Shown one piece after another: positions 1-64,000 of a DNA stretch of 64,000 nucleotides. Position 1 is the first letter of the stretch. Each line of letters starts with the position of its first letter. Origin of the DNA: a virus. The position numbers and the translations under genes are program-made. The stretch covers positions 1 through 64,000 of the IMG/VR virus record IMGVR_UViG_3300028146_000010. The stretch is one strand, 5' to 3'. The notes below the pieces were generated by a model that ran no database searches, was not told the origin of the DNA, and saw nothing but the letters and a program-made list of their open reading frames with translations.

Positions 1-518
1 GCTACGTGCTCATCGCCCTTCTCAACCTTCACGCCAACGAACAACTCACTTCGCGTTGCGGGCATTCGTGAGTAAGACTTGACTCGCGCAGGCTCACCGC
101 GCACATGGTCGTAGGGCTCTACGTCGGGTGTGACAATCGCCCCTGCGGCTATAGTCGCCCCGTGTTTGATGTGAACGCCGGGGAGAATCACAGCTCCGGC
201 CCCGATGCTCACGCCATGCTCAATTCGCGGAGGTTCAGCGATGTAGGATGAATTGCCTGCTCGGGGATGCCGATCATCCGTAAACACGACACCGGGGCCG
301 ATAAATACCCGCTGACCAACGGTGGAATTGGACGGCAGAAACACATGCGCGGATATTCGGGTGTTGTCACCGATAACCGATCCACGTCCGATTTCCGTGC
401 CGCTGCCGATTGAGCAATTCTTGCCAATCTCGACATCCGCTAGCACCGTCGCGTAATGCCAGATAGTCGTGTTTGTGCCGATGATCGCGGACTCGTCGAT
501 GAAGTTAATTGGCTGCAT
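1..518 (-). CDS. hexapeptide-repeat (left-handed beta-helix) sugar acetyltransferase, runs off the left edge
   Basis: Not in ORF track; manual translation from ATG at 518 gives MQPINFIDESAIIGTNTTIWHYATVLADVEIGKNCSIGSGTEIGRGSVIGDNTRI...FIGPGVVFTDDRHP...SIGAGAVILPGVHIKHGATIAAGAIVT, classic hexapeptide repeats. Confidence 0.9.
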   Translation of the reverse strand, partial: MQPINFIDESAIIGTNTTIWHYATVLADVEIGKNCSIGSGTEIGRGSVIGDNTRISAHVFLPSNSTVGQRVFIGPGVVFTDDRHPRAGNSSYIAEPPRIEHGVSIGAGAVILPGVHIKHGATIAAGAIVTPDVEPYDHVRGEPARVKSYSRMPATRSELFVGVKVEKGDEHV

Positions 519-1572
519 AGACCTTCGCTCCGTTCTGTGAAACTTCCACGGTCGGCTTTATCACTTTAATCGGCATGATGTCTCGATCAAGCAAGGACTC
601 GTAAATCTCTTTCATTCCCAACGCGGTTACGCTAATATCGGCCACTTCACGTTTATCAGCACGCGGCTCTGTATCGCCCTTCAGAATCGCAATCATTCGC
701 TTGGCGATCTCTCGCTGATCGCCCTCCTCCACCCAGAACGAGCTGTACGGATTCCCTTTGTAGCTGATCGTCTTACAACCCGTGGCGTTGGCCTCAAGGC
801 TCAAACGGTTGTAATCGCCATAGCGGACTAGCCCGCACATCGCGTCCACGCTTCTGAACACATTCCTGAGTGCCGTGCCGTGAAACGCTAAAGGAGATAC
901 GTGTGCGCCATAACTGGCCCCGTTTGCGTTGATGAACGGGAAGTACCAGCGGTGTTGGTCGTTGGGTAAATAGCACGCATGAAGGCACGCCTCGGGAAGT
1001 TCTTCGTAGACGAAGGGCCATGCGATAAACAAATCCAGCGGACACTTGATCGCGTGACAGTTCTCCGCCGTAAACACGCTAGGATTGCCTGACCATTTAC
1101 CCTCGCTGGGGCCGGGACACCAAAAGTCCTTCTCCACTCCCATCTCGACGTAGTGGACTTTCGTGTTCTTATCCACCATCGTTTGAATGATGGCTTGATG
1201 CCGAGGCCATGAGCTAACTATCGCGTCGGCCTTTTTCAGCCAATGCATAAATAACATCAGTCCGTCTCCGTGGCCGTAACCATGCGCCCCGGACTCAACC
1301 GACGAATGGAAGATATGCTCGATTGTCCCGTGAACCGGAAACACGAGCTTGTATTTCTTTTTGGCAATCTTCTTTATCTCGTTTGGGAAATGGGTATGGG
1401 CCACGAAAATGTCGGCATCGGCGATAGTGTCCAGCGCCTCGGGCGAAGTCTCGTGCATGTTGACTAAATGGGAATCAAGGCCAAGCTTCTGCTCCGCGCC
1501 CACTAACGACTTGGCCGCGTTATGCATACCTGAACCGTTCCACATGGAAATGTGAGCTAGTTTGTAGCTCAT
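505..1572 (-). CDS. glycosyltransferase (GT-B fold, GT4-like)
   Basis: 355 aa; N-terminal SGMHNAAKSLV, HGTIEH, KADAIV, MGVEKDFWCP and C-terminal SLEANATGCKTI resemble GT-B motifs; adjacent to a sugar acetyltransferase. Confidence 0.75.
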   Translation of the reverse strand: MSYKLAHISMWNGSGMHNAAKSLVGAEQKLGLDSHLVNMHETSPEALDTIADADIFVAHTHFPNEIKKIAKKKYKLVFPVHGTIEHIFHSSVESGAHGYGHGDGLMLFMHWLKKADAIVSSWPRHQAIIQTMVDKNTKVHYVEMGVEKDFWCPGPSEGKWSGNPSVFTAENCHAIKCPLDLFIAWPFVYEELPEACLHACYLPNDQHRWYFPFINANGASYGAHVSPLAFHGTALRNVFRSVDAMCGLVRYGDYNRLSLEANATGCKTISYKGNPYSSFWVEEGDQREIAKRMIAILKGDTEPRADKREVADISVTALGMKEIYESLLDRDIMPIKVIKPTVEVSQNGAKVYAAN

Positions 1573-1574
1573 AA

Positions 1575-2252
1575 CTACGCCGAGTTAGCCGTACTCGTGG
1601 TGATCGAAAGCTTGAGCGCCAACGACGTAATTGCGCTGTTGGTCGTGGTCGTCAAGCTGGACGTAACCACCGAATCACTCACAGCTTTGGAATCCGCCAC
1701 GGAGATGTTCAGCGAGTTCGATGCTGCCGCGCTGCTGGTGGTAGTCGTCAGACTGGATATAACCACCGAATCGCTGACGGCTTTGGAATCCGCCGTTGAG
1801 GCCCGCACACCTGCTGAACCCGCAGCGGAGGTCGCGGCAGATGTATTGATAGCATCCGACGTGGTCGCAGAGCGAGCAGTAGAAGCGTTAGTGGCCGCAC
1901 TGTCAGCCTTTGACGATGCCGTAGCAGCTTGGGTAGTAGAGAACTGTGCCGCCACCATCCACGTGCCATCGTTCTGGGTTTCCAACTCTACGGCTTCACT
2001 GGTAGCGGCGAGAGCAGTGCTGAACGTGGCTCCGGCGTTGACGATGGTGAGCGTGTTGCCCGACGTATCATCCGGGCTGATTGCCACAACCAGTCGGTGA
2101 TATGCACCACTGTCCAGATCGTCGTAGATGGTTAGCGTAAAGCCCGCGCTCGTACAGTTAGCAACGACTTGACCCACATTCGGGTCGGTCAGCGAGTAAG
2201 TCGAACTGATATTGATTGTTTGACTCTCACGAGAAATGGAATCTATTGGCAT
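1575..2252 (-). CDS. virion fibre/decoration protein with Ser/Thr/Ala-rich repeat tail
   Basis: N-terminal beta-rich domain resembles the C-terminal domain of 4064..4735; last ~120 aa are about 45% Ser+Thr by hand count. Confidence 0.6.
   Translation of the reverse strand: MPIDSISRESQTINISSTYSLTDPNVGQVVANCTSAGFTLTIYDDLDSGAYHRLVVAISPDDTSGNTLTIVNAGATFSTALAATSEAVELETQNDGTWMVAAQFSTTQAATASSKADSAATNASTARSATTSDAINTSAATSAAGSAGVRASTADSKAVSDSVVISSLTTTTSSAAASNSLNISVADSKAVSDSVVTSSLTTTTNSAITSLALKLSITTSTANSA
1640..1795. repeat. 96-bp-period coding repeat (ADSKAVSDSVVxSSLTTTT twice)
   Basis: aaccaccgaatc...gctttggaatccgcc occurs twice, 96 bp apart. Confidence 0.9.
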
Positions 2253-2274
2253 CGGTGTATCTCCTGTGGTTGTG

Positions 2275-2373
2275 AAAACGAAAAGGCCGCGTCAAGTCGG
2301 TAACAAGGAATTGTCCCTGCTAACGACCTCACGCGGCCCTGCGGACATGCGCCCGCCAAGCTAAGTTGTCAAA
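2275..2373 (-). promoter_or_regulatory. boxA-like 15-mer + small hairpin + long terminator-like hairpin, copy 1
   Basis: TTGACAACTTAGCTT, GCGGGC-GCAT-GTCCGC, then GGCCGCGT...ACGCGGCC followed by TTTTCGTTTT; same layout at 16749..16829. Confidence 0.75.
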
Positions 2374-2832
2374 CTATCCACCAGCACCCGCAGCGGCCCC
2401 TGCTGCTCCTTGCAGTGCAGGCATGATCTTCGCGCTAAACGGCGTCTTGTAACTCCCGGTCTGTGTTCCACTGGAACCTGTCTGCACCAACGGCGGGGCA
2501 GTGAGCGCCGCCAGATACGCATTCTTCTGATAGTTCTGATTGTTCACGTCGTACTGGCCTGCACGAGACTCCTGCCCTGCGGTCTGGTCGATGCTGCGTT
2601 CGCCTGATCGTGTAATCGCATCACGCATCTGCGGGGTGGTGTAACCGCCTGCGGGGTTCAAAAACGAGCGGCGCAATTGAGACTTGGCCTCACCCGCACG
2701 GAAGCCGATGGTTGGGTCAACCTGAAAGTTGGTGCCGCGAAGGGTATCAATATCCGCACTCGACGCGCCGGGTTGTCTCCCGTACGTTGCTGTATTGGTT
2801 GAAGTGCCCTTCTGAGTTTTGGTTGAACTCAT
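2374..2832 (-). CDS. small ejection/pilot-type virion protein
   Basis: Gly/Ala/Thr/Gln-rich with glycine-zipper-like C-terminus; follows GNAT-like gene as in podovirus tail modules. Confidence 0.5.
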   Translation of the reverse strand: MSSTKTQKGTSTNTATYGRQPGASSADIDTLRGTNFQVDPTIGFRAGEAKSQLRRSFLNPAGGYTTPQMRDAITRSGERSIDQTAGQESRAGQYDVNNQNYQKNAYLAALTAPPLVQTGSSGTQTGSYKTPFSAKIMPALQGAAGAAAGAGG

Positions 2833-3277
2833 CTCGTGTTTTCCTCAAGCGTACCCATCGAAAGCGACCTACGCGTTCCTCGATACCATCCCTTTGGAAC
2901 CCGCAGGCTTCAGCCACGCGAATCATACCACAATGTTTATCAATCACCGCAGCAAAAACTTCCGTCGCCCCCCACTGCTCGAAAACCACCCGTTCGATGC
3001 TCATGAGGGCGACCAGTAACACGTCCATGTCGATGCGGCGCTCGCAGTCAAAATGGCATTCATAGACTCCATTGCCATCAGGCCGCAGGGTGACTAACGC
3101 CACCAGTCCGTCAGTGAATATTCCCACGCTCACCCGTCGCTTCATCAGGGCGAACCATTGGCGGAAGTGAGTCAGCGCGTCCCAGCGTCGAACGAGACAA
3201 GGATAGGAATCACGCCAGTGCCAAGCGGTGCGGTAAAGGTGCTCGTCGCGGTCAGGGTGTAGCACTCGGAGTTTCAT
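2747..3277 (-). CDS. GNAT-fold virion assembly protein (P22 gp14/T7 gp13-like position)
   Basis: Probable start MKLRVLHP at 3277; YECHFDC and MIRVAEACGFQRDG match the GNAT C-terminal motif. Confidence 0.6.
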   Translation of the reverse strand: MKLRVLHPDRDEHLYRTAWHWRDSYPCLVRRWDALTHFRQWFALMKRRVSVGIFTDGLVALVTLRPDGNGVYECHFDCERRIDMDVLLVALMSIERVVFEQWGATEVFAAVIDKHCGMIRVAEACGFQRDGIEERVGRFRWVRLRKTRDEFNQNSEGHFNQYSNVRETTRRVECGY

Positions 3278-3278
3278 T

Positions 3279-4079
3279 TTAGTTTTGCTTAAAAACTCGC
3301 CATCGAGCGGTCGTACTGTCATAAACCAAATCTGCCGCCTGATCTGCTGACAGCGTAATATCAGCTCCCGTAGAACACAGGAAACGATTAGTTGCAACGC
3401 TGCCAGTATTTTGATGTTTCAGAACAATGTTATTCGAGCCTGCGTTTACTATAAGATGAACCTCGCCGCTTACATTACCTGACGCTGCGCCTCGTGGCTC
3501 GAAACCGGTAACATCTCGACTGGCGTTGCTAGTCCACCTTTGACAATAAGCAGCCCCCGTATTGTAATCGTTCTGATTTGAGGTAATTTGCGCGGGAGAT
3601 AACACAGGCGATGACCACGTTGCTCCCGCGTTCGCGTTATTGCGAAGACGCAATATGCCGCCATTCGTTATAGCAGCGGCCCCGTCGTCTAGCTTGACTG
3701 CGCTACGAAAGTTTATTGAGCCAGTATTCTGAACTGTATAGTTCGCAAAATTAGCGGTGCCCCACTCATGGGTTGAGTCACCCATGTCCTGCGTACCGCT
3801 TGTGCCAATTGGTTGAAACTTCCCGTTTAGAGATAGAACGTCACTTGCTTTGTCGTAGGTAAGACCCGCATCGCCTCCGAATGCTCCAGAGTCGTTAAAT
3901 TGTACTTGCGTGTTGCTACCACCCGGTGACGTGCTCGCTGCGGTTCCGCTAGTTACGGTTGTCCCGCTGCGTTTGAGAAACTGACCATCGGTAATCCCAG
4001 CAATCGTCAGCGTGGTCGGCCCAGCAGTTTCCTCTATTTTCGTAGCTACGGGAAAGTAACTCATCAGACAATACTCCAT
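3279..4079 (-). CDS. tail fibre/spike protein
   Basis: PGGSNTQVQFNDSGAFGGDAGLTYDK fibre motif; C-terminal LVYDSTTARWRV. Confidence 0.75.
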   Translation of the reverse strand: MEYCLMSYFPVATKIEETAGPTTLTIAGITDGQFLKRSGTTVTSGTAASTSPGGSNTQVQFNDSGAFGGDAGLTYDKASDVLSLNGKFQPIGTSGTQDMGDSTHEWGTANFANYTVQNTGSINFRSAVKLDDGAAAITNGGILRLRNNANAGATWSSPVLSPAQITSNQNDYNTGAAYCQRWTSNASRDVTGFEPRGAASGNVSGEVHLIVNAGSNNIVLKHQNTGSVATNRFLCSTGADITLSADQAADLVYDSTTARWRVFKQN

Positions 4080-4735
4080 TCCGTCCCAGCATTCTTAGGG
4101 ACGATTGAAAAGGACGTGTACTGGATGAAAGTGGTTTGGGTAAGCGCACCGTCAATGGTTTGTGTTCCTGACGCATCCAGCGTTACGAGGTTGGCGGACG
4201 AATCAATCTTCTTGATGTAGTAGACCTTTTGCTTGGCCGTGGTAACGTTGTGGAGGTTGACCGTGACGGCCCCACCGCTTGCGTCTACCAGCAATACATC
4301 GTTCACATCGGTAAGCGAGTAGGGCGAATTAGCGACGGTGATGGTAGTAACATCTAAAGTGGCTGCGGTTGTTGCCGCCCATTTCAACCCGGTTGTTTGC
4401 GCTGAATCTACCGTCAACACTTGACCGTTAGTGCCTACGGGTAATCTAATTCCTAGCGTGCTGCTATGCGTGTACAAGTCACCCTTAGTAGTCAGCGGGC
4501 TAACCAGTGTGATAGTCGCGGGTGAGCTTCCAGCAAACGTAAACCCTGACGTGCCAATACCTGTGAGTTTGATTACGGGGCCAGTGACGGAGATGCCTGT
4601 ATCGACATTAATGGTGGTGATGGCCGTTGTCCCGCCGCCGCTGGAAACGGCCACAGAAATGGAAGGCAGCACACCTCCATAATTGTACCACATTTGAAAT
4701 GGGGCTAAGTCAGGATTATCCAGCTCGTTAGACAT
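4064..4735 (-). CDS. tail fibre protein
   Basis: TTKGDL...RLPVGTNGQVLTVDS...GLKW fibre motif and IKKIDSSANLVTLDASGTQTIDG domain. Confidence 0.75.
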   Translation of the reverse strand: MSNELDNPDLAPFQMWYNYGGVLPSISVAVSSGGGTTAITTINVDTGISVTGPVIKLTGIGTSGFTFAGSSPATITLVSPLTTKGDLYTHSSTLGIRLPVGTNGQVLTVDSAQTTGLKWAATTAATLDVTTITVANSPYSLTDVNDVLLVDASGGAVTVNLHNVTTAKQKVYYIKKIDSSANLVTLDASGTQTIDGALTQTTFIQYTSFSIVPKNAGTEWSIV

Positions 4736-4749
4736 ATAATTTTAGTATG

Positions 4750-4756
4750 GTATAAT
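4750..4756 (+). promoter_or_regulatory. extended -10 promoter for the HNH gene (near-leaderless)
   Basis: TG-G-TATAAT ending 7 nt before ATG 4764. Confidence 0.6.
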
Positions 4757-4763
4757 CATCGCC

Positions 4764-5426
4764 ATGCTTAACTACTTACAAGTACCTTTTCTCAATCGGG
4801 CCTACCTGAAACTCCTCTTTAGCAAAATTGCGATCACTCCGTCTATTTCGTGGAATGGAACATCATGCTGGATTTGGACTGGCCGCACGGATAAGGGATA
4901 CGGATTTTTCCGCTATAAAGCCAGAAGCACGCGAGTTCATCGCCTAATGTTTGCATGGTTAGTTCACCCAATCCCGAGAGGTCGTCAACATGGTGAATTG
5001 GATCATCTGTGTAAGCGTCCGGCTTGCTGTAATCCTATTCACTTGGATTTCGTAACCGCCCAGATTAATTGCCTGCGAAGTAACAGTCCTGCGTCTATTA
5101 ACGCACGAAAAACTCATTGCAAGCACGGCCATCCTCTAAGTGGCGACAATCTACTACTAGAAAGCGGAGGCCGCAAGTGCCGTACGTGTAGAAATAAACG
5201 AGCCGCAGAATACCATCAAAAATATCCCGAAAAACATCGAGAAGCTTGCAACCGATGGTGCAGAAAAAACCGAGAGGCCCGTACCGAGTACCGCCGTCGC
5301 TGGCGCGCAAAGAATCCAAATTACTTCCGAGATTTAATGCGTAAAAAGCGAGCGGCAAATCCAGAGGCGTATAATCTCTACATGCGCGAATATCAAGCTC
5401 GGAAAAAAGCGGAAAGATTGACATAA
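4764..5426 (+). CDS. HNH homing endonuclease, antisense to the tail operon
   Basis: CWIWTG, GYG, HRL, LDHLCKRPACCNPIHL, KTHCKHGH motifs. Confidence 0.9.
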   Translation: MLNYLQVPFLNRAYLKLLFSKIAITPSISWNGTSCWIWTGRTDKGYGFFRYKARSTRVHRLMFAWLVHPIPRGRQHGELDHLCKRPACCNPIHLDFVTAQINCLRSNSPASINARKTHCKHGHPLSGDNLLLESGGRKCRTCRNKRAAEYHQKYPEKHREACNRWCRKNREARTEYRRRWRAKNPNYFRDLMRKKRAANPEAYNLYMREYQARKKAERLT

Positions 5427-5798
5427 TCATCGCACCCTCACCGATGTCACGACTGCATCGGGAAACTGTCCACGTATCGCTGACAGCACTTTCTCCCGCT
5501 CCACTTCTTGAAACGGTCGGCTTTGCAGGGTATGGTTCTTTATGCTGCGCAGCTTTGTGCCCTCTTCATCCACTACCGCCACCCTGCCACTTTCCACGAA
5601 GATGTCATAGCGGAAAAGGGATAGAGGTTCCGGCTCCGGCACGCCCTGCCGCTCAATGGAAATCCGCGCATCGTTACCGTAGAGTTGGCGTAACTTCTCG
5701 ACGGTCAACGGTGCAACTTCACGCGATGGCTCATCCTGCCAAGAAGTCGTCTCTAGCAGACCGCCATCCGCATTGTTGACGTGGAATCGCATTTTCAT
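5427..5798 (-). CDS. hypothetical protein in tail module
   Basis: 123-aa ORF coupled by ATGA overlap to upstream gene. Confidence 0.6.
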   Translation of the reverse strand: MKMRFHVNNADGGLLETTSWQDEPSREVAPLTVEKLRQLYGNDARISIERQGVPEPEPLSLFRYDIFVESGRVAVVDEEGTKLRSIKNHTLQSRPFQEVEREKVLSAIRGQFPDAVVTSVRVR

Positions 5799-6811
5799 CG
5801 GCGAACACCTTGAACTGCTTGCTCTAACGTCAACTCATCTATTCTATCCCTAACGGACTCGCCCGTGTCATTCCCAGATAATCGAATTGTTCCGAGAACA
5901 GCGTTTGGGCAATTAATCTGAATCCGTGGCGATTGCGCTACGCTGGTAGTATCAGAGAGCGCGATTGGCCCGGTGGTGCTGTTAGTCCCATCTTCTAGGT
6001 CACTGATCACTATCGACTCGCCTACGTCGTAAGCATAAGCCCGAAGTTCAGGGTTAGTGAGCTTGCCTGTAGCCCGAAAGGCTTTATAAACCTTACTCCT
6101 TAACTCCTCGCCTGAATCCGAAACAGGCAAAGTCACATACCACGCATTCCCCGGCCCAGCGTCCACGCGCTTACTGTCTGTGCCGCTTCCTGTTGGGGGC
6201 GGTGCGGTGCAATCAGAATTGGTAGTGACTAGAAAGTTGTCAAAGTTTTTAGAGATGGTAGCGAAAAACGAGCCGCTATCACCTGTCAGCCCACAAAGCG
6301 TTCCATAGTTCTGTGGCTGGCCGGTATCATCATAGGTGCCTTGAAGCGTCGTATTGACATAAACCTTGAAAATACTATCGCAGCACGCGCATGAAATTGT
6401 GTCGTTATCGGCAAGGGTGATGCTAAGATCGAGAACAGTTGAGGTCGATCCTGCGTATGTTCGCTGAAGACGTAGTTGATTGGCGGAACCAATAAAACGA
6501 TAGTAGACCAATCGCCAAAAATAATTAGCATCAACGTAACGAAAAACAATCCCTTCACCAATGCCAAAACTTCCCGATCCGGTGGTTGGATTAACCAGCG
6601 TGACTTTCGTGACCGCATTGGTAAGCCCCGATTCAATAACTACTCGCCCATTGGCATCGCCAAAATTCCACGTCCATAACGCCGTGTTGCTGCTGATGCC
6701 GAATGCCCCCGACACCCCTGACACCTGACTCCACGTTTGGCCCGTGGGCGCGGTGCCCAGCGATGTAGGACTATCTGCCCGATTGAAGTTGTCAGAGACG
6801 ATTATTGCCAT
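5795..6811 (-). CDS. lectin/beta-sandwich domain fused to a nozzle-like C-terminal domain
   Basis: DNFNRAD...FDNF flanks a ConA-like domain; after a Pro/Gly linker WYVTLPVSDSGEELRSKVYKAFRATG resembles C-termini of podovirus nozzle proteins. Confidence 0.55.
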   Translation of the reverse strand: MAIIVSDNFNRADSPTSLGTAPTGQTWSQVSGVSGAFGISSNTALWTWNFGDANGRVVIESGLTNAVTKVTLVNPTTGSGSFGIGEGIVFRYVDANYFWRLVYYRFIGSANQLRLQRTYAGSTSTVLDLSITLADNDTISCACCDSIFKVYVNTTLQGTYDDTGQPQNYGTLCGLTGDSGSFFATISKNFDNFLVTTNSDCTAPPPTGSGTDSKRVDAGPGNAWYVTLPVSDSGEELRSKVYKAFRATGKLTNPELRAYAYDVGESIVISDLEDGTNSTTGPIALSDTTSVAQSPRIQINCPNAVLGTIRLSGNDTGESVRDRIDELTLEQAVQGVRR

Positions 6812-6814
6812 TTG

Positions 6815-8521
6815 CTATGTGCGCCTGCCTCCCACCACCAACTCCAGCCTATCACCAATCGTCGCCAGCCCACTCACTATCTGATCCTGATTATCCTCGC
6901 TATACTCACATGCACCGATCCAGTCTTGCTGGGGCAGGCCATAGAGCAGCCCCTGCGTCGTCCAGAATCCCGCGCTGTTGCGTCTCGCCCCGCAGTAGAA
7001 AAACCAGATGCCGTTGTTGTAAGGGTCGTAGCCCACGACTACATGACCGGGACTCCAACTTTGGGTGATAGCGTAGACTCGTGCCGCCCACGCGCGTTCA
7101 GCGTCAATCTCGTCGCCGTCACCCACGCTGCGACTTGGCCCACCATTGGGAAACCCGTAGATCATTCCATTGACAAACACCAATTGATCCGGCCCTGCAA
7201 ACCCATCGTGCCAAAAGGGGCGGATAAGTATCGGCACGGCATCATCGGGCGTGGCTTGGGCAATCTGGAGGTGATTAATGGTGGGTAAATAGATGCGGCC
7301 TTGACCACTTAACGCCCAGAGAATCGTTTCAGGTGGTGAGGATGAGAAGGCTAATTCCAGCGGAGCTGCTTCAATGTTATTCGGCTTACTCGGTACGATA
7401 AATGGCCCCGGTGAAGTCTGGGTAGGATTCGTCGATGCACCCTGCCCTTGGCAACTGAAATACACTGGTGCATTGTTCAAACTGACCACGCCCTCCGCGT
7501 CGGTCGGTGCATCATTGTCAAAACTCACGATCTCATTGACCACAATCTCCGCGTCCAGCCACTCGGTTGTGTACGTCCCGCCACCCGCCGACACATCCGC
7601 CGTGGTAATCATCACCCAGAAGAACCACGGGCCTTGCAGGTAGCCTAGATTAGCCCCTATCGCCGCCACATACGGCGTCACTGCTAGCCACCATGCGTCC
7701 TGACCATTAGCCGTGTCCATCGCAGGCAAGGTGAATTGAACCTTGTCGCCTGTGGCAATGGTTACATCAGCCCGAGGCGAAGGATTGTTGTACCCGCCCG
7801 TTTGGCTTCTCGCGGGCAGAATCACCGCTGAGTACGAACCTGCCTGCATCCCTTTTGTCCCGCCACCGACAGCCGCCAGCGTCGGCGCAGCAGGCGTGTT
7901 CATGCCGAGAGGAAAGTTGGTGTAGGTGTCAGTGGCCGCATCAAACAGGGCGATGGAGGGATGACGAGCCAACGTCCACGAGGCAGACAACGGCTGACCA
8001 TTCAACTGAAACACCCCCGCACCCGCGCCAATGAAACTACCTTTATCCAACGGGTCAACCCCACCCCAGCTAGACGATCCCCGCTGTGCGTTTATCGCGT
8101 ACATCCGGCTCATGCGCCAACCGATAACACCTGATGCTGAACTATCCGGCGCTCGCCACACTTCTATCTCAGTGTCACTAACAACTCGCCTTGCCACCAG
8201 CGGCCATGAGGTTGAATCGTCACTCGCAATGGCAGTTATCTTCTGTCCCAGCCGCACCTCAGAGAAGAACGCCGTACCGACACCCGTGACTGTCGTACTG
8301 TCCACGGTAAGAGTCAACGTTCCAGTCAACGCCACCATATCCAACGGCTCATTTAAGTCACCAAGCCCACTGAATGTTTCCCAGTATTGCGAAGGAGGAA
8401 GGCCGCGTAAGATGAGGTTGTTGAGACGGAAGGCAGAGTTGGATTCATCGCCCGTGAGGGCTACGGTGGGCCAGTAGGGGCCTGCCTTCACTACCCTTGG
8501 TGAGATTTTGCCGCCCATCAA
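6815..8521 (-). CDS. tail nozzle/stabilisation protein, N-terminal part
   Basis: 568 aa beta-propeller-like sequence (SKPNNIEA, VGYDPYNNGIWF) directly after adaptor-like genes. Confidence 0.6.
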   Translation of the reverse strand: MMGGKISPRVVKAGPYWPTVALTGDESNSAFRLNNLILRGLPPSQYWETFSGLGDLNEPLDMVALTGTLTLTVDSTTVTGVGTAFFSEVRLGQKITAIASDDSTSWPLVARRVVSDTEIEVWRAPDSSASGVIGWRMSRMYAINAQRGSSSWGGVDPLDKGSFIGAGAGVFQLNGQPLSASWTLARHPSIALFDAATDTYTNFPLGMNTPAAPTLAAVGGGTKGMQAGSYSAVILPARSQTGGYNNPSPRADVTIATGDKVQFTLPAMDTANGQDAWWLAVTPYVAAIGANLGYLQGPWFFWVMITTADVSAGGGTYTTEWLDAEIVVNEIVSFDNDAPTDAEGVVSLNNAPVYFSCQGQGASTNPTQTSPGPFIVPSKPNNIEAAPLELAFSSSPPETILWALSGQGRIYLPTINHLQIAQATPDDAVPILIRPFWHDGFAGPDQLVFVNGMIYGFPNGGPSRSVGDGDEIDAERAWAARVYAITQSWSPGHVVVGYDPYNNGIWFFYCGARRNSAGFWTTQGLLYGLPQQDWIGACEYSEDNQDQIVSGLATIGDRLELVVGGRRT

Positions 8522-9117
8522 GCATCAGCCTTCGGGTTTGATTGCTTGCTAACCAGTCCACGAATCGCCACGGCTAGTGCGGTAACTAAATCACTGAATA
8601 CTTCAGCTACGACTACAACCGGATCGCTTGCACTCGCAGGCACCTCCGGCACACTGGCAATGGTCAATTCGATGTCACCCGTTAGGCCGCTCGTTGGATC
8701 GTAACTCTGATTCGGTTCAAGATAATGAAAATCATCGTCACCTTTAATCGTCCACCAAGCGTTCTGAGATTCCAGCCCATTGCGAGTCTGAGCGAAATCC
8801 TGCCAATAGGGAACAAGGGACTGATTTTGGGCCACGGTAATATCCGCCGGATCGGAAATTGACGCACCGTACTTACATTGAGTCAACGCCACGTCCGGTA
8901 CAACCCCCACACCGTTCGTGAGAGCTATCGTATGTGTTCGACGTAAGAGACTTCGCCCTTCCTCATCTGCGGCCTTCTGTAGTCCGACATTCTGAAACAC
9001 CGACTGAACCAGCGATTCCATCGTCATGTCGGCATCCAGTAATGCAGACTTCAACTGGTCTATGCCTGTCAAGGCTTGCTGTAGCGCGAGGTCGATTAGT
9101 GTTTGATAAGTTGGCAT
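8518..9117 (-). CDS. head-tail adaptor-like virion protein
   Basis: N-terminal helices, central beta region, C-terminal FSDLVTALAV helix; position. Confidence 0.45.
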   Translation of the reverse strand: MPTYQTLIDLALQQALTGIDQLKSALLDADMTMESLVQSVFQNVGLQKAADEEGRSLLRRTHTIALTNGVGVVPDVALTQCKYGASISDPADITVAQNQSLVPYWQDFAQTRNGLESQNAWWTIKGDDDFHYLEPNQSYDPTSGLTGDIELTIASVPEVPASASDPVVVVAEVFSDLVTALAVAIRGLVSKQSNPKADA

Positions 9118-9118
9118 G

Positions 9119-9850
9119 TCACGCTGCGATTAAACTTGGCCCGGCAACGGCCTGTTCACTCACCGAAGTCAGCCCTTGACGAATACTTTGCTCCACCGCA
9201 TCTGCATAACCACGAAATACATTCGCTTGGGCCATAAACTCGTCGTCACGCACCAACGCACCAATCATGTCATAGCAGATGGCGTTAGCGAGAGAATCGG
9301 GTAAGGGTAAGTCGCCATTCGCCGCCACTAACGCCGCGATGGTATCCCAGCTGAACGTGCAGACCTGAACCACCACGCCATTAGGGCGCGTGTGCGTAAT
9401 TCCATCCCCCGACATCTTGAATCCATAAACCGGAATCACCCATGCGGATGGGTTGTTTAGTCGTCGCCGTATCACCTGATCGGGATACTCCGTGCAAACA
9501 ATCGTCTGATCGTCGGCGTCCAGCACGGAACCGTAGATGCCGACGATCGGATCGCCGTTAGCACCGACTGAAGGCATAGAATCGCCGCTAGCTAAAGTGG
9601 CCGTGACAGTAAATCCGACAAATGACCGCCACGGGTGATTCCCCGTTTCAGCGATCGCATTGGCGTACCGAGCGATGGAGGCGGTTTGTTGATCTAGGTA
9701 AGCAGTGAAAGGAAATATCGTTGACTGAAAATCCGCGCTGGTTAAAGGAAGCGTGGCGTAGGTCAGTTCCAATGCTACCGCCGAAGCGCCAACCAGCGCA
9801 TTGGTTCTGACTGCTGCCTCTCGAAGTATGGTATGTAGCGCAACGCTCAC
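9119..9850 (-). CDS. head-tail adaptor-like virion protein
   Basis: LPLPDSLANAICYDMIG C-terminal adaptor-like motif; position. Confidence 0.5.
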   Translation of the reverse strand: MSVALHTILREAAVRTNALVGASAVALELTYATLPLTSADFQSTIFPFTAYLDQQTASIARYANAIAETGNHPWRSFVGFTVTATLASGDSMPSVGANGDPIVGIYGSVLDADDQTIVCTEYPDQVIRRRLNNPSAWVIPVYGFKMSGDGITHTRPNGVVVQVCTFSWDTIAALVAANGDLPLPDSLANAICYDMIGALVRDDEFMAQANVFRGYADAVEQSIRQGLTSVSEQAVAGPSLIAA

Positions 9851-9851
9851 T

Positions 9852-10607
9852 TCAGCTCCAGTCGTTTACCCTGTCAAATGAACTCTGCCGAATAGTTATA
9901 TGGTCTTGAATCGTATTACGAATGTATCGCTGCCAATCGTCTTCTATGCGAGCACGATCATTCTGAAGCGCAAGGGCGATTTCCTTTCGATGGCTCATGT
10001 TGTAATTTTGATTGTCCGACCATTGGCATGAAGGCAAAACTGATTCAGCAGCCCATATTTCAATCAGAGAATGAAACTGAGAGAGCACCGGATCGGTTTC
10101 TAACGCAGCGCTACTTGCCCAGTCGCCTGAAGCAAAGGTTATTAAATACGATCCAAAAAGTTGCGGCTGTGGTAATACTCTTACCCACCGCGAACCGTCG
10201 TCTCGATAATAAAACGCCATCCTTATGGCGGTATTGGGGCTACCATCCGTGAACAGCATCGAAGCCACATTGACGGGCATACCCCAATCGAAATTTAGAT
10301 CGGCTATCTCGTAAAACTCAACATATCTTTGCGGTAGAGACGGGTTGGCGGGCCAGTAGGTGAGAACCTGAATTGGTTTCCCGTATGAATTATCCAAACT
10401 AAGAAGATAGTCGCTCGTGCCGTTGCTAACATTAAGCGTGTAATCGGGTTTTAAGGCCCACGGCTGGCCTGAGGATTCTAACTGGCTATAGAACGACTGA
10501 ACGCTGTGTTCAACGGCCTGCAAGATGCGACGCGGCGACGGCTTCTGTGCTAAGGGTTCGTCGCACAGTAACCGTGCCGCGCTGCACATGCTCTGGATTG
10601 AAGCCAC
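9852..10607 (-). CDS. head-tail adaptor-like virion protein
   Basis: GTSDYLL, VRVLPQP, DPVLSQFHSLIEIWAA pattern typical of adaptor proteins. Confidence 0.55.
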   Translation of the reverse strand: MASIQSMCSAARLLCDEPLAQKPSPRRILQAVEHSVQSFYSQLESSGQPWALKPDYTLNVSNGTSDYLLSLDNSYGKPIQVLTYWPANPSLPQRYVEFYEIADLNFDWGMPVNVASMLFTDGSPNTAIRMAFYYRDDGSRWVRVLPQPQLFGSYLITFASGDWASSAALETDPVLSQFHSLIEIWAAESVLPSCQWSDNQNYNMSHRKEIALALQNDRARIEDDWQRYIRNTIQDHITIRQSSFDRVNDWS

Positions 10608-10617
10608 GCATTACTCC

Positions 10618-11733
10618 CTACTCAGCCTTTGGGTGAAGCACTTTGCACCAGCGGCCAATGTGGAGACTCTTGGCTGAGGCTTTCATTTCCTCGCCACAGG
10701 CGTCACAGGTGAAGGTACTTGCGGTTTCGGCTGGCGTCTCACTTGGCACGTTCGCGGGAACACTTTGCGCTCCGGCTAACTTCGCTTCCAGTTCCGCGAT
10801 CCTATCCGCATCGGCCTGTCGTGCCAGCGCCAGCCGTTCATCCATCTTCCGCTCGAACAACTCCATGTCAGTAACGCTGATGGATGCGGTAGTGGCCTGT
10901 TGCTGGCTCGCGTTCAGTTGCCCAATCATCTTGGACATTTCCTGCATGGGTTGATCCTGCCTTGGGATTTCGAGTTGCTCAAGCAACATTTCGGTAATCG
11001 GTGAGTACGAATACGACCACCCACCCTGCCATTCGCCCACGTGACCAGTCTTGAGTAGCCCATGCTCCACGTTCACCATTCGCATGGCCCAGTTACGGGC
11101 GTCCGCGCACATAGTCAGACATTCGTTCTTGTACTTGCCGATGTCGATGCGGCTGTCGGTGATAACGGCAGACTTAACCTGCTCCTCTAGGCCGCGTAAC
11201 GTTGGCTCCACGCCATCACCGAACATGGCTGTTTCAATGACATCCAGAATGCCCGTACCCTCATCGTTGTGGCACTCGTCCCATTCCTTGCCAAGTAATA
11301 CCGTGAGTTCGTCGATACCCTTGCGAATTGGGTTCATGGAGTAGCGCCGCAGGACGCGCAGGCCGTCACCGGGGAACACGGGCACGAAACCAAACTTATT
11401 CTTGACCGCATCTTCGTTCAGCGGAATCCCCTGCCATGCGACGGCCTGTAGGTCGCCCAAGTGGCGCATCGGTATCGGCTCACCGCCCAGTTCCAGAATC
11501 GCCGCCCTGCCACGCGGAATAAACCCACGTCCATAGCGAATGAGGCAGGGGTTAGGCGTCTCCTCGCCCCCTACCCGCAGCCAGCTAATCTCCGCCTTGC
11601 GCTCAGGAACGATTAAGTCCAGCGGGTTCCATACCCACCGCACGACGTTCGCGCCGACTACGCGCTTATCAAAAAATCCCACTGGCCCAAAGACTTCGGG
11701 TTTGGCTTGTTGTTGCTCGAAAACTGCGCTCAT
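10618..11733 (-). CDS. hypothetical morphogenesis protein with C-terminal zinc finger
   Basis: 371 aa; CDAC...HIGRWC at the C-terminus. Confidence 0.6.
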   Translation of the reverse strand: MSAVFEQQQAKPEVFGPVGFFDKRVVGANVVRWVWNPLDLIVPERKAEISWLRVGGEETPNPCLIRYGRGFIPRGRAAILELGGEPIPMRHLGDLQAVAWQGIPLNEDAVKNKFGFVPVFPGDGLRVLRRYSMNPIRKGIDELTVLLGKEWDECHNDEGTGILDVIETAMFGDGVEPTLRGLEEQVKSAVITDSRIDIGKYKNECLTMCADARNWAMRMVNVEHGLLKTGHVGEWQGGWSYSYSPITEMLLEQLEIPRQDQPMQEMSKMIGQLNASQQQATTASISVTDMELFERKMDERLALARQADADRIAELEAKLAGAQSVPANVPSETPAETASTFTCDACGEEMKASAKSLHIGRWCKVLHPKAE

Positions 11734-11744
11734 GGTTTCTCCCG

Positions 11745-12677
11745 TTATGCGTAAATTTGTACTTGTGAAGGTCGATGTGCTCGCCGTATTTCCGCCAACT
11801 CGTTCCGCTTCCTCACCTTCTCGTCCTTCATCATCTGCAAGCCCCAGACCTTTGCTTGCTGCAGCGCCACTTCGTCCAGTTCAGGACGGATATGGGGATT
11901 AGTGGCGGCTTCCTTGCTACGCAGGTGAATGGCCTTCTTCAACCATTTCAGCTCCCTACCGTCCGGTTCCTTGTATGTGCCGTAGCAAATCTCTCGTGAT
12001 TTATCCCATGCTCGCTGACAGCACTTATTCGCATGATCGGCAATTATCCCGACGTGCGGCAACATGTTGTACCAACCTTCACGCGGTACTGGCCCCCAGA
12101 CATCTTCGCTGACAGTGCGTAGGAAAGTATCCTGTGAGCAAAACCGACACGCCAACACGTGACCCTCCGACTTATCCGTATCCACCCAATGCACGAACAC
12201 TTTCCCATCATGCACCTGACTCGCATCCCACTTGGCAAACACCGTGATCAATTGATCCACGCTGAACATGCGACCGGGAGTTTTGCAGTAGCGGCACATG
12301 GCAGGTACAGGCTCAACCACCTTCAACCGATACCGTGTGGCTTCCCAGCTTACGGCCAATGCTTCTGGTTCAAACCGCTCCTCAAGTATCCAGCGAGGGG
12401 GCGAAATGTCCACGTAGTCGTCGTTGCCGATGTCGATGGATAGTGCGCGGTATTTCTGCCGCCACTCGCTCTCGGTTGCGTTTCCAAATTCGTCCCACGC
12501 GATATTCTCACGCTTCAAACATTCCCATGCCCATTTCAACTGAACAATGGAATGGCCCGATGGACTGAGGCCGACTATCCGATCAATCTTCCGCTGGTAC
12601 GCTTTCACGTCAAAGCTAGGCTGTTTGAATATCCCCGACGTGGCCCACTTCGTTTGATCGTTGTAAATTTCCAGCAT
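11745..12677 (-). CDS. hypothetical protein with CxxC pairs
   Basis: 310 aa; CRYC and CRFC. Confidence 0.6.
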   Translation of the reverse strand: MLEIYNDQTKWATSGIFKQPSFDVKAYQRKIDRIVGLSPSGHSIVQLKWAWECLKRENIAWDEFGNATESEWRQKYRALSIDIGNDDYVDISPPRWILEERFEPEALAVSWEATRYRLKVVEPVPAMCRYCKTPGRMFSVDQLITVFAKWDASQVHDGKVFVHWVDTDKSEGHVLACRFCSQDTFLRTVSEDVWGPVPREGWYNMLPHVGIIADHANKCCQRAWDKSREICYGTYKEPDGRELKWLKKAIHLRSKEAATNPHIRPELDEVALQQAKVWGLQMMKDEKVRKRNELAEIRRAHRPSQVQIYA

Positions 12678-13452
12678 TTAATTTCGTCGCCAGTACCGCG
12701 CCTTTACGGATCGCGCTATCGGGTCTTATGTTAGGATCACCCCAAGTGTGCGGACACGACCCCAGACTGCCCTTTGCACAGTTACAGTTGTAGCACAAGA
12801 TTTGGTAGTCAGGAGATACCGCATCGCTGGCGAGTCTCGTCCAGATTCGATTTCCCTGATCTGATTTGCGCTCCTGCGCTCCATCATCATTAACATGATC
12901 CAATGTTAGAAAGTAAAACCGAGACTCGCCACAACAGGCGCACTTGTTACCATACTTAGCAATAACCTTTCGGCGCTTTTCTTCCGTCTTATTGCGACCG
13001 CGAATAATGCACTTGTGGCAAGTAAGAATTGTCCACTCGTCCGGGAGATGAAACCCGCAACTAACGCATTGTCGCCTCTCGATTCTGAGATAGCGCAGTC
13101 GAAGTTCCCTTGCTCTTTTAGCCACTTGATGTTCAGCGCATCGGCGCGAACGCGGCGCGTGTGGATTCTCACATAGCGTACAAAGACCGCTATCTCTGCG
13201 GCGTCGCACAAGGTTAAGCGCCCGCGAGCTTTCCTCTTTAGTGCAAGCAACGCACAGCCAGCCACCGCGAGGATTCGGCTCTGCGCATTTAGCGCACTTG
13301 CCCTGCGCCAGTAAAGCTGCACGCCTTTTAGATGCTTTTTGATTTGTAGCACTAAGACAATCTTCACAGCGTTCACGGCTCTCTTTTGGAGTTCCGCCAC
13401 AAAGCGGGCATAAGCCTTGTCTTTTACGACGTTGATAAGTATCTTTATGCAC
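12616..13452 (-). CDS. HNH endonuclease with four N-terminal zinc-ribbon repeats
   Basis: Repeated GxCxxC...CxxC units; CACCGES...LTLDHVND...YQILCYNCNCAKG. Confidence 0.88.
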   Translation of the reverse strand: MHKDTYQRRKRQGLCPLCGGTPKESRERCEDCLSATNQKASKRRAALLAQGKCAKCAEPNPRGGWLCVACTKEESSRALNLVRRRRDSGLCTLCENPHAPRSRRCAEHQVAKRARELRLRYLRIERRQCVSCGFHLPDEWTILTCHKCIIRGRNKTEEKRRKVIAKYGNKCACCGESRFYFLTLDHVNDDGAQERKSDQGNRIWTRLASDAVSPDYQILCYNCNCAKGSLGSCPHTWGDPNIRPDSAIRKGAVLATKLNAGNLQRSNEVGHVGDIQTA

Positions 13453-13457
13453 GTTGG

Positions 13458-13544
13458 ATCAATTCTCCTTAACCGTAGATTGATTCGACCATGCGCCGAG
13501 ACTGTGATAGCAGTCGTCGGCGCTTTCTCGTTGGTCGAATTATA
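13458..13544 (-). promoter_or_regulatory. -10 box and structured 5' leader of the HNH gene
   Basis: TATAAT then nested stems TTCGACCA/TGGTCGAA, GCGCCGA/TCGGCGC, GACTG/CAGTC and ATCAAT/ATTGAT around AAGGAG. Confidence 0.65.
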
Positions 13545-13570
13545 CATCTTCACGTGCATGGTTACTAGAC

Positions 13571-13906
13571 TTAACTAGCAGTTTGCGCTCCAATAATCAC
13601 CCACTTATTCGCGCTGGCCGGGCCATAGCGAATGCAGTAGGCGGTACAACTAGACGTGCCAAGCGTATACGTTGCGCCGTTGGCTATGATCGTAATTGCA
13701 CTTCTCGCGGTGGCCCCATCCTGTGCGGTGATGACAACCGGTGAATTACTCGTCGCTGCGAGCGTGAACGCTATCGTATTCCCGCCAGCAATGACTACGT
13801 TGGTAACGGAATCAATGGTTTGGCTAGTTGTCGGGTTGATGACCACGCAACCAACCGAACCAATGCCATCGCTGACGATGAAAGGATTAGTGATATTGTT
13901 TCCCAT
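13571..13906 (-). CDS. capsid decoration/cement protein
   Basis: 111-aa beta-rich protein immediately after the major capsid gene with strong RBS GGAGG. Confidence 0.55.
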   Translation of the reverse strand: MGNNITNPFIVSDGIGSVGCVVINPTTSQTIDSVTNVVIAGGNTIAFTLAATSNSPVVITAQDGATARSAITIIANGATYTLGTSSCTAYCIRYGPASANKWVIIGAQTAS

Positions 13907-13920
13907 GTTTCATTTCCTCC

Positions 13921-15198
13921 TTACAGCCCAGCGGTGATCTGAGTTGCGTACCCGAGTTGAGCGCGTTTGATGAAAGCGGAGCCACGGCCACTGAGGGTCG
14001 CAGGGTTGCCTTTCCATCCCACAGCAGATTGCCAGTTATCGCTTCCGGTCTGGTTTGCGCCCAGCAACATACGAGACTCAAGTCCATCGCGGTTATATTT
14101 TCCGTACGGTTTCATCTCGTAGATTTTGTAGTCGGAAGTCTTCAGGAAATACACCCGATCCTCGTCCATGTCGCTGTCGCAGATAAAACGAGTATCGCCA
14201 TCGGTGTAGTCACCCTGCACGCCCTTCATGGTGTCGCTGCCAGCATCTTCGCGGAGATAGTAGCCAAGGTTGTAGCCCTGCTTGCGAACGGTGGAGTATT
14301 GGCCCCACGTGATGAATGCGGTCAGGTTGTTCTTGGCATCGGTGGCATTGTTACGGGTTTGGAGCAACGCTTTCGCGTTCTCAATGGCTGCCGGGGTAAG
14401 CAACGCACCTGCGAGGTCAACCACGGGGGCATTGAGGTCGGTGTAAACGCTGGTGTCCAGCCCTTGCAACACACGGTTCTGGTCGCTGTCGAGCCAGCCA
14501 ATACCACGCATGGCAAGCTGATAGCTGCCCTGAATGACGATGGGGTCGCCGGATGAAATGGTGCCACTCAGCACATTCACCGTCGCAGACGACGTACCTG
14601 CGGTGGTCACGACAAACGTGCCCCGCACCGCACCCGTTGAAGCGTTGATGCCTTGATACGTCTCGCCTTCCCACAGCCACATGGTGCCTTTGGTCTGACC
14701 GGGGGTAGTGGCAGCGGTTGTGGTGCCTGCAAGGGATTGTGAACCCAGCGCAGTTGTGGTGGTTGCCGAGTACGCCACCGCGCCATTACCAGTGCCATAG
14801 AAATACTGGTTCATGCGCTTGCGAAACGTCTCGGTGTACTGCACCATCACCTGATCGTAGGATTGAACGTTATCTTCCGTGTCGTTCTCCATTGATTCGA
14901 TGGTGCTGCCTGCCCAAATCATCGGCCATGCGCTCATGGTCGGATAGACCCACATGCTCACGGTCTGCGGCCCGTTGGCCTGATTGAAGTCTGAATTATC
15001 CGGCGTGAACCATGTCATGCCAGTCGGACGGCGTGCGTAGTCGGGAAGGCGATAGCCCTTTTCGGTAAGTTTCGGTTTATCCACCGCCTTACCAAATGCC
15101 CTCATGCCCGGATCATTGTTCTCGTAGAACATCCGAACATCCTTCTCTACCGCTTGCCGCTTGAGATCGGTAATTTCACTGAATTGAACTGCTCCCAT
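13921..15198 (-). CDS. major capsid protein (HK97 fold)
   Basis: 425 aa after scaffold; FRKRMNQYFYGTGNGAVA backbone-helix motif, DEDRVYFL, WKGNPAT. Confidence 0.85.
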   Translation of the reverse strand: MGAVQFSEITDLKRQAVEKDVRMFYENNDPGMRAFGKAVDKPKLTEKGYRLPDYARRPTGMTWFTPDNSDFNQANGPQTVSMWVYPTMSAWPMIWAGSTIESMENDTEDNVQSYDQVMVQYTETFRKRMNQYFYGTGNGAVAYSATTTTALGSQSLAGTTTAATTPGQTKGTMWLWEGETYQGINASTGAVRGTFVVTTAGTSSATVNVLSGTISSGDPIVIQGSYQLAMRGIGWLDSDQNRVLQGLDTSVYTDLNAPVVDLAGALLTPAAIENAKALLQTRNNATDAKNNLTAFITWGQYSTVRKQGYNLGYYLREDAGSDTMKGVQGDYTDGDTRFICDSDMDEDRVYFLKTSDYKIYEMKPYGKYNRDGLESRMLLGANQTGSDNWQSAVGWKGNPATLSGRGSAFIKRAQLGYATQITAGL

Positions 15199-15208
15199 AG
15201 CGTCTCCT

Positions 15209-16729
15209 TTAGCTGAACATCGACGCGCCGTTGAGTTTGTTCGCCTTATCCAATTCCTTGTAATAGGCGTAATATTCCTGTGAGCCTACGGGATGGGGAT
15301 TGTTCATGTAGGGATTAGCATTCCCTTGTTGAGTCGCCCCTGCGCCCGCTGGCACAAAACGCGCCGTTGCCGTCGCTAACTGACCTTCCACCTGAGCCGC
15401 AGCCCCAGCCGCCCTTTGACCGCTTGATTTCGCCAGCTTCAGCGCGTAATCATTCACTTTCGCAAGGATTTGCTGCTTCGCCCCCGTATACTCTGATAAC
15501 GCTCGGGACGCTTGCAACTTGTCATTGATTCGAGTGTAATAATTGTACGCCGCACGTCGCTCCTCCCAGCGGTTTACCAAATCTGCAAATCCATTCGGTT
15601 CCACGCCTACGGCTTTTAGCTGTTTGATTGCTAAATTACGATAGACGGGATATGGACTCTGAAGATTGGCAATCACGCCGAGATTCTTTAAGTGTTCAAG
15701 TTCGTTCTGGGTTGGGTCACTTGAAAGTGTCTGCTGTGACGACACGTTTTGGTAAACGGAGTCGATGATACTTTGTGCTTCATTAGTGATGTCCTGAATC
15801 GTGGCCTCTTGAAGCTCGCGCTCGAAATCAGCTTGCGCTGTCTCTTGGGCTTTCGCTTCACGGTCACGCTGTTCCTTCTCGAATCTATCCGACGCAAGCG
15901 CACGATCAGCGTTCCGAAGGGTCTCTTCGGCCACCAGCGGCTTGGTTGGCAGTATGTCGAGCAGGTCTTCACGGCTCTCTTGAGTCAACGACTTAAAAGC
16001 GTCGTGATACTTTTCAGGAATCTTTGCTAATTGTTCACTCGTTACGACCCCCGAAGCGTGAAGCGTGTCAATGTTGCGGTAGTCGTTGACCCGATCTGGA
16101 TCGAGGCCATGAGAACGGTAGAGGTGGCGGACAAGTGTATCCACCTTTCCATTTTCGTCAGGGACGGTGTAGGCCAAAAGGTCGGCAAACAATTGATTTG
16201 CCACCCCCGGACTTTCCGAATCCACCCTGTCGAGAAACGGCTTGGTAGTGTACCTGTCCCGTTGCTCTATTCCGTTTTCAACTACCGGACTGTGCAGCAA
16301 CCCGACTAATTCATGGGCAACTTGAGCTTGTGCGGGGTCGCCAATAGCTTCCACCACGGGCTTCCACGGCTCAAATGCCTTGTACTCGTCGATTTGCGGC
16401 TTGACACCTTCGTAAGCGGTTCTGAGATTTGCGAGAGCTTGGGCATACGGCACTTTTTCAGCCGCTTGCTTTTGCAACTCCTCAAGGGTTGGTACGTCCT
16501 TTAGCGGATCGACCTCGCCTTGCGCCTCAGCCGCTTGTGCTCCTTCTTCGACGGTTACGCCGTCAGCGGTGCTTTCAGCAGAAGAAGACTCCATAGATGC
16601 TGGTGGCGGGTCAGCGGCAGCGATAACTGCGGGGTCAGGAGTAGCGACCCCTACGCCTCCACTGCCCTCACCCATTTCCATCTCAAAGAGCGGAAGCAGG
16701 AACGACAGTAGATTGAGTTTGATTTTCAT
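15209..16729 (-). CDS. capsid scaffolding protein
   Basis: Acidic low-complexity N-terminus, helical/coiled-coil, located between portal and capsid. Confidence 0.7.
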   Translation of the reverse strand: MKIKLNLLSFLLPLFEMEMGEGSGGVGVATPDPAVIAAADPPPASMESSSAESTADGVTVEEGAQAAEAQGEVDPLKDVPTLEELQKQAAEKVPYAQALANLRTAYEGVKPQIDEYKAFEPWKPVVEAIGDPAQAQVAHELVGLLHSPVVENGIEQRDRYTTKPFLDRVDSESPGVANQLFADLLAYTVPDENGKVDTLVRHLYRSHGLDPDRVNDYRNIDTLHASGVVTSEQLAKIPEKYHDAFKSLTQESREDLLDILPTKPLVAEETLRNADRALASDRFEKEQRDREAKAQETAQADFERELQEATIQDITNEAQSIIDSVYQNVSSQQTLSSDPTQNELEHLKNLGVIANLQSPYPVYRNLAIKQLKAVGVEPNGFADLVNRWEERRAAYNYYTRINDKLQASRALSEYTGAKQQILAKVNDYALKLAKSSGQRAAGAAAQVEGQLATATARFVPAGAGATQQGNANPYMNNPHPVGSQEYYAYYKELDKANKLNGASMFS

Positions 16730-16748
16730 AATGTTTTACGGCCCAATG

Positions 16749-16829
16749 AAAAAGCCGCATCGATCTAACAGCGAACTGTTAAACCCATGCGGCCCTTCCC
16801 ACATTCGCGGGATAAAGCTAAGTTGTCAA
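16749..16829 (-). promoter_or_regulatory. boxA-like 15-mer + small hairpin + long terminator-like hairpin, copy 2
   Basis: TTGACAACTTAGCTT, TCCCGC-GAAT-GTGGGA, GCCGCAT...TAACAG-TTCG-CTGTTA...ATGCGGC-TTTTT. Confidence 0.75.
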
Positions 16830-17006
16830 CTCACTTGTTAATCTATTTAACTTAGCGACAGCAGAGCAGTCTCCACACACGGCCAATCGCTTACCGTTCG
16901 TCGGTAACTGCAAGATTATTTCCACCGAACGCAACTGCCTACACCCAAAACAAGTCGCCTCAACATGGTCAGCGCAGAAAATAACCTTAATCCGTTGCGC
17001 GTTCAC
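16818..17006 (-). CDS. small zinc-ribbon protein
   Basis: CFGC and CGDC; start overlaps the upstream stop. Confidence 0.5.
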   Translation of the reverse strand: MNAQRIKVIFCADHVEATCFGCRQLRSVEIILQLPTNGKRLAVCGDCSAVAKLNRLTSELTT

Positions 17007-17205
17007 GATACCCTCACAAACTCAGACTGTACTTCATTTCGCTGGCTTTTTACAATAGCAATCTTCTCTCGCGCTATCCGTCGCTCAAGGAAAGTCACCG
17101 TTTCACGGATGCTATGCAAAAGCTTTTCAGCTTCAGACAAATCAGAATGCCGAGCAAGGTGCTGTAGCGTCAGCTTCGTCCGTGCCATTTCTAGGCTTGA
17201 TTCCA

Positions 17206-17514
17206 TTAGGCAGCCTTTTCGTGGCGCTCCATATGACATGGCCGACATAGCCATTCAACCAAGCGCGGGTTACTGTAATCAGGATGGTGCATTTGCGATT
17301 TATCGCTGCCACAATCAGCGCAAGGCTCTTTAATTAACTTTCCCCGTTTTAAGAGCACCGCTGAATAGCTGCGGCACCGATCTTTTACCTTTTGCGTCTC
17401 CGTGAGCGGATGGGTCTTACGCCAATTTCGTACATAAGCAGCCTTGCACTTGCGACAGTACCTATGAACCAATTCTCGCGGGCCACGGCACGCCGAACAA
17501 ATCCGTAATTTCAT
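17206..17514 (-). CDS. small HNH-type protein
   Basis: CADCG...HHPDYSNPRLVEWLCRPCHMERH; own TG-G-TAGAAT -10 box 6 nt upstream of ATG. Confidence 0.8.
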   Translation of the reverse strand: MKLRICSACRGPRELVHRYCRKCKAAYVRNWRKTHPLTETQKVKDRCRSYSAVLLKRGKLIKEPCADCGSDKSQMHHPDYSNPRLVEWLCRPCHMERHEKAA

Positions 17515-17568
17515 TCCTTAATTCTACCAGATTCGTTGTTACTGTAGAACTTTTTTTAACGGGTTCCA

Positions 17569-20241
17569 TCATTTCTTTTTCGCGGACGGCTTGGGCACCG
17601 CCTTCGGTTTTGGTTTGGCCTTCTCAATGCGAATCTTATGGTCAGCCTCTACCTTCGCCTCTTCCAATGTTTGCTTGTGAGTCTTATCGGCCATTGCCGT
17701 TTCGTGTGCTCTATCCGCCGCGTTCTGCTCAGCTTCGTGCTGCTGGGTGGATTGCTCTTGAGCGTACTGAAGCTGCGCACTGGGATCAGGCTCTGTGGAT
17801 TCTGGCTGTTGACCTTCCTGCTGAGCGTTCAATTCTAATGCGTGAGCGCCGATAGCGGCAGGGGCAGCATGAGCGGCAGCAACCGTGCCTGCGCCCATCG
17901 CCCGAGCCGACTCCTGCTCCACACTGCTTTGAAACATTCCTCTAGCTAGCAGAGAACAGGCCCGGCGCAACGGCATTGGACTGTTGATTAATTCATCCCA
18001 ATCGAGGGCTTCAGCAAACCATTTTGCCTTCTCGTCCAGTTTTAACTCTGCTTCATCAATCGGCGGATCGATAGCATCAATAAGCACTTGAGGATCAACA
18101 TCATCAGACTGCTGTACCTGCATAGCCTGCTTCATCTGATTCAGGCGCTTACGGCATAGCTCACCAACTGCGTCATAGTCATCAGTATCCAAGTCTACGT
18201 CAAACACATCTTCCAGCTCGCTGATCATCTTGGCATTGGCTTGCTGTAGCGCCGCGTATCCTTCCGCGCCGCCCAACACGCCAAAGAATTGCGTGAGATT
18301 CTTTTGCCGCGTAAACGGGCCTTTGGGCATTTCGCTGTTGCGGACGACCTCGAACACTAAATCGGCCTTCAAGTCCGCACCTGACAACTCCACGCCTTGA
18401 GTCTGTCCGTATCGCCCACTAAGCGCAAAGTAACGAGGCAGTGGAAAGTGTTGGCGGAACAAGTTGACGGTAATCTCTGCGCCACGTTTGCGAGCGTCAG
18501 CCTTAATCTGAAATATCGGCTGGTTGATGGAGTCGGCATTGCCCTGATCAATCTCTGCGGCTGTGGCCGTGGTGTTCGTTGCCGTAATTCCCGGTTCACC
18601 CTGCTGGTAGTCACTAACCATGCTGGTTTTCTGAAACATTACGTTCAGGAAGTTCTGGGCATAGTTAAAGAATTGTCCCGGCATGGCGGTGGGTTGGAAT
18701 TGGTAGATAGAGTCGGCTAGTTTACGGCCCTCCGGCAGTTTGGTTAAGTCAAACGGGATGTTAGTCCGTGGCGTGCCAATGTACTTCATCTTACTTCCCG
18801 TCCAGATTTGGTTGTCATAACCAATGGCCGGAGTGTAGGTGGATGACATGTACGAGAGAGCTTGATTGTTGAGCGTGTTGAACTGTTTTTGGATTTCCAC
18901 CGTGTCGGCTAATCCGCGACCACTACCTGTCTGCGTTTGAGTAAACCATGTGCCCGATACGATGTGATCTTTATGCCTTTCAGGGTAAATTGCCAATACC
19001 ACCGCCATGCCGTTTAGGCCCACCGCACACAGGCCATCGGGAAATACATCGGTGAGCTTACCTTTCGGCAACGTTGGCCCATCCACCGTGGCTTCATCAC
19101 CAATCAGGTTAATATCCGCATAGCAATCCGGCGACATCCAGAACTCATTGAAAGTCACCGTATCACCCTTACCGCCCTCTTCGTCTCTAGCATGGCGTTG
19201 ATTGCCATAGTTCGAGAAGCCTGACATTGCACTACCCTGATGCCCCAACGCCCTCAGTACCTCTAACCCGTGATCACGATCAGAGTCTCCTTGAGGCAGT
19301 AACACGTTTCCAAGCACGCGAGTAATAGAGCCTTTAGGAATTTCCTGATTGTACATAAACCAATCGGAGTCTTCTGGCCGTTTCGCCAAATCCCAGCGGC
19401 AAGCAGGCATGGGTAATAACTCACAGACCAGATCACCAATCTGCCGTCTCTGTTGACCCGTCATGCTGTGGATGTCGTCGCTGGCAGGTGGCGTAACACT
19501 GACAGCAGTAGATCGGCAGTTAGGACATCGCGGCTCAGCGGCTAATGGCCCATTACCACCTAACGCGCCTAACGATTCATCACCGTCGTTCATGAATTCA
19601 GTTGCCGTACCTGCGTACTCACAATCACCACATAGTCCCGCGCCCTCACCCATTGTCACCGACTTTTGCTCAAACACATCCTGCAATACCGTCATGCTGA
19701 TTTTGGCATCGTCAAGCCGATAACGGTCGATGTAAGTGCCAAATGTCATGCCCATTAGTCCTTCTTGCTGGGAAAACCAATGGTTGTAGAATTGACGTTC
19801 GTAGTAGTTGTTGATGGAGTCAGCGGACTTCGCGGCAGATGCGCAAGTGTCAAGATTGCGACCGGGACGGATGAGGATGTCAGGATTAGAACCTTCCCAT
19901 TTGGCAAGAAGGTTCTGCTTCAGATTGTTCATGACGTTTAGAGCGCGGCGATCTTCATTGCCACTGGTCATAGGAAGAACGCCCCAGCTGCCATCGTAAG
20001 GGTTGCGAGCTAAGAACTGCTTGCCGTTGATGTAAAGGGAGGTGAGTTGACCGACGTTGACTATCTCACGGAAGACGTTTTTATCCTTGCGATGGAAATG
20101 TTGAAACCTTTCCGCGAGAGCTTTAGCGATGTATGAATCTGGCCGTTTCCCGCCACGAGACAATTCCAACAACGGTTTCGTAGGCGCGAAATTCTGATAC
20201 GGAACAATCTGCGCAGGGGATGGTTGGAGTTCAGCGGCCAT
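17569..20241 (-). CDS. portal protein
   Basis: 890 aa; NNLKQNLLAKWEGSNPDILIRP, GRGLADTVEIQKQFNTLNNQ, TATAAEI motifs and Gln-rich tail typical of P22-like portals. Confidence 0.85.
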   Translation of the reverse strand: MAAELQPSPAQIVPYQNFAPTKPLLELSRGGKRPDSYIAKALAERFQHFHRKDKNVFREIVNVGQLTSLYINGKQFLARNPYDGSWGVLPMTSGNEDRRALNVMNNLKQNLLAKWEGSNPDILIRPGRNLDTCASAAKSADSINNYYERQFYNHWFSQQEGLMGMTFGTYIDRYRLDDAKISMTVLQDVFEQKSVTMGEGAGLCGDCEYAGTATEFMNDGDESLGALGGNGPLAAEPRCPNCRSTAVSVTPPASDDIHSMTGQQRRQIGDLVCELLPMPACRWDLAKRPEDSDWFMYNQEIPKGSITRVLGNVLLPQGDSDRDHGLEVLRALGHQGSAMSGFSNYGNQRHARDEEGGKGDTVTFNEFWMSPDCYADINLIGDEATVDGPTLPKGKLTDVFPDGLCAVGLNGMAVVLAIYPERHKDHIVSGTWFTQTQTGSGRGLADTVEIQKQFNTLNNQALSYMSSTYTPAIGYDNQIWTGSKMKYIGTPRTNIPFDLTKLPEGRKLADSIYQFQPTAMPGQFFNYAQNFLNVMFQKTSMVSDYQQGEPGITATNTTATAAEIDQGNADSINQPIFQIKADARKRGAEITVNLFRQHFPLPRYFALSGRYGQTQGVELSGADLKADLVFEVVRNSEMPKGPFTRQKNLTQFFGVLGGAEGYAALQQANAKMISELEDVFDVDLDTDDYDAVGELCRKRLNQMKQAMQVQQSDDVDPQVLIDAIDPPIDEAELKLDEKAKWFAEALDWDELINSPMPLRRACSLLARGMFQSSVEQESARAMGAGTVAAAHAAPAAIGAHALELNAQQEGQQPESTEPDPSAQLQYAQEQSTQQHEAEQNAADRAHETAMADKTHKQTLEEAKVEADHKIRIEKAKPKPKAVPKPSAKKK

Positions 20242-20243
20242 TG

Positions 20244-20567
20244 CTATTCAGGGATGCGGGCAAATATCGGAGCGCCATTAACCATGTTCTTACATGAATT
20301 TACCTCGATATTTGAACCATTCACCCGCAATACCTTCATCTCGTGATAGCGCGTTTTAGTTCGCATTCGAGGTTCAGCAAATCGCTGTGAGATGCGCCAG
20401 AGCCAATGCCAAGAATCCTCTGCATGATTATGAAACCACATTAGAACTCGCCAGATGATCCGATGATGCCACGGCCACGGATCGCGGCCTATCGGAACTT
20501 CATAAGGTGAGTAAAGCTTCCAATGTGTTTGGCCTTCAACCAGTGACGGCATTGTTACTTTCATCAA
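20244..20567 (-). CDS. hypothetical protein
   Basis: Coupled ORF between terL and portal. Confidence 0.5.
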   Translation of the reverse strand: MMKVTMPSLVEGQTHWKLYSPYEVPIGRDPWPWHHRIIWRVLMWFHNHAEDSWHWLWRISQRFAEPRMRTKTRYHEMKVLRVNGSNIEVNSCKNMVNGAPIFARIPE

Positions 20568-20842
20568 AACTCCACATCAGGCATTCCGACAGGAGGCCCG
20601 AAGTTATGCACATGACCATCTTGACAGGTTACACAGACAAGTTGATAGCAAGTAAGGCAATAGGTAGATACGAACGTAATAATAGTCGGCAGACCACAAA
20701 CCCCGCACGGTCGTATGTTTTTTGATTCAACCACACGGGCAAACGCCAAGTTGGACTCAACGTGACGCTGATGCTCAAGTAATTCATTTGATTTCATCAT
20801 TTCCTCAAGCCACGGCCATGCTTTAGGATAGGTGTTATTCAT
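20564..20842 (-). CDS. small Cys-rich protein
   Basis: Three CxxC motifs; ATGA overlaps. Confidence 0.55.
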   Translation of the reverse strand: MNNTYPKAWPWLEEMMKSNELLEHQRHVESNLAFARVVESKNIRPCGVCGLPTIITFVSTYCLTCYQLVCVTCQDGHVHNFGPPVGMPDVEF

Positions 20843-21216
20843 TGTTCTGCTTCATACTCAATCGGCAACCCCTCACCCCGCATCTCAGCTTCCCATCGAC
20901 GTTCAGCGTCCTCTACATCATGCCCAGCCTCAACCGCGCATCGCTTGTAAAACTCTAACTTTGCGTAGTCAATTTCAGTCGGCTCATGGGTATAGCCCTT
21001 GGGGTGGCCCTTGTTGGGTTCGACCTTCGCGGGCGGCTCAGTGTCAAGCGCATACCCGCCCTGCTTGGTGACGAACCGAGAAGTTAGTTGCAGGATGGTC
21101 CAATCCTTCGCGGCCCGTTCCGCGTCCAGCCGCTTCTCTGCATCGACAGCACGCCTGAGAGCGGTGGACAACTCCCGCTCCAATCGCTTGAGTTCACGAG
21201 AAGACAGCCACGGCAT
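20839..21216 (-). CDS. hypothetical coiled-coil protein
   Basis: 125-aa ORF in operon. Confidence 0.6.
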   Translation of the reverse strand: MPWLSSRELKRLERELSTALRRAVDAEKRLDAERAAKDWTILQLTSRFVTKQGGYALDTEPPAKVEPNKGHPKGYTHEPTEIDYAKLEFYKRCAVEAGHDVEDAERRWEAEMRGEGLPIEYEAEQ

Positions 21217-21294
21217 AGATAATTATGCTGCGCATCCACCTATCCGACGCAGGAAACCAGAAAGAGACGGATGCAGCGAACGCGCAGCAAGTCC

Positions 21295-21651
21295 TCACTC
21301 TGGGGGATAAGCTGCCCCACTGACTACGTTTTGGTCGGCGTAGGTCAGGTTCACAAGCTGAGCGCCAGTAGTCAAATTAAGTATCCGAGCATCGGACAAC
21401 TCCGTTGAATACAACCCCAGCGTGATGCCAAGATTAATGCAATCCACCATCGGACGCTGATCGGCGTGCAGCAATGCACCTGCCGCCGTAACCGCGTTTT
21501 GCAACCCTTGGTTTGTGTTAGCGGCAGCGATTGTCGTGTTATTTAAGAACGCAGGTGCCGCATAAGCAGCAAGCGAACCTTTGCAAACGCCACCGATTTG
21601 TTGCGCCGATAGTTGTTGGGCATCTATGTGGAGGCCCGCAAGCTGTGCCAT
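21295..21651 (-). CDS. hypothetical (possible virion) protein
   Basis: 118 aa, RBS GGGAG. Confidence 0.6.
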   Translation of the reverse strand: MAQLAGLHIDAQQLSAQQIGGVCKGSLAAYAAPAFLNNTTIAAANTNQGLQNAVTAAGALLHADQRPMVDCINLGITLGLYSTELSDARILNLTTGAQLVNLTYADQNVVSGAAYPPE

Positions 21652-21666
21652 TGATTTTCTCCCTTG

Positions 21667-22050
21667 TTATGCGGCTGGGGCTGCTTTTTTAGCAACGGCT
21701 TCCGCTTCCTTGTCCTGTCGGCCCTTGATCCGAATTACTTCTTGCTCGAATCGAGCAATCGTAGAGTCACCGGGCGCGACCGAACCGCCCTTGTAAATCG
21801 CTTCAGCATGATAGACCAAGTCCCTGCGGTGGGATTCGAGGCTGTGTGCGAAATCAGCATCGCCGCCCTCAACATTGCGAACCTTATCCCATGCCTCAAC
21901 CGCCGCGACCGCACAGCCGGGAATTGCACTGTGAGCCACGGAGACTTCAGCGGTGTGAGCGGGTACGTCAACGCTGACTACGGCGTGACCGTCCTTGTCG
22001 TCTACTTTGAGGGCCGATTTGCCCTTTGGTGATTCTTTTACGTTTGTCAT
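21667..22050 (-). CDS. hypothetical protein
   Basis: 127 aa, ATGA overlap. Confidence 0.6.
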   Translation of the reverse strand: MTNVKESPKGKSALKVDDKDGHAVVSVDVPAHTAEVSVAHSAIPGCAVAAVEAWDKVRNVEGGDADFAHSLESHRRDLVYHAEAIYKGGSVAPGDSTIARFEQEVIRIKGRQDKEAEAVAKKAAPAA

Positions 22051-22250
22051 GGTTTGATTTTCTCCGGTGATGGGTATCGAATTTTAGGTCGGCGCGACTT
22101 TTTCGCCTCACTCATCGCAATCGCTACCGCCTGCTTGTTAGCCTTGTCTGCGCCGAACTTTGCTGCCGTGTGGGCATAAGTGTTGCCCGTATGAAGTTCT
22201 TTGATATTAGAACTGATTGTGTTTTGCGATGAACCGGGTTTTAATGGCAT
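22047..22250 (-). CDS. small conserved phage protein (MPLK...KQAVAIAMSEA type)
   Basis: MPLKPGSSQNTISSNIKEL and KQAVAIAMSEAKK motif, common near terminase/portal genes. Confidence 0.7.
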   Translation of the reverse strand: MPLKPGSSQNTISSNIKELHTGNTYAHTAAKFGADKANKQAVAIAMSEAKKSRRPKIRYPSPEKIKP

Positions 22251-22903
22251 CGATCACTCCCAACGTCGCACGCGCTCACCGTTACATCGAAAGCGCGGCT
22301 TGCTTAAAATCATCGAGATACGGGTCAGCGCCACTTCGTTTTGATCCGCACCATGTCTCACTGCGTATAATAACATCTCCGGTGTAGGGAGAGGCGTTAA
22401 GGTTGAATCTGACGCTTGCCACTTTTGACCTTCAATCATGGTTTCATCCTATCAGGTTTCGGAAACCGCATCTTTGGTCGCTTCGGTGTCTGCGACCCAC
22501 TCACCTTCAACATCTGTCTTGCTGGTGATGGCAACAACTTCGCTGGACTATGCTCACCAATCGCCATTGCTTCATCGAGGGGCTGATTCATTTGGTGCTG
22601 CATGGGTTGCGGAAATCCACCGTGACCCGCCACGGGTTGACGTTTCAATGCGCCGATGTTGCTGAAATTAACCGCCATTGCGTTTCACGAAAGGCACGGC
22701 GGGAAGACCACGCACTAAGCTGTCAACCGCGTCGCTTAGGTTCTGTTGCAGCATTACAACGTCATCACTGTCCGACACCTGCTCGCTGAGATAAAACCGT
22801 TTCACCGCTGCGCGTAACACGGCATTTTCAAGACGCTGAACCTCGCTAGCTGCCGCTTCTATTTCCACCATCGAAGCAAATGTACGCGCAAATGGCGCGG
22901 GCG

Positions 22904-24877
22904 TCAATCTTCTTCTTGATCGTCGATGCCGATGGGGCGGTTGAACTCGTCAAACGTGACTAACTTTAGATTCGTTGCCCGACGTTTCGCTCTGGCCTGC
23001 TGGAAGTTATAAGCCATCTCCAATTCAGGGGTCAGACCGTGTTCGTAGGGCGAGCGTTTCAGTAATTCTTCGTAGCGGTAAGGTTCAGGGGTGGCGATAA
23101 CGACTTCCTCGGCTTCGGTCAGTTGATCCGCTTGAACGCCAAAGGTCGCCATCAGCCCACGGGCGCTATCGACCCAATCGTCATCAATCTTCTTTGCTCC
23201 TGCGTTACGATGCGAGTATAGCGGCATCTCAAATCGCGCCCGCGCTAATCCACCTGAATCTCTCGCGCCTGTGACGCGGAGTTTTAAGTTACCATCAATG
23301 TACAACTCGCCCTGACCATTCTCCACTACGAAATAGATTCGCGGCTTACCCATGAGTGGTTGACCTGCCTGCGGGTGTCCCGCCGGATACCGACGAAACG
23401 GATGAGGCTTAGAGCGGTCAATTTCAAGTAAGTTTTGAATCTGTGGTACACCGCTACCCTTTGCCGCTTTCCATTTGTTAAAGAATAGTTGAAGGTCACT
23501 AGGCAGATCGATTATCAACGTGTTGCGCGCCGCTGATGCTTCATGTGACATTTTGGACTGTTCGATCTGGCTCTCAACGATCCGCATCTCAGATTGAAAG
23601 GCTTTAACCGCTGCCGACACCCTGCCGGGACTAACTAGCTCCGCTTCCATTGATGGATCGTAGGGAAACTTTGGCAGCACTACCTCACCGATAACGAAGT
23701 GAGAATCATCATGCGGACAAGTCTTATCGGGCCGGGTAATGAAACACACCGACGAGGGATGTTGTCTGGTAGTCCCCCAGTCAAATCCACGACCCTTGTG
23801 CCACCGAGCCGGAATAAAGAACCCATTCTCATCCTTCATCGGCACATGCGGAAACCCTGCGGCCATCTCACTGCGGGTGATGATGTGGTAAACCTCATCC
23901 CATTCACGGAAATCCTTGTCGTCACCAACCTTAGTGACATCTTGCTGGCATTCCCTTTCAAATAAATCTTTCCCAATCTGGTTTAGAATAGATTCGCAGT
24001 AAGGAATAGGTAGCGCGGGGTCGAATGGCTCTCCTGCTGTAATCACCCAACGCTTTCCACCGCTGGGCATGTCCACTTTTTCCGCATCGTACCATTTCAT
24101 TAGCGGGTATGGCCCTTTAGGGTCATGGTCGATAAGCATGTCCGCTCGGTGATCCATAATTTGCGAAACAATAGAATCCCGATGAATTAAATTCTGGAAA
24201 ACCACATTCAGCGTGTTCGCATAACCAGCAAGAAGAATTTCGGATTTAAGCAAGTCGAGATTCTTGGCAATGACATCAGGCGACTCACCAAGGCTATCAA
24301 TGTCGTCAAACACAAGCAGGTCAAATCGCATGTCATCTTCAGACTTGAATCCACGATTTGAACCCTGCAAAGTAATTGGCACAATGGTCTGTCCTGCTTC
24401 GGTAACGAGACGATCCTGTGACCACGAGTTGAATGCATTGCGGTACTTTTGGACTCGGGGCTTTAGGTGGGGATAATCTTTAAGCAGCGCGGAATTTTCC
24501 AACTTGCGCCGAACGCCGTTAAAGTGCTGAGTAGCCTTAGCGTCTGTGCCGGAAATGTAGCCGATAGTTTGCCGACGCTTGCGAGCGAGAATGGATACCA
24601 GCCAAGTCTCCGCTGTAGTCGATTTTCCGGCCCCCCTTGGCTGACATTCTATGCGCGGGCGATAATAAACATCAGGCTGAATACCCCATCCCCAACTCCA
24701 GAAGTCGGATTGGTAACTAGTAAAGTCGCGGGTAAAGGGCTTTGGAAAATAATGCTTGACCCATGCTTGCCACCCCTCGGCCTCCAACGCCGCACCTTTG
24801 GACTGCGGGCCTGCTAACGCCAGTGCTTTGGCGACCGTTGCGGCTATGGTCAGGCCGGATAGTTTGCCGTTGGGCAT
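22904..24877 (-). CDS. terL: terminase large subunit
   Basis: Walker A PRGAGKST, Walker B LLVFDDID, FERECQQD, nuclease GFDWGTT and DDWVDS. Confidence 0.9.
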   Translation of the reverse strand: MPNGKLSGLTIAATVAKALALAGPQSKGAALEAEGWQAWVKHYFPKPFTRDFTSYQSDFWSWGWGIQPDVYYRPRIECQPRGAGKSTTAETWLVSILARKRRQTIGYISGTDAKATQHFNGVRRKLENSALLKDYPHLKPRVQKYRNAFNSWSQDRLVTEAGQTIVPITLQGSNRGFKSEDDMRFDLLVFDDIDSLGESPDVIAKNLDLLKSEILLAGYANTLNVVFQNLIHRDSIVSQIMDHRADMLIDHDPKGPYPLMKWYDAEKVDMPSGGKRWVITAGEPFDPALPIPYCESILNQIGKDLFERECQQDVTKVGDDKDFREWDEVYHIITRSEMAAGFPHVPMKDENGFFIPARWHKGRGFDWGTTRQHPSSVCFITRPDKTCPHDDSHFVIGEVVLPKFPYDPSMEAELVSPGRVSAAVKAFQSEMRIVESQIEQSKMSHEASAARNTLIIDLPSDLQLFFNKWKAAKGSGVPQIQNLLEIDRSKPHPFRRYPAGHPQAGQPLMGKPRIYFVVENGQGELYIDGNLKLRVTGARDSGGLARARFEMPLYSHRNAGAKKIDDDWVDSARGLMATFGVQADQLTEAEEVVIATPEPYRYEELLKRSPYEHGLTPELEMAYNFQQARAKRRATNLKLVTFDEFNRPIGIDDQEED

Positions 24878-24880
24878 CGG

Positions 24881-25141
24881 TTAGACCACGTCACCGCCTA
24901 CACTGTTTCTCGGTATCGGTGAATCGTAAATGACAGGTTTTTTGGTTTGCTGACGATTGCGGAATTGGTTGCCAAAGTTGAAGGCTGATGCGCCGAGTTG
25001 TCCAGCATCGTTGCTCTCTTCAGGTGGCGGCTGCGAAGTAAACTGCGAGAAGGTCGGCGCGGGCATGGCAGTGGCGGTTTGCGGGTCGATGTAGGGAGCG
25101 AGTGATACGTCGGCTAGTGCGTTGCGTCGTGGTGGTGTCAT
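24881..25141 (-). CDS. small Pro/Gln-rich protein, possible ejection protein
   Basis: 86 aa, RBS GAGGG. Confidence 0.5.
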   Translation of the reverse strand: MTPPRRNALADVSLAPYIDPQTATAMPAPTFSQFTSQPPPEESNDAGQLGASAFNFGNQFRNRQQTKKPVIYDSPIPRNSVGGDVV

Positions 25142-25151
25142 TGTCGTCCCT

Positions 25152-28100
25152 CTATGGCGCTGCCGCTAGCACCGTCCGTGGCTGTCGTGGTTTCGCGGCC
25201 TTGCGTGGCTGAGTTCTGCGGTACGCATCGGCAACTTGCTCGGGAATCTTACGAATCGCCTCAGCCTTGTCCTTCTCGCTCATCTTATCATAAGCCGAGC
25301 TACTTACCAGTGCGTCTGTTTGTTGCTGGATGTTGTAATTCACGGTTCGTCGTCGTTGCTCGTATTCATCAGGCGTTTCGTCAGGTTGAATTATCACGCC
25401 CTTTACATTGACACCCAACCGCTTCATTTCATCGCTGCCTTTAGATGGTTGGTTATTGAATACAGGGCTGATATTGAACGGCACTTGCTGCCGCAATCCC
25501 GGCACGCCCATTTCCATTGCTTGAGTGAACCCTTTGGGCCTACGCCGCGCTATCTCTGTTTCCTCTTTGTCGGTAGCTTTTGCTAACTCCTGCATGATTT
25601 GCGGTTCGACCCTCGCGGCCAGCCATTTACCCATCTGCGTTGACATCGTTTCGCCGTTCTTTAGCGAACTCACAGCATCGACATACTCATTGAGAAATGG
25701 GACTTGTTGAGCGGTGCCCTTTGCGCCAGTCGCCAGCCCTGTGCGTACTCGTTGCCCCAAACTTTGATCTTTATTCTGTGCTACTTGACTCTGAATCTCA
25801 CGTTTCAGTGTGGAGGTAAATTGCGCCAACTCATTCGGCGGACTATGTAGCGCCCAATGCGGGATCGTCACAGGGCCGACCTTCACATCACCGGGTTTCA
25901 CTTCGTTCTTATCACCGGCACCGCCATAGTAGCCGCCTAGTGCCACTTTGCCTGCGCCTGCGCCGCTCAGTCCGCCTAACGCCATGTAAATTAGACCTAC
26001 AGAACCGCGTTTCAATAACCGCATGGTCTTGTCTGCGGCCTCGGGACTGAGTTTGCCCATTAAGTCAGGGTTGCGACGTTCTAACTCTTTTGCCGCTTCA
26101 ACTATCGTGGCGTCCATGTTATGCGTAGATGTCTCCGCTACCGCCCGTCGTAACCGCACTTCACTGGCAATGCCGCGAGCAATGCCACGGGGAAGTCCTA
26201 AACCATATTCACCGATAAGTTGACCAAAGAGATAATTTGACGGTACGCGCTCCACGGGTACGAATATACGGCTGACATCTTGCCCTTCCTTGCTTAACAT
26301 TCGTCGCCCACCGCGAACCATTCTACTGAACGGGTTATCGCCCAGCATCATGATTTCTTCCGCGTGCTTTGCGGCAGCGTCGTCAATCCACTGCTTCACG
26401 TCAGGATCGTTAACGTCCATTCCCTGCTTTTCCGCCCATTGACGATTCTGTACTTTAGCGCGAGCGTTTTCACCCGATCCGAGAATGTTCTTTTCGGCCA
26501 TGTGAACACGCCCCGGCACGGCAAGGACGGTTCCGGCTTTTGTAGGAATTTGAGGATAACGCTTCCCTGCTTCTAACGTGAGCGAGGTTTCGCCTGACAT
26601 TAACGCACGAGGTATGTCTTTGACACCGCGACCAATCCCACGGGCAAATTCGGCTTCTGACTCGCCACTAATTCGCTGCCCATGACGCGGGGCCATTTCG
26701 GCGGTACGGGGAAACAATTTGCGCGCACCTTCACCTGCTACTTCGCCCATGTACTGTTGGGCGGCTGACTGGCCTAATGCCGATCCAATCTTACCAATGG
26801 TACGGGTTCCGGTGAGTAGGCCAGCGCGTACACCTGCCGCTGTGTAAGCCAGCCCTTTCTGAAACACATTCTTGTTCCGCCAATCAATCACATTGCCTAA
26901 ATTATCAATCTGCGATTGCAGGATTTTCGCGTTACGTTTAGCAACGCGCACCTCGTCGGTTTCAGGCGTGACTTTCTGTTCAGGCTTAACGGCCCGCTGA
27001 CCAGTCTTCTGCATGTCGGTCAATTCAGCCTGCATGTCACGGACTTTACCCGCCCATCGCTGGCCGCTGGCCTTCTGTACGTTCAAGGTCTTCCGTGCTT
27101 CGGCTTCGTATTCCGCCCAGCTACCCGTTGCGCCGTAGAAGGATGCTTTCGGCTGCGGAGCTTCACGAGCTTTGCGCGCCGCGTCGGCTCGCATGTCAGT
27201 GACGATCTGGCGAAGTGTGGCTCGTTCTTTTTCTGCGGCTCCGATTTCAGGCGACCACAGTGACCTTGCACCTTCACGAACCTCTGGCTTGACCTTACCT
27301 GATCGAATCGCTGCCTGATTCTCAGAGATAGACTTATTGAGTTCGGTTAGCCGCCGCTCAACTGCCTTCTGGTCAGCCGCAGGATCGCTAATCAGTGCCG
27401 CCGCTTTCTCTAGCCCCGCCTGCTCGGCTTTCAGTTGCCGCAGTTCGCTGTCAGGGATGACTTGTTGCCGCCCCTGAACCTCTTTCTTGCCGCTCGCTAT
27501 CCATGACTTCAACTGCTCAATTCGATTGCGGGTGGTCTGTTTCGCCTTGTCCAGTGGAGTAGCCTGCTCGGTTTCAGGGTTATAAGGCTTCTCACCTAAC
27601 TTCACCCCTTGCTCGCGCATAGCGTCTTGGAGTTCACGAAGGGCGCGGCGCTGATCTTCGGTGGGTTTATCACGTTGTTGGCCCCGGCGTAACGGCCTGA
27701 TTCCTTTTTCCACGACATCAGCCTTGCCTGACGTGGAAGCGAGAATAGATTGAACTTCATTCAGTTTCTTTTCTACCGCGTCGGTAGTTGTTTTCTTGAT
27801 TTGTCCATAGCCTGAAATAAGGTCACTAACTTCACGCTTTGAAAGATCAGAAACGTCCTTTAAGTGAGCATGGATAGAATCAACTATGTCCCCTGCTTTT
27901 GTAACGCCATCTTCGATGTAATTACGCGCCAAGTCTCGAACTACCCGCGCCATTTCCCCTGCCTTAGCGGGATCGAACTCGCCCTTCTCACTGTGAATAA
28001 ATTCAGCAACGGATCGGGAGCCTGTAAGTTTGGCGAATTGCTGTTTTAGATCGGCGCGTTCAGTAGCTAACACCTCGCGGGTTCTCTGTCGCGCTTGGGA

Positions 28101-31100
28101 GCGCAACTTCATCTTGTATTCACGGACAAACTTATCGGTCTGAGCAAGCGACTGTTTCTCGCCTGCACCTTTTTCCAGATCGTCAATGCGTTTGTTGGCC
28201 TGCTCTAGTCGGGAAGTGAGATCGTCAACTTTCGTTTGAATGTCAGGTGGTAACTCGCGGCCTTTGTTCAACGCTTTTAGTTTAGCTGTAACCACCGCAC
28301 GGGAATAGTCACGGTTGATTAACTCACGGCGAATTGCCAGCCCGCGACCTTGTTCACTACCAGCACGATAGACCGCTTCATCGTTCGCATCGGAAGCGGC
28401 GTCTAGCTGCTTCACTTTTTGATAAGCATCGGCAATTTTCTCTTCATTGCCTGACTTTTCCGCTGCGTCCAATTCGGCTGCTGCTAATTCCTTGCCGTTG
28501 CTAATCCGCATCCGGTCGTAAAGCAATGCCATTGATTCTTTGGTAGACAGCGGACGAGGTTCTTTCACGATGCTGGCTGCGAGTGAACGCGGATCAATAT
28601 CGCCGTTCCGCACCGCCGCAACGCCTTGATCGAAACTCTCACCATGCGAGCGACGGGCTTTGACGAATTGCGGTAGACCTTGCAGTTCGCGTTCGGCTTC
28701 TACGACGGCGTGTTTAATCGACGTAGTATCAGGTAACGGCTCTGGTGTCTCTACCTTTGCAGTCGAAGGGATGCTTTTAGAGCCTCTAACTGACTCGGGC
28801 GCAATGTCAGTCCCCAACTCACTAACTGCCCTGCCTTCAATAGTCGGCCCTGCCTCACGTACCGCCCTGCCTTCCGTTTCAGGCGTGGCGGAACGCGATA
28901 CCACACTGGGTACACGTTCGCTGTCAGTAACGGGCAATGATTCGTTTGTAGTCCCTGAAATTGGTTGCTGTTCTCCACTTGATATGTCAGTCCTTGCATT
29001 TGGTTCTCCTTTAGTTTGCGCTTCTACTCCACCTAGAGGCGGTGCGATCTTTCCCGCTTTTATTAATTCTTTATATGCGGATTCGGGATGTCTGCCAGAT
29101 TCCCCCACCAGTGTTATGTTAGACGGATCAATTCTACCTTCTATATTTGCATCCTCGGCAGCGAGAGCATGGGCCGGTGATTTGACTCCGAGCGCAGATT
29201 GCTCAGGCGAAACTTTAAGATCGCCTTTCTTGATGCGAATCGCTAAAATTTGCCGACCATAGCCGGACGCCCCGTCAGGTGTAGCGGCAACGGTGACGCC
29301 CCTCGCCAATCCACGACCGGGCGCAAACTCTGCGTATTCGCCTCTATCGTATCGTTCACGAGCCAAATTAGACGGCTTCGCAGATGTATCTATACCTTCT
29401 TTTGCAAACTTTCCAGCCGTGGCTTTATCGGTCGCGTGGAAGACGTACATTGGAGTATCGTCCGGCAATTTATCAAGACGTTGCCCTGCCTCATATACAC
29501 CCTCAGTTCCGCGCTTATGCGTCTTGTAAAACTCATCTTCCGTTATGGACTCAGGTCTACCTACTTCACTCTGAGGCGAGGGAGCGGCGACTGATTCATA
29601 CACGGGAATAGTCTCGCGGTTTAGGATTTGCGCGGCGCGAATTCGATGACTGCCTTCTATTCCACCGGGGCCGATTACGATGGGTTGAAAGCGACCAGAC
29701 TCTTTAATGTCATTGGCTAGTTCTTGCGAATCCGATTCAAAGCCGGGTTTCGCTGCGGTGCGGGCATCGGGAGTCAATTCAGAAATAGGCACATCACGCA
29801 GCCGCCAACGCACATCTGTACGGTTAGCGATGTATTTTCCTTTAAAGTTTTGCAGCGACTCTAAAGCGTCTTGTTTAATCTCAAAAGGAAGTTCATCGGT
29901 TCCGAGAGTGCTAGAAACTTCCTTCTTAACGCGCCAATCCTTTTGTCCTACAAGATCGATACCTCTCTGCACGTCTTCAGGCGTGGAAGCCGTCACGGGC
30001 GCGGCTCCGGCCATCGGTGGTTCTACTTGCGGACTACTAGCAGGTTCATTCGGAGGTAGACTTGTCTCCGTTTGTGGCGTTACTGACTGAGAGACTCTGC
30101 GGTCTATTACTTTGAACGGTGCGTTCTCGGCTGCTTGTGCAGCTTCGTCAGCGACTCGGCTATCTATCGGCTGAGGCTTAGCGCGAACAGGTACGGCAAT
30201 CTGATTCCCCGCTCCTGTGCCCTTAGGTCGCTGGATAATATGTTCTGTGCCGTCTTCTGCAAGTACGCGAACCTTTCCCTTCCCTGCTCCAGACTGATCG
30301 GCTGATTCCGTGACTAATCCAAAGTCTCGGTGTTGCCAACGGTTTAACGTACTACTTGATTCAGAGCGATCAATGCGTAATGGTTCGGCTTGGGCCGTTC
30401 CCGCTACGATAGGATTCTCAGGCTGAGGTAATATGGATAATCGACCCTGAGCACCTGCAAGTCTTACGGCGTTCTCTGTGCCTTCTGGCGCGGTCTGAGG
30501 TACTTCTGTAGGCTGTGCGCCTTGAAGGTTCGCTCTAACGCGTTCGGCGCGAGCATCTGCAATCACAGGAGCAATGCTCGCCTCGGGCGGCACAACCTCT
30601 GGCGGACGTGCTCTCGTGCCTTCTGCAACCAGTCCCGGCCCTGCAACCATGCCTGCATTAATTGCACCAGATTTAAGGGCCTCGCTTACTGGTTTACCTG
30701 TCGCTAGATCTACGCCAGCGGTCGCCGCACCTACCTTACCCGCATGGGCCAACGTCCCGCGCACGCCGGGAGATGATTCAGGAATCTCAAACGCCGCGCC
30801 TTGCAATGCACCCTCAGTGACGGCAGGCACCACGGGACGGCCCATGCCCTTAGCACGTAGTCCACCGCCAGCGGCGAAGGTAGCAATCGGCGGTACGCCA
30901 ATCGACATCAATAACAGTTCCGGCGCGGAACCTGCAAAGCCTCCGAGAATATCTTGAGCCAGCTTCGATGCTTGGCCGCGATCCTTACTTTCCTCTTGTG
31001 CGGCCTGTGCGGCTGCGACGGCGCGGATTCGTAACGCATTGGCTGTCTCTTTGGCTCCAACGGTGTTTGCGCCGCCCGCCATGAACTCCGCGAGACTAGC

Positions 31101-32225
31101 AGCACCCTTTCCTTGTAATTCAGTCAACCACTTGGTCATGCTAGAGTCTTGAATCTGTTTACGATACTGCGCGACCTGATTATCAATCTCGGCTTTGTTC
31201 GCTTGTTCCCATGCGGCCTGACTTGCGGCTTGCTGTTCGGCAGACTTTTCGTTAGCGACTCGTTCGAGTACGGCTTCGTTCTCAGTGCGGCGTAGTGCGG
31301 TAGTTTTGGATTCCTCGGCTCCCGGTTCCAACCCGAGATGCTTTTCTAACGGAGTCTGTTGTGCTGAAACTTGCTGTTGAGCACGGATGATTCGAGATGT
31401 TTCAGGATCATCAATTTGCCGTAGTCCGCCAACGCCATTCGGTTGAGGCTGGCCCATGCCACTAACCGGAGCCGTGGGCGTTAATCCTTGCCCGATGGTT
31501 CCGCCGCCTCCCCATCCTTGTTGCGCACGACGGCGCATAGGAACAACTGTACCTTGCGCACGGGCCATGCCTGCACCCCTGCCGCGAGCCTCAGCCAGCA
31601 CAGCGGTCTGCGCTCGATCCATTGCCGCACCCTTAGCTTGTACGTCTTCCTCTGCGGCAGCAATCGGGTCTTTGTTTACCAGCCCACCGCTTAAAATGTC
31701 AGGCTGTTGCGTTGCGGGTTGCTGAGGTTTTACTACCAGCCCACCGCTGAGTATCGGGTCTTGTCTTGACTGTGCCGCACCCGTGGCTTTAACGTACTGC
31801 GCGGCGGTCATGTTGCCGTCAGAAATGTTTGGTATGCGACCTGTACGCTCATAGGTTTGCTTAGCTCGTGGGCCACCAAAATAATATAACCGTCGCGCTA
31901 CTGGATCGTCACCACCTTCCGCAAAGTACCGCAATCCTGCCTCAATATTCTCATCGGGATTCCTAAGATTGTACCGCCGCCCTCCAACAGTCCGAGTCGT
32001 GCCACCCCGAACATCCGGCATCACCTGACCAAATCCTTGTGCGCCCTTAGAACTATCCCGTACGTTGACGTTATGACCAGACTCGACTTGAGTAGTTTTA
32101 AGGTAATCTTCGGCAACGTCGGGAGCGATATTCGATTGCGTCGCAATGCGCCTTACGCGATCCGCAGGATCAGCGGAGCGAGGCACTAAGCCGCCAGAGA
32201 GGATGTCGTTAGGATCGTCAGGCAT
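25152..32225 (-). CDS. giant polyvalent ejection protein: lytic transglycosylase, ParB-like and ADP-ribosyltransferase-like domains
   Basis: Likely start MPDDPND at 32225; VESGHN...GAQGFGQVMP...ENIEAGLRY (SLT); QPIVIG...IEGSHRIRAAQIL (ParB); VFHAT...GVTVAAT...SGYGRQILAIRI (ART-like). Confidence 0.8.
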   Translation of the reverse strand: MPDDPNDILSGGLVPRSADPADRVRRIATQSNIAPDVAEDYLKTTQVESGHNVNVRDSSKGAQGFGQVMPDVRGGTTRTVGGRRYNLRNPDENIEAGLRYFAEGGDDPVARRLYYFGGPRAKQTYERTGRIPNISDGNMTAAQYVKATGAAQSRQDPILSGGLVVKPQQPATQQPDILSGGLVNKDPIAAAEEDVQAKGAAMDRAQTAVLAEARGRGAGMARAQGTVVPMRRRAQQGWGGGGTIGQGLTPTAPVSGMGQPQPNGVGGLRQIDDPETSRIIRAQQQVSAQQTPLEKHLGLEPGAEESKTTALRRTENEAVLERVANEKSAEQQAASQAAWEQANKAEIDNQVAQYRKQIQDSSMTKWLTELQGKGAASLAEFMAGGANTVGAKETANALRIRAVAAAQAAQEESKDRGQASKLAQDILGGFAGSAPELLLMSIGVPPIATFAAGGGLRAKGMGRPVVPAVTEGALQGAAFEIPESSPGVRGTLAHAGKVGAATAGVDLATGKPVSEALKSGAINAGMVAGPGLVAEGTRARPPEVVPPEASIAPVIADARAERVRANLQGAQPTEVPQTAPEGTENAVRLAGAQGRLSILPQPENPIVAGTAQAEPLRIDRSESSSTLNRWQHRDFGLVTESADQSGAGKGKVRVLAEDGTEHIIQRPKGTGAGNQIAVPVRAKPQPIDSRVADEAAQAAENAPFKVIDRRVSQSVTPQTETSLPPNEPASSPQVEPPMAGAAPVTASTPEDVQRGIDLVGQKDWRVKKEVSSTLGTDELPFEIKQDALESLQNFKGKYIANRTDVRWRLRDVPISELTPDARTAAKPGFESDSQELANDIKESGRFQPIVIGPGGIEGSHRIRAAQILNRETIPVYESVAAPSPQSEVGRPESITEDEFYKTHKRGTEGVYEAGQRLDKLPDDTPMYVFHATDKATAGKFAKEGIDTSAKPSNLARERYDRGEYAEFAPGRGLARGVTVAATPDGASGYGRQILAIRIKKGDLKVSPEQSALGVKSPAHALAAEDANIEGRIDPSNITLVGESGRHPESAYKELIKAGKIAPPLGGVEAQTKGEPNARTDISSGEQQPISGTTNESLPVTDSERVPSVVSRSATPETEGRAVREAGPTIEGRAVSELGTDIAPESVRGSKSIPSTAKVETPEPLPDTTSIKHAVVEAERELQGLPQFVKARRSHGESFDQGVAAVRNGDIDPRSLAASIVKEPRPLSTKESMALLYDRMRISNGKELAAAELDAAEKSGNEEKIADAYQKVKQLDAASDANDEAVYRAGSEQGRGLAIRRELINRDYSRAVVTAKLKALNKGRELPPDIQTKVDDLTSRLEQANKRIDDLEKGAGEKQSLAQTDKFVREYKMKLRSQARQRTREVLATERADLKQQFAKLTGSRSVAEFIHSEKGEFDPAKAGEMARVVRDLARNYIEDGVTKAGDIVDSIHAHLKDVSDLSKREVSDLISGYGQIKKTTTDAVEKKLNEVQSILASTSGKADVVEKGIRPLRRGQQRDKPTEDQRRALRELQDAMREQGVKLGEKPYNPETEQATPLDKAKQTTRNRIEQLKSWIASGKKEVQGRQQVIPDSELRQLKAEQAGLEKAAALISDPAADQKAVERRLTELNKSISENQAAIRSGKVKPEVREGARSLWSPEIGAAEKERATLRQIVTDMRADAARKAREAPQPKASFYGATGSWAEYEAEARKTLNVQKASGQRWAGKVRDMQAELTDMQKTGQRAVKPEQKVTPETDEVRVAKRNAKILQSQIDNLGNVIDWRNKNVFQKGLAYTAAGVRAGLLTGTRTIGKIGSALGQSAAQQYMGEVAGEGARKLFPRTAEMAPRHGQRISGESEAEFARGIGRGVKDIPRALMSGETSLTLEAGKRYPQIPTKAGTVLAVPGRVHMAEKNILGSGENARAKVQNRQWAEKQGMDVNDPDVKQWIDDAAAKHAEEIMMLGDNPFSRMVRGGRRMLSKEGQDVSRIFVPVERVPSNYLFGQLIGEYGLGLPRGIARGIASEVRLRRAVAETSTHNMDATIVEAAKELERRNPDLMGKLSPEAADKTMRLLKRGSVGLIYMALGGLSGAGAGKVALGGYYGGAGDKNEVKPGDVKVGPVTIPHWALHSPPNELAQFTSTLKREIQSQVAQNKDQSLGQRVRTGLATGAKGTAQQVPFLNEYVDAVSSLKNGETMSTQMGKWLAARVEPQIMQELAKATDKEETEIARRRPKGFTQAMEMGVPGLRQQVPFNISPVFNNQPSKGSDEMKRLGVNVKGVIIQPDETPDEYEQRRRTVNYNIQQQTDALVSSSAYDKMSEKDKAEAIRKIPEQVADAYRRTQPRKAAKPRQPRTVLAAAP

Positions 32226-32229
32226 AGCG

Positions 32230-32505
32230 TCAACATCGGAACGGTTCTCGAATTTCACAAAATGCCTTATCACGCGCTCGGGAAAGAATACTAGCCGTCA
32301 CGTCCAGCTTGGCTAACTCCTGACACGCACCGCCAGTTTCGCAATCATCATGTTGCATTGCGTACTCTTTACAGAAATCAATCGAGTCCCAGTTCTCGTC
32401 ATCCAATACGACATGCCAACAGCAACCCGCCGCATGGTTAATATAAATCTGCTTGATTAGCTCTTTCGCTTTGGGCGAAATGTTAACGCGCTTAGGTACT
32501 GACAT
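32230..32505 (-). CDS. hypothetical protein
   Basis: 91 aa; AGCCWHVVLDDEN motif. Confidence 0.6.
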   Translation of the reverse strand: MSVPKRVNISPKAKELIKQIYINHAAGCCWHVVLDDENWDSIDFCKEYAMQHDDCETGGACQELAKLDVTASILSRARDKAFCEIREPFRC

Positions 32506-33959
32506 CAGGGGATCACTTGGTAACGAGCCGCTTGCGCCGCTGCGATGGCCTTCGGTAAGTCGGCCTCTTGTCCTCTATGCGCGGCTAGCCATGCGGACTT
32601 TGAGAATTGGTGAGTAGACGGTGACGGAATAGACATCGCCGCTCCCCGTGTCGGCTTCTTATTCGCCTCTCGATTCTGCTTGTCGCGTTCAGCGAAGGCT
32701 TTGTCGGCTTCACTCTTTTCGTACTCCGCATCCTTACGGGCTTGCGTGATGGCGGCTTCTAACGAGATACGACGAGGGTCGTCAGGCGATACAGCGCCCA
32801 AACCTTTAAGTTCAGATGTATATTGATTGACTTCATTTAACCGTTGACCATATTTCTGTGAATGATCATTGCCGCTACGTTCAGCGTCTTGTGCAGCCTG
32901 TTTAGCCGATTCCTTTGCGGCATCGTCTTCCTCAATCTTACCCGTGCGAGTGGACTCCGTGGCAATCAACGGCTTATCACCACGCTTCTGATCCTCGTAC
33001 TCTTTGCCGTTCCAGATGGTACGGATGGCGGTGCCAGCGGGGATGCCGTCGTATTCGCCGTCAGCGACGATGCGGGTGGATTCATGGGGCGTGGCGCTCT
33101 TGCCTGTCGCGCTCTCACTGGCTCGGTGATGCCGTTCAGTCTCGGTGATTTCCTTTAACTTGTCGGCTGCGGCCTGCTTAATCCTCTGGTCTTCCAGCCT
33201 CACCCTCGCTGCTTCTATCGCTGGCCGCGCCTGTTCACCTGCTACCTTAGCTTGTTCGCCTTCAATGCCGAGTTGCTGGCCGAGTAGGGCGGTGTGGCGC
33301 TGTAGGGCATCGTTGGCAATTTGACGGTCTATGGCAACGGGTTTGACGCCGCCGACAATCGCCCCACCACCAGCGGCTCCAATTAACTCTGCGACTGAGG
33401 CGTTGGGATGTGTCTTGGAATACTCGTTGATATTCACCAATGCACCCTTGCCAATCGACTTCAACGTATCCATGAACCCGTGGTGCATTTTAGGGGGCAG
33501 GATTTCACCGCTGGATGTCACCTTGGATGATGGGTAGTCACGTACGGCATCACGTTCGGCATCTAGCACGGTGGCTGAGCGGTCGCTGCCAGTTAGACCG
33601 CGTGTGTCCGTGCCAATGCGGACTTTAATCGGTGGCGTTTGATAAGACGCGGGGTTCACCGGCCCACCTGCGGACGTGGGATTGGATTCAGGAATGGCTG
33701 GTAATGTGCCACGAGGATGCTGACCAGCGGGTGTGGAGTTGTCAGCCAGTGGCACATCGCCCTGCGGCTTCATTAACCCGGTTAATCCATTCGCCCCGTA
33801 CGCCACTCGTGCAGGCGGCGGCGCAAGCTCGTCTACCGCCACACGTTTCGCCGCAGAGAAGTCATCCGGCAACTTACCCTGTGGCGCGGATGCGGCCATG
33901 AGGGCGAGTAAACGCTTGCGAGCGGCATCGTCGGTGGATAGGCCATCGAATAACGGCAT
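32505..33959 (-). CDS. ejection/DNA-injection protein
   Basis: 484 aa; glycine-zipper segment, ETERHHRASE motif and coiled coils; TG-C-TACCAT -10 box 6 nt upstream. Confidence 0.6.
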   Translation of the reverse strand: MPLFDGLSTDDAARKRLLALMAASAPQGKLPDDFSAAKRVAVDELAPPPARVAYGANGLTGLMKPQGDVPLADNSTPAGQHPRGTLPAIPESNPTSAGGPVNPASYQTPPIKVRIGTDTRGLTGSDRSATVLDAERDAVRDYPSSKVTSSGEILPPKMHHGFMDTLKSIGKGALVNINEYSKTHPNASVAELIGAAGGGAIVGGVKPVAIDRQIANDALQRHTALLGQQLGIEGEQAKVAGEQARPAIEAARVRLEDQRIKQAAADKLKEITETERHHRASESATGKSATPHESTRIVADGEYDGIPAGTAIRTIWNGKEYEDQKRGDKPLIATESTRTGKIEEDDAAKESAKQAAQDAERSGNDHSQKYGQRLNEVNQYTSELKGLGAVSPDDPRRISLEAAITQARKDAEYEKSEADKAFAERDKQNREANKKPTRGAAMSIPSPSTHQFSKSAWLAAHRGQEADLPKAIAAAQAARYQVIP

Positions 33960-36900
33960 GGGCGCATGGTAGCACTAGGCGGGGGATTTGGGAATAGAAG
34001 ATTGCTCGGCCTTCTCTCTAGCAGATATAAGAGCCGACACAGCCCGATACAGTAATTCTGTTTTATTCTCGCAATCATCATCAACCGCCGCCCATGTTTC
34101 AGGCGTCATGCCCGCCGTGTTGGCTTTAAGCCATTGTATCGCCGCCTCAACAACCTTTCGCTCCGCATTAGCAACCGTTAAATCAAGCGCTATGGGCGCA
34201 AACTTATCCGTTCGCATTCCCTGACGAGGTTTGGATGTGGAGATTTCGTGGTTGATGCCGAGTGGGGCGACATTGTCATCGTCTATCGTTGGAATACACA
34301 TTGGCTTGCCGTCAACCATTCGGACATCTCTTGCCGCTCCCGCCCGCAAATGTCGCGCATACCTCTCGGGGATTTCGGGGTAGGGGTCGGCGGCGTCGGA
34401 CTTGTGAGACGTGCTCCGACTTAGATTGATGTTCTTGAATACGGCGCTCTTGTCCACCGATCCACCAACTCCCACATAATGCCCATCGTGCCCTGATGCC
34501 CTCAATCCCCACGATCTTACCAACTCTCTCCGCTCCAAATACCTTTGATACGCCGCCCACTTGCGATTCACCTTACGGGCGAAGTACGCGGCAGCTCGCG
34601 CTTGCAGCCAATGATTGCTAATCCACCCACACCACCATGACGATGCGCCGATTTCGTAGTCGAGGAGTTCGGGTTTGGTCATGGCTTCCTCCCCGCAATA
34701 GCAGCCGCGCACTGTTTCTTAATCTCACCGCTCAGCCAGATATGCTCGCTGAATAGAAGCAGAAAGATGGCAATAGGAATCCACCAACCAAACTTCCACG
34801 CGAGAATGCCGATGCCTGCCGACCCTGAGAGGAGTTGAATCATTGCAAACTTAAAACTCACTTTTACTCCTTCCCTGCGGTGGGGTTGGTTGGGTCGGTG
34901 GACACATCCCGCAATAATCCCGCTACTTGTTTATTCAGCCGCGCTAATTCTTCTCGCTGACGATGTATGATATCAACTAGCGTTTGATATTCTTGATGCT
35001 GCTTCCGAAAATATCGCTGATTTTCAGCGAACTTATAAGCGGCGTGGCGCAAGTAGTAGCCCAAATCCGGGTAGTTAGGACATCCGGGTTCAATCGCTGC
35101 CTTCAGGAGACGAACCTGATCATGCAATGACAATTCTGATTCACCGTCCCAATTTACCTTAGAGTGAGCATAGAATAACCGAATCCAATACTCACGATCC
35201 GTTCGTAGTTGCTGAACGCTTGGCAGGCAATCAGCATCTTCGCTCAGAACACCCGCTGTGTCGTATCTGATTTCTAAGGTCATTTCTCCCCTCGTCGGTC
35301 GGAAGGTGACGAACCAAGCAATCGTCTTATATCGCTAGCCGCATCACGTAACTCGTCAAACTGCGAGTGTTCGATAAAGGCTATTGAATTATCGTCCGAC
35401 TGTCCCGCAGAGGCTAAACTCTCCGCTGCTTCAAGCAGTCTTAATTGCGCTTGTCCTAATTCTGTTTGTTCAGGCATAATTTTCTTCTCCCTTCCTCACG
35501 GCTGGCAAGGTGGTGGCGGATGGTTGGCCTCCGGTTTCAGCCCTAACACGCGAGGAGATTCACGTCGCGCAGCGCGTTCAAACCACGAAGCAATAGCCGC
35601 CGCATTTCGATCTTCGGGATCGTAGATGCAACGAAAGTGTCGAAGCATCTCAGGCGGCAATGCTTCCATGTGTTGCGGCAATCGCCCCGACTGCGAACAC
35701 GTCCAAAGTTCAAACGCGGTCAAGTCCGGCAACGGATCAAAGCTGAAATAAATTGTGTTCACTTTGTCACTCCACCCCTCCCTTCCGCGTGCTCGTCGTC
35801 TCTGGTTTCAGCTCGTCGTAAAACTCAAACTCGATACTCTGCACTTGCGCGGAACCGCCCACAGACGCAATCTTGGTCGTTGAACGAAATTGCCGCTCTC
35901 TAAGATCGTACTTGAGCGACAACGCTCTAGCGAGAAGTTGCAGGGCTTCGTCGTACGTTATGGTGATTTTCATTCCTCTCCCTTCCGCTGGTGCGGCGGC
36001 GGCCCACCCTGCTCCATTGCCGCATCCGTGTAATCCGCAGTTTCCAGCACCATCAGGCTTGCGCCACCTTCTAGTTCAGCCAACCGTTTCACGTAAACTT
36101 TAAGCAACGCCTCTTTGTTCGGATGGGTCAAATACACCGCATCCCAAAGCGCCTGAACTTCGCGCTGTAGCCGCAACGCACTTAGCCCGATATGCGCATA
36201 AACGGTAGTTGGCACTTGTACGGTTTCGTTATCGTTCATATCCCCACTCCCCGTCTACTCCCTCACTCGTGATGTGGCTCAATCTCCGAAGTAGGCAATG
36301 CTCGTTTAATATCCCAAGCCAACGAATGCTCGGCGTTCTCAATCCAGCCCTTCCCGCATTCAAACCCTCGCATGAATTCGGGATCGTCACTGTCGAATGG
36401 CATTAGCAGTTCATTCATGTTTAACCCTGCCCACCTTTCCGCCGCGACTCAACCGCCGTCTGCTGCCGTAGGGGAGGTGGGTGGTCTTAGCGTCGCATTA
36501 TGCAGTTCGCAAATCTCTTCCGCATGTTTCAACCATTCTTCAAACTTCGCGTTGTCGAGTTCGGGGTACGGATACCGAGCGATGTACATCTTTTCGTCGG
36601 CCCATCCCGTCTTAATCGTGTAGCCATCCATACTGACGCGCCACTTGCACGGATCGTCTATGAAGTTTGCGCCGCTTGTCATTTGCTTACCATCCAAAAT
36701 GCCGTCCGATTAGTTTTTCAACGGCCCAATTCGCCCACCAAGCACCGATAGCGATACCCGCAACCAGACCGCCGACAAAAGCAGCAATTAGCCAAATCAT
36801 GATTGATGAAACTTTCCGACTTTAGATAATTCCTCAAGCATGGATTCGCTGATGTTGTAACGCTTAATAAACTCGTTGCGCTTATGCAGGATCGCCGCAA

Positions 36901-37516
36901 AGTCCGCGTCGATTTCACCCCGCAAAAGCAGCAACGCATCGACCGCTCGTGCCACTTTGGTAAAGTCGTAAGGCTTTCCGCTGTATTGCCCTTTGCGCCA
37001 ATTTACCGCCTCTGCGATCACATCTTGCTCTGCGCGATGCGGCCTACATAAATCAGCCGGATTGTCAGCGTCTAGGTCGGTTCCGCATTGCTGGCACTTC
37101 CACGCGCTCATGAATTCGTCCTCATGAACGTAAGGCAGCCAAGACCGAACGACACCGAACCCGCAGTACGATTATCAAAACGAACGCCCCACTTGAAGCC
37201 ACCGTGACGCCAAAGGCTAAAACGCCAGCGTCCGATCTTAAATCGTTTTGGCGTTCGCATCGGCGGCGCGAGAGGCGAGCACTTGTGATCCTCTTTAATC
37301 GCGCCGCACTTGCCACACGCATAAGTCGCCGCTTTGTACTCTTGAATCGCACGGTAAGCATCAGAAATTGCGACATGCAGCTTATCGTCAAGGCCGTGTT
37401 CTTCGGCGGCTTCAACTAAATCCTCAAGCGCCTCACACAGAGACTTGCAATGCTTCATCGACTTCTCGAACATTAGCATCAGAACTCGATCTGATTCTGT
37501 TGGCATATTCTCTCCC

Positions 37517-37996
37517 TCAGATGCGCGTGTAACCTTCCTCAAACGCCTTCGCAGGCGAGTAGGACTTGTAGCCGTCTTTGTAGACCACGTAGTAACCGCC
37601 TGCTTGCGGGTTATGTTTCCGCATGTAACCGTCGCTTACTCCAAACGGCGCAAACCCTTCGTCGTCAGGCGTGATGATAGCCGCATCAAACACCGGACTC
37701 TCTTGTTGGCTATCAAGAATCTGTTGCAACTGTTCCACGGTCGGCACACAGCGTTCAATGGATTTGATTTTCAGTGCCCAGACTTCTTTATGGCACAAGT
37801 AACGTGGCATCTCACGAACGACGCCCGTTGAGGCTGCCGCTTGCGCTGCGTCCTGAGCCATAAACCGCCGTTGAAATTCAGCCATGCGATCCTGAACACT
37901 GATTTCTTTGAAGTAGTCAGCTTCCTCTTTCGTCAAGCCAACATCCCCCGGCCTTAACGGTCCTTCGTAAATCTCACCACTCATCGGACTTCCCAT
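37517..37996 (-). CDS. conserved phage protein with GYYVVYKDGYKSYSPAKAFEEGY domain
   Basis: Widely conserved C-terminal motif recognised by eye. Confidence 0.7.
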   Translation of the reverse strand: MGSPMSGEIYEGPLRPGDVGLTKEEADYFKEISVQDRMAEFQRRFMAQDAAQAAASTGVVREMPRYLCHKEVWALKIKSIERCVPTVEQLQQILDSQQESPVFDAAIITPDDEGFAPFGVSDGYMRKHNPQAGGYYVVYKDGYKSYSPAKAFEEGYTRI

Positions 37997-38243
37997 TATC
38001 GTTTTCCTTTCTTGTTGCCATTCCGCAACGCCCGCTCAAACTCCTCCACTAACTCGTAATTCCAGTCCCTCCGCCCCGCCTCAAGGTCGCTGAGGTAGGA
38101 GGCCGTGACGCCCATACGTTCAGCCACGACCTTCTGGGCCACAGGGATGGCCTTACGAGCAGAGGCCAGCGATTCACCTGTGGGTAGACCGCCCGTGCCG
38201 CCACAGCGGGGGCAGGTGTTAAACTTATAGCCATTATCGCTCA
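37996..38243 (-). CDS. XRE-family HTH regulator with N-terminal CxxCxGxG
   Basis: QKVVAERMGVTASYLSDLEAGRR. Confidence 0.8.
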
Positions 38244-39143
38244 TAGATTTCTCCACCAACATACAACACGACTCCAAACTTTACGCCAAGGAGGTGCAGG
38301 TAACGCAGTGGCAAGGCGATCAAAACTTGGTGGTGGCTTCCAACCGTCAGGCGTGATTATCCAAGCCGACGTTGCCTCGGGTGGTTTCGCTGGTATCCAC
38401 GTGCCATTGCCAAGCATTATCGGTGGATCGTAATTAGCCGTCTTGATAAAGAGTTTCTGGCGCTCTTGAAATCGCATCCCCGGCGCGAAGTAGGCGCGAT
38501 CATCGTCTGCCGTGTCAGGGTTTTCGCCCTTCATCCACGCCATCAGAAACTTGTAATTCTTGAGACAACGAGGACAGAACAACAAACCGCCCTCGTCTAC
38601 TAGCGACTCATTCGGTTTGAGACAGGTTCGGCAAACGTCTTCGGTTGATGCTGGTTCACTCATGGCTTAACCTTTGCTTTGGCGTTACAGTCAGGGCAAT
38701 GCTGATTCCTTGCGTCCCGGTGGAACTGACAGCCGCCCTTTACCTCGCCGGAACAGTAACACCCACAAGGGCCGCGATTCCCGTACTGCTTGGTCACAGT
38801 GGCGCGACAAGTTCCATTAGTGTCGAGATTCAAGTCGTGCTCGCAGTCAGGGCAGACGGCGACGGGCTCGTTGGGCCACTCTCGATTCTCCACAGCGTTC
38901 TGGTTAGCTGTTACCACGGCCAATGCCTCCATGCAAGCCTTATTCCGACACAGTACATAGCCGGAAACCAACCAAAGAACCAGACCAGCAACGACGGCCA
39001 ATACCATCGGGTTAAAACTGTGTATTTCAGCAGAATCGGCATTGGCGCTACCGCTACAATTGCCGTGGTTAGAACAGTCAGTATGAACATCACGAATTAA
39101 CTTATCATAGAATTTGTGAAATTGCAAGGGTAGGGATGGCAGG

Positions 39144-39542
39144 TTATTTCTTGGCCGACCGTGACGTTATATTCACCGTCGCGCTGGTCTTCCCGTTGCG
39201 CCTCTCAACCTTGATCGTCCCCTGCAACGGCTTCTGTGGCGGGTTGGACTTCCATAACAGGGGCGTGATGTCGGTTGATTCGCTAGCCAGCAACTTCTTG
39301 GGTGGCTTCCGGTCGCGTTCAGGAATGTTTGCCGACCTGTCCATATGATCACGCATGACTTCCTGCGAGGCATCCATTCGTCGCTGAAGGTCGGCCACGT
39401 CGGCCAGCCCTTTACCAAACACCCCTCCCGCGCTCAGGATATGTCGCAGCGCCTTGTTGTAGGAGCCGTGAACCTCACGGGCGGCATTGAAAGCCTTCCA
39501 CGTTTCCTCGTCCAGTACGATGCCTTTGGAGATGTATTTCAA
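39144..39542 (-). CDS. putative ribbon-helix-helix DNA-binding protein
   Basis: KGIVLDEETWKAFNAAREVHGSYNKALRHIL; similar to 41973..42140. Confidence 0.5.
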   Translation of the reverse strand: MKYISKGIVLDEETWKAFNAAREVHGSYNKALRHILSAGGVFGKGLADVADLQRRMDASQEVMRDHMDRSANIPERDRKPPKKLLASESTDITPLLWKSNPPQKPLQGTIKVERRNGKTSATVNITSRSAKK

Positions 39543-39714
39543 AGTTCCCTCTCTAGTCGTACAACCAACATGATTGCGGCAGATGCTATAACGAGCAGCA
39601 GCCAGAACGCTAACATCTCTCGACCAGTCGGATTGGCAACGCGACTTCCAAAATTCAGAGCCACGCCCGCCATGAATATCGCTAGCGTAACAAGTACGGT
39701 TTGAAGTAGAAATT

Positions 39715-40542
39715 TCATTGGATACATCTCACGGGAACGTCGTAGATGAGGCCGAGTTCCTCAAGCGACGAATCGAATAACCAGAGTTCGGCAGGGTAGG
39801 CTTTCTCGGCGCGATAACCATTCTCCGTTTCCACTACGCGGCCCCAGAGGGAGACTTGGCCGAGGACTTTAATTTCGCCGTAGGACGTTCCAATGGCAGC
39901 AACCAAGCCGTCCAATTCCTTGAACGCCCAAACGCCGCATTGACATTCCATCGCGGGCGCGGGGTGAGCAGCGGAGCGAGAGTCACACTTGGCATTCACC
40001 TGAGCTTTTGGTTCCCATATGTGCTCAGTGCCAAGCGCCTTGAGCCGATAGCCGCCATTGTTGACCACGCGCCACGCTCGCCATGCGGTGATAACTTCCA
40101 TCAAGTCGGGCATTCGCTCGGCAACTTTGTAGGGTTCCGCTTTCTTAAGAGATTCAAGTTTAGCGGCATCCACGGCGGGCGTCTTCACGATAGGCTCGCC
40201 CCATACATTTGCAACCCATGAGGGCATCGTAGGCGGCACCGCAGGAGCAGCGAACCAGTTAGACGATAACTGACGGTTTCTCAGTTCGTACATTTCCCGC
40301 TCGTATCGCTCCCGTTCGTACCGTTCACGCTCTTCTCGCTGTCGCTGCTCTTGCATGAACAGCAACGCCTCCCTGAACTCTTGCTCCTGATTCGCCGTCT
40401 TTGGATTTGCCATCACATTGTCCCTGTAATCCGGGAAGGCTATCTTAGCCAACCCACGCTTCATCGACGCCTGATCGCGTTCGCGCATCTCACGCACTTT
40501 CACCATTTCAGGTGTCTCAAATCGTTGCCGCTTCGCCATCAC
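39715..40542 (-). CDS. protein with C-terminal HPAP-CxCG-LWGRV-GYRA domain
   Basis: AWRAWR...HPAPAMECQCGVWAF...VLGQVSLWGRVVETENGYRAEKA. Confidence 0.7.
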   Translation of the reverse strand: MMAKRQRFETPEMVKVREMRERDQASMKRGLAKIAFPDYRDNVMANPKTANQEQEFREALLFMQEQRQREERERYERERYEREMYELRNRQLSSNWFAAPAVPPTMPSWVANVWGEPIVKTPAVDAAKLESLKKAEPYKVAERMPDLMEVITAWRAWRVVNNGGYRLKALGTEHIWEPKAQVNAKCDSRSAAHPAPAMECQCGVWAFKELDGLVAAIGTSYGEIKVLGQVSLWGRVVETENGYRAEKAYPAELWLFDSSLEELGLIYDVPVRCIQ

Positions 40543-40676
40543 ACCTCCACAGGCTCCTCAATGGTATTCGGCCACTCCATCGGCTTCTCCGCTGGCTGCT
40601 CGCTTGGTTGTCGCAACGGCTCCGGTAGCTCCAGAGGCTCACAAATAATTACCTTGACAGGTTTACCGATTTCCAT
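40539..40676 (-). CDS. 45-aa Pro/Glu-rich peptide
   Basis: Below ORF-track cut-off; MEIGKPVKVIICEPLELPEPLRQPSEQPAEKPMEWPNTIEEPVEV, RBS GGAGG, stop overlaps next start. Confidence 0.7.
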   Translation of the reverse strand: MEIGKPVKVIICEPLELPEPLRQPSEQPAEKPMEWPNTIEEPVEV

Positions 40677-40696
40677 GTTCTTTGTCCTCCACCCTC

Positions 40697-40727
40697 ATCC
40701 TACACCATGCACCCTGCATTGTGTCAA
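40697..40727 (-). promoter_or_regulatory. sigma70-like promoter
   Basis: TTGACA-19 nt-TAGGAT (long spacer). Confidence 0.5.
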
Positions 40728-41004
40728 GGACTTTCCTGGATTATTTTGGGTGGTTCGTTGGTGAGGCATTATTCGCACGGTACCTATCTGCTATGCCCCC
40801 GCCGTCAATCGCGGGTCTACCCGGTCGCTGTGACGGCTGCGACGCCCCCCCCTACTCACAATTATTTATGGTGGTGATGCGCTCCAATAAGGACCGTCCC
40901 CCGCGCTTTAGTGGGCACCTGTAAAGCACCTACGCCAGCGCGAAAGGGCACGCCACCTGCCTCACCGGGCAGGTATCTAGCAATGAGGGCGGGGAGAGGG
41001 GTCA

Positions 41005-41391
41005 CTATTCACGCGGCAGACCAAACAACGGGGCCATCTGTGCCACCGTCATGCGCTTCTTATAGATAGGTAGGATGCGTTGGTCAGCCTGTGCGGTCAG
41101 TTGAGCCAGCGCCAGCCACACATACGCTGCTGGCTCACGCTTGCCACACTCCCAGTCGCTCACCGTCTGCTTGCGTCTCAGGCCCAGTGCAAGGGCGAGT
41201 TGGCGTTGAGAGAGGTTGAGGGCGAGGCGGGCGGACTTGACGCGAGTTGCTGATGTCGTATCAAGCTCGCACTTGCAACTACACAGAGCGCGTTGATTGC
41301 TATCTGGCTGATTAGCAACGTAAGGTCTACCATGCAGACACCATCCGTTAGCGTCAACGCCATCGGCATGGTTGCATTTTACGCAACTCAT
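41005..41391 (-). CDS. XRE-family HTH regulator
   Basis: VKSARLALNLSQRQLALALGLRRKQTVSDWECGKREP. Confidence 0.85.
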   Translation of the reverse strand: MSCVKCNHADGVDANGWCLHGRPYVANQPDSNQRALCSCKCELDTTSATRVKSARLALNLSQRQLALALGLRRKQTVSDWECGKREPAAYVWLALAQLTAQADQRILPIYKKRMTVAQMAPLFGLPRE

Positions 41392-41883
41392 TGGCTCTTT
41401 CCTCGCTTCGGAATTGAGAGGACTACGGTTACTTTAGTGCCTGCTTTTAACCCGGCGACGCGACCATCCGGCACGATATCCACGCTAACTCGCCAAATCT
41501 TAAGCTCGCCGCTATGCTGATCGTAAATCGGCTCAACGTACCGCTCAAACGTCAACGGAAGTTTATGCTTACGGTTATATCCCATACTCCCGAACGAGCG
41601 AACTAATCCGAGACTCTTGTGTTCCCGGCTGAAATGCTAACGGATGCTCGATTTCAACCAGCCAGCGGTCAATTAAGTCTCGCTGCGCCTTGTTCATGCG
41701 AAAGTAAGCATCGGAAACAAACCGACCATTCTCGTACTTGGCGAGATAGAGACAGTCTGCCAGCACTTGCGGCATGGTTGACCGCGCAACGTAGTCATCG
41801 GTGTAAATCTCTTCAATTGGCCGTAAGTCTGTACACATAGCTTCGTGCCCTTCCATTGGCTGCGAATTGGTTAAATCTCACCC

Positions 41884-41965
41884 ATCCTACACCCGTACCG
41901 CAGAGCGTGTCAATGGCAGGATTCTGCCTATTACGCTTGACAACCAATTACCTCTACCTATATCG
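41884..41965. promoter_or_regulatory. divergent sigma70-like promoters
   Basis: Minus: TTGACA-18-TAGGAT (about 41913-41884); plus: TTGACA at 41937 with TATATC shortly before ATG 41973. Confidence 0.55.
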
Positions 41966-41972
41966 TAGACCT

Positions 41973-42140
41973 ATGGCTAAACCTAAAGCTAAACCGCAAC
42001 CTACACCTAGCCCTACACCTAAATACCAATCCTATACCTACAGCCTACACGTAGAGGTCGCGGCCAAGCTCGCCGCACTCGCACGGCAACACGGCAGTGT
42101 CAACAAGGCTCTGAGGGTTGTCCTAAAGGTAAAGGGTTAG
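41973..42140 (+). CDS. small putative ribbon-helix-helix protein
   Basis: Start MAKPKAK; YTYSLHVEVAAKLAALARQHGSVNKALRVVL. Confidence 0.55.
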   Translation: MAKPKAKPQPTPSPTPKYQSYTYSLHVEVAAKLAALARQHGSVNKALRVVLKVKG

Positions 42141-42155
42141 GTAGAGGGCTAGGTA

Positions 42156-42719
42156 CTACTGATTCCCACCATCAATCGGCGCGGCCTCAGGGTGGGTGAG
42201 ACTATCCCGTATACTTTGCTGGAATTGCTCCGGCCAAGCAGCGATGTCGGCGTATGCGGGTATCTTGCTGAGCGCTGGGTAGAGTTGCACTGCGGTTTGT
42301 GATTCGGTGAGGTTGTCGGCAATAGATGCGTCTTGGATTAGTTTCACCAATGATTGAGCTGTAGCATCGCGTTCGGTGGTGTCGGTAGACTCTACCCGAT
42401 CCACAAACAGTTTGTTGGCTTTTCCTGAGAGTTCTAACGCTTTTAACTTTCCTGCTTCGCTTACTTTCTCACAGGGAGCGCGAGCCATTGTGGACAGCTC
42501 TTCGAGTATTTCATCGGCTGAGATTTTTGCGGACATAACGTGCTTCTCGATTAAACGGATACAATTAACATTAGATAACAGCCTGTGAGCGATAACATTC
42601 GCGCTCTTGCGTTTATCTGTCCAGCCTAAGTTTAGAACCGCCTGAGTGCCGTTAAAGCCCACAGAAACGTATTCTGGGGCGAACTGGCGATAACGCTTTG
42701 ATGCTGGTCGGCCATTCAT
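42156..42719 (-). CDS. terS: terminase small subunit
   Basis: FAPEYV..GFNGTQAV..G...ANVIAHRLLSN...ISADEILEEL...KLKALELSGK..KLFVDRVE. Confidence 0.8.
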   Translation of the reverse strand: MNGRPASKRYRQFAPEYVSVGFNGTQAVLNLGWTDKRKSANVIAHRLLSNVNCIRLIEKHVMSAKISADEILEELSTMARAPCEKVSEAGKLKALELSGKANKLFVDRVESTDTTERDATAQSLVKLIQDASIADNLTESQTAVQLYPALSKIPAYADIAAWPEQFQQSIRDSLTHPEAAPIDGGNQ

Positions 42720-42822
42720 TCACGCCATAACTTAGCACTGAATCGCTGAAATTGGAATAGTAGCAATTCCCTGCCAGTGAAAATAGGCAGTTTTCTGCTA
42801 TACAGAAATACAGGATCATGCC

Positions 42823-42851
42823 TTGCAAATGTCTAGACACGTGTCTATACT
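42823..42851 (+). promoter_or_regulatory. promoter with palindromic operator
   Basis: TTGCAA-17-TATACT; perfect palindrome TAGACACGTGTCTA at 42834-42847; ATG 6 nt downstream. Confidence 0.65.
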
Positions 42852-42857
42852 CTGCTC

Positions 42858-43397
42858 ATGTTTGACCAGATGCTTAAAGCGGCGCGACTTAACTTAGGAC
42901 TATCGCAAGAGGAATTGGCGCATAAGCTAAAAGTGAGCGCGCGAACTGTTTCCAGATGGGAATGTGGAGATGTGAAACCGTCAGCCCCGGCTATCGCGAT
43001 ATTCGCGGTTTATCTCAATCGAGCGCCGCAAGGTTACATGGTAGCGTTTCCAGCTTCGATTGCTCGTGAGTATAAGCGATTAAGCATAAAAGCTGGCGGA
43101 AAGATTAACAATGATGTCAAGCACGAACGATTGCCGCGTCCGAATACTTTAGGTTGTAGCGATTGTAGCAACACAGCGCGAATTTACGATCATCGAGACT
43201 ATTTGGCACCGTTAGACATAGAACCTGTTTGTGACGGCTGCAATTCACATCGAGGCATGGCAATTAATACTCTTCTCGCGCATGAAGATTATTGGCAGTC
43301 GTTTGATTGGAATGAGCCACCAGCGCAAGAGCGGCATCCGCAATGGAAAGGTCAGACAGATGCGGTGAGGAACTATCGGAAGGATGGCAGTAAGTAA
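42858..43397 (+). CDS. XRE HTH fused to HNH-type domain
   Basis: LSQEELAHKLKVSARTVSRWECG plus CSDC...YDHRDYLAPLDIEPVCDGCN. Confidence 0.8.
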   Translation: MFDQMLKAARLNLGLSQEELAHKLKVSARTVSRWECGDVKPSAPAIAIFAVYLNRAPQGYMVAFPASIAREYKRLSIKAGGKINNDVKHERLPRPNTLGCSDCSNTARIYDHRDYLAPLDIEPVCDGCNSHRGMAINTLLAHEDYWQSFDWNEPPAQERHPQWKGQTDAVRNYRKDGSK

Positions 43398-43435
43398 CTG
43401 CCTTGTTAGTCAAGTCACTGGTCTGGAGGGCAATA

Positions 43436-46400
43436 ATGGAAACACCAATTAGCGAAACGCTTGAAGCAATGATTGACAAGCACGGCTTGTTACACGTGCT
43501 CACGGCTTTAGAGCTAATCTGTGGCGAGAAGGCTGAACATATCAAAGTCAACTGGCAAGACAAGGTTACTGCAAAGCCGTGGGAAAGAGCATCGAATGCG
43601 CTTTATACGGCGGTCAGGAAAATTGACGATTTAGGGGTATAGCAATCACGTCTTATTCCGGTTATCAACGGCCAGATGGGAGAGGGAGAGACGATGGCGA
43701 AACTTACCAAACGAATGCAATCTGACCTCGCTGGTAAAGAGGCAGGGATACATCAAGCGCGGCGCGCTTACGAACTGGCGCAAACTGGATTAGACATTGA
43801 CGATCCTGATTATTACCGAAAACTTCACAACAAGGAAGGATTGATTATGGCAGGGCAGCAAACATCATATGAGCGCGGTTTTTATGACGGGTCGCGCGGC
43901 CTTACCGCTGCGTATTATCCCCAGCAAGAGGGAAATCCTCATGACGAATACCAACGTGGATTCCGAGAGGGTTCCCGCGAACGTAACAAGTTGAATAGCC
44001 GCCCGATTAATACAGCACTCAAACCTTCGTTTGAAATTGGCTGTGCCGCTCACGGCTTTAAGTTCCGCGAAGGTTGTGACGCTTGCGGCGCTGAATACCT
44101 TGACAGCCAGCTTGGCGAGTTTTGACCAAAAGGCTATTCAGACGATGACGCGTAACCATCCACCATCCACGGCTACGAAACGGCAGGGAGAGAAATCAAT
44201 CATGGAATTACCAAGTTGGATGTATACACAGATTATCACTGATTCAAGTGTCAAGGCCGTGTGGTGCTTTTGCGGTGCACCGGCGCTTAGTTACTGCAAT
44301 GGATCGCAATTCGTCTGCGATGGTGGCGGCCACTTTGGAATGCCAATGGTGACGCTCAAGCCGCGACCGGGAGCGCAGAGATTCGTGGAGGCTGCGTGTG
44401 CGTCGGCTTTGGCTAAGGCGCGTGGCGACTCGCTGAGAAAGAAACCAAGACGGCGACGGGTGCGACCATGATCGAAGCTGCCATGTTCACGATATTTCTC
44501 TACAACGTGGCGGTGAGGTTGAGGCGGTATCATGGGGAGCTATTTCAATCGAGGTAACTATGACCAAGTACAGCAAACCCAAGTGTCCCAAGTGCGGTGA
44601 GGAGCAAACTTTACGTCACCGTCTCTATTCAATCTGGCATGAGTGCAAAAAGTGTCGGCATTCATTTCAGGCTAATTGCTCGCCGCATAAGCATGGCGGT
44701 TGGCTGAGGTAGGCGGCATAAGGAAGGGGGCGACAGCCATGAGTAACGATTTAGACCGTGAATCACGTACCGAGTTAATGGCGGACGTGGACGTGGCGAT
44801 GGAGTTGACTGGCGGACATGACAGCGACATCTGTACGCAAGGGACAGACGGTCGGCCATGCTGGATGTGTGAATGGGCCAATAGTGCGGAACGACGGCAA
44901 GCGCTGAAACAGTTAGCCGAGGCGGGTGTGTTCAGTGCGCGACCTTCCACTATGTCCATCCACGACCTTGCGGCGATCCGTCGCGCTATCCTGACGGTGA
45001 TTGATCGTGGAGCGTGCGTGATGAACAGAGACGACACCGACATGCTCGCCGCTGCACTGGCCTGTGGGTTGTTTGTGGCCGTGGCTGCGCTGGTGTGGTG
45101 GCTGGCGGGATGATAATCGCGCTTGACACTGCCTGCTAAGTAGCCCTACAATAGGCGTCTAAACGCGTCCTAACGCGTACAAGACGGGAGGGTTCACCAT
45201 TGCCACGCAAGCGGGTAGAGTTGAAACAACGGGAGTGCAAGAATAAGGGATGCTCGGAGCGGTTCAAGCCGACGCGTCCACATCAGGAGTATTGCTGTAC
45301 GTCATGCCGGAGAGAGGCATGGTTTGAGCGAACTTACGTTAAGCGGAAAAGGTGACAAGTCATGACAAAGCCAAGATTCGATGTGGGTGATACGGTTTGG
45401 TACGTGCAAAGTGGCACTAATCAGCGGTACGTCACGTGTCCTGATTGTCTGGGCCAGCGCGTTCTAACTGTAATACTCGGTGACGATTCGCAAGTGTCGG
45501 TTAGTTGTACGTGCTGTGAGCGCGGGTATTTAGGATCGCAAGGACAAGTGTTGGCTTACGATTGGCACTGTGAGGTGTTGAACGGCCCGATTGTAGGCAT
45601 GGATGTTGACCATGAGAGCGTGAAATATAAAGTTCAGGTTTGGCACGTGGAAGGTTCATATACCATCCATCCCGATGCTGTTTATGCTTCCGAGGAAGAC
45701 GCAAGGGAAGCAGCGGTCAAGGTGCTCGCTGATCATAAGGCCGACGAAGCTCACCGTTTCGCTAACGTGAAAGACCAAAAAGGCCGTCATCGCTCATGGG
45801 CATGGAACGCAACCTATCATCGCAATTGCGCAAGACGAGCGGAAAAAGAACTTGAATACCATCGGGGCCGTCTGGCCGTTGCGAAGACAAAGGCAAAGTT
45901 GCCGGAGGTTGCGCCATGACCAAACCATCACCCCTGCGGCTGGCGGTCACACGGTACGAGCTAACCGACCCGGAAGCCGTGCTGCTTGACGGTCAAGTAC
46001 GCGACACCGTGCAATCTTTGATAGACGCTGCAAAGGCCAGACTATCAGCGATTGGCCTCTATAGCGATTTGTCCGAACGTGAGGCCGGGTTCGTTGCAGA
46101 TGTAACAACCGAAGCGCATACCCAGAAAATCCTTGCTCATGGTTGCGAATATATCCGTAGATGCCCGGTTTGCGAAAAGGACGCTGGTTATCACATTCGC
46201 ACTCGTTCATCCCGCAACGGTCGCAAAGGGCAACCAGATTTTTCCAAGCCAAAGCTATTTCCTGCGCTTGAGTTTCATCAGAGCTTTATAACTATCAAGA
46301 ATCGCGTTGCGCTTGGCTGTTGTCAGGATTGCTTTGCTCGCGTAAAGCCGTATCTGGCTGACGCGCTAAAAGACGTTAAGGCTCAAATTCCCTCGAACGT

Positions 46401-47507
46401 CACAGGGCATAAACCCACCTATCTGCGCATGACTTGCACAAAGTGTTCATGGATCGGGCTGGAAAGTGAAATGGGAAAACTGCCAGCCATAATGGGAAAC
46501 GGTTACTATCCCGGCAAGTGCCCTTCGTGCGGTGCCGAGAACCAGTTATTCTCAAGAAACATCGAAGCAGTTAGCCCAGTTGAATACGCAGTTGTACCAA
46601 ACAAGGAAGGACGAGACTGGTAATGTCTAAACCTACTAACAGACTGCGGCTGGCCGACAGCGACGACCCGACGACTCCAGCGGATATTGAACTAGCCCGA
46701 ATAGCCCAAAGTCACCGGGAATGGTGCGGGCCGAATGGTCTGGGTTGGAAACCTTATGTCGGGCCAACGGGGAAGTCAGCCAATGACGTTGATGAGATTG
46801 TGGCGCGACAGTACAGGGTGGTGGCTGACCGTCCGGTGCCGTGGGTGCGCAGAGCGTTGAGGAGGATTGTCAGATGGATCAGATAACTAAGCCAGAAGTA
46901 AACCCTAATGCAGTATGGGATAAATCTCGATGTGACGAGCTGCAAATGCTTGAACGCCTTGTCTATGAAACGTCCATGATTAACAACGGAGGCCGCTGCT
47001 TGGAACGCATTGCCGAGTGTATCAGCATGGCGCAATCGCTTAGTTACACGGAACTCAATTCACCTATGCGGGTCAGTTTTCTGCAATTCCTAAGCAACCT
47101 TGCCATCAAAGACAGATTTTGGAGACCAACCATGACTACCCACTGGCGCAGCAATCTCACCGACTGGTACGACATCAGCGAGAGTGAACGGGATGAGCGG
47201 TGTGATGACCCCTGCCTGCCTGAACCGTGGGAACTGGAGGATGATGGCGATGATGAAACCGACGACTAGCTTCAGAGCCTCACGGCTGACAGGTGACGTG
47301 AAGGTTTGCGTCATGCGGTTATCAAGCGAGGAGTACGCGGACGTTGCCTTTGCCGACGACGGCGCACCGCTGGCTGCACAGTTTCCCGACTACATCTATG
47401 TTCTCGGAATCAACGACATGGACAAGATATTGGAGATTGCGCCCGTACCGACCGCTGGCATGTTGGAGTTGTTTCCTGAGTTGGCAGATTGGGCGGTGAT
47501 GCCATGA
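43436..47507 (+). other. cluster of small/medium early ORFs, several Cys-rich (e.g. 45362..45919, 45916..46623)
   Basis: Coupled ORFs with purine-rich RBS; promoter TTGACA-18-TACAAT at 45123. Confidence 0.7.
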
Positions 47508-47653
47508 CGAATGCTGACCTCTACCGATTAGTCCGCAAATCTCCCTTCCGCCGCCTGCTGGATTGGCTGGTGGGATGGTGACGCGACATTAGTTAGTACA
47601 CACGCGCGCGTAGACACAATTTGAAATTCGTGTTTAACAAGACTAAGTAGCTG

Positions 47654-47774
47654 ATAGATAGATAGATAACGATTGGACAGGGCTTGGACAATGGACGGAC
47701 AAACTTGGACAGTGTTTAACACCAAGACGGAAAAATGTCCAAGAATGTCCAAGCATTGTCTAACGCCTGTCCAA
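47654..47774. repeat. putative replication origin with convergent heptamer repeats
   Basis: TTGGACA at 47673, 47684, 47705; TGTCCAA at 47736, 47746, 47768 (TGTCTAA 47757); GATA x4 upstream; lies at the 3' end of the helicase gene. Confidence 0.7.
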
Positions 47775-47785
47775 CAGCTAAGTCC

Positions 47786-48709
47786 TTAATTATCAACGCT
47801 AATTGGGTGATCCTCTGCTATTTTCAGAGGGGGACGGTCTGAGCGTTCATAAACGCCAGCGTCCAGCGGAGTGAGAACTTGATTTTTTACGCAGTCCGTC
47901 ATGGCGCGATCCCCGGTCTTTTCGCTCACGTTCAAAGCCTTCGCCCATGCGATAATTTCAGACCGCAGTACCACGCTTCCCGCGCTCAGAGCCTCGATTC
48001 TCAGTTTCAGGGCCGCGCTTGGCTTGACTGAGGCAAGGGGCACTAACACGCCGTTGTTTCCAAACACGTAGCCGTGAGTCTCAGACGCCGCATTACGGGG
48101 CAAGATTTTGACTTTGATGTTGCCTGTGGATTCTTCCAGTTGAACGGTGATGATCGTATCGGAGTACGCGCCCCACGCGACCGAGCCAAGGATTAACTCT
48201 CGGGAATGCTGAAAGCCTTCGTCCAGTTTCATCTTTGGCGAGTGGGCGATGCCGAGGATTGTTATCTTCCGTTTCGCGCACAGCGTGGCGCTCTTTTTCA
48301 ACAGTCCAGCCACGGGCGCATAGCTGTTCCCTTTGTCGCCTACCAACGTCTGATAGCCCTCCACGATAAAGAACTTGGCGTCTGGGTAGACTTTCAGGGC
48401 CGCGTCAATGACACCTGCGATGGTTGCAACAGTGGATTCTATATCCTCTTGGCAGATAGTTCGAGTGATGATGTCGGCTAGTCCTAGTCGTTCCAATGTG
48501 CGCGTGACAGATGAACGCGAGCGGTCGAGGCTGATATAGACGTAAGGAACGGGATGCGATTCGTGACCAAATACCGGATCGCCGTTCTGCCAGTCGGCTA
48601 GAGTCTGGAAAATGAGCGTGGTCTTACCTGAGCCGGACGATCCGCCAAGCAAGTGGATTTCATTCGCAGGCAGTATTCCTTCTATAAGGAACTCAGGTGA
48701 ATCAGGCAA
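47786..48709 (-). CDS. RecA-fold AAA helicase (RepA/AAA_25-like) with probable C-terminal winged helix
   Basis: FLIEGILP, Walker A GSSGSGKTT, ILGIAHSPK, ILGSVAWGA. Confidence 0.85.
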   Translation of the reverse strand: MPDSPEFLIEGILPANEIHLLGGSSGSGKTTLIFQTLADWQNGDPVFGHESHPVPYVYISLDRSRSSVTRTLERLGLADIITRTICQEDIESTVATIAGVIDAALKVYPDAKFFIVEGYQTLVGDKGNSYAPVAGLLKKSATLCAKRKITILGIAHSPKMKLDEGFQHSRELILGSVAWGAYSDTIITVQLEESTGNIKVKILPRNAASETHGYVFGNNGVLVPLASVKPSAALKLRIEALSAGSVVLRSEIIAWAKALNVSEKTGDRAMTDCVKNQVLTPLDAGVYERSDRPPLKIAEDHPISVDN

Positions 48710-48712
48710 ACG

Positions 48713-49048
48713 CTACCACTCCCACGGCTTGCGCCGTCGATTCTTCCGATTATGCATAACGTTATCGGTAGGCTCATAGCGCCTGATCATGTATTGCTCT
48801 ACGATGTCCAAATCTTGAGGCTCAAGAGCAATCCACGCGACGTGACAATCGGCTAAAAACCATCCTCGCTTCTTACAGCGACGGCGCAAGGACGTAGCCT
48901 TACCGATATACATGATGCCGTATTTAGGGTGAATAAGAATGTAGACGCCTGAGCGATCCGGCAACCTGCCGCATAAGGCATCTATGACCCGCCGACTACC
49001 GAAACAAACGGGCTTGCTGAGAATCTCACGCAGCCTTTCGTTTTCCAT
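48713..49048 (-). CDS. GIY-YIG nuclease
   Basis: SGVYIL...MYIGKATSLRRR...EQYMIRRYEPTDN. Confidence 0.85.
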   Translation of the reverse strand: MENERLREILSKPVCFGSRRVIDALCGRLPDRSGVYILIHPKYGIMYIGKATSLRRRCKKRGWFLADCHVAWIALEPQDLDIVEQYMIRRYEPTDNVMHNRKNRRRKPWEW

Positions 49049-49211
49049 TTTTGCGCGCTTTGTAGCGGTCGATTTGAGATTGCTTGATAAGCCACACGCC
49101 GCCAATGTTTACCGCTTCGATTCGGCCCGCAATGATTAGCTGGCGGATTCGACTGTCGGTAACGCCTAGCTGTGCGCCTGCTTCTGTGGTGGTTACACGT
49201 CCTGCAATCAT
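49026..49211 (-). CDS. excisionase-like HTH (HTH_17) protein
   Basis: TTTEAGAQLGVTDSRIRQLIIAGRIEAVNIGGVWLI. Confidence 0.85.
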   Translation of the reverse strand: MIAGRVTTTEAGAQLGVTDSRIRQLIIAGRIEAVNIGGVWLIKQSQIDRYKARKNGKRKAA

Positions 49212-49218
49212 GGTTGGC

Positions 49219-49312
49219 AGTATACTTTCATCTTCGTTAACCTGTCAACCGAAAACTTTCTCACGCAATCGTTAACTTTTCTCTTGACACCCACTCCCCG
49301 CCGTGGTAAGTT
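49219..49312. promoter_or_regulatory. divergent sigma70-like promoters
   Basis: Minus TTGACA-18-TATACT 7 nt before ATG 49211; plus TTGACA-17-TAAGTT near 49284. Confidence 0.7.
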
Positions 49313-49338
49313 GCTGGCACGATGAAAGGAACAATCGA

Positions 49339-52300
49339 ATGTATCCACGAACTAACTATGAAATGACTGAGGATGATTTGAAAGCAATCCTCGCCGCGTG
49401 CAAGCCCACGCCCGTCATGTTTCTTTCCGGTGGTACGCCGATGGGGCCGTCTCAACAGGAGAACGCTAATCGAGCATGGGCGGAACTCGGCAAACGCATG
49501 GGCTTCGATTATATGACCGTGCGGCCCGTTGCAGGTAAAAGCCAACGGTTCTTTACGGCAGTGCCTAGCGAGACGGAAGCGCAGTGCACCGAACGGCTAG
49601 CGCGTGAGGCCGAGGAAAAGCGGCAAACGGAAATCATCAAACTCCAAACCGAAATAAGTGAGCGACAGGACAAGTTGGCCGCGCTAGAAAACTTATGACT
49701 AACTATAAATGGTACATCGGCACTATGAACGATGGCTTATTCATTATCGATCAGCCGCCACAGCCAGCACCAATTGACTACGCCTGCGGAATTGACCACG
49801 ACGTTAATGTTATCGCCGCGATGGGTAACGACCGCATTAGAACAGAGGCTATTGTTGCGGCGCACAATGAAACTATCGGGCGTTGCGCAAAGTGTCAAAT
49901 GCTCATTGCTTGCGAGCATGGCAATCATTACGCGGTAGAAGAAACTTAACAGCTGCACTCCACGCCGGGCGTATGGTGGATGGCGGAAAGGGAGAACAAA
50001 ATGAAAAACTGTCGTGCATGTGGGATTAACATTGACGATGATGAGATTTGCGACGAGTTGGGCCTGTGCTCTCTGTGTTCTGAATTAAACGTGCTAGCTC
50101 AGGACTTTGGCTATGACGAAATCCGACGAGTGTTGCCGATGCTGGAAGAGTTAGGTAGCCGCGAGTCTGAAACTTTAGGTGAGTCGAGCGTGGCGTAACC
50201 GCCGCCGCCCCTCAGCGAGCGGGGTGAAGGATGACGAACGGAGAGTTGACATGGTAAAGCAACGATTAAGAATTGGCAGTCACGTAAGACTCATTCGGAC
50301 GCCAAAAGCGGGAACGGCCAAGATCGTCAAACGTCTTAGTGATATTAGAGGCGGTGTGGTGCTGGATAGTAAGCTGGACGGTTTCCGATGTTGGAATATC
50401 CAAGACCTTGAGCGCGTGCCCCAAGACAGGAAGGTTGCATGAGTGAAGTGAAGGACAGACCGCCGCAACAGCATAGTTTCGTACCGGGAACGGGTACGGC
50501 ACGAGATAGCAATGAACCCGCGTGCGCAGTGTGCTTTAACGAGGAATCGTTTATTTACCATCAACAGCTGCCGCCTAATCAGTGCGCGGACTGTCAGGCA
50601 GGCGGATATTTCCACATGGGCAAAGGCAACGTGAATTTAATTTACCTCTGCCCTCGCCACGCTGCGGTTGACGAGCTAGTAGAGGCGCTGCAACGAATTG
50701 CCAGATCGCCCGATCACTTAGGCGCGGCATTCGTCAACGATTTTGCCGTTAAGATAGCTACCGCTGCTCTTGCTGTTATTGAAAGGCAAGGACTATGAGT
50801 GAAGTGAAGGAAGTTGCGCCACAGCGTAAATGGTATTGGAGCGATGCTGGTTATCCCTTGCGTTTCCGAATGCCCGAAGAGGTCGAAACATGGCATCCCA
50901 GCGTTGCCTATCCGGTTAGTCAACCAGAAGGGATATTTACGCGAATCTTGTGGCCCTACGGCGCTTTGTACGACACGAAATCAGAAGCGTTAAGAGCGGC
51001 GATTGCTGCGCAAGAGAAATGCGTCGAACAAGCCACTGACAGACTGAACCGACTCCGCGCTGCTCTCGCCTCAGTTACAGAAGGGAAGGGTGGGAAGTGA
51101 GCAGTTATTGTCCTGATTGTGGTGAGCGAGCTTGTAATCGCGGAGTCTGCTCGAACTGCCAAGAAGAATTGTATATCGCGTCATTTCAAAGCGAGTACAT
51201 CGACGAACCATTATCAGATGAATTCATGGACAAAGCCGCCGAGCAGAGAAGGTATTTGAATCAACGCGAAATGGAACGGGAGCCGAAGCAATGAGTACAG
51301 CAATCACCCACATACACGCCGCCCTAGACCTGAGAGCGCGAGAACTGGTGGAAGCGGCCAGAATCCGCCAGCTTGAGGAATGTGAGATTTCAGCTTTAGC
51401 AAGCCTCTGCGATCCGCCAAATGCCGAAGGCTGGATAACCTCTGAATGCCACGAGTGCTTGGAAATCGAGACACTGAAAGGCTCGCAACGGGAACTGGCC
51501 GAGCATCTCTACAACGCAGGATATATGGTCTATCACAGGCAGATGATTTGCCGGGAGTGTCAGGCGCGATGAGCATACTTATCTGCAACTGCGGCGAACC
51601 CGCTACCAGCGAACGAGACGACGGAACGCCGATCTGTGACGAGTGTAGGCCGAGTCCGACCCCGTGTTCCAAGTGCGGCAGACCAACGACATTTGATCCG
51701 ACTTACGGCAATTTATGTTATCGGTGTATCAGGGCGGACAATGAGTGAGGGGTTGAGCATGGAGAGTAAATCACCAGAGCAGCCGTCTTTCTTCGTTATA
51801 TTGTACTGGAGCATCTTATTCTTGAATCTACTGTTGATGACGGTTTGGGATATCAAGCCAATGCACCGAGCGATTGACCAGATCGAAAGGATGGCCCCGT
51901 GCAGTCAAACAAAGTGAACCCGCAATCAGGTGACAAGCGCGAACTGAATCGCATCCGTCGTAACATCAACGATCCGTCTCATTACGGCAAGGTGGTTAAT
52001 GGTGTTCACACTTGGGACGTGGCTGAAATCTTCAAAGACTTTCGCGCCGTGATTCAGATAGCGCGTCGGGCGCTTAAAGCAAAGGAAACAAAGTGAACCA
52101 ATCACCAGAAGATAGTCAGGGAGGGCGACCCGTGAATGATGGCAAGTTCTATGTAATTACGCACGGCCCGTCTCAATCTTATGTTTCTACAGTTCACACT
52201 TCAGACTGTCCGATGTTTAAGCGTTTCAGACATGCGCACGTGTGGGATCGAGACCCGCGCCGTGAAGATAAGTTTAATAAATATCATAGCTGTCCGCGTT

Positions 52301-55300
52301 GTACGGGTAAGACTGAAAACAGGAGAGATAGGTATGACCCCTCAATCACCATCAGCCACCACACCGGCAGTGAGGGCAGCGGAGAAAGTCGTTGACGATA
52401 TTGATTTCAACGGGCCGTCTTCTTATTCCCTGCGCCAGCAGAAGGTAGAGCATTTTGCATCTTTGATTGATGTGGAATTTGCCGAGGTAATGGACGTGCT
52501 GCGTGAGGCGCGGAAGTCGGCCTTGATTACTAGATACGCTCGTATTCCGAATAGTTCTTGAACAGAATGCCGTATGTGTAAATGGAGCGGGAGACACGCC
52601 TGAGACAGTCGGCCATAGCAGTAGCTGTTGGGTCAGCCAAGGCGCAGAGATTATTGGAGGGCGAAGAATGAAACTGGAACAATTCTTAGATGAAGTTACG
52701 CCAACTCCGGTCGTTTCAATAAGGCCGGAAGACTACTATACGGTTCTAATCGAACGCAGCGGTGCGGCAGACGGAGGAAAGTTAAAGATGTCGGAAATTA
52801 AAGCACTCGCCCTTAAAGCGGAAATCCGTGATGCCGTAGAAAGCGGCGACAGCGGTGCGCTAGTTGACGTGCTAATAGAAATCGTGGATTGGATGGTCGA
52901 GTTTGAGGATGAGTTAAGAGGAGATGTCGGCCTATGACCACCCAACCTGACCAGCGGCAATGCGTGAAGTGGAGGAAACGATGAGTAGTGAACCAAACAG
53001 CCAATTAACAGCCGAGCGCCCGGACATCTGGGATCGTGCCGTCACTCTTGCTACATCGGTAGAACCACAGCCACGGCGGGAGAGTGAACGGCAGATTCGT
53101 TGTCACAGTCCACTGTGCTCGTTTACTTATTCACCTCCTGATTGTGAGATGTGCGGCGGAACTGGTTGGCACTTCTGCAACTGTCAGAACGAAACATGGA
53201 GGATCATCAATCAGAAATGGAGAAAGGTCGCCGATGATCCATCGTTATTGACGAAGGAAGAGGCCGATCTGGTTATTGGAGCAATTCCGTTAAATGCACT
53301 GCCTCGGCAAGAAAAATGTGAACATGCTATTTCACTGACTGAAGACTACGTGGGCCTGACTAAAGATTGTCCGATACATGGCGTACAGGCTATTCGTAAT
53401 CATCCACGCAGACTCCGAGCGACGGAAAGCGAAACAGCTCTCAGCCGAGCAGGAGGATGAATAAATGGCCGATCTGTTAACAGAACAACTTTATGGCGAA
53501 GGGGCGTTTCGTGCCATCGGTAAATTCATCGTGCATGGAGATGGGCCGCACAAACGCAATGTTCACCTCTTCGCGGGAGTGATTGCCGGGGATGCGCCAC
53601 AAGGAGCAGACGGTAATCATCAAATGTGGGAGTGCGAAATCATCGTAATTCCTCGTCGCAAATTTCGAGACGACGGACGATTCAATGGTCATCGCATAGA
53701 CCAATTACTTACCGGGCACTTTGGCGATAGGGAGATGTGGGAACAACCGCCATATTGGGAGAAAAACGATGTCTGAAATAGACGAACTCAAAAAAGAGAT
53801 TGAGCGACTAACCAAAGTGGAAGGTCGCCAACGAAAGTTGATTGAGCGCAACCAGATACTTGAACTGGAACTTGCGCGAGTCGCCGCTCCCGTCGCCGCT
53901 AGTGAAGGGGAGGGTGAGTACATTGAGCACGAATGCTCGCATCAAACGCTAGCAGAGTGTTGTGAACTGTGCGTACAGAACGATCAGATAACCATCGCCA
54001 ATCTGTCAGGCAGAGTCGCGGAACTTGAATTGCAACTCGCCGTCGCTACCGCTTCCAATGGCAGCGAGGTTGTTCGAGACTCTGGAAAGGTGGAACAAGA
54101 TGCGTAGTCCAAAAGCAATCAAGCAATGCGCGGAATGGCTGAGATGCTGTCTCAGCATTGGATGGGCGAAAGCCGATCTTGATGCGCTTGAAAGTCTGTG
54201 GTGGCAGTATCACGATGAGAATGGAGAGTTGAAATAGCAATGCCTGAGCCTACCCCAGAGATACGGGAGAAGGCGGAGCAACCTGATGCGATAATTTCGC
54301 CCATACCTGACGAGCTTTGCCCGCATGTTGAGCTAGGCGAGGAAATGGTGGGCGGGTTCGTCTTTGATGCTGAGAGTCCGAAGGTGAGTGTTGGCATGTG
54401 TGCCCTGTGTCTCACTACCTGTCAAGCGGAGTTCGTGACCGCAGAGCCATTTCATCTGTACCGGAGAACACAATGAGCGAAGACTATGATCGGTTGAAAG
54501 CTCGCAAGGATATGCTGGCTGAAAAAAGAACAACGTGCCGCTATCGTCCCGCCTCCACTCCGGCACTGGCAGATGAGGAGATGGATGAGATACTGGCGAG
54601 ATGTGAGAAGGCGACGCCTGATCTTATTTTACCTGAAGACGGAACATCAGTGACGGCTGAGCACCTTGTGGGGCCGATTGCCGAGTTCTATATTGTGGGC
54701 GCAAACGTAGCAGATCGGGAAACGCTTATAGCCCGAGCGCAAGCCAATGCTCAGTTTTATTTTCATGCCCGCACGGACATTCCCCGCTTAGCCGCACGGG
54801 TGAGGGAAGCGGGGGCGGAGGCGCAATCCGCGTTCAACCAAGGCGCGTGCGCGATGGCAGAACAAGCGGCGCAGCATGTCAAGCGGAAAGCCGATGAATG
54901 GCGAATAGTGGCCGCTGAATATGAGCAAGCAGGACGCAGCGGAAAGGTACAGCGAGAACGTGCGCTCGTATTAGACGCTATCGTTGAGGAGATTCGATCT
55001 CTTCCCGTTGCCGCTGAACTCGCCCGCCTCACCCCAACCAGAGAAGCAGCGGAGGCGAAGGCGCGGGAAATCGTCAGTGATGTAACTAACAAGTACGGCG
55101 CGATCTATCCAACTCAAGATTTAGTTGACCGCATTGCCGCTGCGATCTCAGGAGAGGGGATGAAGTGAAAATTAAGTTCTACGACGAGGAGTTACCACGC
55201 AAGCCGAGTGAGGATCATTCCGTATGTCCTTATCGCCTGCGCATTTTGCTTTGATGCGGCAGGGAAGCATCCCTCGCGGAGTCTGCTTAGCGGGAACGCA

Positions 55301-55334
55301 ACGGATTGGCTGATCGCCCTTCTGAAAATAAAGT
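49339..55334 (+). other. cluster of about 20 small accessory ORFs, many with CxxC motifs; 54473..55168 has an Ead/Ea22-like ANAQF..HARTDIPRL motif
   Basis: Dense coupled ORFs with RBS. Confidence 0.7.
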
Positions 55335-55345
55335 GAAATTGGGTA

Positions 55346-55374
55346 TTGACACGCTCACTCACACATGTTAATCT
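55346..55374 (+). promoter_or_regulatory. sigma70-like promoter of the recombination operon
   Basis: TTGACA-17-TAATCT, 8 nt before ATG 55383 of a 48-aa zinc-ribbon ORF. Confidence 0.65.
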
Positions 55375-55913
55375 TTGCGCCCATGACGAAACAAAGACCA
55401 CTTTGTAGTAATTGCGGCAGCGGTAATTTAGTTTACCGCGAGAGAGATAAGACCTTTCTCTGTCGGCGTTGTGGGCAACGGTTTAAGGGCGTGCAAGCGC
55501 GCACTGGAAAGAAGGCGGGGAATGGCTGACTGTTTACGACCAAGCGTGGCGTTGCTATCGAAGCTGGGGTCTATCGTTATCCACTTGGACGAGGCGCTAT
55601 CAAGTGACGGCCACTACTTTGACAAGGTTTCGCTTGAACAGTTACAGAGCGATCCTGAAGTGGCTGCGTGGATTAAGTCGATGGACGCTATGGCGCTAAT
55701 ACCTAAAAAGAGAAGTGAGACGAAAAGGTAGATAATGGCAACGGCAATGGGCCTGCTGCGGCGACTATTCCACGAACCCTGCGATGAGGTGTTGGTTGAC
55801 ATGGCCTTTGACGACCGTGGGATTTGGCTATCTTATGAATGCGCGGTTTGTCGGACGGTTCGTAAGTATTATCTGCTTGGAGAGCGGCGGGGAGAAACGA
55901 AGGTTGAAAATAA

Positions 55914-56768
55914 ATGACAACAAAAGCACAACCAGCGGTCGAAACAGCCGACCTAGCCATCGGCCAACCACAACCCTTTGATGAGTCGCTCAAGATGGCG
56001 GCGTACGGCGTCACGGGGGGCCGCAAGACGTTACAGATTGGTCATCTAATCGAGACGTTTGGCGCTGAGAACGTCGGCATAATCAACTGCGAGCATGGGT
56101 TGGGCACCATCGGCAGCTTGACCGACAAACGCTACGTGTACGTCGCGCACAACTTGGCCGACTTGCGTGCTGCGTGGGGTTGGGCTAACGAACGGTTTAC
56201 AGGCCGCGACCAATGGGTGTGCGTGGATGGCGGGTCACGGGCGCTCGACTGGATCAACCACGCCATATTCAAGGGTGCGCAGGATGCGCTCGAAGGGTTG
56301 ATTGATAATCCGCAGCGTAACCTGCTCGACGCGGACATCCGCAAGTACGCCAGCTATGTGAGCAAGGATATGGATTTGAATAGCCAGCAGATGTGGTGGC
56401 GCACGGGGTACGAGTGCTCACAACTACTCGACGCGTTCATCAAGATCGGCAGCAACATGTACTGGACGTTTTGGGAAGATCAGACCTCCATCAGCCAGTA
56501 CGTCAAGGGTGCGCCGTGGATACCTGAGACACCGGGCAAGGGCGCGCTGAACGCGGTCAAAGGGGCGTTCGACTTCATCTTCCGGCTGGTGCCGAGCGGC
56601 GACAGTGTGACCGCCATCTTTCGCAACCCACAGGGTAATAACGCCAATTACACCAAGACGCGGGATGATTGGCGCGGCGGTGTTAAGCTGCCCGATACCA
56701 TACCGAATTTTAATCTGGGTGAACTCGTGAAGCTCATCCGTCCGACCAACAACCAACCAACCGAATAA
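55914..56768 (+). CDS. Sak4-like AAA ATPase (AAA_24)
   Basis: YGVTGGRKT Walker A variant, INCEHG, VCVDGGS, FDFIFRL, YTKTRD; followed by SSB and exonuclease. Confidence 0.75.
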   Translation: MTTKAQPAVETADLAIGQPQPFDESLKMAAYGVTGGRKTLQIGHLIETFGAENVGIINCEHGLGTIGSLTDKRYVYVAHNLADLRAAWGWANERFTGRDQWVCVDGGSRALDWINHAIFKGAQDALEGLIDNPQRNLLDADIRKYASYVSKDMDLNSQQMWWRTGYECSQLLDAFIKIGSNMYWTFWEDQTSISQYVKGAPWIPETPGKGALNAVKGAFDFIFRLVPSGDSVTAIFRNPQGNNANYTKTRDDWRGGVKLPDTIPNFNLGELVKLIRPTNNQPTE

Positions 56769-56782
56769 GGAGAACCGAAACG

Positions 56783-57241
56783 ATGAGTCAAGTTGACTAT
56801 AGCGCATATGATGATTTCCTGAAAGATGCTGACAAGGACAACCGGGTGGGTGACCACGAGGCGGTCATCAGCTCGATTGTGGATGACACATGGCCTTCGG
56901 GTGACGCCCGCAAGAAGGTGATGTTCACACTCAGTACGGCCAATAATGCCGTGGCCGACCTGACCATTAGCGATTTGCCGTCACCTGAGACTTTAGCCGC
57001 AGAGGGCGCGGGTTACGATGCTGGCAAGAAGAAAGCTATCGCTAGCGGCATCAACATTCGCAAACAGCTTGCGACGCATTACGGCAAGACCACGGACGAT
57101 CTGGCCGAAGGTGACGGGTTTAAGGTGAAAACCATTAAGACCCGCGTGGACGCCGAGGGTAAGGGCGGATTCATCCGAGTGATCGCCTTTCTGCCAAAAG
57201 ACCACGCCGTCAACGGCAAGAAGTCGGATATTCCCTTCTAA
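56783..57241 (+). CDS. single-stranded DNA-binding protein-like
   Basis: OB-like pattern, C-terminal SDIPF; follows Sak4-like gene. Confidence 0.7.
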   Translation: MSQVDYSAYDDFLKDADKDNRVGDHEAVISSIVDDTWPSGDARKKVMFTLSTANNAVADLTISDLPSPETLAAEGAGYDAGKKKAIASGINIRKQLATHYGKTTDDLAEGDGFKVKTIKTRVDAEGKGGFIRVIAFLPKDHAVNGKKSDIPF

Positions 57242-57250
57242 GGAACGCCA

Positions 57251-58042
57251 ATGCCAATCACCGCATGGGATTGTCCTGAATGCCACCGAGCAGCGCCGCT
57301 TGACCATTACGAGTCGGGCGGTGCCTGCTCGCTGGCTGTTCACCCGGATTACGTGGCTGCGGTGCTGGCGGATAGCGCCAAGCGGGCTGATAAAGCATGG
57401 CCCACGGTAACGATGGGGCTAGGTTGTGTTCGGGCCGCAGCCATCCAGCAGGACGAGGATGTATCTATCAACCCGCTGGACGTGAACGCTATGCTGACGG
57501 GTAGCGCGTGGCACGCGGTAATGGATCGTGGGGCACCGGATAACGAGGTAGAAGTCAGCGGGCAATTAGGCGGTATGGTGGTCACGGGCACGATTGACCG
57601 CGTGCGCAAACTAGCCGATGGGCGGGTGATTATCGAAGATTGGAAACATGGCAATTGCTTCAGCCGCAAGTACGCCACGGCTGCTAAGCCGGAACATGTG
57701 GTGCAGGTGAGTTTGTATGCCGAGTTGTACGCCCAGATGTACGACATTAAGCCGAGTGCCGGGGTTGTTTGGTATCACTACACGTCATCACCCGCGCTGA
57801 TACCTCGCGCCGTGGAGCTATGGAACGTTGAGCGATGCTTAGCCCATCACCCTTACGACGCCGATTGGACGGTCGGGCAACTGCTCCGATTGGCCGATGA
57901 CTACGATAACCGTTGCGTTCCGGCCAAGTGGCAGGACTTGCCGTTGGTGGGCGCAACCATCAAGTTTGGTAACAAGACGGGTTGTGAGTATTGCTCGGTT
58001 AGAGCGATCTGCATGACCGCTGCGACGGGGGCACCGTTCTAG
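57251..58042 (+). CDS. Cas4-like PD-(D/E)XK exonuclease
   Basis: GSAWH, GTIDRV, IEDWK, QVSLY and CEYCSVRAIC Fe-S motif. Confidence 0.85.
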   Translation: MPITAWDCPECHRAAPLDHYESGGACSLAVHPDYVAAVLADSAKRADKAWPTVTMGLGCVRAAAIQQDEDVSINPLDVNAMLTGSAWHAVMDRGAPDNEVEVSGQLGGMVVTGTIDRVRKLADGRVIIEDWKHGNCFSRKYATAAKPEHVVQVSLYAELYAQMYDIKPSAGVVWYHYTSSPALIPRAVELWNVERCLAHHPYDADWTVGQLLRLADDYDNRCVPAKWQDLPLVGATIKFGNKTGCEYCSVRAICMTAATGAPF

Positions 58043-58494
58043 TGGCTGACTTCCCGCGCATTGTGGTGGACACTCGTGAGCAAATACCGCTGGACTTCGG
58101 GGCCGACGTTCCAACCGTGCGCCGCAAGCTCGACAGCGGGGATTACAGTCTCGAAGGATTTGACAAGTACGTGAGTGTCGAGCGAAAGAATTGGGCGGAT
58201 GCGTGGGGGTCGATGTCGGCTGGTCGTGGGCGGTTTGAACGGTGTGTTGAGCGGCTGGCAAAGCTCGATAGAGCAGCCATCGTCATTGAATGTACGCTAG
58301 CGGGCCTGTGCGAGCGACCCATGCAAATCCAGCGGACGAACGCGGCCAGCGTGGTTGGCGGGTTTATCAGTTACAGTGCGCAGTACGCCATCCCGGTGTT
58401 CTTTTGTGGTAATCGAGAGTTTGCCGCCCGAGTGACTCTGAGATTCCTAGCCAGTTGGCATAAACACCGACGGCTGATAGCAACGCGGAGATAG
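58042..58494 (+). CDS. ERCC4-domain nuclease
   Basis: IVVDTREQ...LDSGDYS...VERK. Confidence 0.9.
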   Translation: MADFPRIVVDTREQIPLDFGADVPTVRRKLDSGDYSLEGFDKYVSVERKNWADAWGSMSAGRGRFERCVERLAKLDRAAIVIECTLAGLCERPMQIQRTNAASVVGGFISYSAQYAIPVFFCGNREFAARVTLRFLASWHKHRRLIATRR

Positions 58495-58597
58495 AACGGC
58501 GGTTGGCGGACGCGCAGGCCAATCGTGCTCAGTTTCACGTAGCAGATTAATCCACCTATGACTTTGGGGAGTGGATTGCGGGGCGTGAGGCGGAAAC

Positions 58598-58810
58598 ATG
58601 CAAGCTAACAGAACTATTGTAACGCGAGTGAAAGCCGCTGTGAAAGCGGGCATTCCCGTCACTGTGGACGGCTGGCTGGTTCGTGATGCACGGATATTTG
58701 AAGGTGAAATAGAATTCGACTGGGCCGGGACGCCCGAGTCGCTATGGACTGCCGTTCAGCCGAATTTCATGGCGACCGTGGACGGGAAGTTGGTTATTGA
58801 AACGGATTAA
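58598..58810 (+). CDS. hypothetical protein
   Basis: 70 aa with RBS GAGG. Confidence 0.55.
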   Translation: MQANRTIVTRVKAAVKAGIPVTVDGWLVRDARIFEGEIEFDWAGTPESLWTAVQPNFMATVDGKLVIETD

Positions 58811-58811
58811 G

Positions 58812-59478
58812 GGTTCCCCGCCCACCACCCCACGGGCCAGTCTGACTACCAGTGAGTTGCTATTGCGCACGGTCAGTCGGCGGCTTCGTTCCAAGCAAGG
58901 GGTGGTGGGTGTGGGGAATAAAGGGTCTTTGAGTTAAGTTTGCGGCGGTCATAGAGGGCGGTGGCATTGAAAATATGAGCCGACTCACCGTTGAAAGTCG
59001 GAGCGGGGATGCTACCGAGCGACCTGACTCCGCGCAAGGAGCAACGGAACTGGTGGGGTCTATCGCAAGGTAGCGTCGAAACTTATTACCAGCCGTTGCC
59101 ACTGATATTTGACGGGTTTGCTTGTGCGGCGGTGTGGATGGCACACACACATAGCGGGGTTAAGGGGACTGCGCTGGATGCGAGAACTACGGACAAGTAG
59201 CGATCAGGCCACGTCAAAGGCTCGCGAAATAGTAGCCGTATATCAACAGAGCCAGCATACAACCAAGTCGGTTTCGAGTCCGGCCCGCACAAGCAATTCA
59301 ATTTGGTAGCAAGCCAAACGGGAAGTCGGATATTTGTAGGTGGCAAACCCGTAAGCGCATCAATGTACGGCTATAGGCCGAGTGACCGACACAAGGGGTC
59401 TAAGGTGCGCGATAAAAGTCGAAACCTTCTGAGGTCTGGGGCGAACCAAGAGCAGAATCGCCTCTCTAATTTCTGATG
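58812..59478 (+). ncRNA. putative large structured non-coding RNA region
   Basis: About 670 nt without a credible ORF; consecutive multi-stem domains with GNRA-type loops. Confidence 0.6.
59118..59296 (+). ncRNA. tRNA-like element with expanded central domain
   Basis: 12-bp closing stem TTGCTTGTGCGG/CCGCACAAGCAA, D-like arm GTGT-GGATGGC-ACAC, T-like arm GTCGG-TTTCGAGT-CCGGC. Confidence 0.6.
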
Positions 59479-60725
59479 CAAAGGAGAAACAGATGAGTCC
59501 CGAAACTGTAAAACAGCAACGACCCTGCTTTATGTGCAACGGTACGGGTCAAATGTGCGATATCTGCGGTGAAGCTGAAAACGTCTGCGACTGTGATGAT
59601 GAAGCGATTCTTGTGGATTGCTCGGACTGTGAAGGCTCAGGAATCGCGTCAGCAGATCGAGAGCAATTAAACTAAAGGAGCCACCACCATGACCCCCACC
59701 GACGACGACCTCAGCCGCAAACTCTGCGGGCTGACCAATGCGGAAATTGTGGCGAGGCATCTGGCGCTGCGGGGGAGCAACGCGATGAGGTATCCACGGG
59801 CGGAGAATGCGTGCGTGCATCGGTGTAGCGCAGGAGACTGCCGTTGCTTTTTATTTCCACATGGGCCAGAGACGCCACATGAGTTCAGTTCAGGTTGTGG
59901 TTTATCCAGAAAGGAATAGTAAAGGCGTGGCTGGAAGGAATAAATGGCAGTTACCGGAATCGGCCATTACCGCCGACGCGAGGCGACGACGAAAGTGGCT
60001 GATAACCGAAAAAGGCAAGGAGTACCTTCAGAAGCGCAAGATTGCTGGTTACAACAAAAAGTATAATGACGCCCATAGAGAAGATGCCCGCATTAGAACG
60101 GTGGCATATAGGCTGCGATTCAAGATTGAATGCTTTACGCACTACTCAAATGGGCCAAATCCTTTTTGCGCGTGTTGCGGGGAATCGGATATAGGAGTGC
60201 TTTGTTTGGATCATATTAACGGCGGAGGTAATCGACATCGGCGTGAAATAGCAAAATATTTTACCATCACGCTAGCCCGAAACACCTTTCCAGATACGTT
60301 GACGAGTTCACCTTTCGACTGAACTTCGGCAACGTCAAAATCCATACTTTGAAACGGCTCGATTCCTTCATTGCCGCCGTTGCTAACAAACGAATCACTT
60401 ACGAAGAACTGACTGCGGAGGTCTAAATCATGCTCTTCGATTTCATCACTGTCTTTTGGTTTGGCCTCTGCATCGGCTTTGTTTTGGGCTGGTGGCGTCA
60501 CGCCGTTCGGAGGACTGTATGAGTAAAAGTGTAAGCCAAAAGAATCCGGGACAACGTGGGGCAAGCGCGGTAGTTCCGTCGTGGCTCTTGGAAGAGCAGG
60601 ACGAACCGCCCCGAGAAGCGACCTGCGAATACTGCGGACGAGTTTATGAGCCTGAATCCTCCACAGCAACGCGCTCGGAGTCTTGGTGTTCCGATGTCTG
60701 CGAGGATAGGCATTGGGAAGGCTGA

Positions 60726-60860
60726 ATGACGAAGAAACTAAAAACCCCAGAAGTCTTAGATCGGATCGTGGATCGGGTGTTGGCCTTTCGCCCGAAGCCA
60801 GTAACAACCAAGGCCAAAAAGCGGAAGAGAAAGGCAAAGAAAAATGCGCAACAAAAGTAG
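60726..60860 (+). CDS. 44-aa basic peptide within IS remnant
   Basis: MTKKLKTPEVLDRIVDRVLAFRPKP...KKRKRK. Confidence 0.6.
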   Translation: MTKKLKTPEVLDRIVDRVLAFRPKPVTTKAKKRKRKAKKNAQQK

Positions 60861-61305
60861 AGGCGTGAAATTGCTCGCGATGATCAATCAATCTCCCTGG
60901 AATGAGCTTATCTTGCGCTCTGGGGAGCGCATTGAGTCGGGCGGCAACGTCATTAAGCACCGGGGCTTGATCCTTTTGTACACAAGTAAGTCTCGAATGG
61001 ACAGTTACGGTGCGGACGAGTTGGGCGGCTACAATGAAGACGCTCTGGCAATGAAGAATCTGCGCAACGTTGAACTCGACCCGCCGCGTGGAGTTATTGT
61101 TGGTGCTGCTATCTTGAAAAACTGTCAGGGTGAGCGGGGCGAAGTCGAATACGACATTAAAGGTGCGCGCCGGTTCCCTAAGCCCGTGGCTATTGTCAAT
61201 CGCGGCCCCGTGCGTTGGTTTTCCATAAAAGTTAACGAAGCACTTGAAAGCCAGCTCCGCGCTGTTGGAATGTGGCGTGAAGCGACCAAGGCGAATAGGG
61301 TTTAA
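60844..61305 (+). CDS. ASCH-domain-like protein (IS cargo)
   Basis: INQSPWNELILRSGERIE, HRGLILLYTSK, PRGVIVGAAILKNC, FPKPV. Confidence 0.65.
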   Translation: MRNKSRGVKLLAMINQSPWNELILRSGERIESGGNVIKHRGLILLYTSKSRMDSYGADELGGYNEDALAMKNLRNVELDPPRGVIVGAAILKNCQGERGEVEYDIKGARRFPKPVAIVNRGPVRWFSIKVNEALESQLRAVGMWREATKANRV

Positions 61306-61674
61306 GTAAATAGCCGATGAGCCAACAGGACTACAACGAACATTACGACGCGACCGCCGCAAAGGGTTTGTGTTGGGAAGGCGACGGGAATCCGCAATTC
61401 GTTCAAGACGTGCTCTTGCCCAACGGCGAACGAATGAAGGTCGAATCGCTGTGGTGCGTGGACTGTAAAGTCCGGCAAGGTGAAATTGTTGAGGCTGGTA
61501 GTTCATTGCTATGCTAGGGAGTCAAGTATATAATTCCCAAACGGATGGCCCGACGGCTATCAGATTCTCTGCTACAACTGTAATAACGCAAAAGGCACGA
61601 AAAGTCACTGTCCGCATCTTGACGCTGTCAATTTATTAACCGGCTTGACGGCATAACACACTAAAGGAGAATCA

Positions 61675-61896
61675 ATGGGAAAGAAACGACTAACACCTAA
61701 CCAACAACTCATGGCATTCGGCGCAACGGCCGACCGTGAGGCGCTGAGTACGGCCATTGAATCGTTGCGGGCTATTTTCGATGCACGGTTCGCGGCGACA
61801 ACGATAAGACCACCGCGTAGGAAGCGGGCCGACGCTGGCACCAAGCGGGGCGAGGGGAAGGCGAATGGTGAGGCGAGCAGCGTGGAGGCGGCGTGA
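61675..61896 (+). CDS. hypothetical protein with RRKRADAGTKR basic motif
   Basis: RBS AAGGAG. Confidence 0.65.
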   Translation: MGKKRLTPNQQLMAFGATADREALSTAIESLRAIFDARFAATTIRPPRRKRADAGTKRGEGKANGEASSVEAA

Positions 61897-62042
61897 TGGC
61901 TGACGGGTTGTATCGCGTGACCACCAGCTTTCTGTGCGCCGGATTCGTCATTGAATGTGGCATCGTGACCATGTGTGCGCCAATTCTACGAGTCAGCAAA
62001 CTCAAATACTGGATTTCTATCGCTGTCTGGATTGCGCCATGA
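61896..62042 (+). CDS. 48-aa phage protein
   Basis: MADGLYRVTTSFLCAGFVIECGIVTMCAPILR; TGATG coupling. Confidence 0.55.
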   Translation: MADGLYRVTTSFLCAGFVIECGIVTMCAPILRVSKLKYWISIAVWIAP

Positions 62043-62110
62043 CGCAGCAAAAAGACCGCCAACCCTGACGGCCTTCCCACTGCTTAAAATGATGGGATTC
62101 GTGACGGCGG

Positions 62111-62412
62111 CTAAGCAGGTGGTTCCGCTGGCGTACCTGCCGCTACGGCATCTGCAAGCTTCTGATCTTCAGCACCCAAAGAATCACTCAGTGCTTTCAG
62201 CTTCACCGGGTCGGTGCCTGCTTCATCCAGTTTTGTTTTGAGTCCCTGAATCAGCGTGATTGCCGATTCGATTACGTCGCTATTGGCGGCGACTTTAGTT
62301 TCCTTTCAATTCTAACAAACCAGTTACTTAGGTGTTCAAGGATTGGTTCGACCACCAGCCTCGTGGCTATAGGCCGAAACCAACGGTGGAAAAATGGTTC
62401 CTTTAGGCTCAC
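62111..62412 (-). pseudogene. frameshifted small coiled-coil protein
   Basis: Frame 1 MSLKEPFF...RIERKL; -1 frame KVAANSDVIESAITLIQGLKTKLDEAGTDPVKLKALSDSL...TPAEPPA. Confidence 0.6.
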
Positions 62413-62600
62413 TAATCCTCTGTGTCGGGTTTTTGGGTTAAGTCTCGCACCTGAACAAACTTCATTGATTCGATGAACTTATCAACCGCACGTTTGCACG
62501 ATGAACGGTTGGCATAAGCCTCGCCAGAATCAGCAACGATCTTCTTGATCTTCGCTCGCCAACGGATGCCGTCTTTTGCTTTGTAGATTTCAATCACCAT
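62412..62600 (-). CDS. DUF1508/YegP-like protein
   Basis: IEIYKAKDGIRWR...IVADSGEAYANRSSCKRAV. Confidence 0.75.
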   Translation of the reverse strand: MVIEIYKAKDGIRWRAKIKKIVADSGEAYANRSSCKRAVDKFIESMKFVQVRDLTQKPDTED

Positions 62601-62928
62601 TGGGTTCTATGCCTCGTTCCTTTCCTTTGTCAGCGTCGTATGTCACTTTGGCAAATGGCGTGAGATTAACTTCAACCGTCTGATCACCATCCCAGAAGCG
62701 CATGATGTATTCGCGCGCGTCATACTCGCCTCGAACGAGAAATTCAAAGGTTGTGGATTGTTCACCCGCCATTTTCAATTAACGCTACTTCTAAATTCGG
62801 GGAAATACTGTATTCATAGCCGGTTGGCTGAACGGCGGTAATACTCCCATCGGCCTCTTTTTGCCATAAAATATCGGCTATGCCAACTATGACAAATTGG
62901 GTGCCGGGTTCTATTTGTGAGAAGGTCA

Positions 62929-63408
62929 TTAGAACTTGCTCGCCGCAAACACCGTCTCAACCGCTGATGGACTGGTCATACGCTGAACCATCGCTTGCTC
63001 GGGTGTTGACGCCGACGCCATGAGCGTTGCCGGAACTTGCGGGACCAGCAGAGTTGCAATAGTCCGCGCCGCCACACTTGCCACTGCGAAGATGATCTTC
63101 AGCGAGGGATTTCCGCTCAATCCGACGTCGTTGGCAATCTGACTGATGAACCCTACAAGGTTTTGGAATATTGCATAGGCGCTGCTAAATTTCCCCGCCT
63201 TATACGCAGCCAGAAACTCGTTAGCTACCGTCACGGCTTTGGCAATCGTGGCCGCTGAACCGGGTAGCAAAGGGCTTAGCTCACTGAGAGCGCCCGTGAT
63301 CGTGCTTACCCAGAAGGCGATGTCTTTGACCTTGCAACTGACTTGCGTGGCGACCAGCACGCCAAGACCAGCGCCCCCGGTCAGTTTCATCATGCTTCGT
63401 CTGTTCAT
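62929..63408 (-). CDS. putative Tat-exported lipoprotein
   Basis: MNRRSMMK twin-arginine, hydrophobic stretch, QVSC lipobox-like Cys. Confidence 0.6.
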   Translation of the reverse strand: MNRRSMMKLTGGAGLGVLVATQVSCKVKDIAFWVSTITGALSELSPLLPGSAATIAKAVTVANEFLAAYKAGKFSSAYAIFQNLVGFISQIANDVGLSGNPSLKIIFAVASVAARTIATLLVPQVPATLMASASTPEQAMVQRMTSPSAVETVFAASKF

Positions 63409-63635
63409 ATTGTCCTTTCGTGCGAGGGAAAGAGGTTTTTGAACCGGCAGATTAGATTAGGAATCCACGATCCACCATAGGCCGGAATCGTCACCATGAG
63501 TTCGCCGTCTAACCTAAGATTCAGCTTCTTGCAGATAACGTCCGCATCTTCCCAGTCAACGGCAAAGAAAGTTAGATTCCACCATGAGCCGTTGTGGTAA
63601 TAGGAGGCGAGAAACTTTGTTTTGGCTTCAGGCAA
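63405..63635 (-). CDS. hypothetical protein
   Basis: 76 aa, coupled. Confidence 0.6.
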   Translation of the reverse strand: MPEAKTKFLASYYHNGSWWNLTFFAVDWEDADVICKKLNLRLDGELMVTIPAYGGSWIPNLICRFKNLFPSHERTI

Positions 63636-63906
63636 ATAGAACCCTTTCAGTTAATTGAAGTGCGCGGCTGTTATCCAAACTTAGATCGTGCGACCAGAAA
63701 GTTTGTTTAGGGGCAGGCAAGCAAGCGCAAGGCATCGCGCCGTATCCCCATCCGCAAGCCGGACATGAGACGTTCGCGCCGCAATCACATAGCTTAATCA
63801 TGTTGCAGGGTTCAGAAGTTCCTCGCCGCAGAAACGCATTGAACTTGCCGTATTCAGGGTGATAACAAAGCGGGCCATCACTCAGATATGCTTTACCGAC
63901 AGGCAT
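63628..63906 (-). CDS. Cys-rich hypothetical protein
   Basis: 92 aa. Confidence 0.5.
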   Translation of the reverse strand: MPVGKAYLSDGPLCYHPEYGKFNAFLRRGTSEPCNMIKLCDCGANVSCPACGWGYGAMPCACLPAPKQTFWSHDLSLDNSRALQLTERVLFA

Positions 63907-64000
63907 TCAGCAAGACTCCTTTGGTGGCAGACTGTACCCAGCGAGGCAGTGTGTGAACATGCGGGAAGTATTCTATACCGTTGAGGGAGAGAGCACAAGA

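Follow-up and report, generated by a model that had tools for sequence, protein, structure and literature searches.

A conserved two-hairpin RNA element with terminator-type features before the capsid gene block of uncultured soil phages

Phages that use the host RNA polymerase and carry 50-kb late units must pass or set internal stop signals and, to our knowledge, few of the systems involved are understood, namely N, Q, put and conAn. In the nut sites of lambda-type phages, protein binds to the loop of the boxB hairpin, and a given phage keeps this loop the same at both of its sites. Other intercistronic signals are the RNase III sites of phages T7 and SP82, helices some two turns long in which an internal loop separates the lower from the upper stem; processing at these sites leaves protective hairpins at the message ends. 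Generally, an RNase III signal is a helix of at least about 20 bp, in which an internal loop often guides the cut. According to the accessible part of PMC3177189, the boxA core bound by NusB-NusE comprises 8 nt. The stems of intrinsic terminators average 7–8 bp in E. coli and 9 ± 2 bp in B. subtilis, as given in the available portion of PMC10325885. The same portion reports that stems longer than about 14 bp gave a terminator resistance to conAn antitermination and that imperfect stems made no difference for TerR, the long terminator of plasmid pLS20.

The stretch analyzed here (the window) consists of bases 1–64000 of an IMG/VR phage record of 72,991 bp, rated 100% complete and denoted G000. 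On the minus strand, ORF screening located the small terminase (42156–42719) and the large terminase (22904–24877). The portal (17569–20241) and an HNH nuclease (17206–17514), also on the minus strand, lie ahead of the first of two element copies, copy a. On its 3′ side follow a 506-aa protein, a 425-aa capsid-like protein and tail-fibre-like proteins, and then copy b. A gene block including the capsid genes follows the element; the first-pass annotation had considered a leader for high-copy virion proteins as one of two readings. The same annotation had put copy b before a glycosylation cassette; of the genes behind copy b, only ORF 3–518 has a family match, to a hexapeptide acyltransferase, and ORFs 1575–2252 and 505–1572 have none. 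These unknown ORFs and the acyltransferase lie 3′ of copy b, and the block runs over the record end to about 59.5 kb. The plus-strand arm (42858–58494) begins with an HTH_3 protein and contains recombination genes. The N terminus of a 2373-aa ORF (25152–32273, minus strand) holds an SLT lytic transglycosylase domain; this ORF also has a weak stretch resembling ParB_N, gave no PHROG match and probably encodes an internal virion protein that is ejected. The tRNA search found none.

No RNA polymerase, sigma factor, antiterminator or RNA-binding family was detected among the approximately 70 ORF translations screened. Since canonical TTGACA-N16-18-TAnnnT promoters are present in the early arm and no phage RNA polymerase was found, the phage most likely depends on the host sigma-70 polymerase. 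Two near-identical promoters on the minus strand, 41913–41884 and 40727–40697 (TTGACA-N18/19 with an extended TGTAGGATG −10), open the minus-strand arm and flank a second HTH_3 gene (41005–41391). The best sigma-70-type promoter within 1–20000 is on the plus strand at 4729–4756 (TAGACA-16-TATAAT with TG, 11/12); it drives a lone plus-strand ORF of 220 aa (4764–5426) inside the minus-strand late block, a moron-like layout. A strong hairpin of 13 pairs with a U tract (13493–13523, plus strand, −22.2 kcal/mol) lies inside ORF 12906–13559 and is antisense to the late genes.

Both copies of the element are on the minus strand, copy b at 2372–2273 and copy a at 16829–16743, and all parts of the two-copy composite that had been described are present. 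The order is a single-stranded motif, a 6-bp hairpin, a long hairpin on an AGGGCCG base, a U tract and a start codon (Table 1). The 15-mer is identical at both sites and is followed in each case by a 6-bp hairpin; the two small stems are unrelated, with pairing kept by compensatory changes. The long hairpin opened by AGGGCCG and the U tract occur at both copies. In copy b, the long hairpin consists of a lower stem of about 10 bp, a G·G mismatch, an upper stem and a CAAU loop. The corresponding hairpin of copy a has a lower stem of 10 bp, a G·G mismatch, an upper stem of 10 bp and a UUCG loop. Copy a also contains a downstream duplicate of the 5′ arm, GGGCCGTA (16744–16737), able to base-pair with the 3′ arm (H3). 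No Shine-Dalgarno sequence was found before ATG 16729 of the scaffold-position gene behind copy a; strong ones, by contrast, precede the capsid-like gene (AAAGGAG) and a number of further late genes. A 62-aa ORF on the minus strand (16818–17006) shows CxxC...CxxC with zinc-ribbon-like spacing, and its stop is the TAG of the copy a 15-mer. It is confined to G000, apart from possible remnants in G001, and has no Pfam match. The gene directly behind copy b contains a 66-nt direct repeat (1633–1698 and 1729–1794, 85% identity, 96-nt spacing).

Table 1. Coordinates of the element parts and of the adjacent genes in the window.
Feature	Position	Strand	Remarks
Copy b 15-mer, TTGACAACTTAGCTT	2372–2358	−	Starts 1 nt past the TAG of ORF 2374–2832
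Copy b small hairpin, GCGGGC-GCAT-GTCCGC (6 bp, 4-nt loop)	2356–2341	−	G before, A after
Copy b long two-part hairpin (56 nt)	2339–2284	−	24 pairs, −40.7 kcal/mol
Copy b U tract, TTTCGTTTTC	2283–2273	−	Then AGGAG Shine-Dalgarno and ATG 2252 (ORF 1575–2252)
225-aa gene directly behind copy b	1575–2252	−	Internal 96-nt repeat; without family match
Copy a 15-mer, identical to that of copy b	16829–16815	−	Then TA
Copy a small hairpin, TCCCGC-GAAT-GTGGGA (6 bp including one G·U)	16812–16797	−	
Copy a long two-part hairpin (46 nt)	16796–16751	−	−27.6 kcal/mol
Copy a U tract and leader, TTTTTCATT	16752–16730	−	Then ATG 16729
506-aa scaffold-position gene behind copy a	15209–16729	−	Without family match
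425-aa capsid-like gene	13921–15198	−	Next after the scaffold-position gene
Small ORF upstream of copy a (family A)	17003–17254	−	Candidate partner only

The exact 15-mer has two sites in the 72,991-bp record, with none further even at two mismatches, and no other site that could serve as a trans antisense partner was found on either strand at up to three mismatches. By estimate, about two exact direct 15-mer repeats are expected by chance in 64 kb, and many short repeats are present. A shuffle test at up to three mismatches was uninformative (mean of 1.6 matches; 49 of 100 shuffles reached two). Since a lone repeated 15-mer lies within chance, the case rests on the composite structure, its register in relatives and covariation. 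RNAfold gave −54.0 kcal/mol for copy b (z −6.8) and −41.9 kcal/mol for copy a (z −4.3), and none of 200 shuffles of either copy folded as stably. On the minus strand of G000, the only two sites passing a strict hairpin-plus-U scan were copies a and b, which also made up two of the four sites passing a looser filter.

The RNAalifold consensus of six group I copies (the group is defined below) contains 30 pairs, 20 of which show two-sided changes. Paired cells amount to 94.7%, compared with 71.1% (sd 2.7) after shuffling, and none of 500 shuffles reached 94.7%; slid-alignment controls gave 35–51%. In the small hairpin, all six pairs show two-sided changes across the six copies. G·U or U·G pairs account for 29 of the 169 paired cells (about 17%) and would read A·C on the other strand; thus, the structure belongs to the sense RNA. 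The U tract after the hairpin is likewise found on the minus strand only, in 15/15 full copies. The proposal of a repeated, strand-specific cis-RNA element is therefore borne out by the covariation, the G·U pairs and a U tract confined to the sense strand.

Relatives were collected through the capsid-like protein and comprise 11 further IMG/VR records (54–95% identity) and metagenome fragments. The clade is one of uncultured soil phages. No cultured relative was found by megablast of 1–20000 or by tblastn of the capsid-like and portal proteins against a phage collection, and capsid protein alignment revealed no prophage relative in bacterial genome contigs. Eleven of the 12 related records show this architecture ahead of the scaffold-like and capsid genes, G012 being the one without it; a clear second copy is present in three (G000, G001 and G002). 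These genomes fall into groups. Group I comprises G000–G003 (G003 being a 72% fragment) and, loosely, G010, with the motif TTGAYAAYTTARSYT, which is the form of the copy b motif kept in G001–G003, and the AGGGCCG stem base. Group II is formed by G005–G008, with a YTGACA.../GAATAGSC motif and a TGCCAYTG stem base. In G009 and G011 the first hairpin is larger, the spacer measures 15 nt and the base reads AGGCCG. The motif is more alike within than between genomes (AACCT in both copies of G001), while the adjoining small hairpins are unrelated. Copy b follows ORF 2374–2832 in G000 but precedes the homologue of that ORF in G001 and G002, indicating that the unit moves relative to genes.

A covariance model (R1) built from six training copies found exactly two copies each in G000 and G001 and recovered copies outside the training set: G002b (E 1e-5), the truncated L084 (6e-7) and G010a (0.003); G011a (E 0.21) was not significant. 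R1 detected nothing else in G000 and no group II copies. Further homologues with covariation, whose absence would have spoken against the element, do exist. Rfam 15 gave no match at the gathering score over the whole window, and a permissive scan of both loci returned only unrelated eukaryotic families at chance level (E 0.5 and 2.8). With the anatomy, conservation, covariation, strand and terminator-type features described here, the element is a real, conserved and structured sense RNA that is new relative to Rfam.

A small ORF lies upstream of the a-copy in all 11 element-carrying genomes, and its family tracks the motif class: family A in G000–G003 and family B in G005–G008. This association may be mere linkage. 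The small ORFs have no family match, and an Atlas search gave only short helical look-alikes. A possible extra copy in G005 (3671–3632, minus strand) contains TTGATAACTGAATATC, a 15-pair hairpin with a U·U mismatch and a U tract; it precedes an RNase-H-like gene in a region without similarity to G000. In G011 (15147–14963, minus strand; the same as L095 ~1330–1510), the motif TTGACAATTTAAG comes directly after an 18-pair hairpin and U5. It lies about 100 nt before the larger first hairpin and a 32-pair terminator, suggesting that the element is stretched out. A search of bacterial genomes with the DNA pattern yielded 26 matches in unrelated taxa, none combining the small hairpin, the long hairpin and the U tract, and a 3-mismatch search with the group II motif remained at control level. 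L014 was rejected as a copy, being a chance match inside a coding region.

The long hairpin has a common plan, with a lower stem of 7–11 bp, a 1×1 mismatch, an upper stem of 8–15 bp and a tight loop. Among 15 copies, the interruption is G·G in 11, U·U in two and a 1-nt bulge in one, and one copy is uninterrupted. The G·G mismatch sits one helical turn above the stem base, and its 5′ side is usually G-A-G. A scan of 12 genomes for the two-part shape gave 17 matches, seven with G·G, all of which are known copies; shuffled genomes gave about one match and 0.3 G·G per set. The G·G-marked long hairpin is thus a new feature and a usable signature. Its stem of 14–25 pairs (n = 15 copies) exceeds ordinary terminators and falls in the range of TerR-type long terminators (more than about 14 bp), so that resistance to antitermination is predicted at most. 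In all 15 copies, a G+C-rich stem base stands directly before a U-rich tract on the transcribed strand, as in intrinsic terminators. Since only 12–30 nt separate the U tract from the ATG, the downstream genes need read-through.

One explanation, which we consider quite unlikely, is a strong unregulated terminator or insulator with translation stops, possibly resistant to antitermination, at which transcription from upstream would be shortened or terminated. Conservation of the motif would then mainly reflect the stop codons that it places ahead of the hairpin in two or three frames, and the unit might double as a common junction at which phages exchange modules. Indeed, the TGA and TAG/TAA of the motif are the actual stops of the upstream ORFs in G000a, G001b, G002b and G003a, and stops in all three frames are present in G005a and G008a. 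The resistance conferred by long stems in the available portion of PMC10325885 and the changing place of copy b among G000, G001 and G002 also fit. However, stop codons leave the 15-nt identity, the covarying small hairpin and the G·G mismatch unexplained, and the scaffold and capsid genes would be shut off by a strong unconditional terminator that lies 12–30 nt ahead of them and leaves no space for a promoter.

The helix also invites a reading as an RNA processing or stability module, in which RNase III would cut the 20–26 bp helix with its 1×1 mismatch, or RNase E the A/U-rich motif. The small hairpin would cap the 3′ end of the upstream message and the freed 3′ arm with H3 the 5′ end of the scaffold/capsid message, so that segments of one long late transcript would get different lifetimes, as at T7 RNase III sites. 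The shape of the long hairpin fits an RNase III signal, at which cutting would be predicted: it has 14–25 pairs, with a symmetric interruption 7–11 bp above the base in 13 of the 15 copies. Pairing of the 3′ arm and U tract with the downstream duplicate of the 5′ arm, H3, exceeded shuffles in seven of the 13 a-copies (shuffle fraction ≤0.03; Fisher p ~2e-7 across a-copies, the copies being related). Moreover, pairing is all that the small hairpin requires, and the site precedes the capsid gene block. Against processing, the U tract in 15/15 copies points to termination rather than cleavage, H3 pairing above shuffles is missing from all four b-copies, and RNase III needs no conserved 15-nt motif. 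We regard processing as possible but somewhat improbable.

The motif contains a perfect TTGACA in five of the seven group I copies and TTGATA in the other two. The spacing from this hexamer to GGGCCG is 27–30 nt, so that a standard start would fall on GGG. These features suggest a late promoter whose leader contains a terminator, comparable to lambda pR′-tR′, in which TTGACA would serve as the −35 and a phage factor would replace the −10. Transcription would begin on the leading G's of the long hairpin and yield an RNA of about 60 nt or, with antitermination, run into the late genes. An A at the A-11 position of the −10 place in five of the seven copies (GAATGT, GAATAT, GAATAC, GAATGC and GAGTTC) agrees with this, as do the perfect TTGACA in early promoters of the same phage and the G011 motif behind a hairpin and U5, the usual terminator-then-promoter order. 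A bacterial look-alike in a Pelomicrobium MAG contig (L113, minus strand ~7216–7100; TTGACAATTTAAGCT-N-GAGTAT) is an ordinary TTGACA-N17-GAGTAT promoter, which also favors a promoter; it stands before a bacteriocin-like small GG-leader peptide gene and an ABC-transporter-like gene and is unrelated to the phage.

Yet a sigma-70-type promoter scan of 1–20000 called neither site. The −35 matches the sigma-70 consensus, but no −10 follows it, the best hexamers sharing only two or three of six positions with TATAAT; the earlier statement that this is not a plain promoter is therefore upheld. In several copies the −10 region is G+C-rich or unrelated (AGTCGA in G002a, CGCCCC in G007a), and in group II TTGACA is changed to CTGACA or TTCACA or is lost. 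In addition, the covarying, G·U-containing small hairpin covers exactly the promoter spacer and the −10 place, where it would be useless to promoter DNA. Transcripts begun at the element would still hold the whole terminator; the idea that they lack its base was rejected because a standard start keeps the whole G-C stem. Given the missing −10, the loss of TTGACA in group II and the covarying hairpin, an RNA signal ranks above a promoter, and we consider the latter rather unlikely. Nevertheless, a purely RNA-based reading leaves the perfect TTGACA and its fixed 27–30 nt spacing unaccounted for. A gene for a short hairpin RNA (~55–65 nt) that starts from the TTGACA site and acts as a decoy or regulator via its G·G-marked helix would match the outline of promoter-like hexamer, hairpin and U tract and the conserved G·G site. 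It is highly improbable, since the helix sequences differ wholly between copies and genomes and leave no common target, a −10 is missing, and the element always sits tightly between two same-strand genes.

The first-pass annotation had also suggested a nut-like boxA/boxB site and a comparison of the 15-mer with the boxA of rRNA leaders. Membership of the nut family is not supported. The boxA region of the E. coli rrsH leader reads TGCTCTTTAACAA, and its core is absent from the phage motif, which starts at TTGA, is preceded by variable letters (GAG, GGA, CGC, AGT, CCT and GTT) and has no GCTC. The stretch after the boxA core in rrsH matches the G002a/G003a form of the motif at 12 of 15 positions, a likeness noted post hoc. 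A hybrid of core and motif gave four matches in 301 Pseudomonadota genomes, against seven for the control, none beside 16S, in a phylum that may not be the host's; boxA-like patterns in five genomes were also at control level. The loops of the small hairpin differ even within one genome: GCAT and GAAT in G000, AGTC and TTGAGTT in G002, GTGAATA and GAA/GGAAT in G001, with unrelated stems. Hence the small hairpin is not a specific protein site of the boxB type and, with the boxA core absent, the element is not a lambda-type nut site; its sites, moreover, lie in the late region. No N-like arginine-rich antiterminator was recognized by family matching among the approximately 70 ORF translations, although such proteins are small and diverge fast.

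Our tentative first choice, still held at well under even confidence, is that the element is a regulated terminator or antitermination checkpoint between late gene blocks, read by a phage-specific factor. It would be a module in a long late transcription unit of the host RNA polymerase, made of a motif with stop codons, a hairpin of any sequence and a long terminator. Polymerase coming from the terminase and portal genes (copy a) or the tail genes (copy b) would halt at the hairpin and U tract, and would pass only after the factor, reading the nascent motif and small hairpin, had modified it. After read-through, the hairpin would remain beside the ribosome-binding region of the downstream message. 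Here, termination, its relief and the existence of a trans factor are what we infer. The motif, identical in both G000 copies while the adjoining hairpins are unrelated, suggests a sequence-specific reader.

Several points count against such a gate. The conAn resistance of long stems in the accessible part of PMC10325885 implies that such hairpins are hard to bypass, no antiterminator is recognized, a clear second copy is present in only three of the 12 genomes, and placing a barrier ahead of the proteins needed in the greatest amounts is an uncommon arrangement. A more specific form of the checkpoint, peculiar to this new clade, is unlikely: the G·G-marked terminator would part terminase and portal from scaffold and capsid, and a co-evolving protein of about 65–80 aa from the upstream ORF would open it by reading the upstream motif on the nascent RNA, so that capsid would be made only once portal had accumulated. 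If true, it would be unrelated to N, Q, put or conAn.

As a gate, the element would add a new system of antitermination or attenuation and could serve in synthetic circuits as a compact control part. As a processing site, it would illustrate how the capsid messages are separated off from a single long transcript. Either way, the G·G-marked long hairpin offers a new signature for annotating metagenomic phage genomes. Its anatomy of a motif, a sequence-free hairpin and a G·G mismatch in an extra-long terminator is clear and testable, in a clade without a cultured relative.

Among known systems, TerR of pLS20 (PMC10325885, available portion) shares a stem far above the usual 7–11 bp, 15 bp in TerR and 14–25 pairs here. 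However, TerR ends an operon, whereas essential genes begin 12–30 nt behind the phage hairpin, and TerR, as described in that portion, has no counterpart to the conserved upstream motif, the small hairpin and the G·G mismatch. The phage element also differs from the RNase III sites of T7 and SP82 in its single G·G mismatch, constant U tract and conserved upstream motif. Lambda pR′-tR′ with Q likewise places a terminator that needs to be overridden just before the late genes, and HK022 put RNA likewise consists of two adjacent stem-loops acting in cis (both from the accessible parts of PMC9388147 and PMC9378689). Yet, compared with the systems as outlined there, the phage element lacks a functional-looking −10 and no Q family protein was found; its second stem-loop is a terminator, which that of put is not, and Rfam gave no match. 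As in nut, the nascent RNA would carry an unpaired motif and, a short spacer further on, a small hairpin; both lie upstream of a terminator, and there are two sites per genome. By analogy, the element may plausibly work like the lambda nut/N system, although it lies in the late genes, has both sites on one strand and abuts an intrinsic rather than a Rho-dependent terminator.
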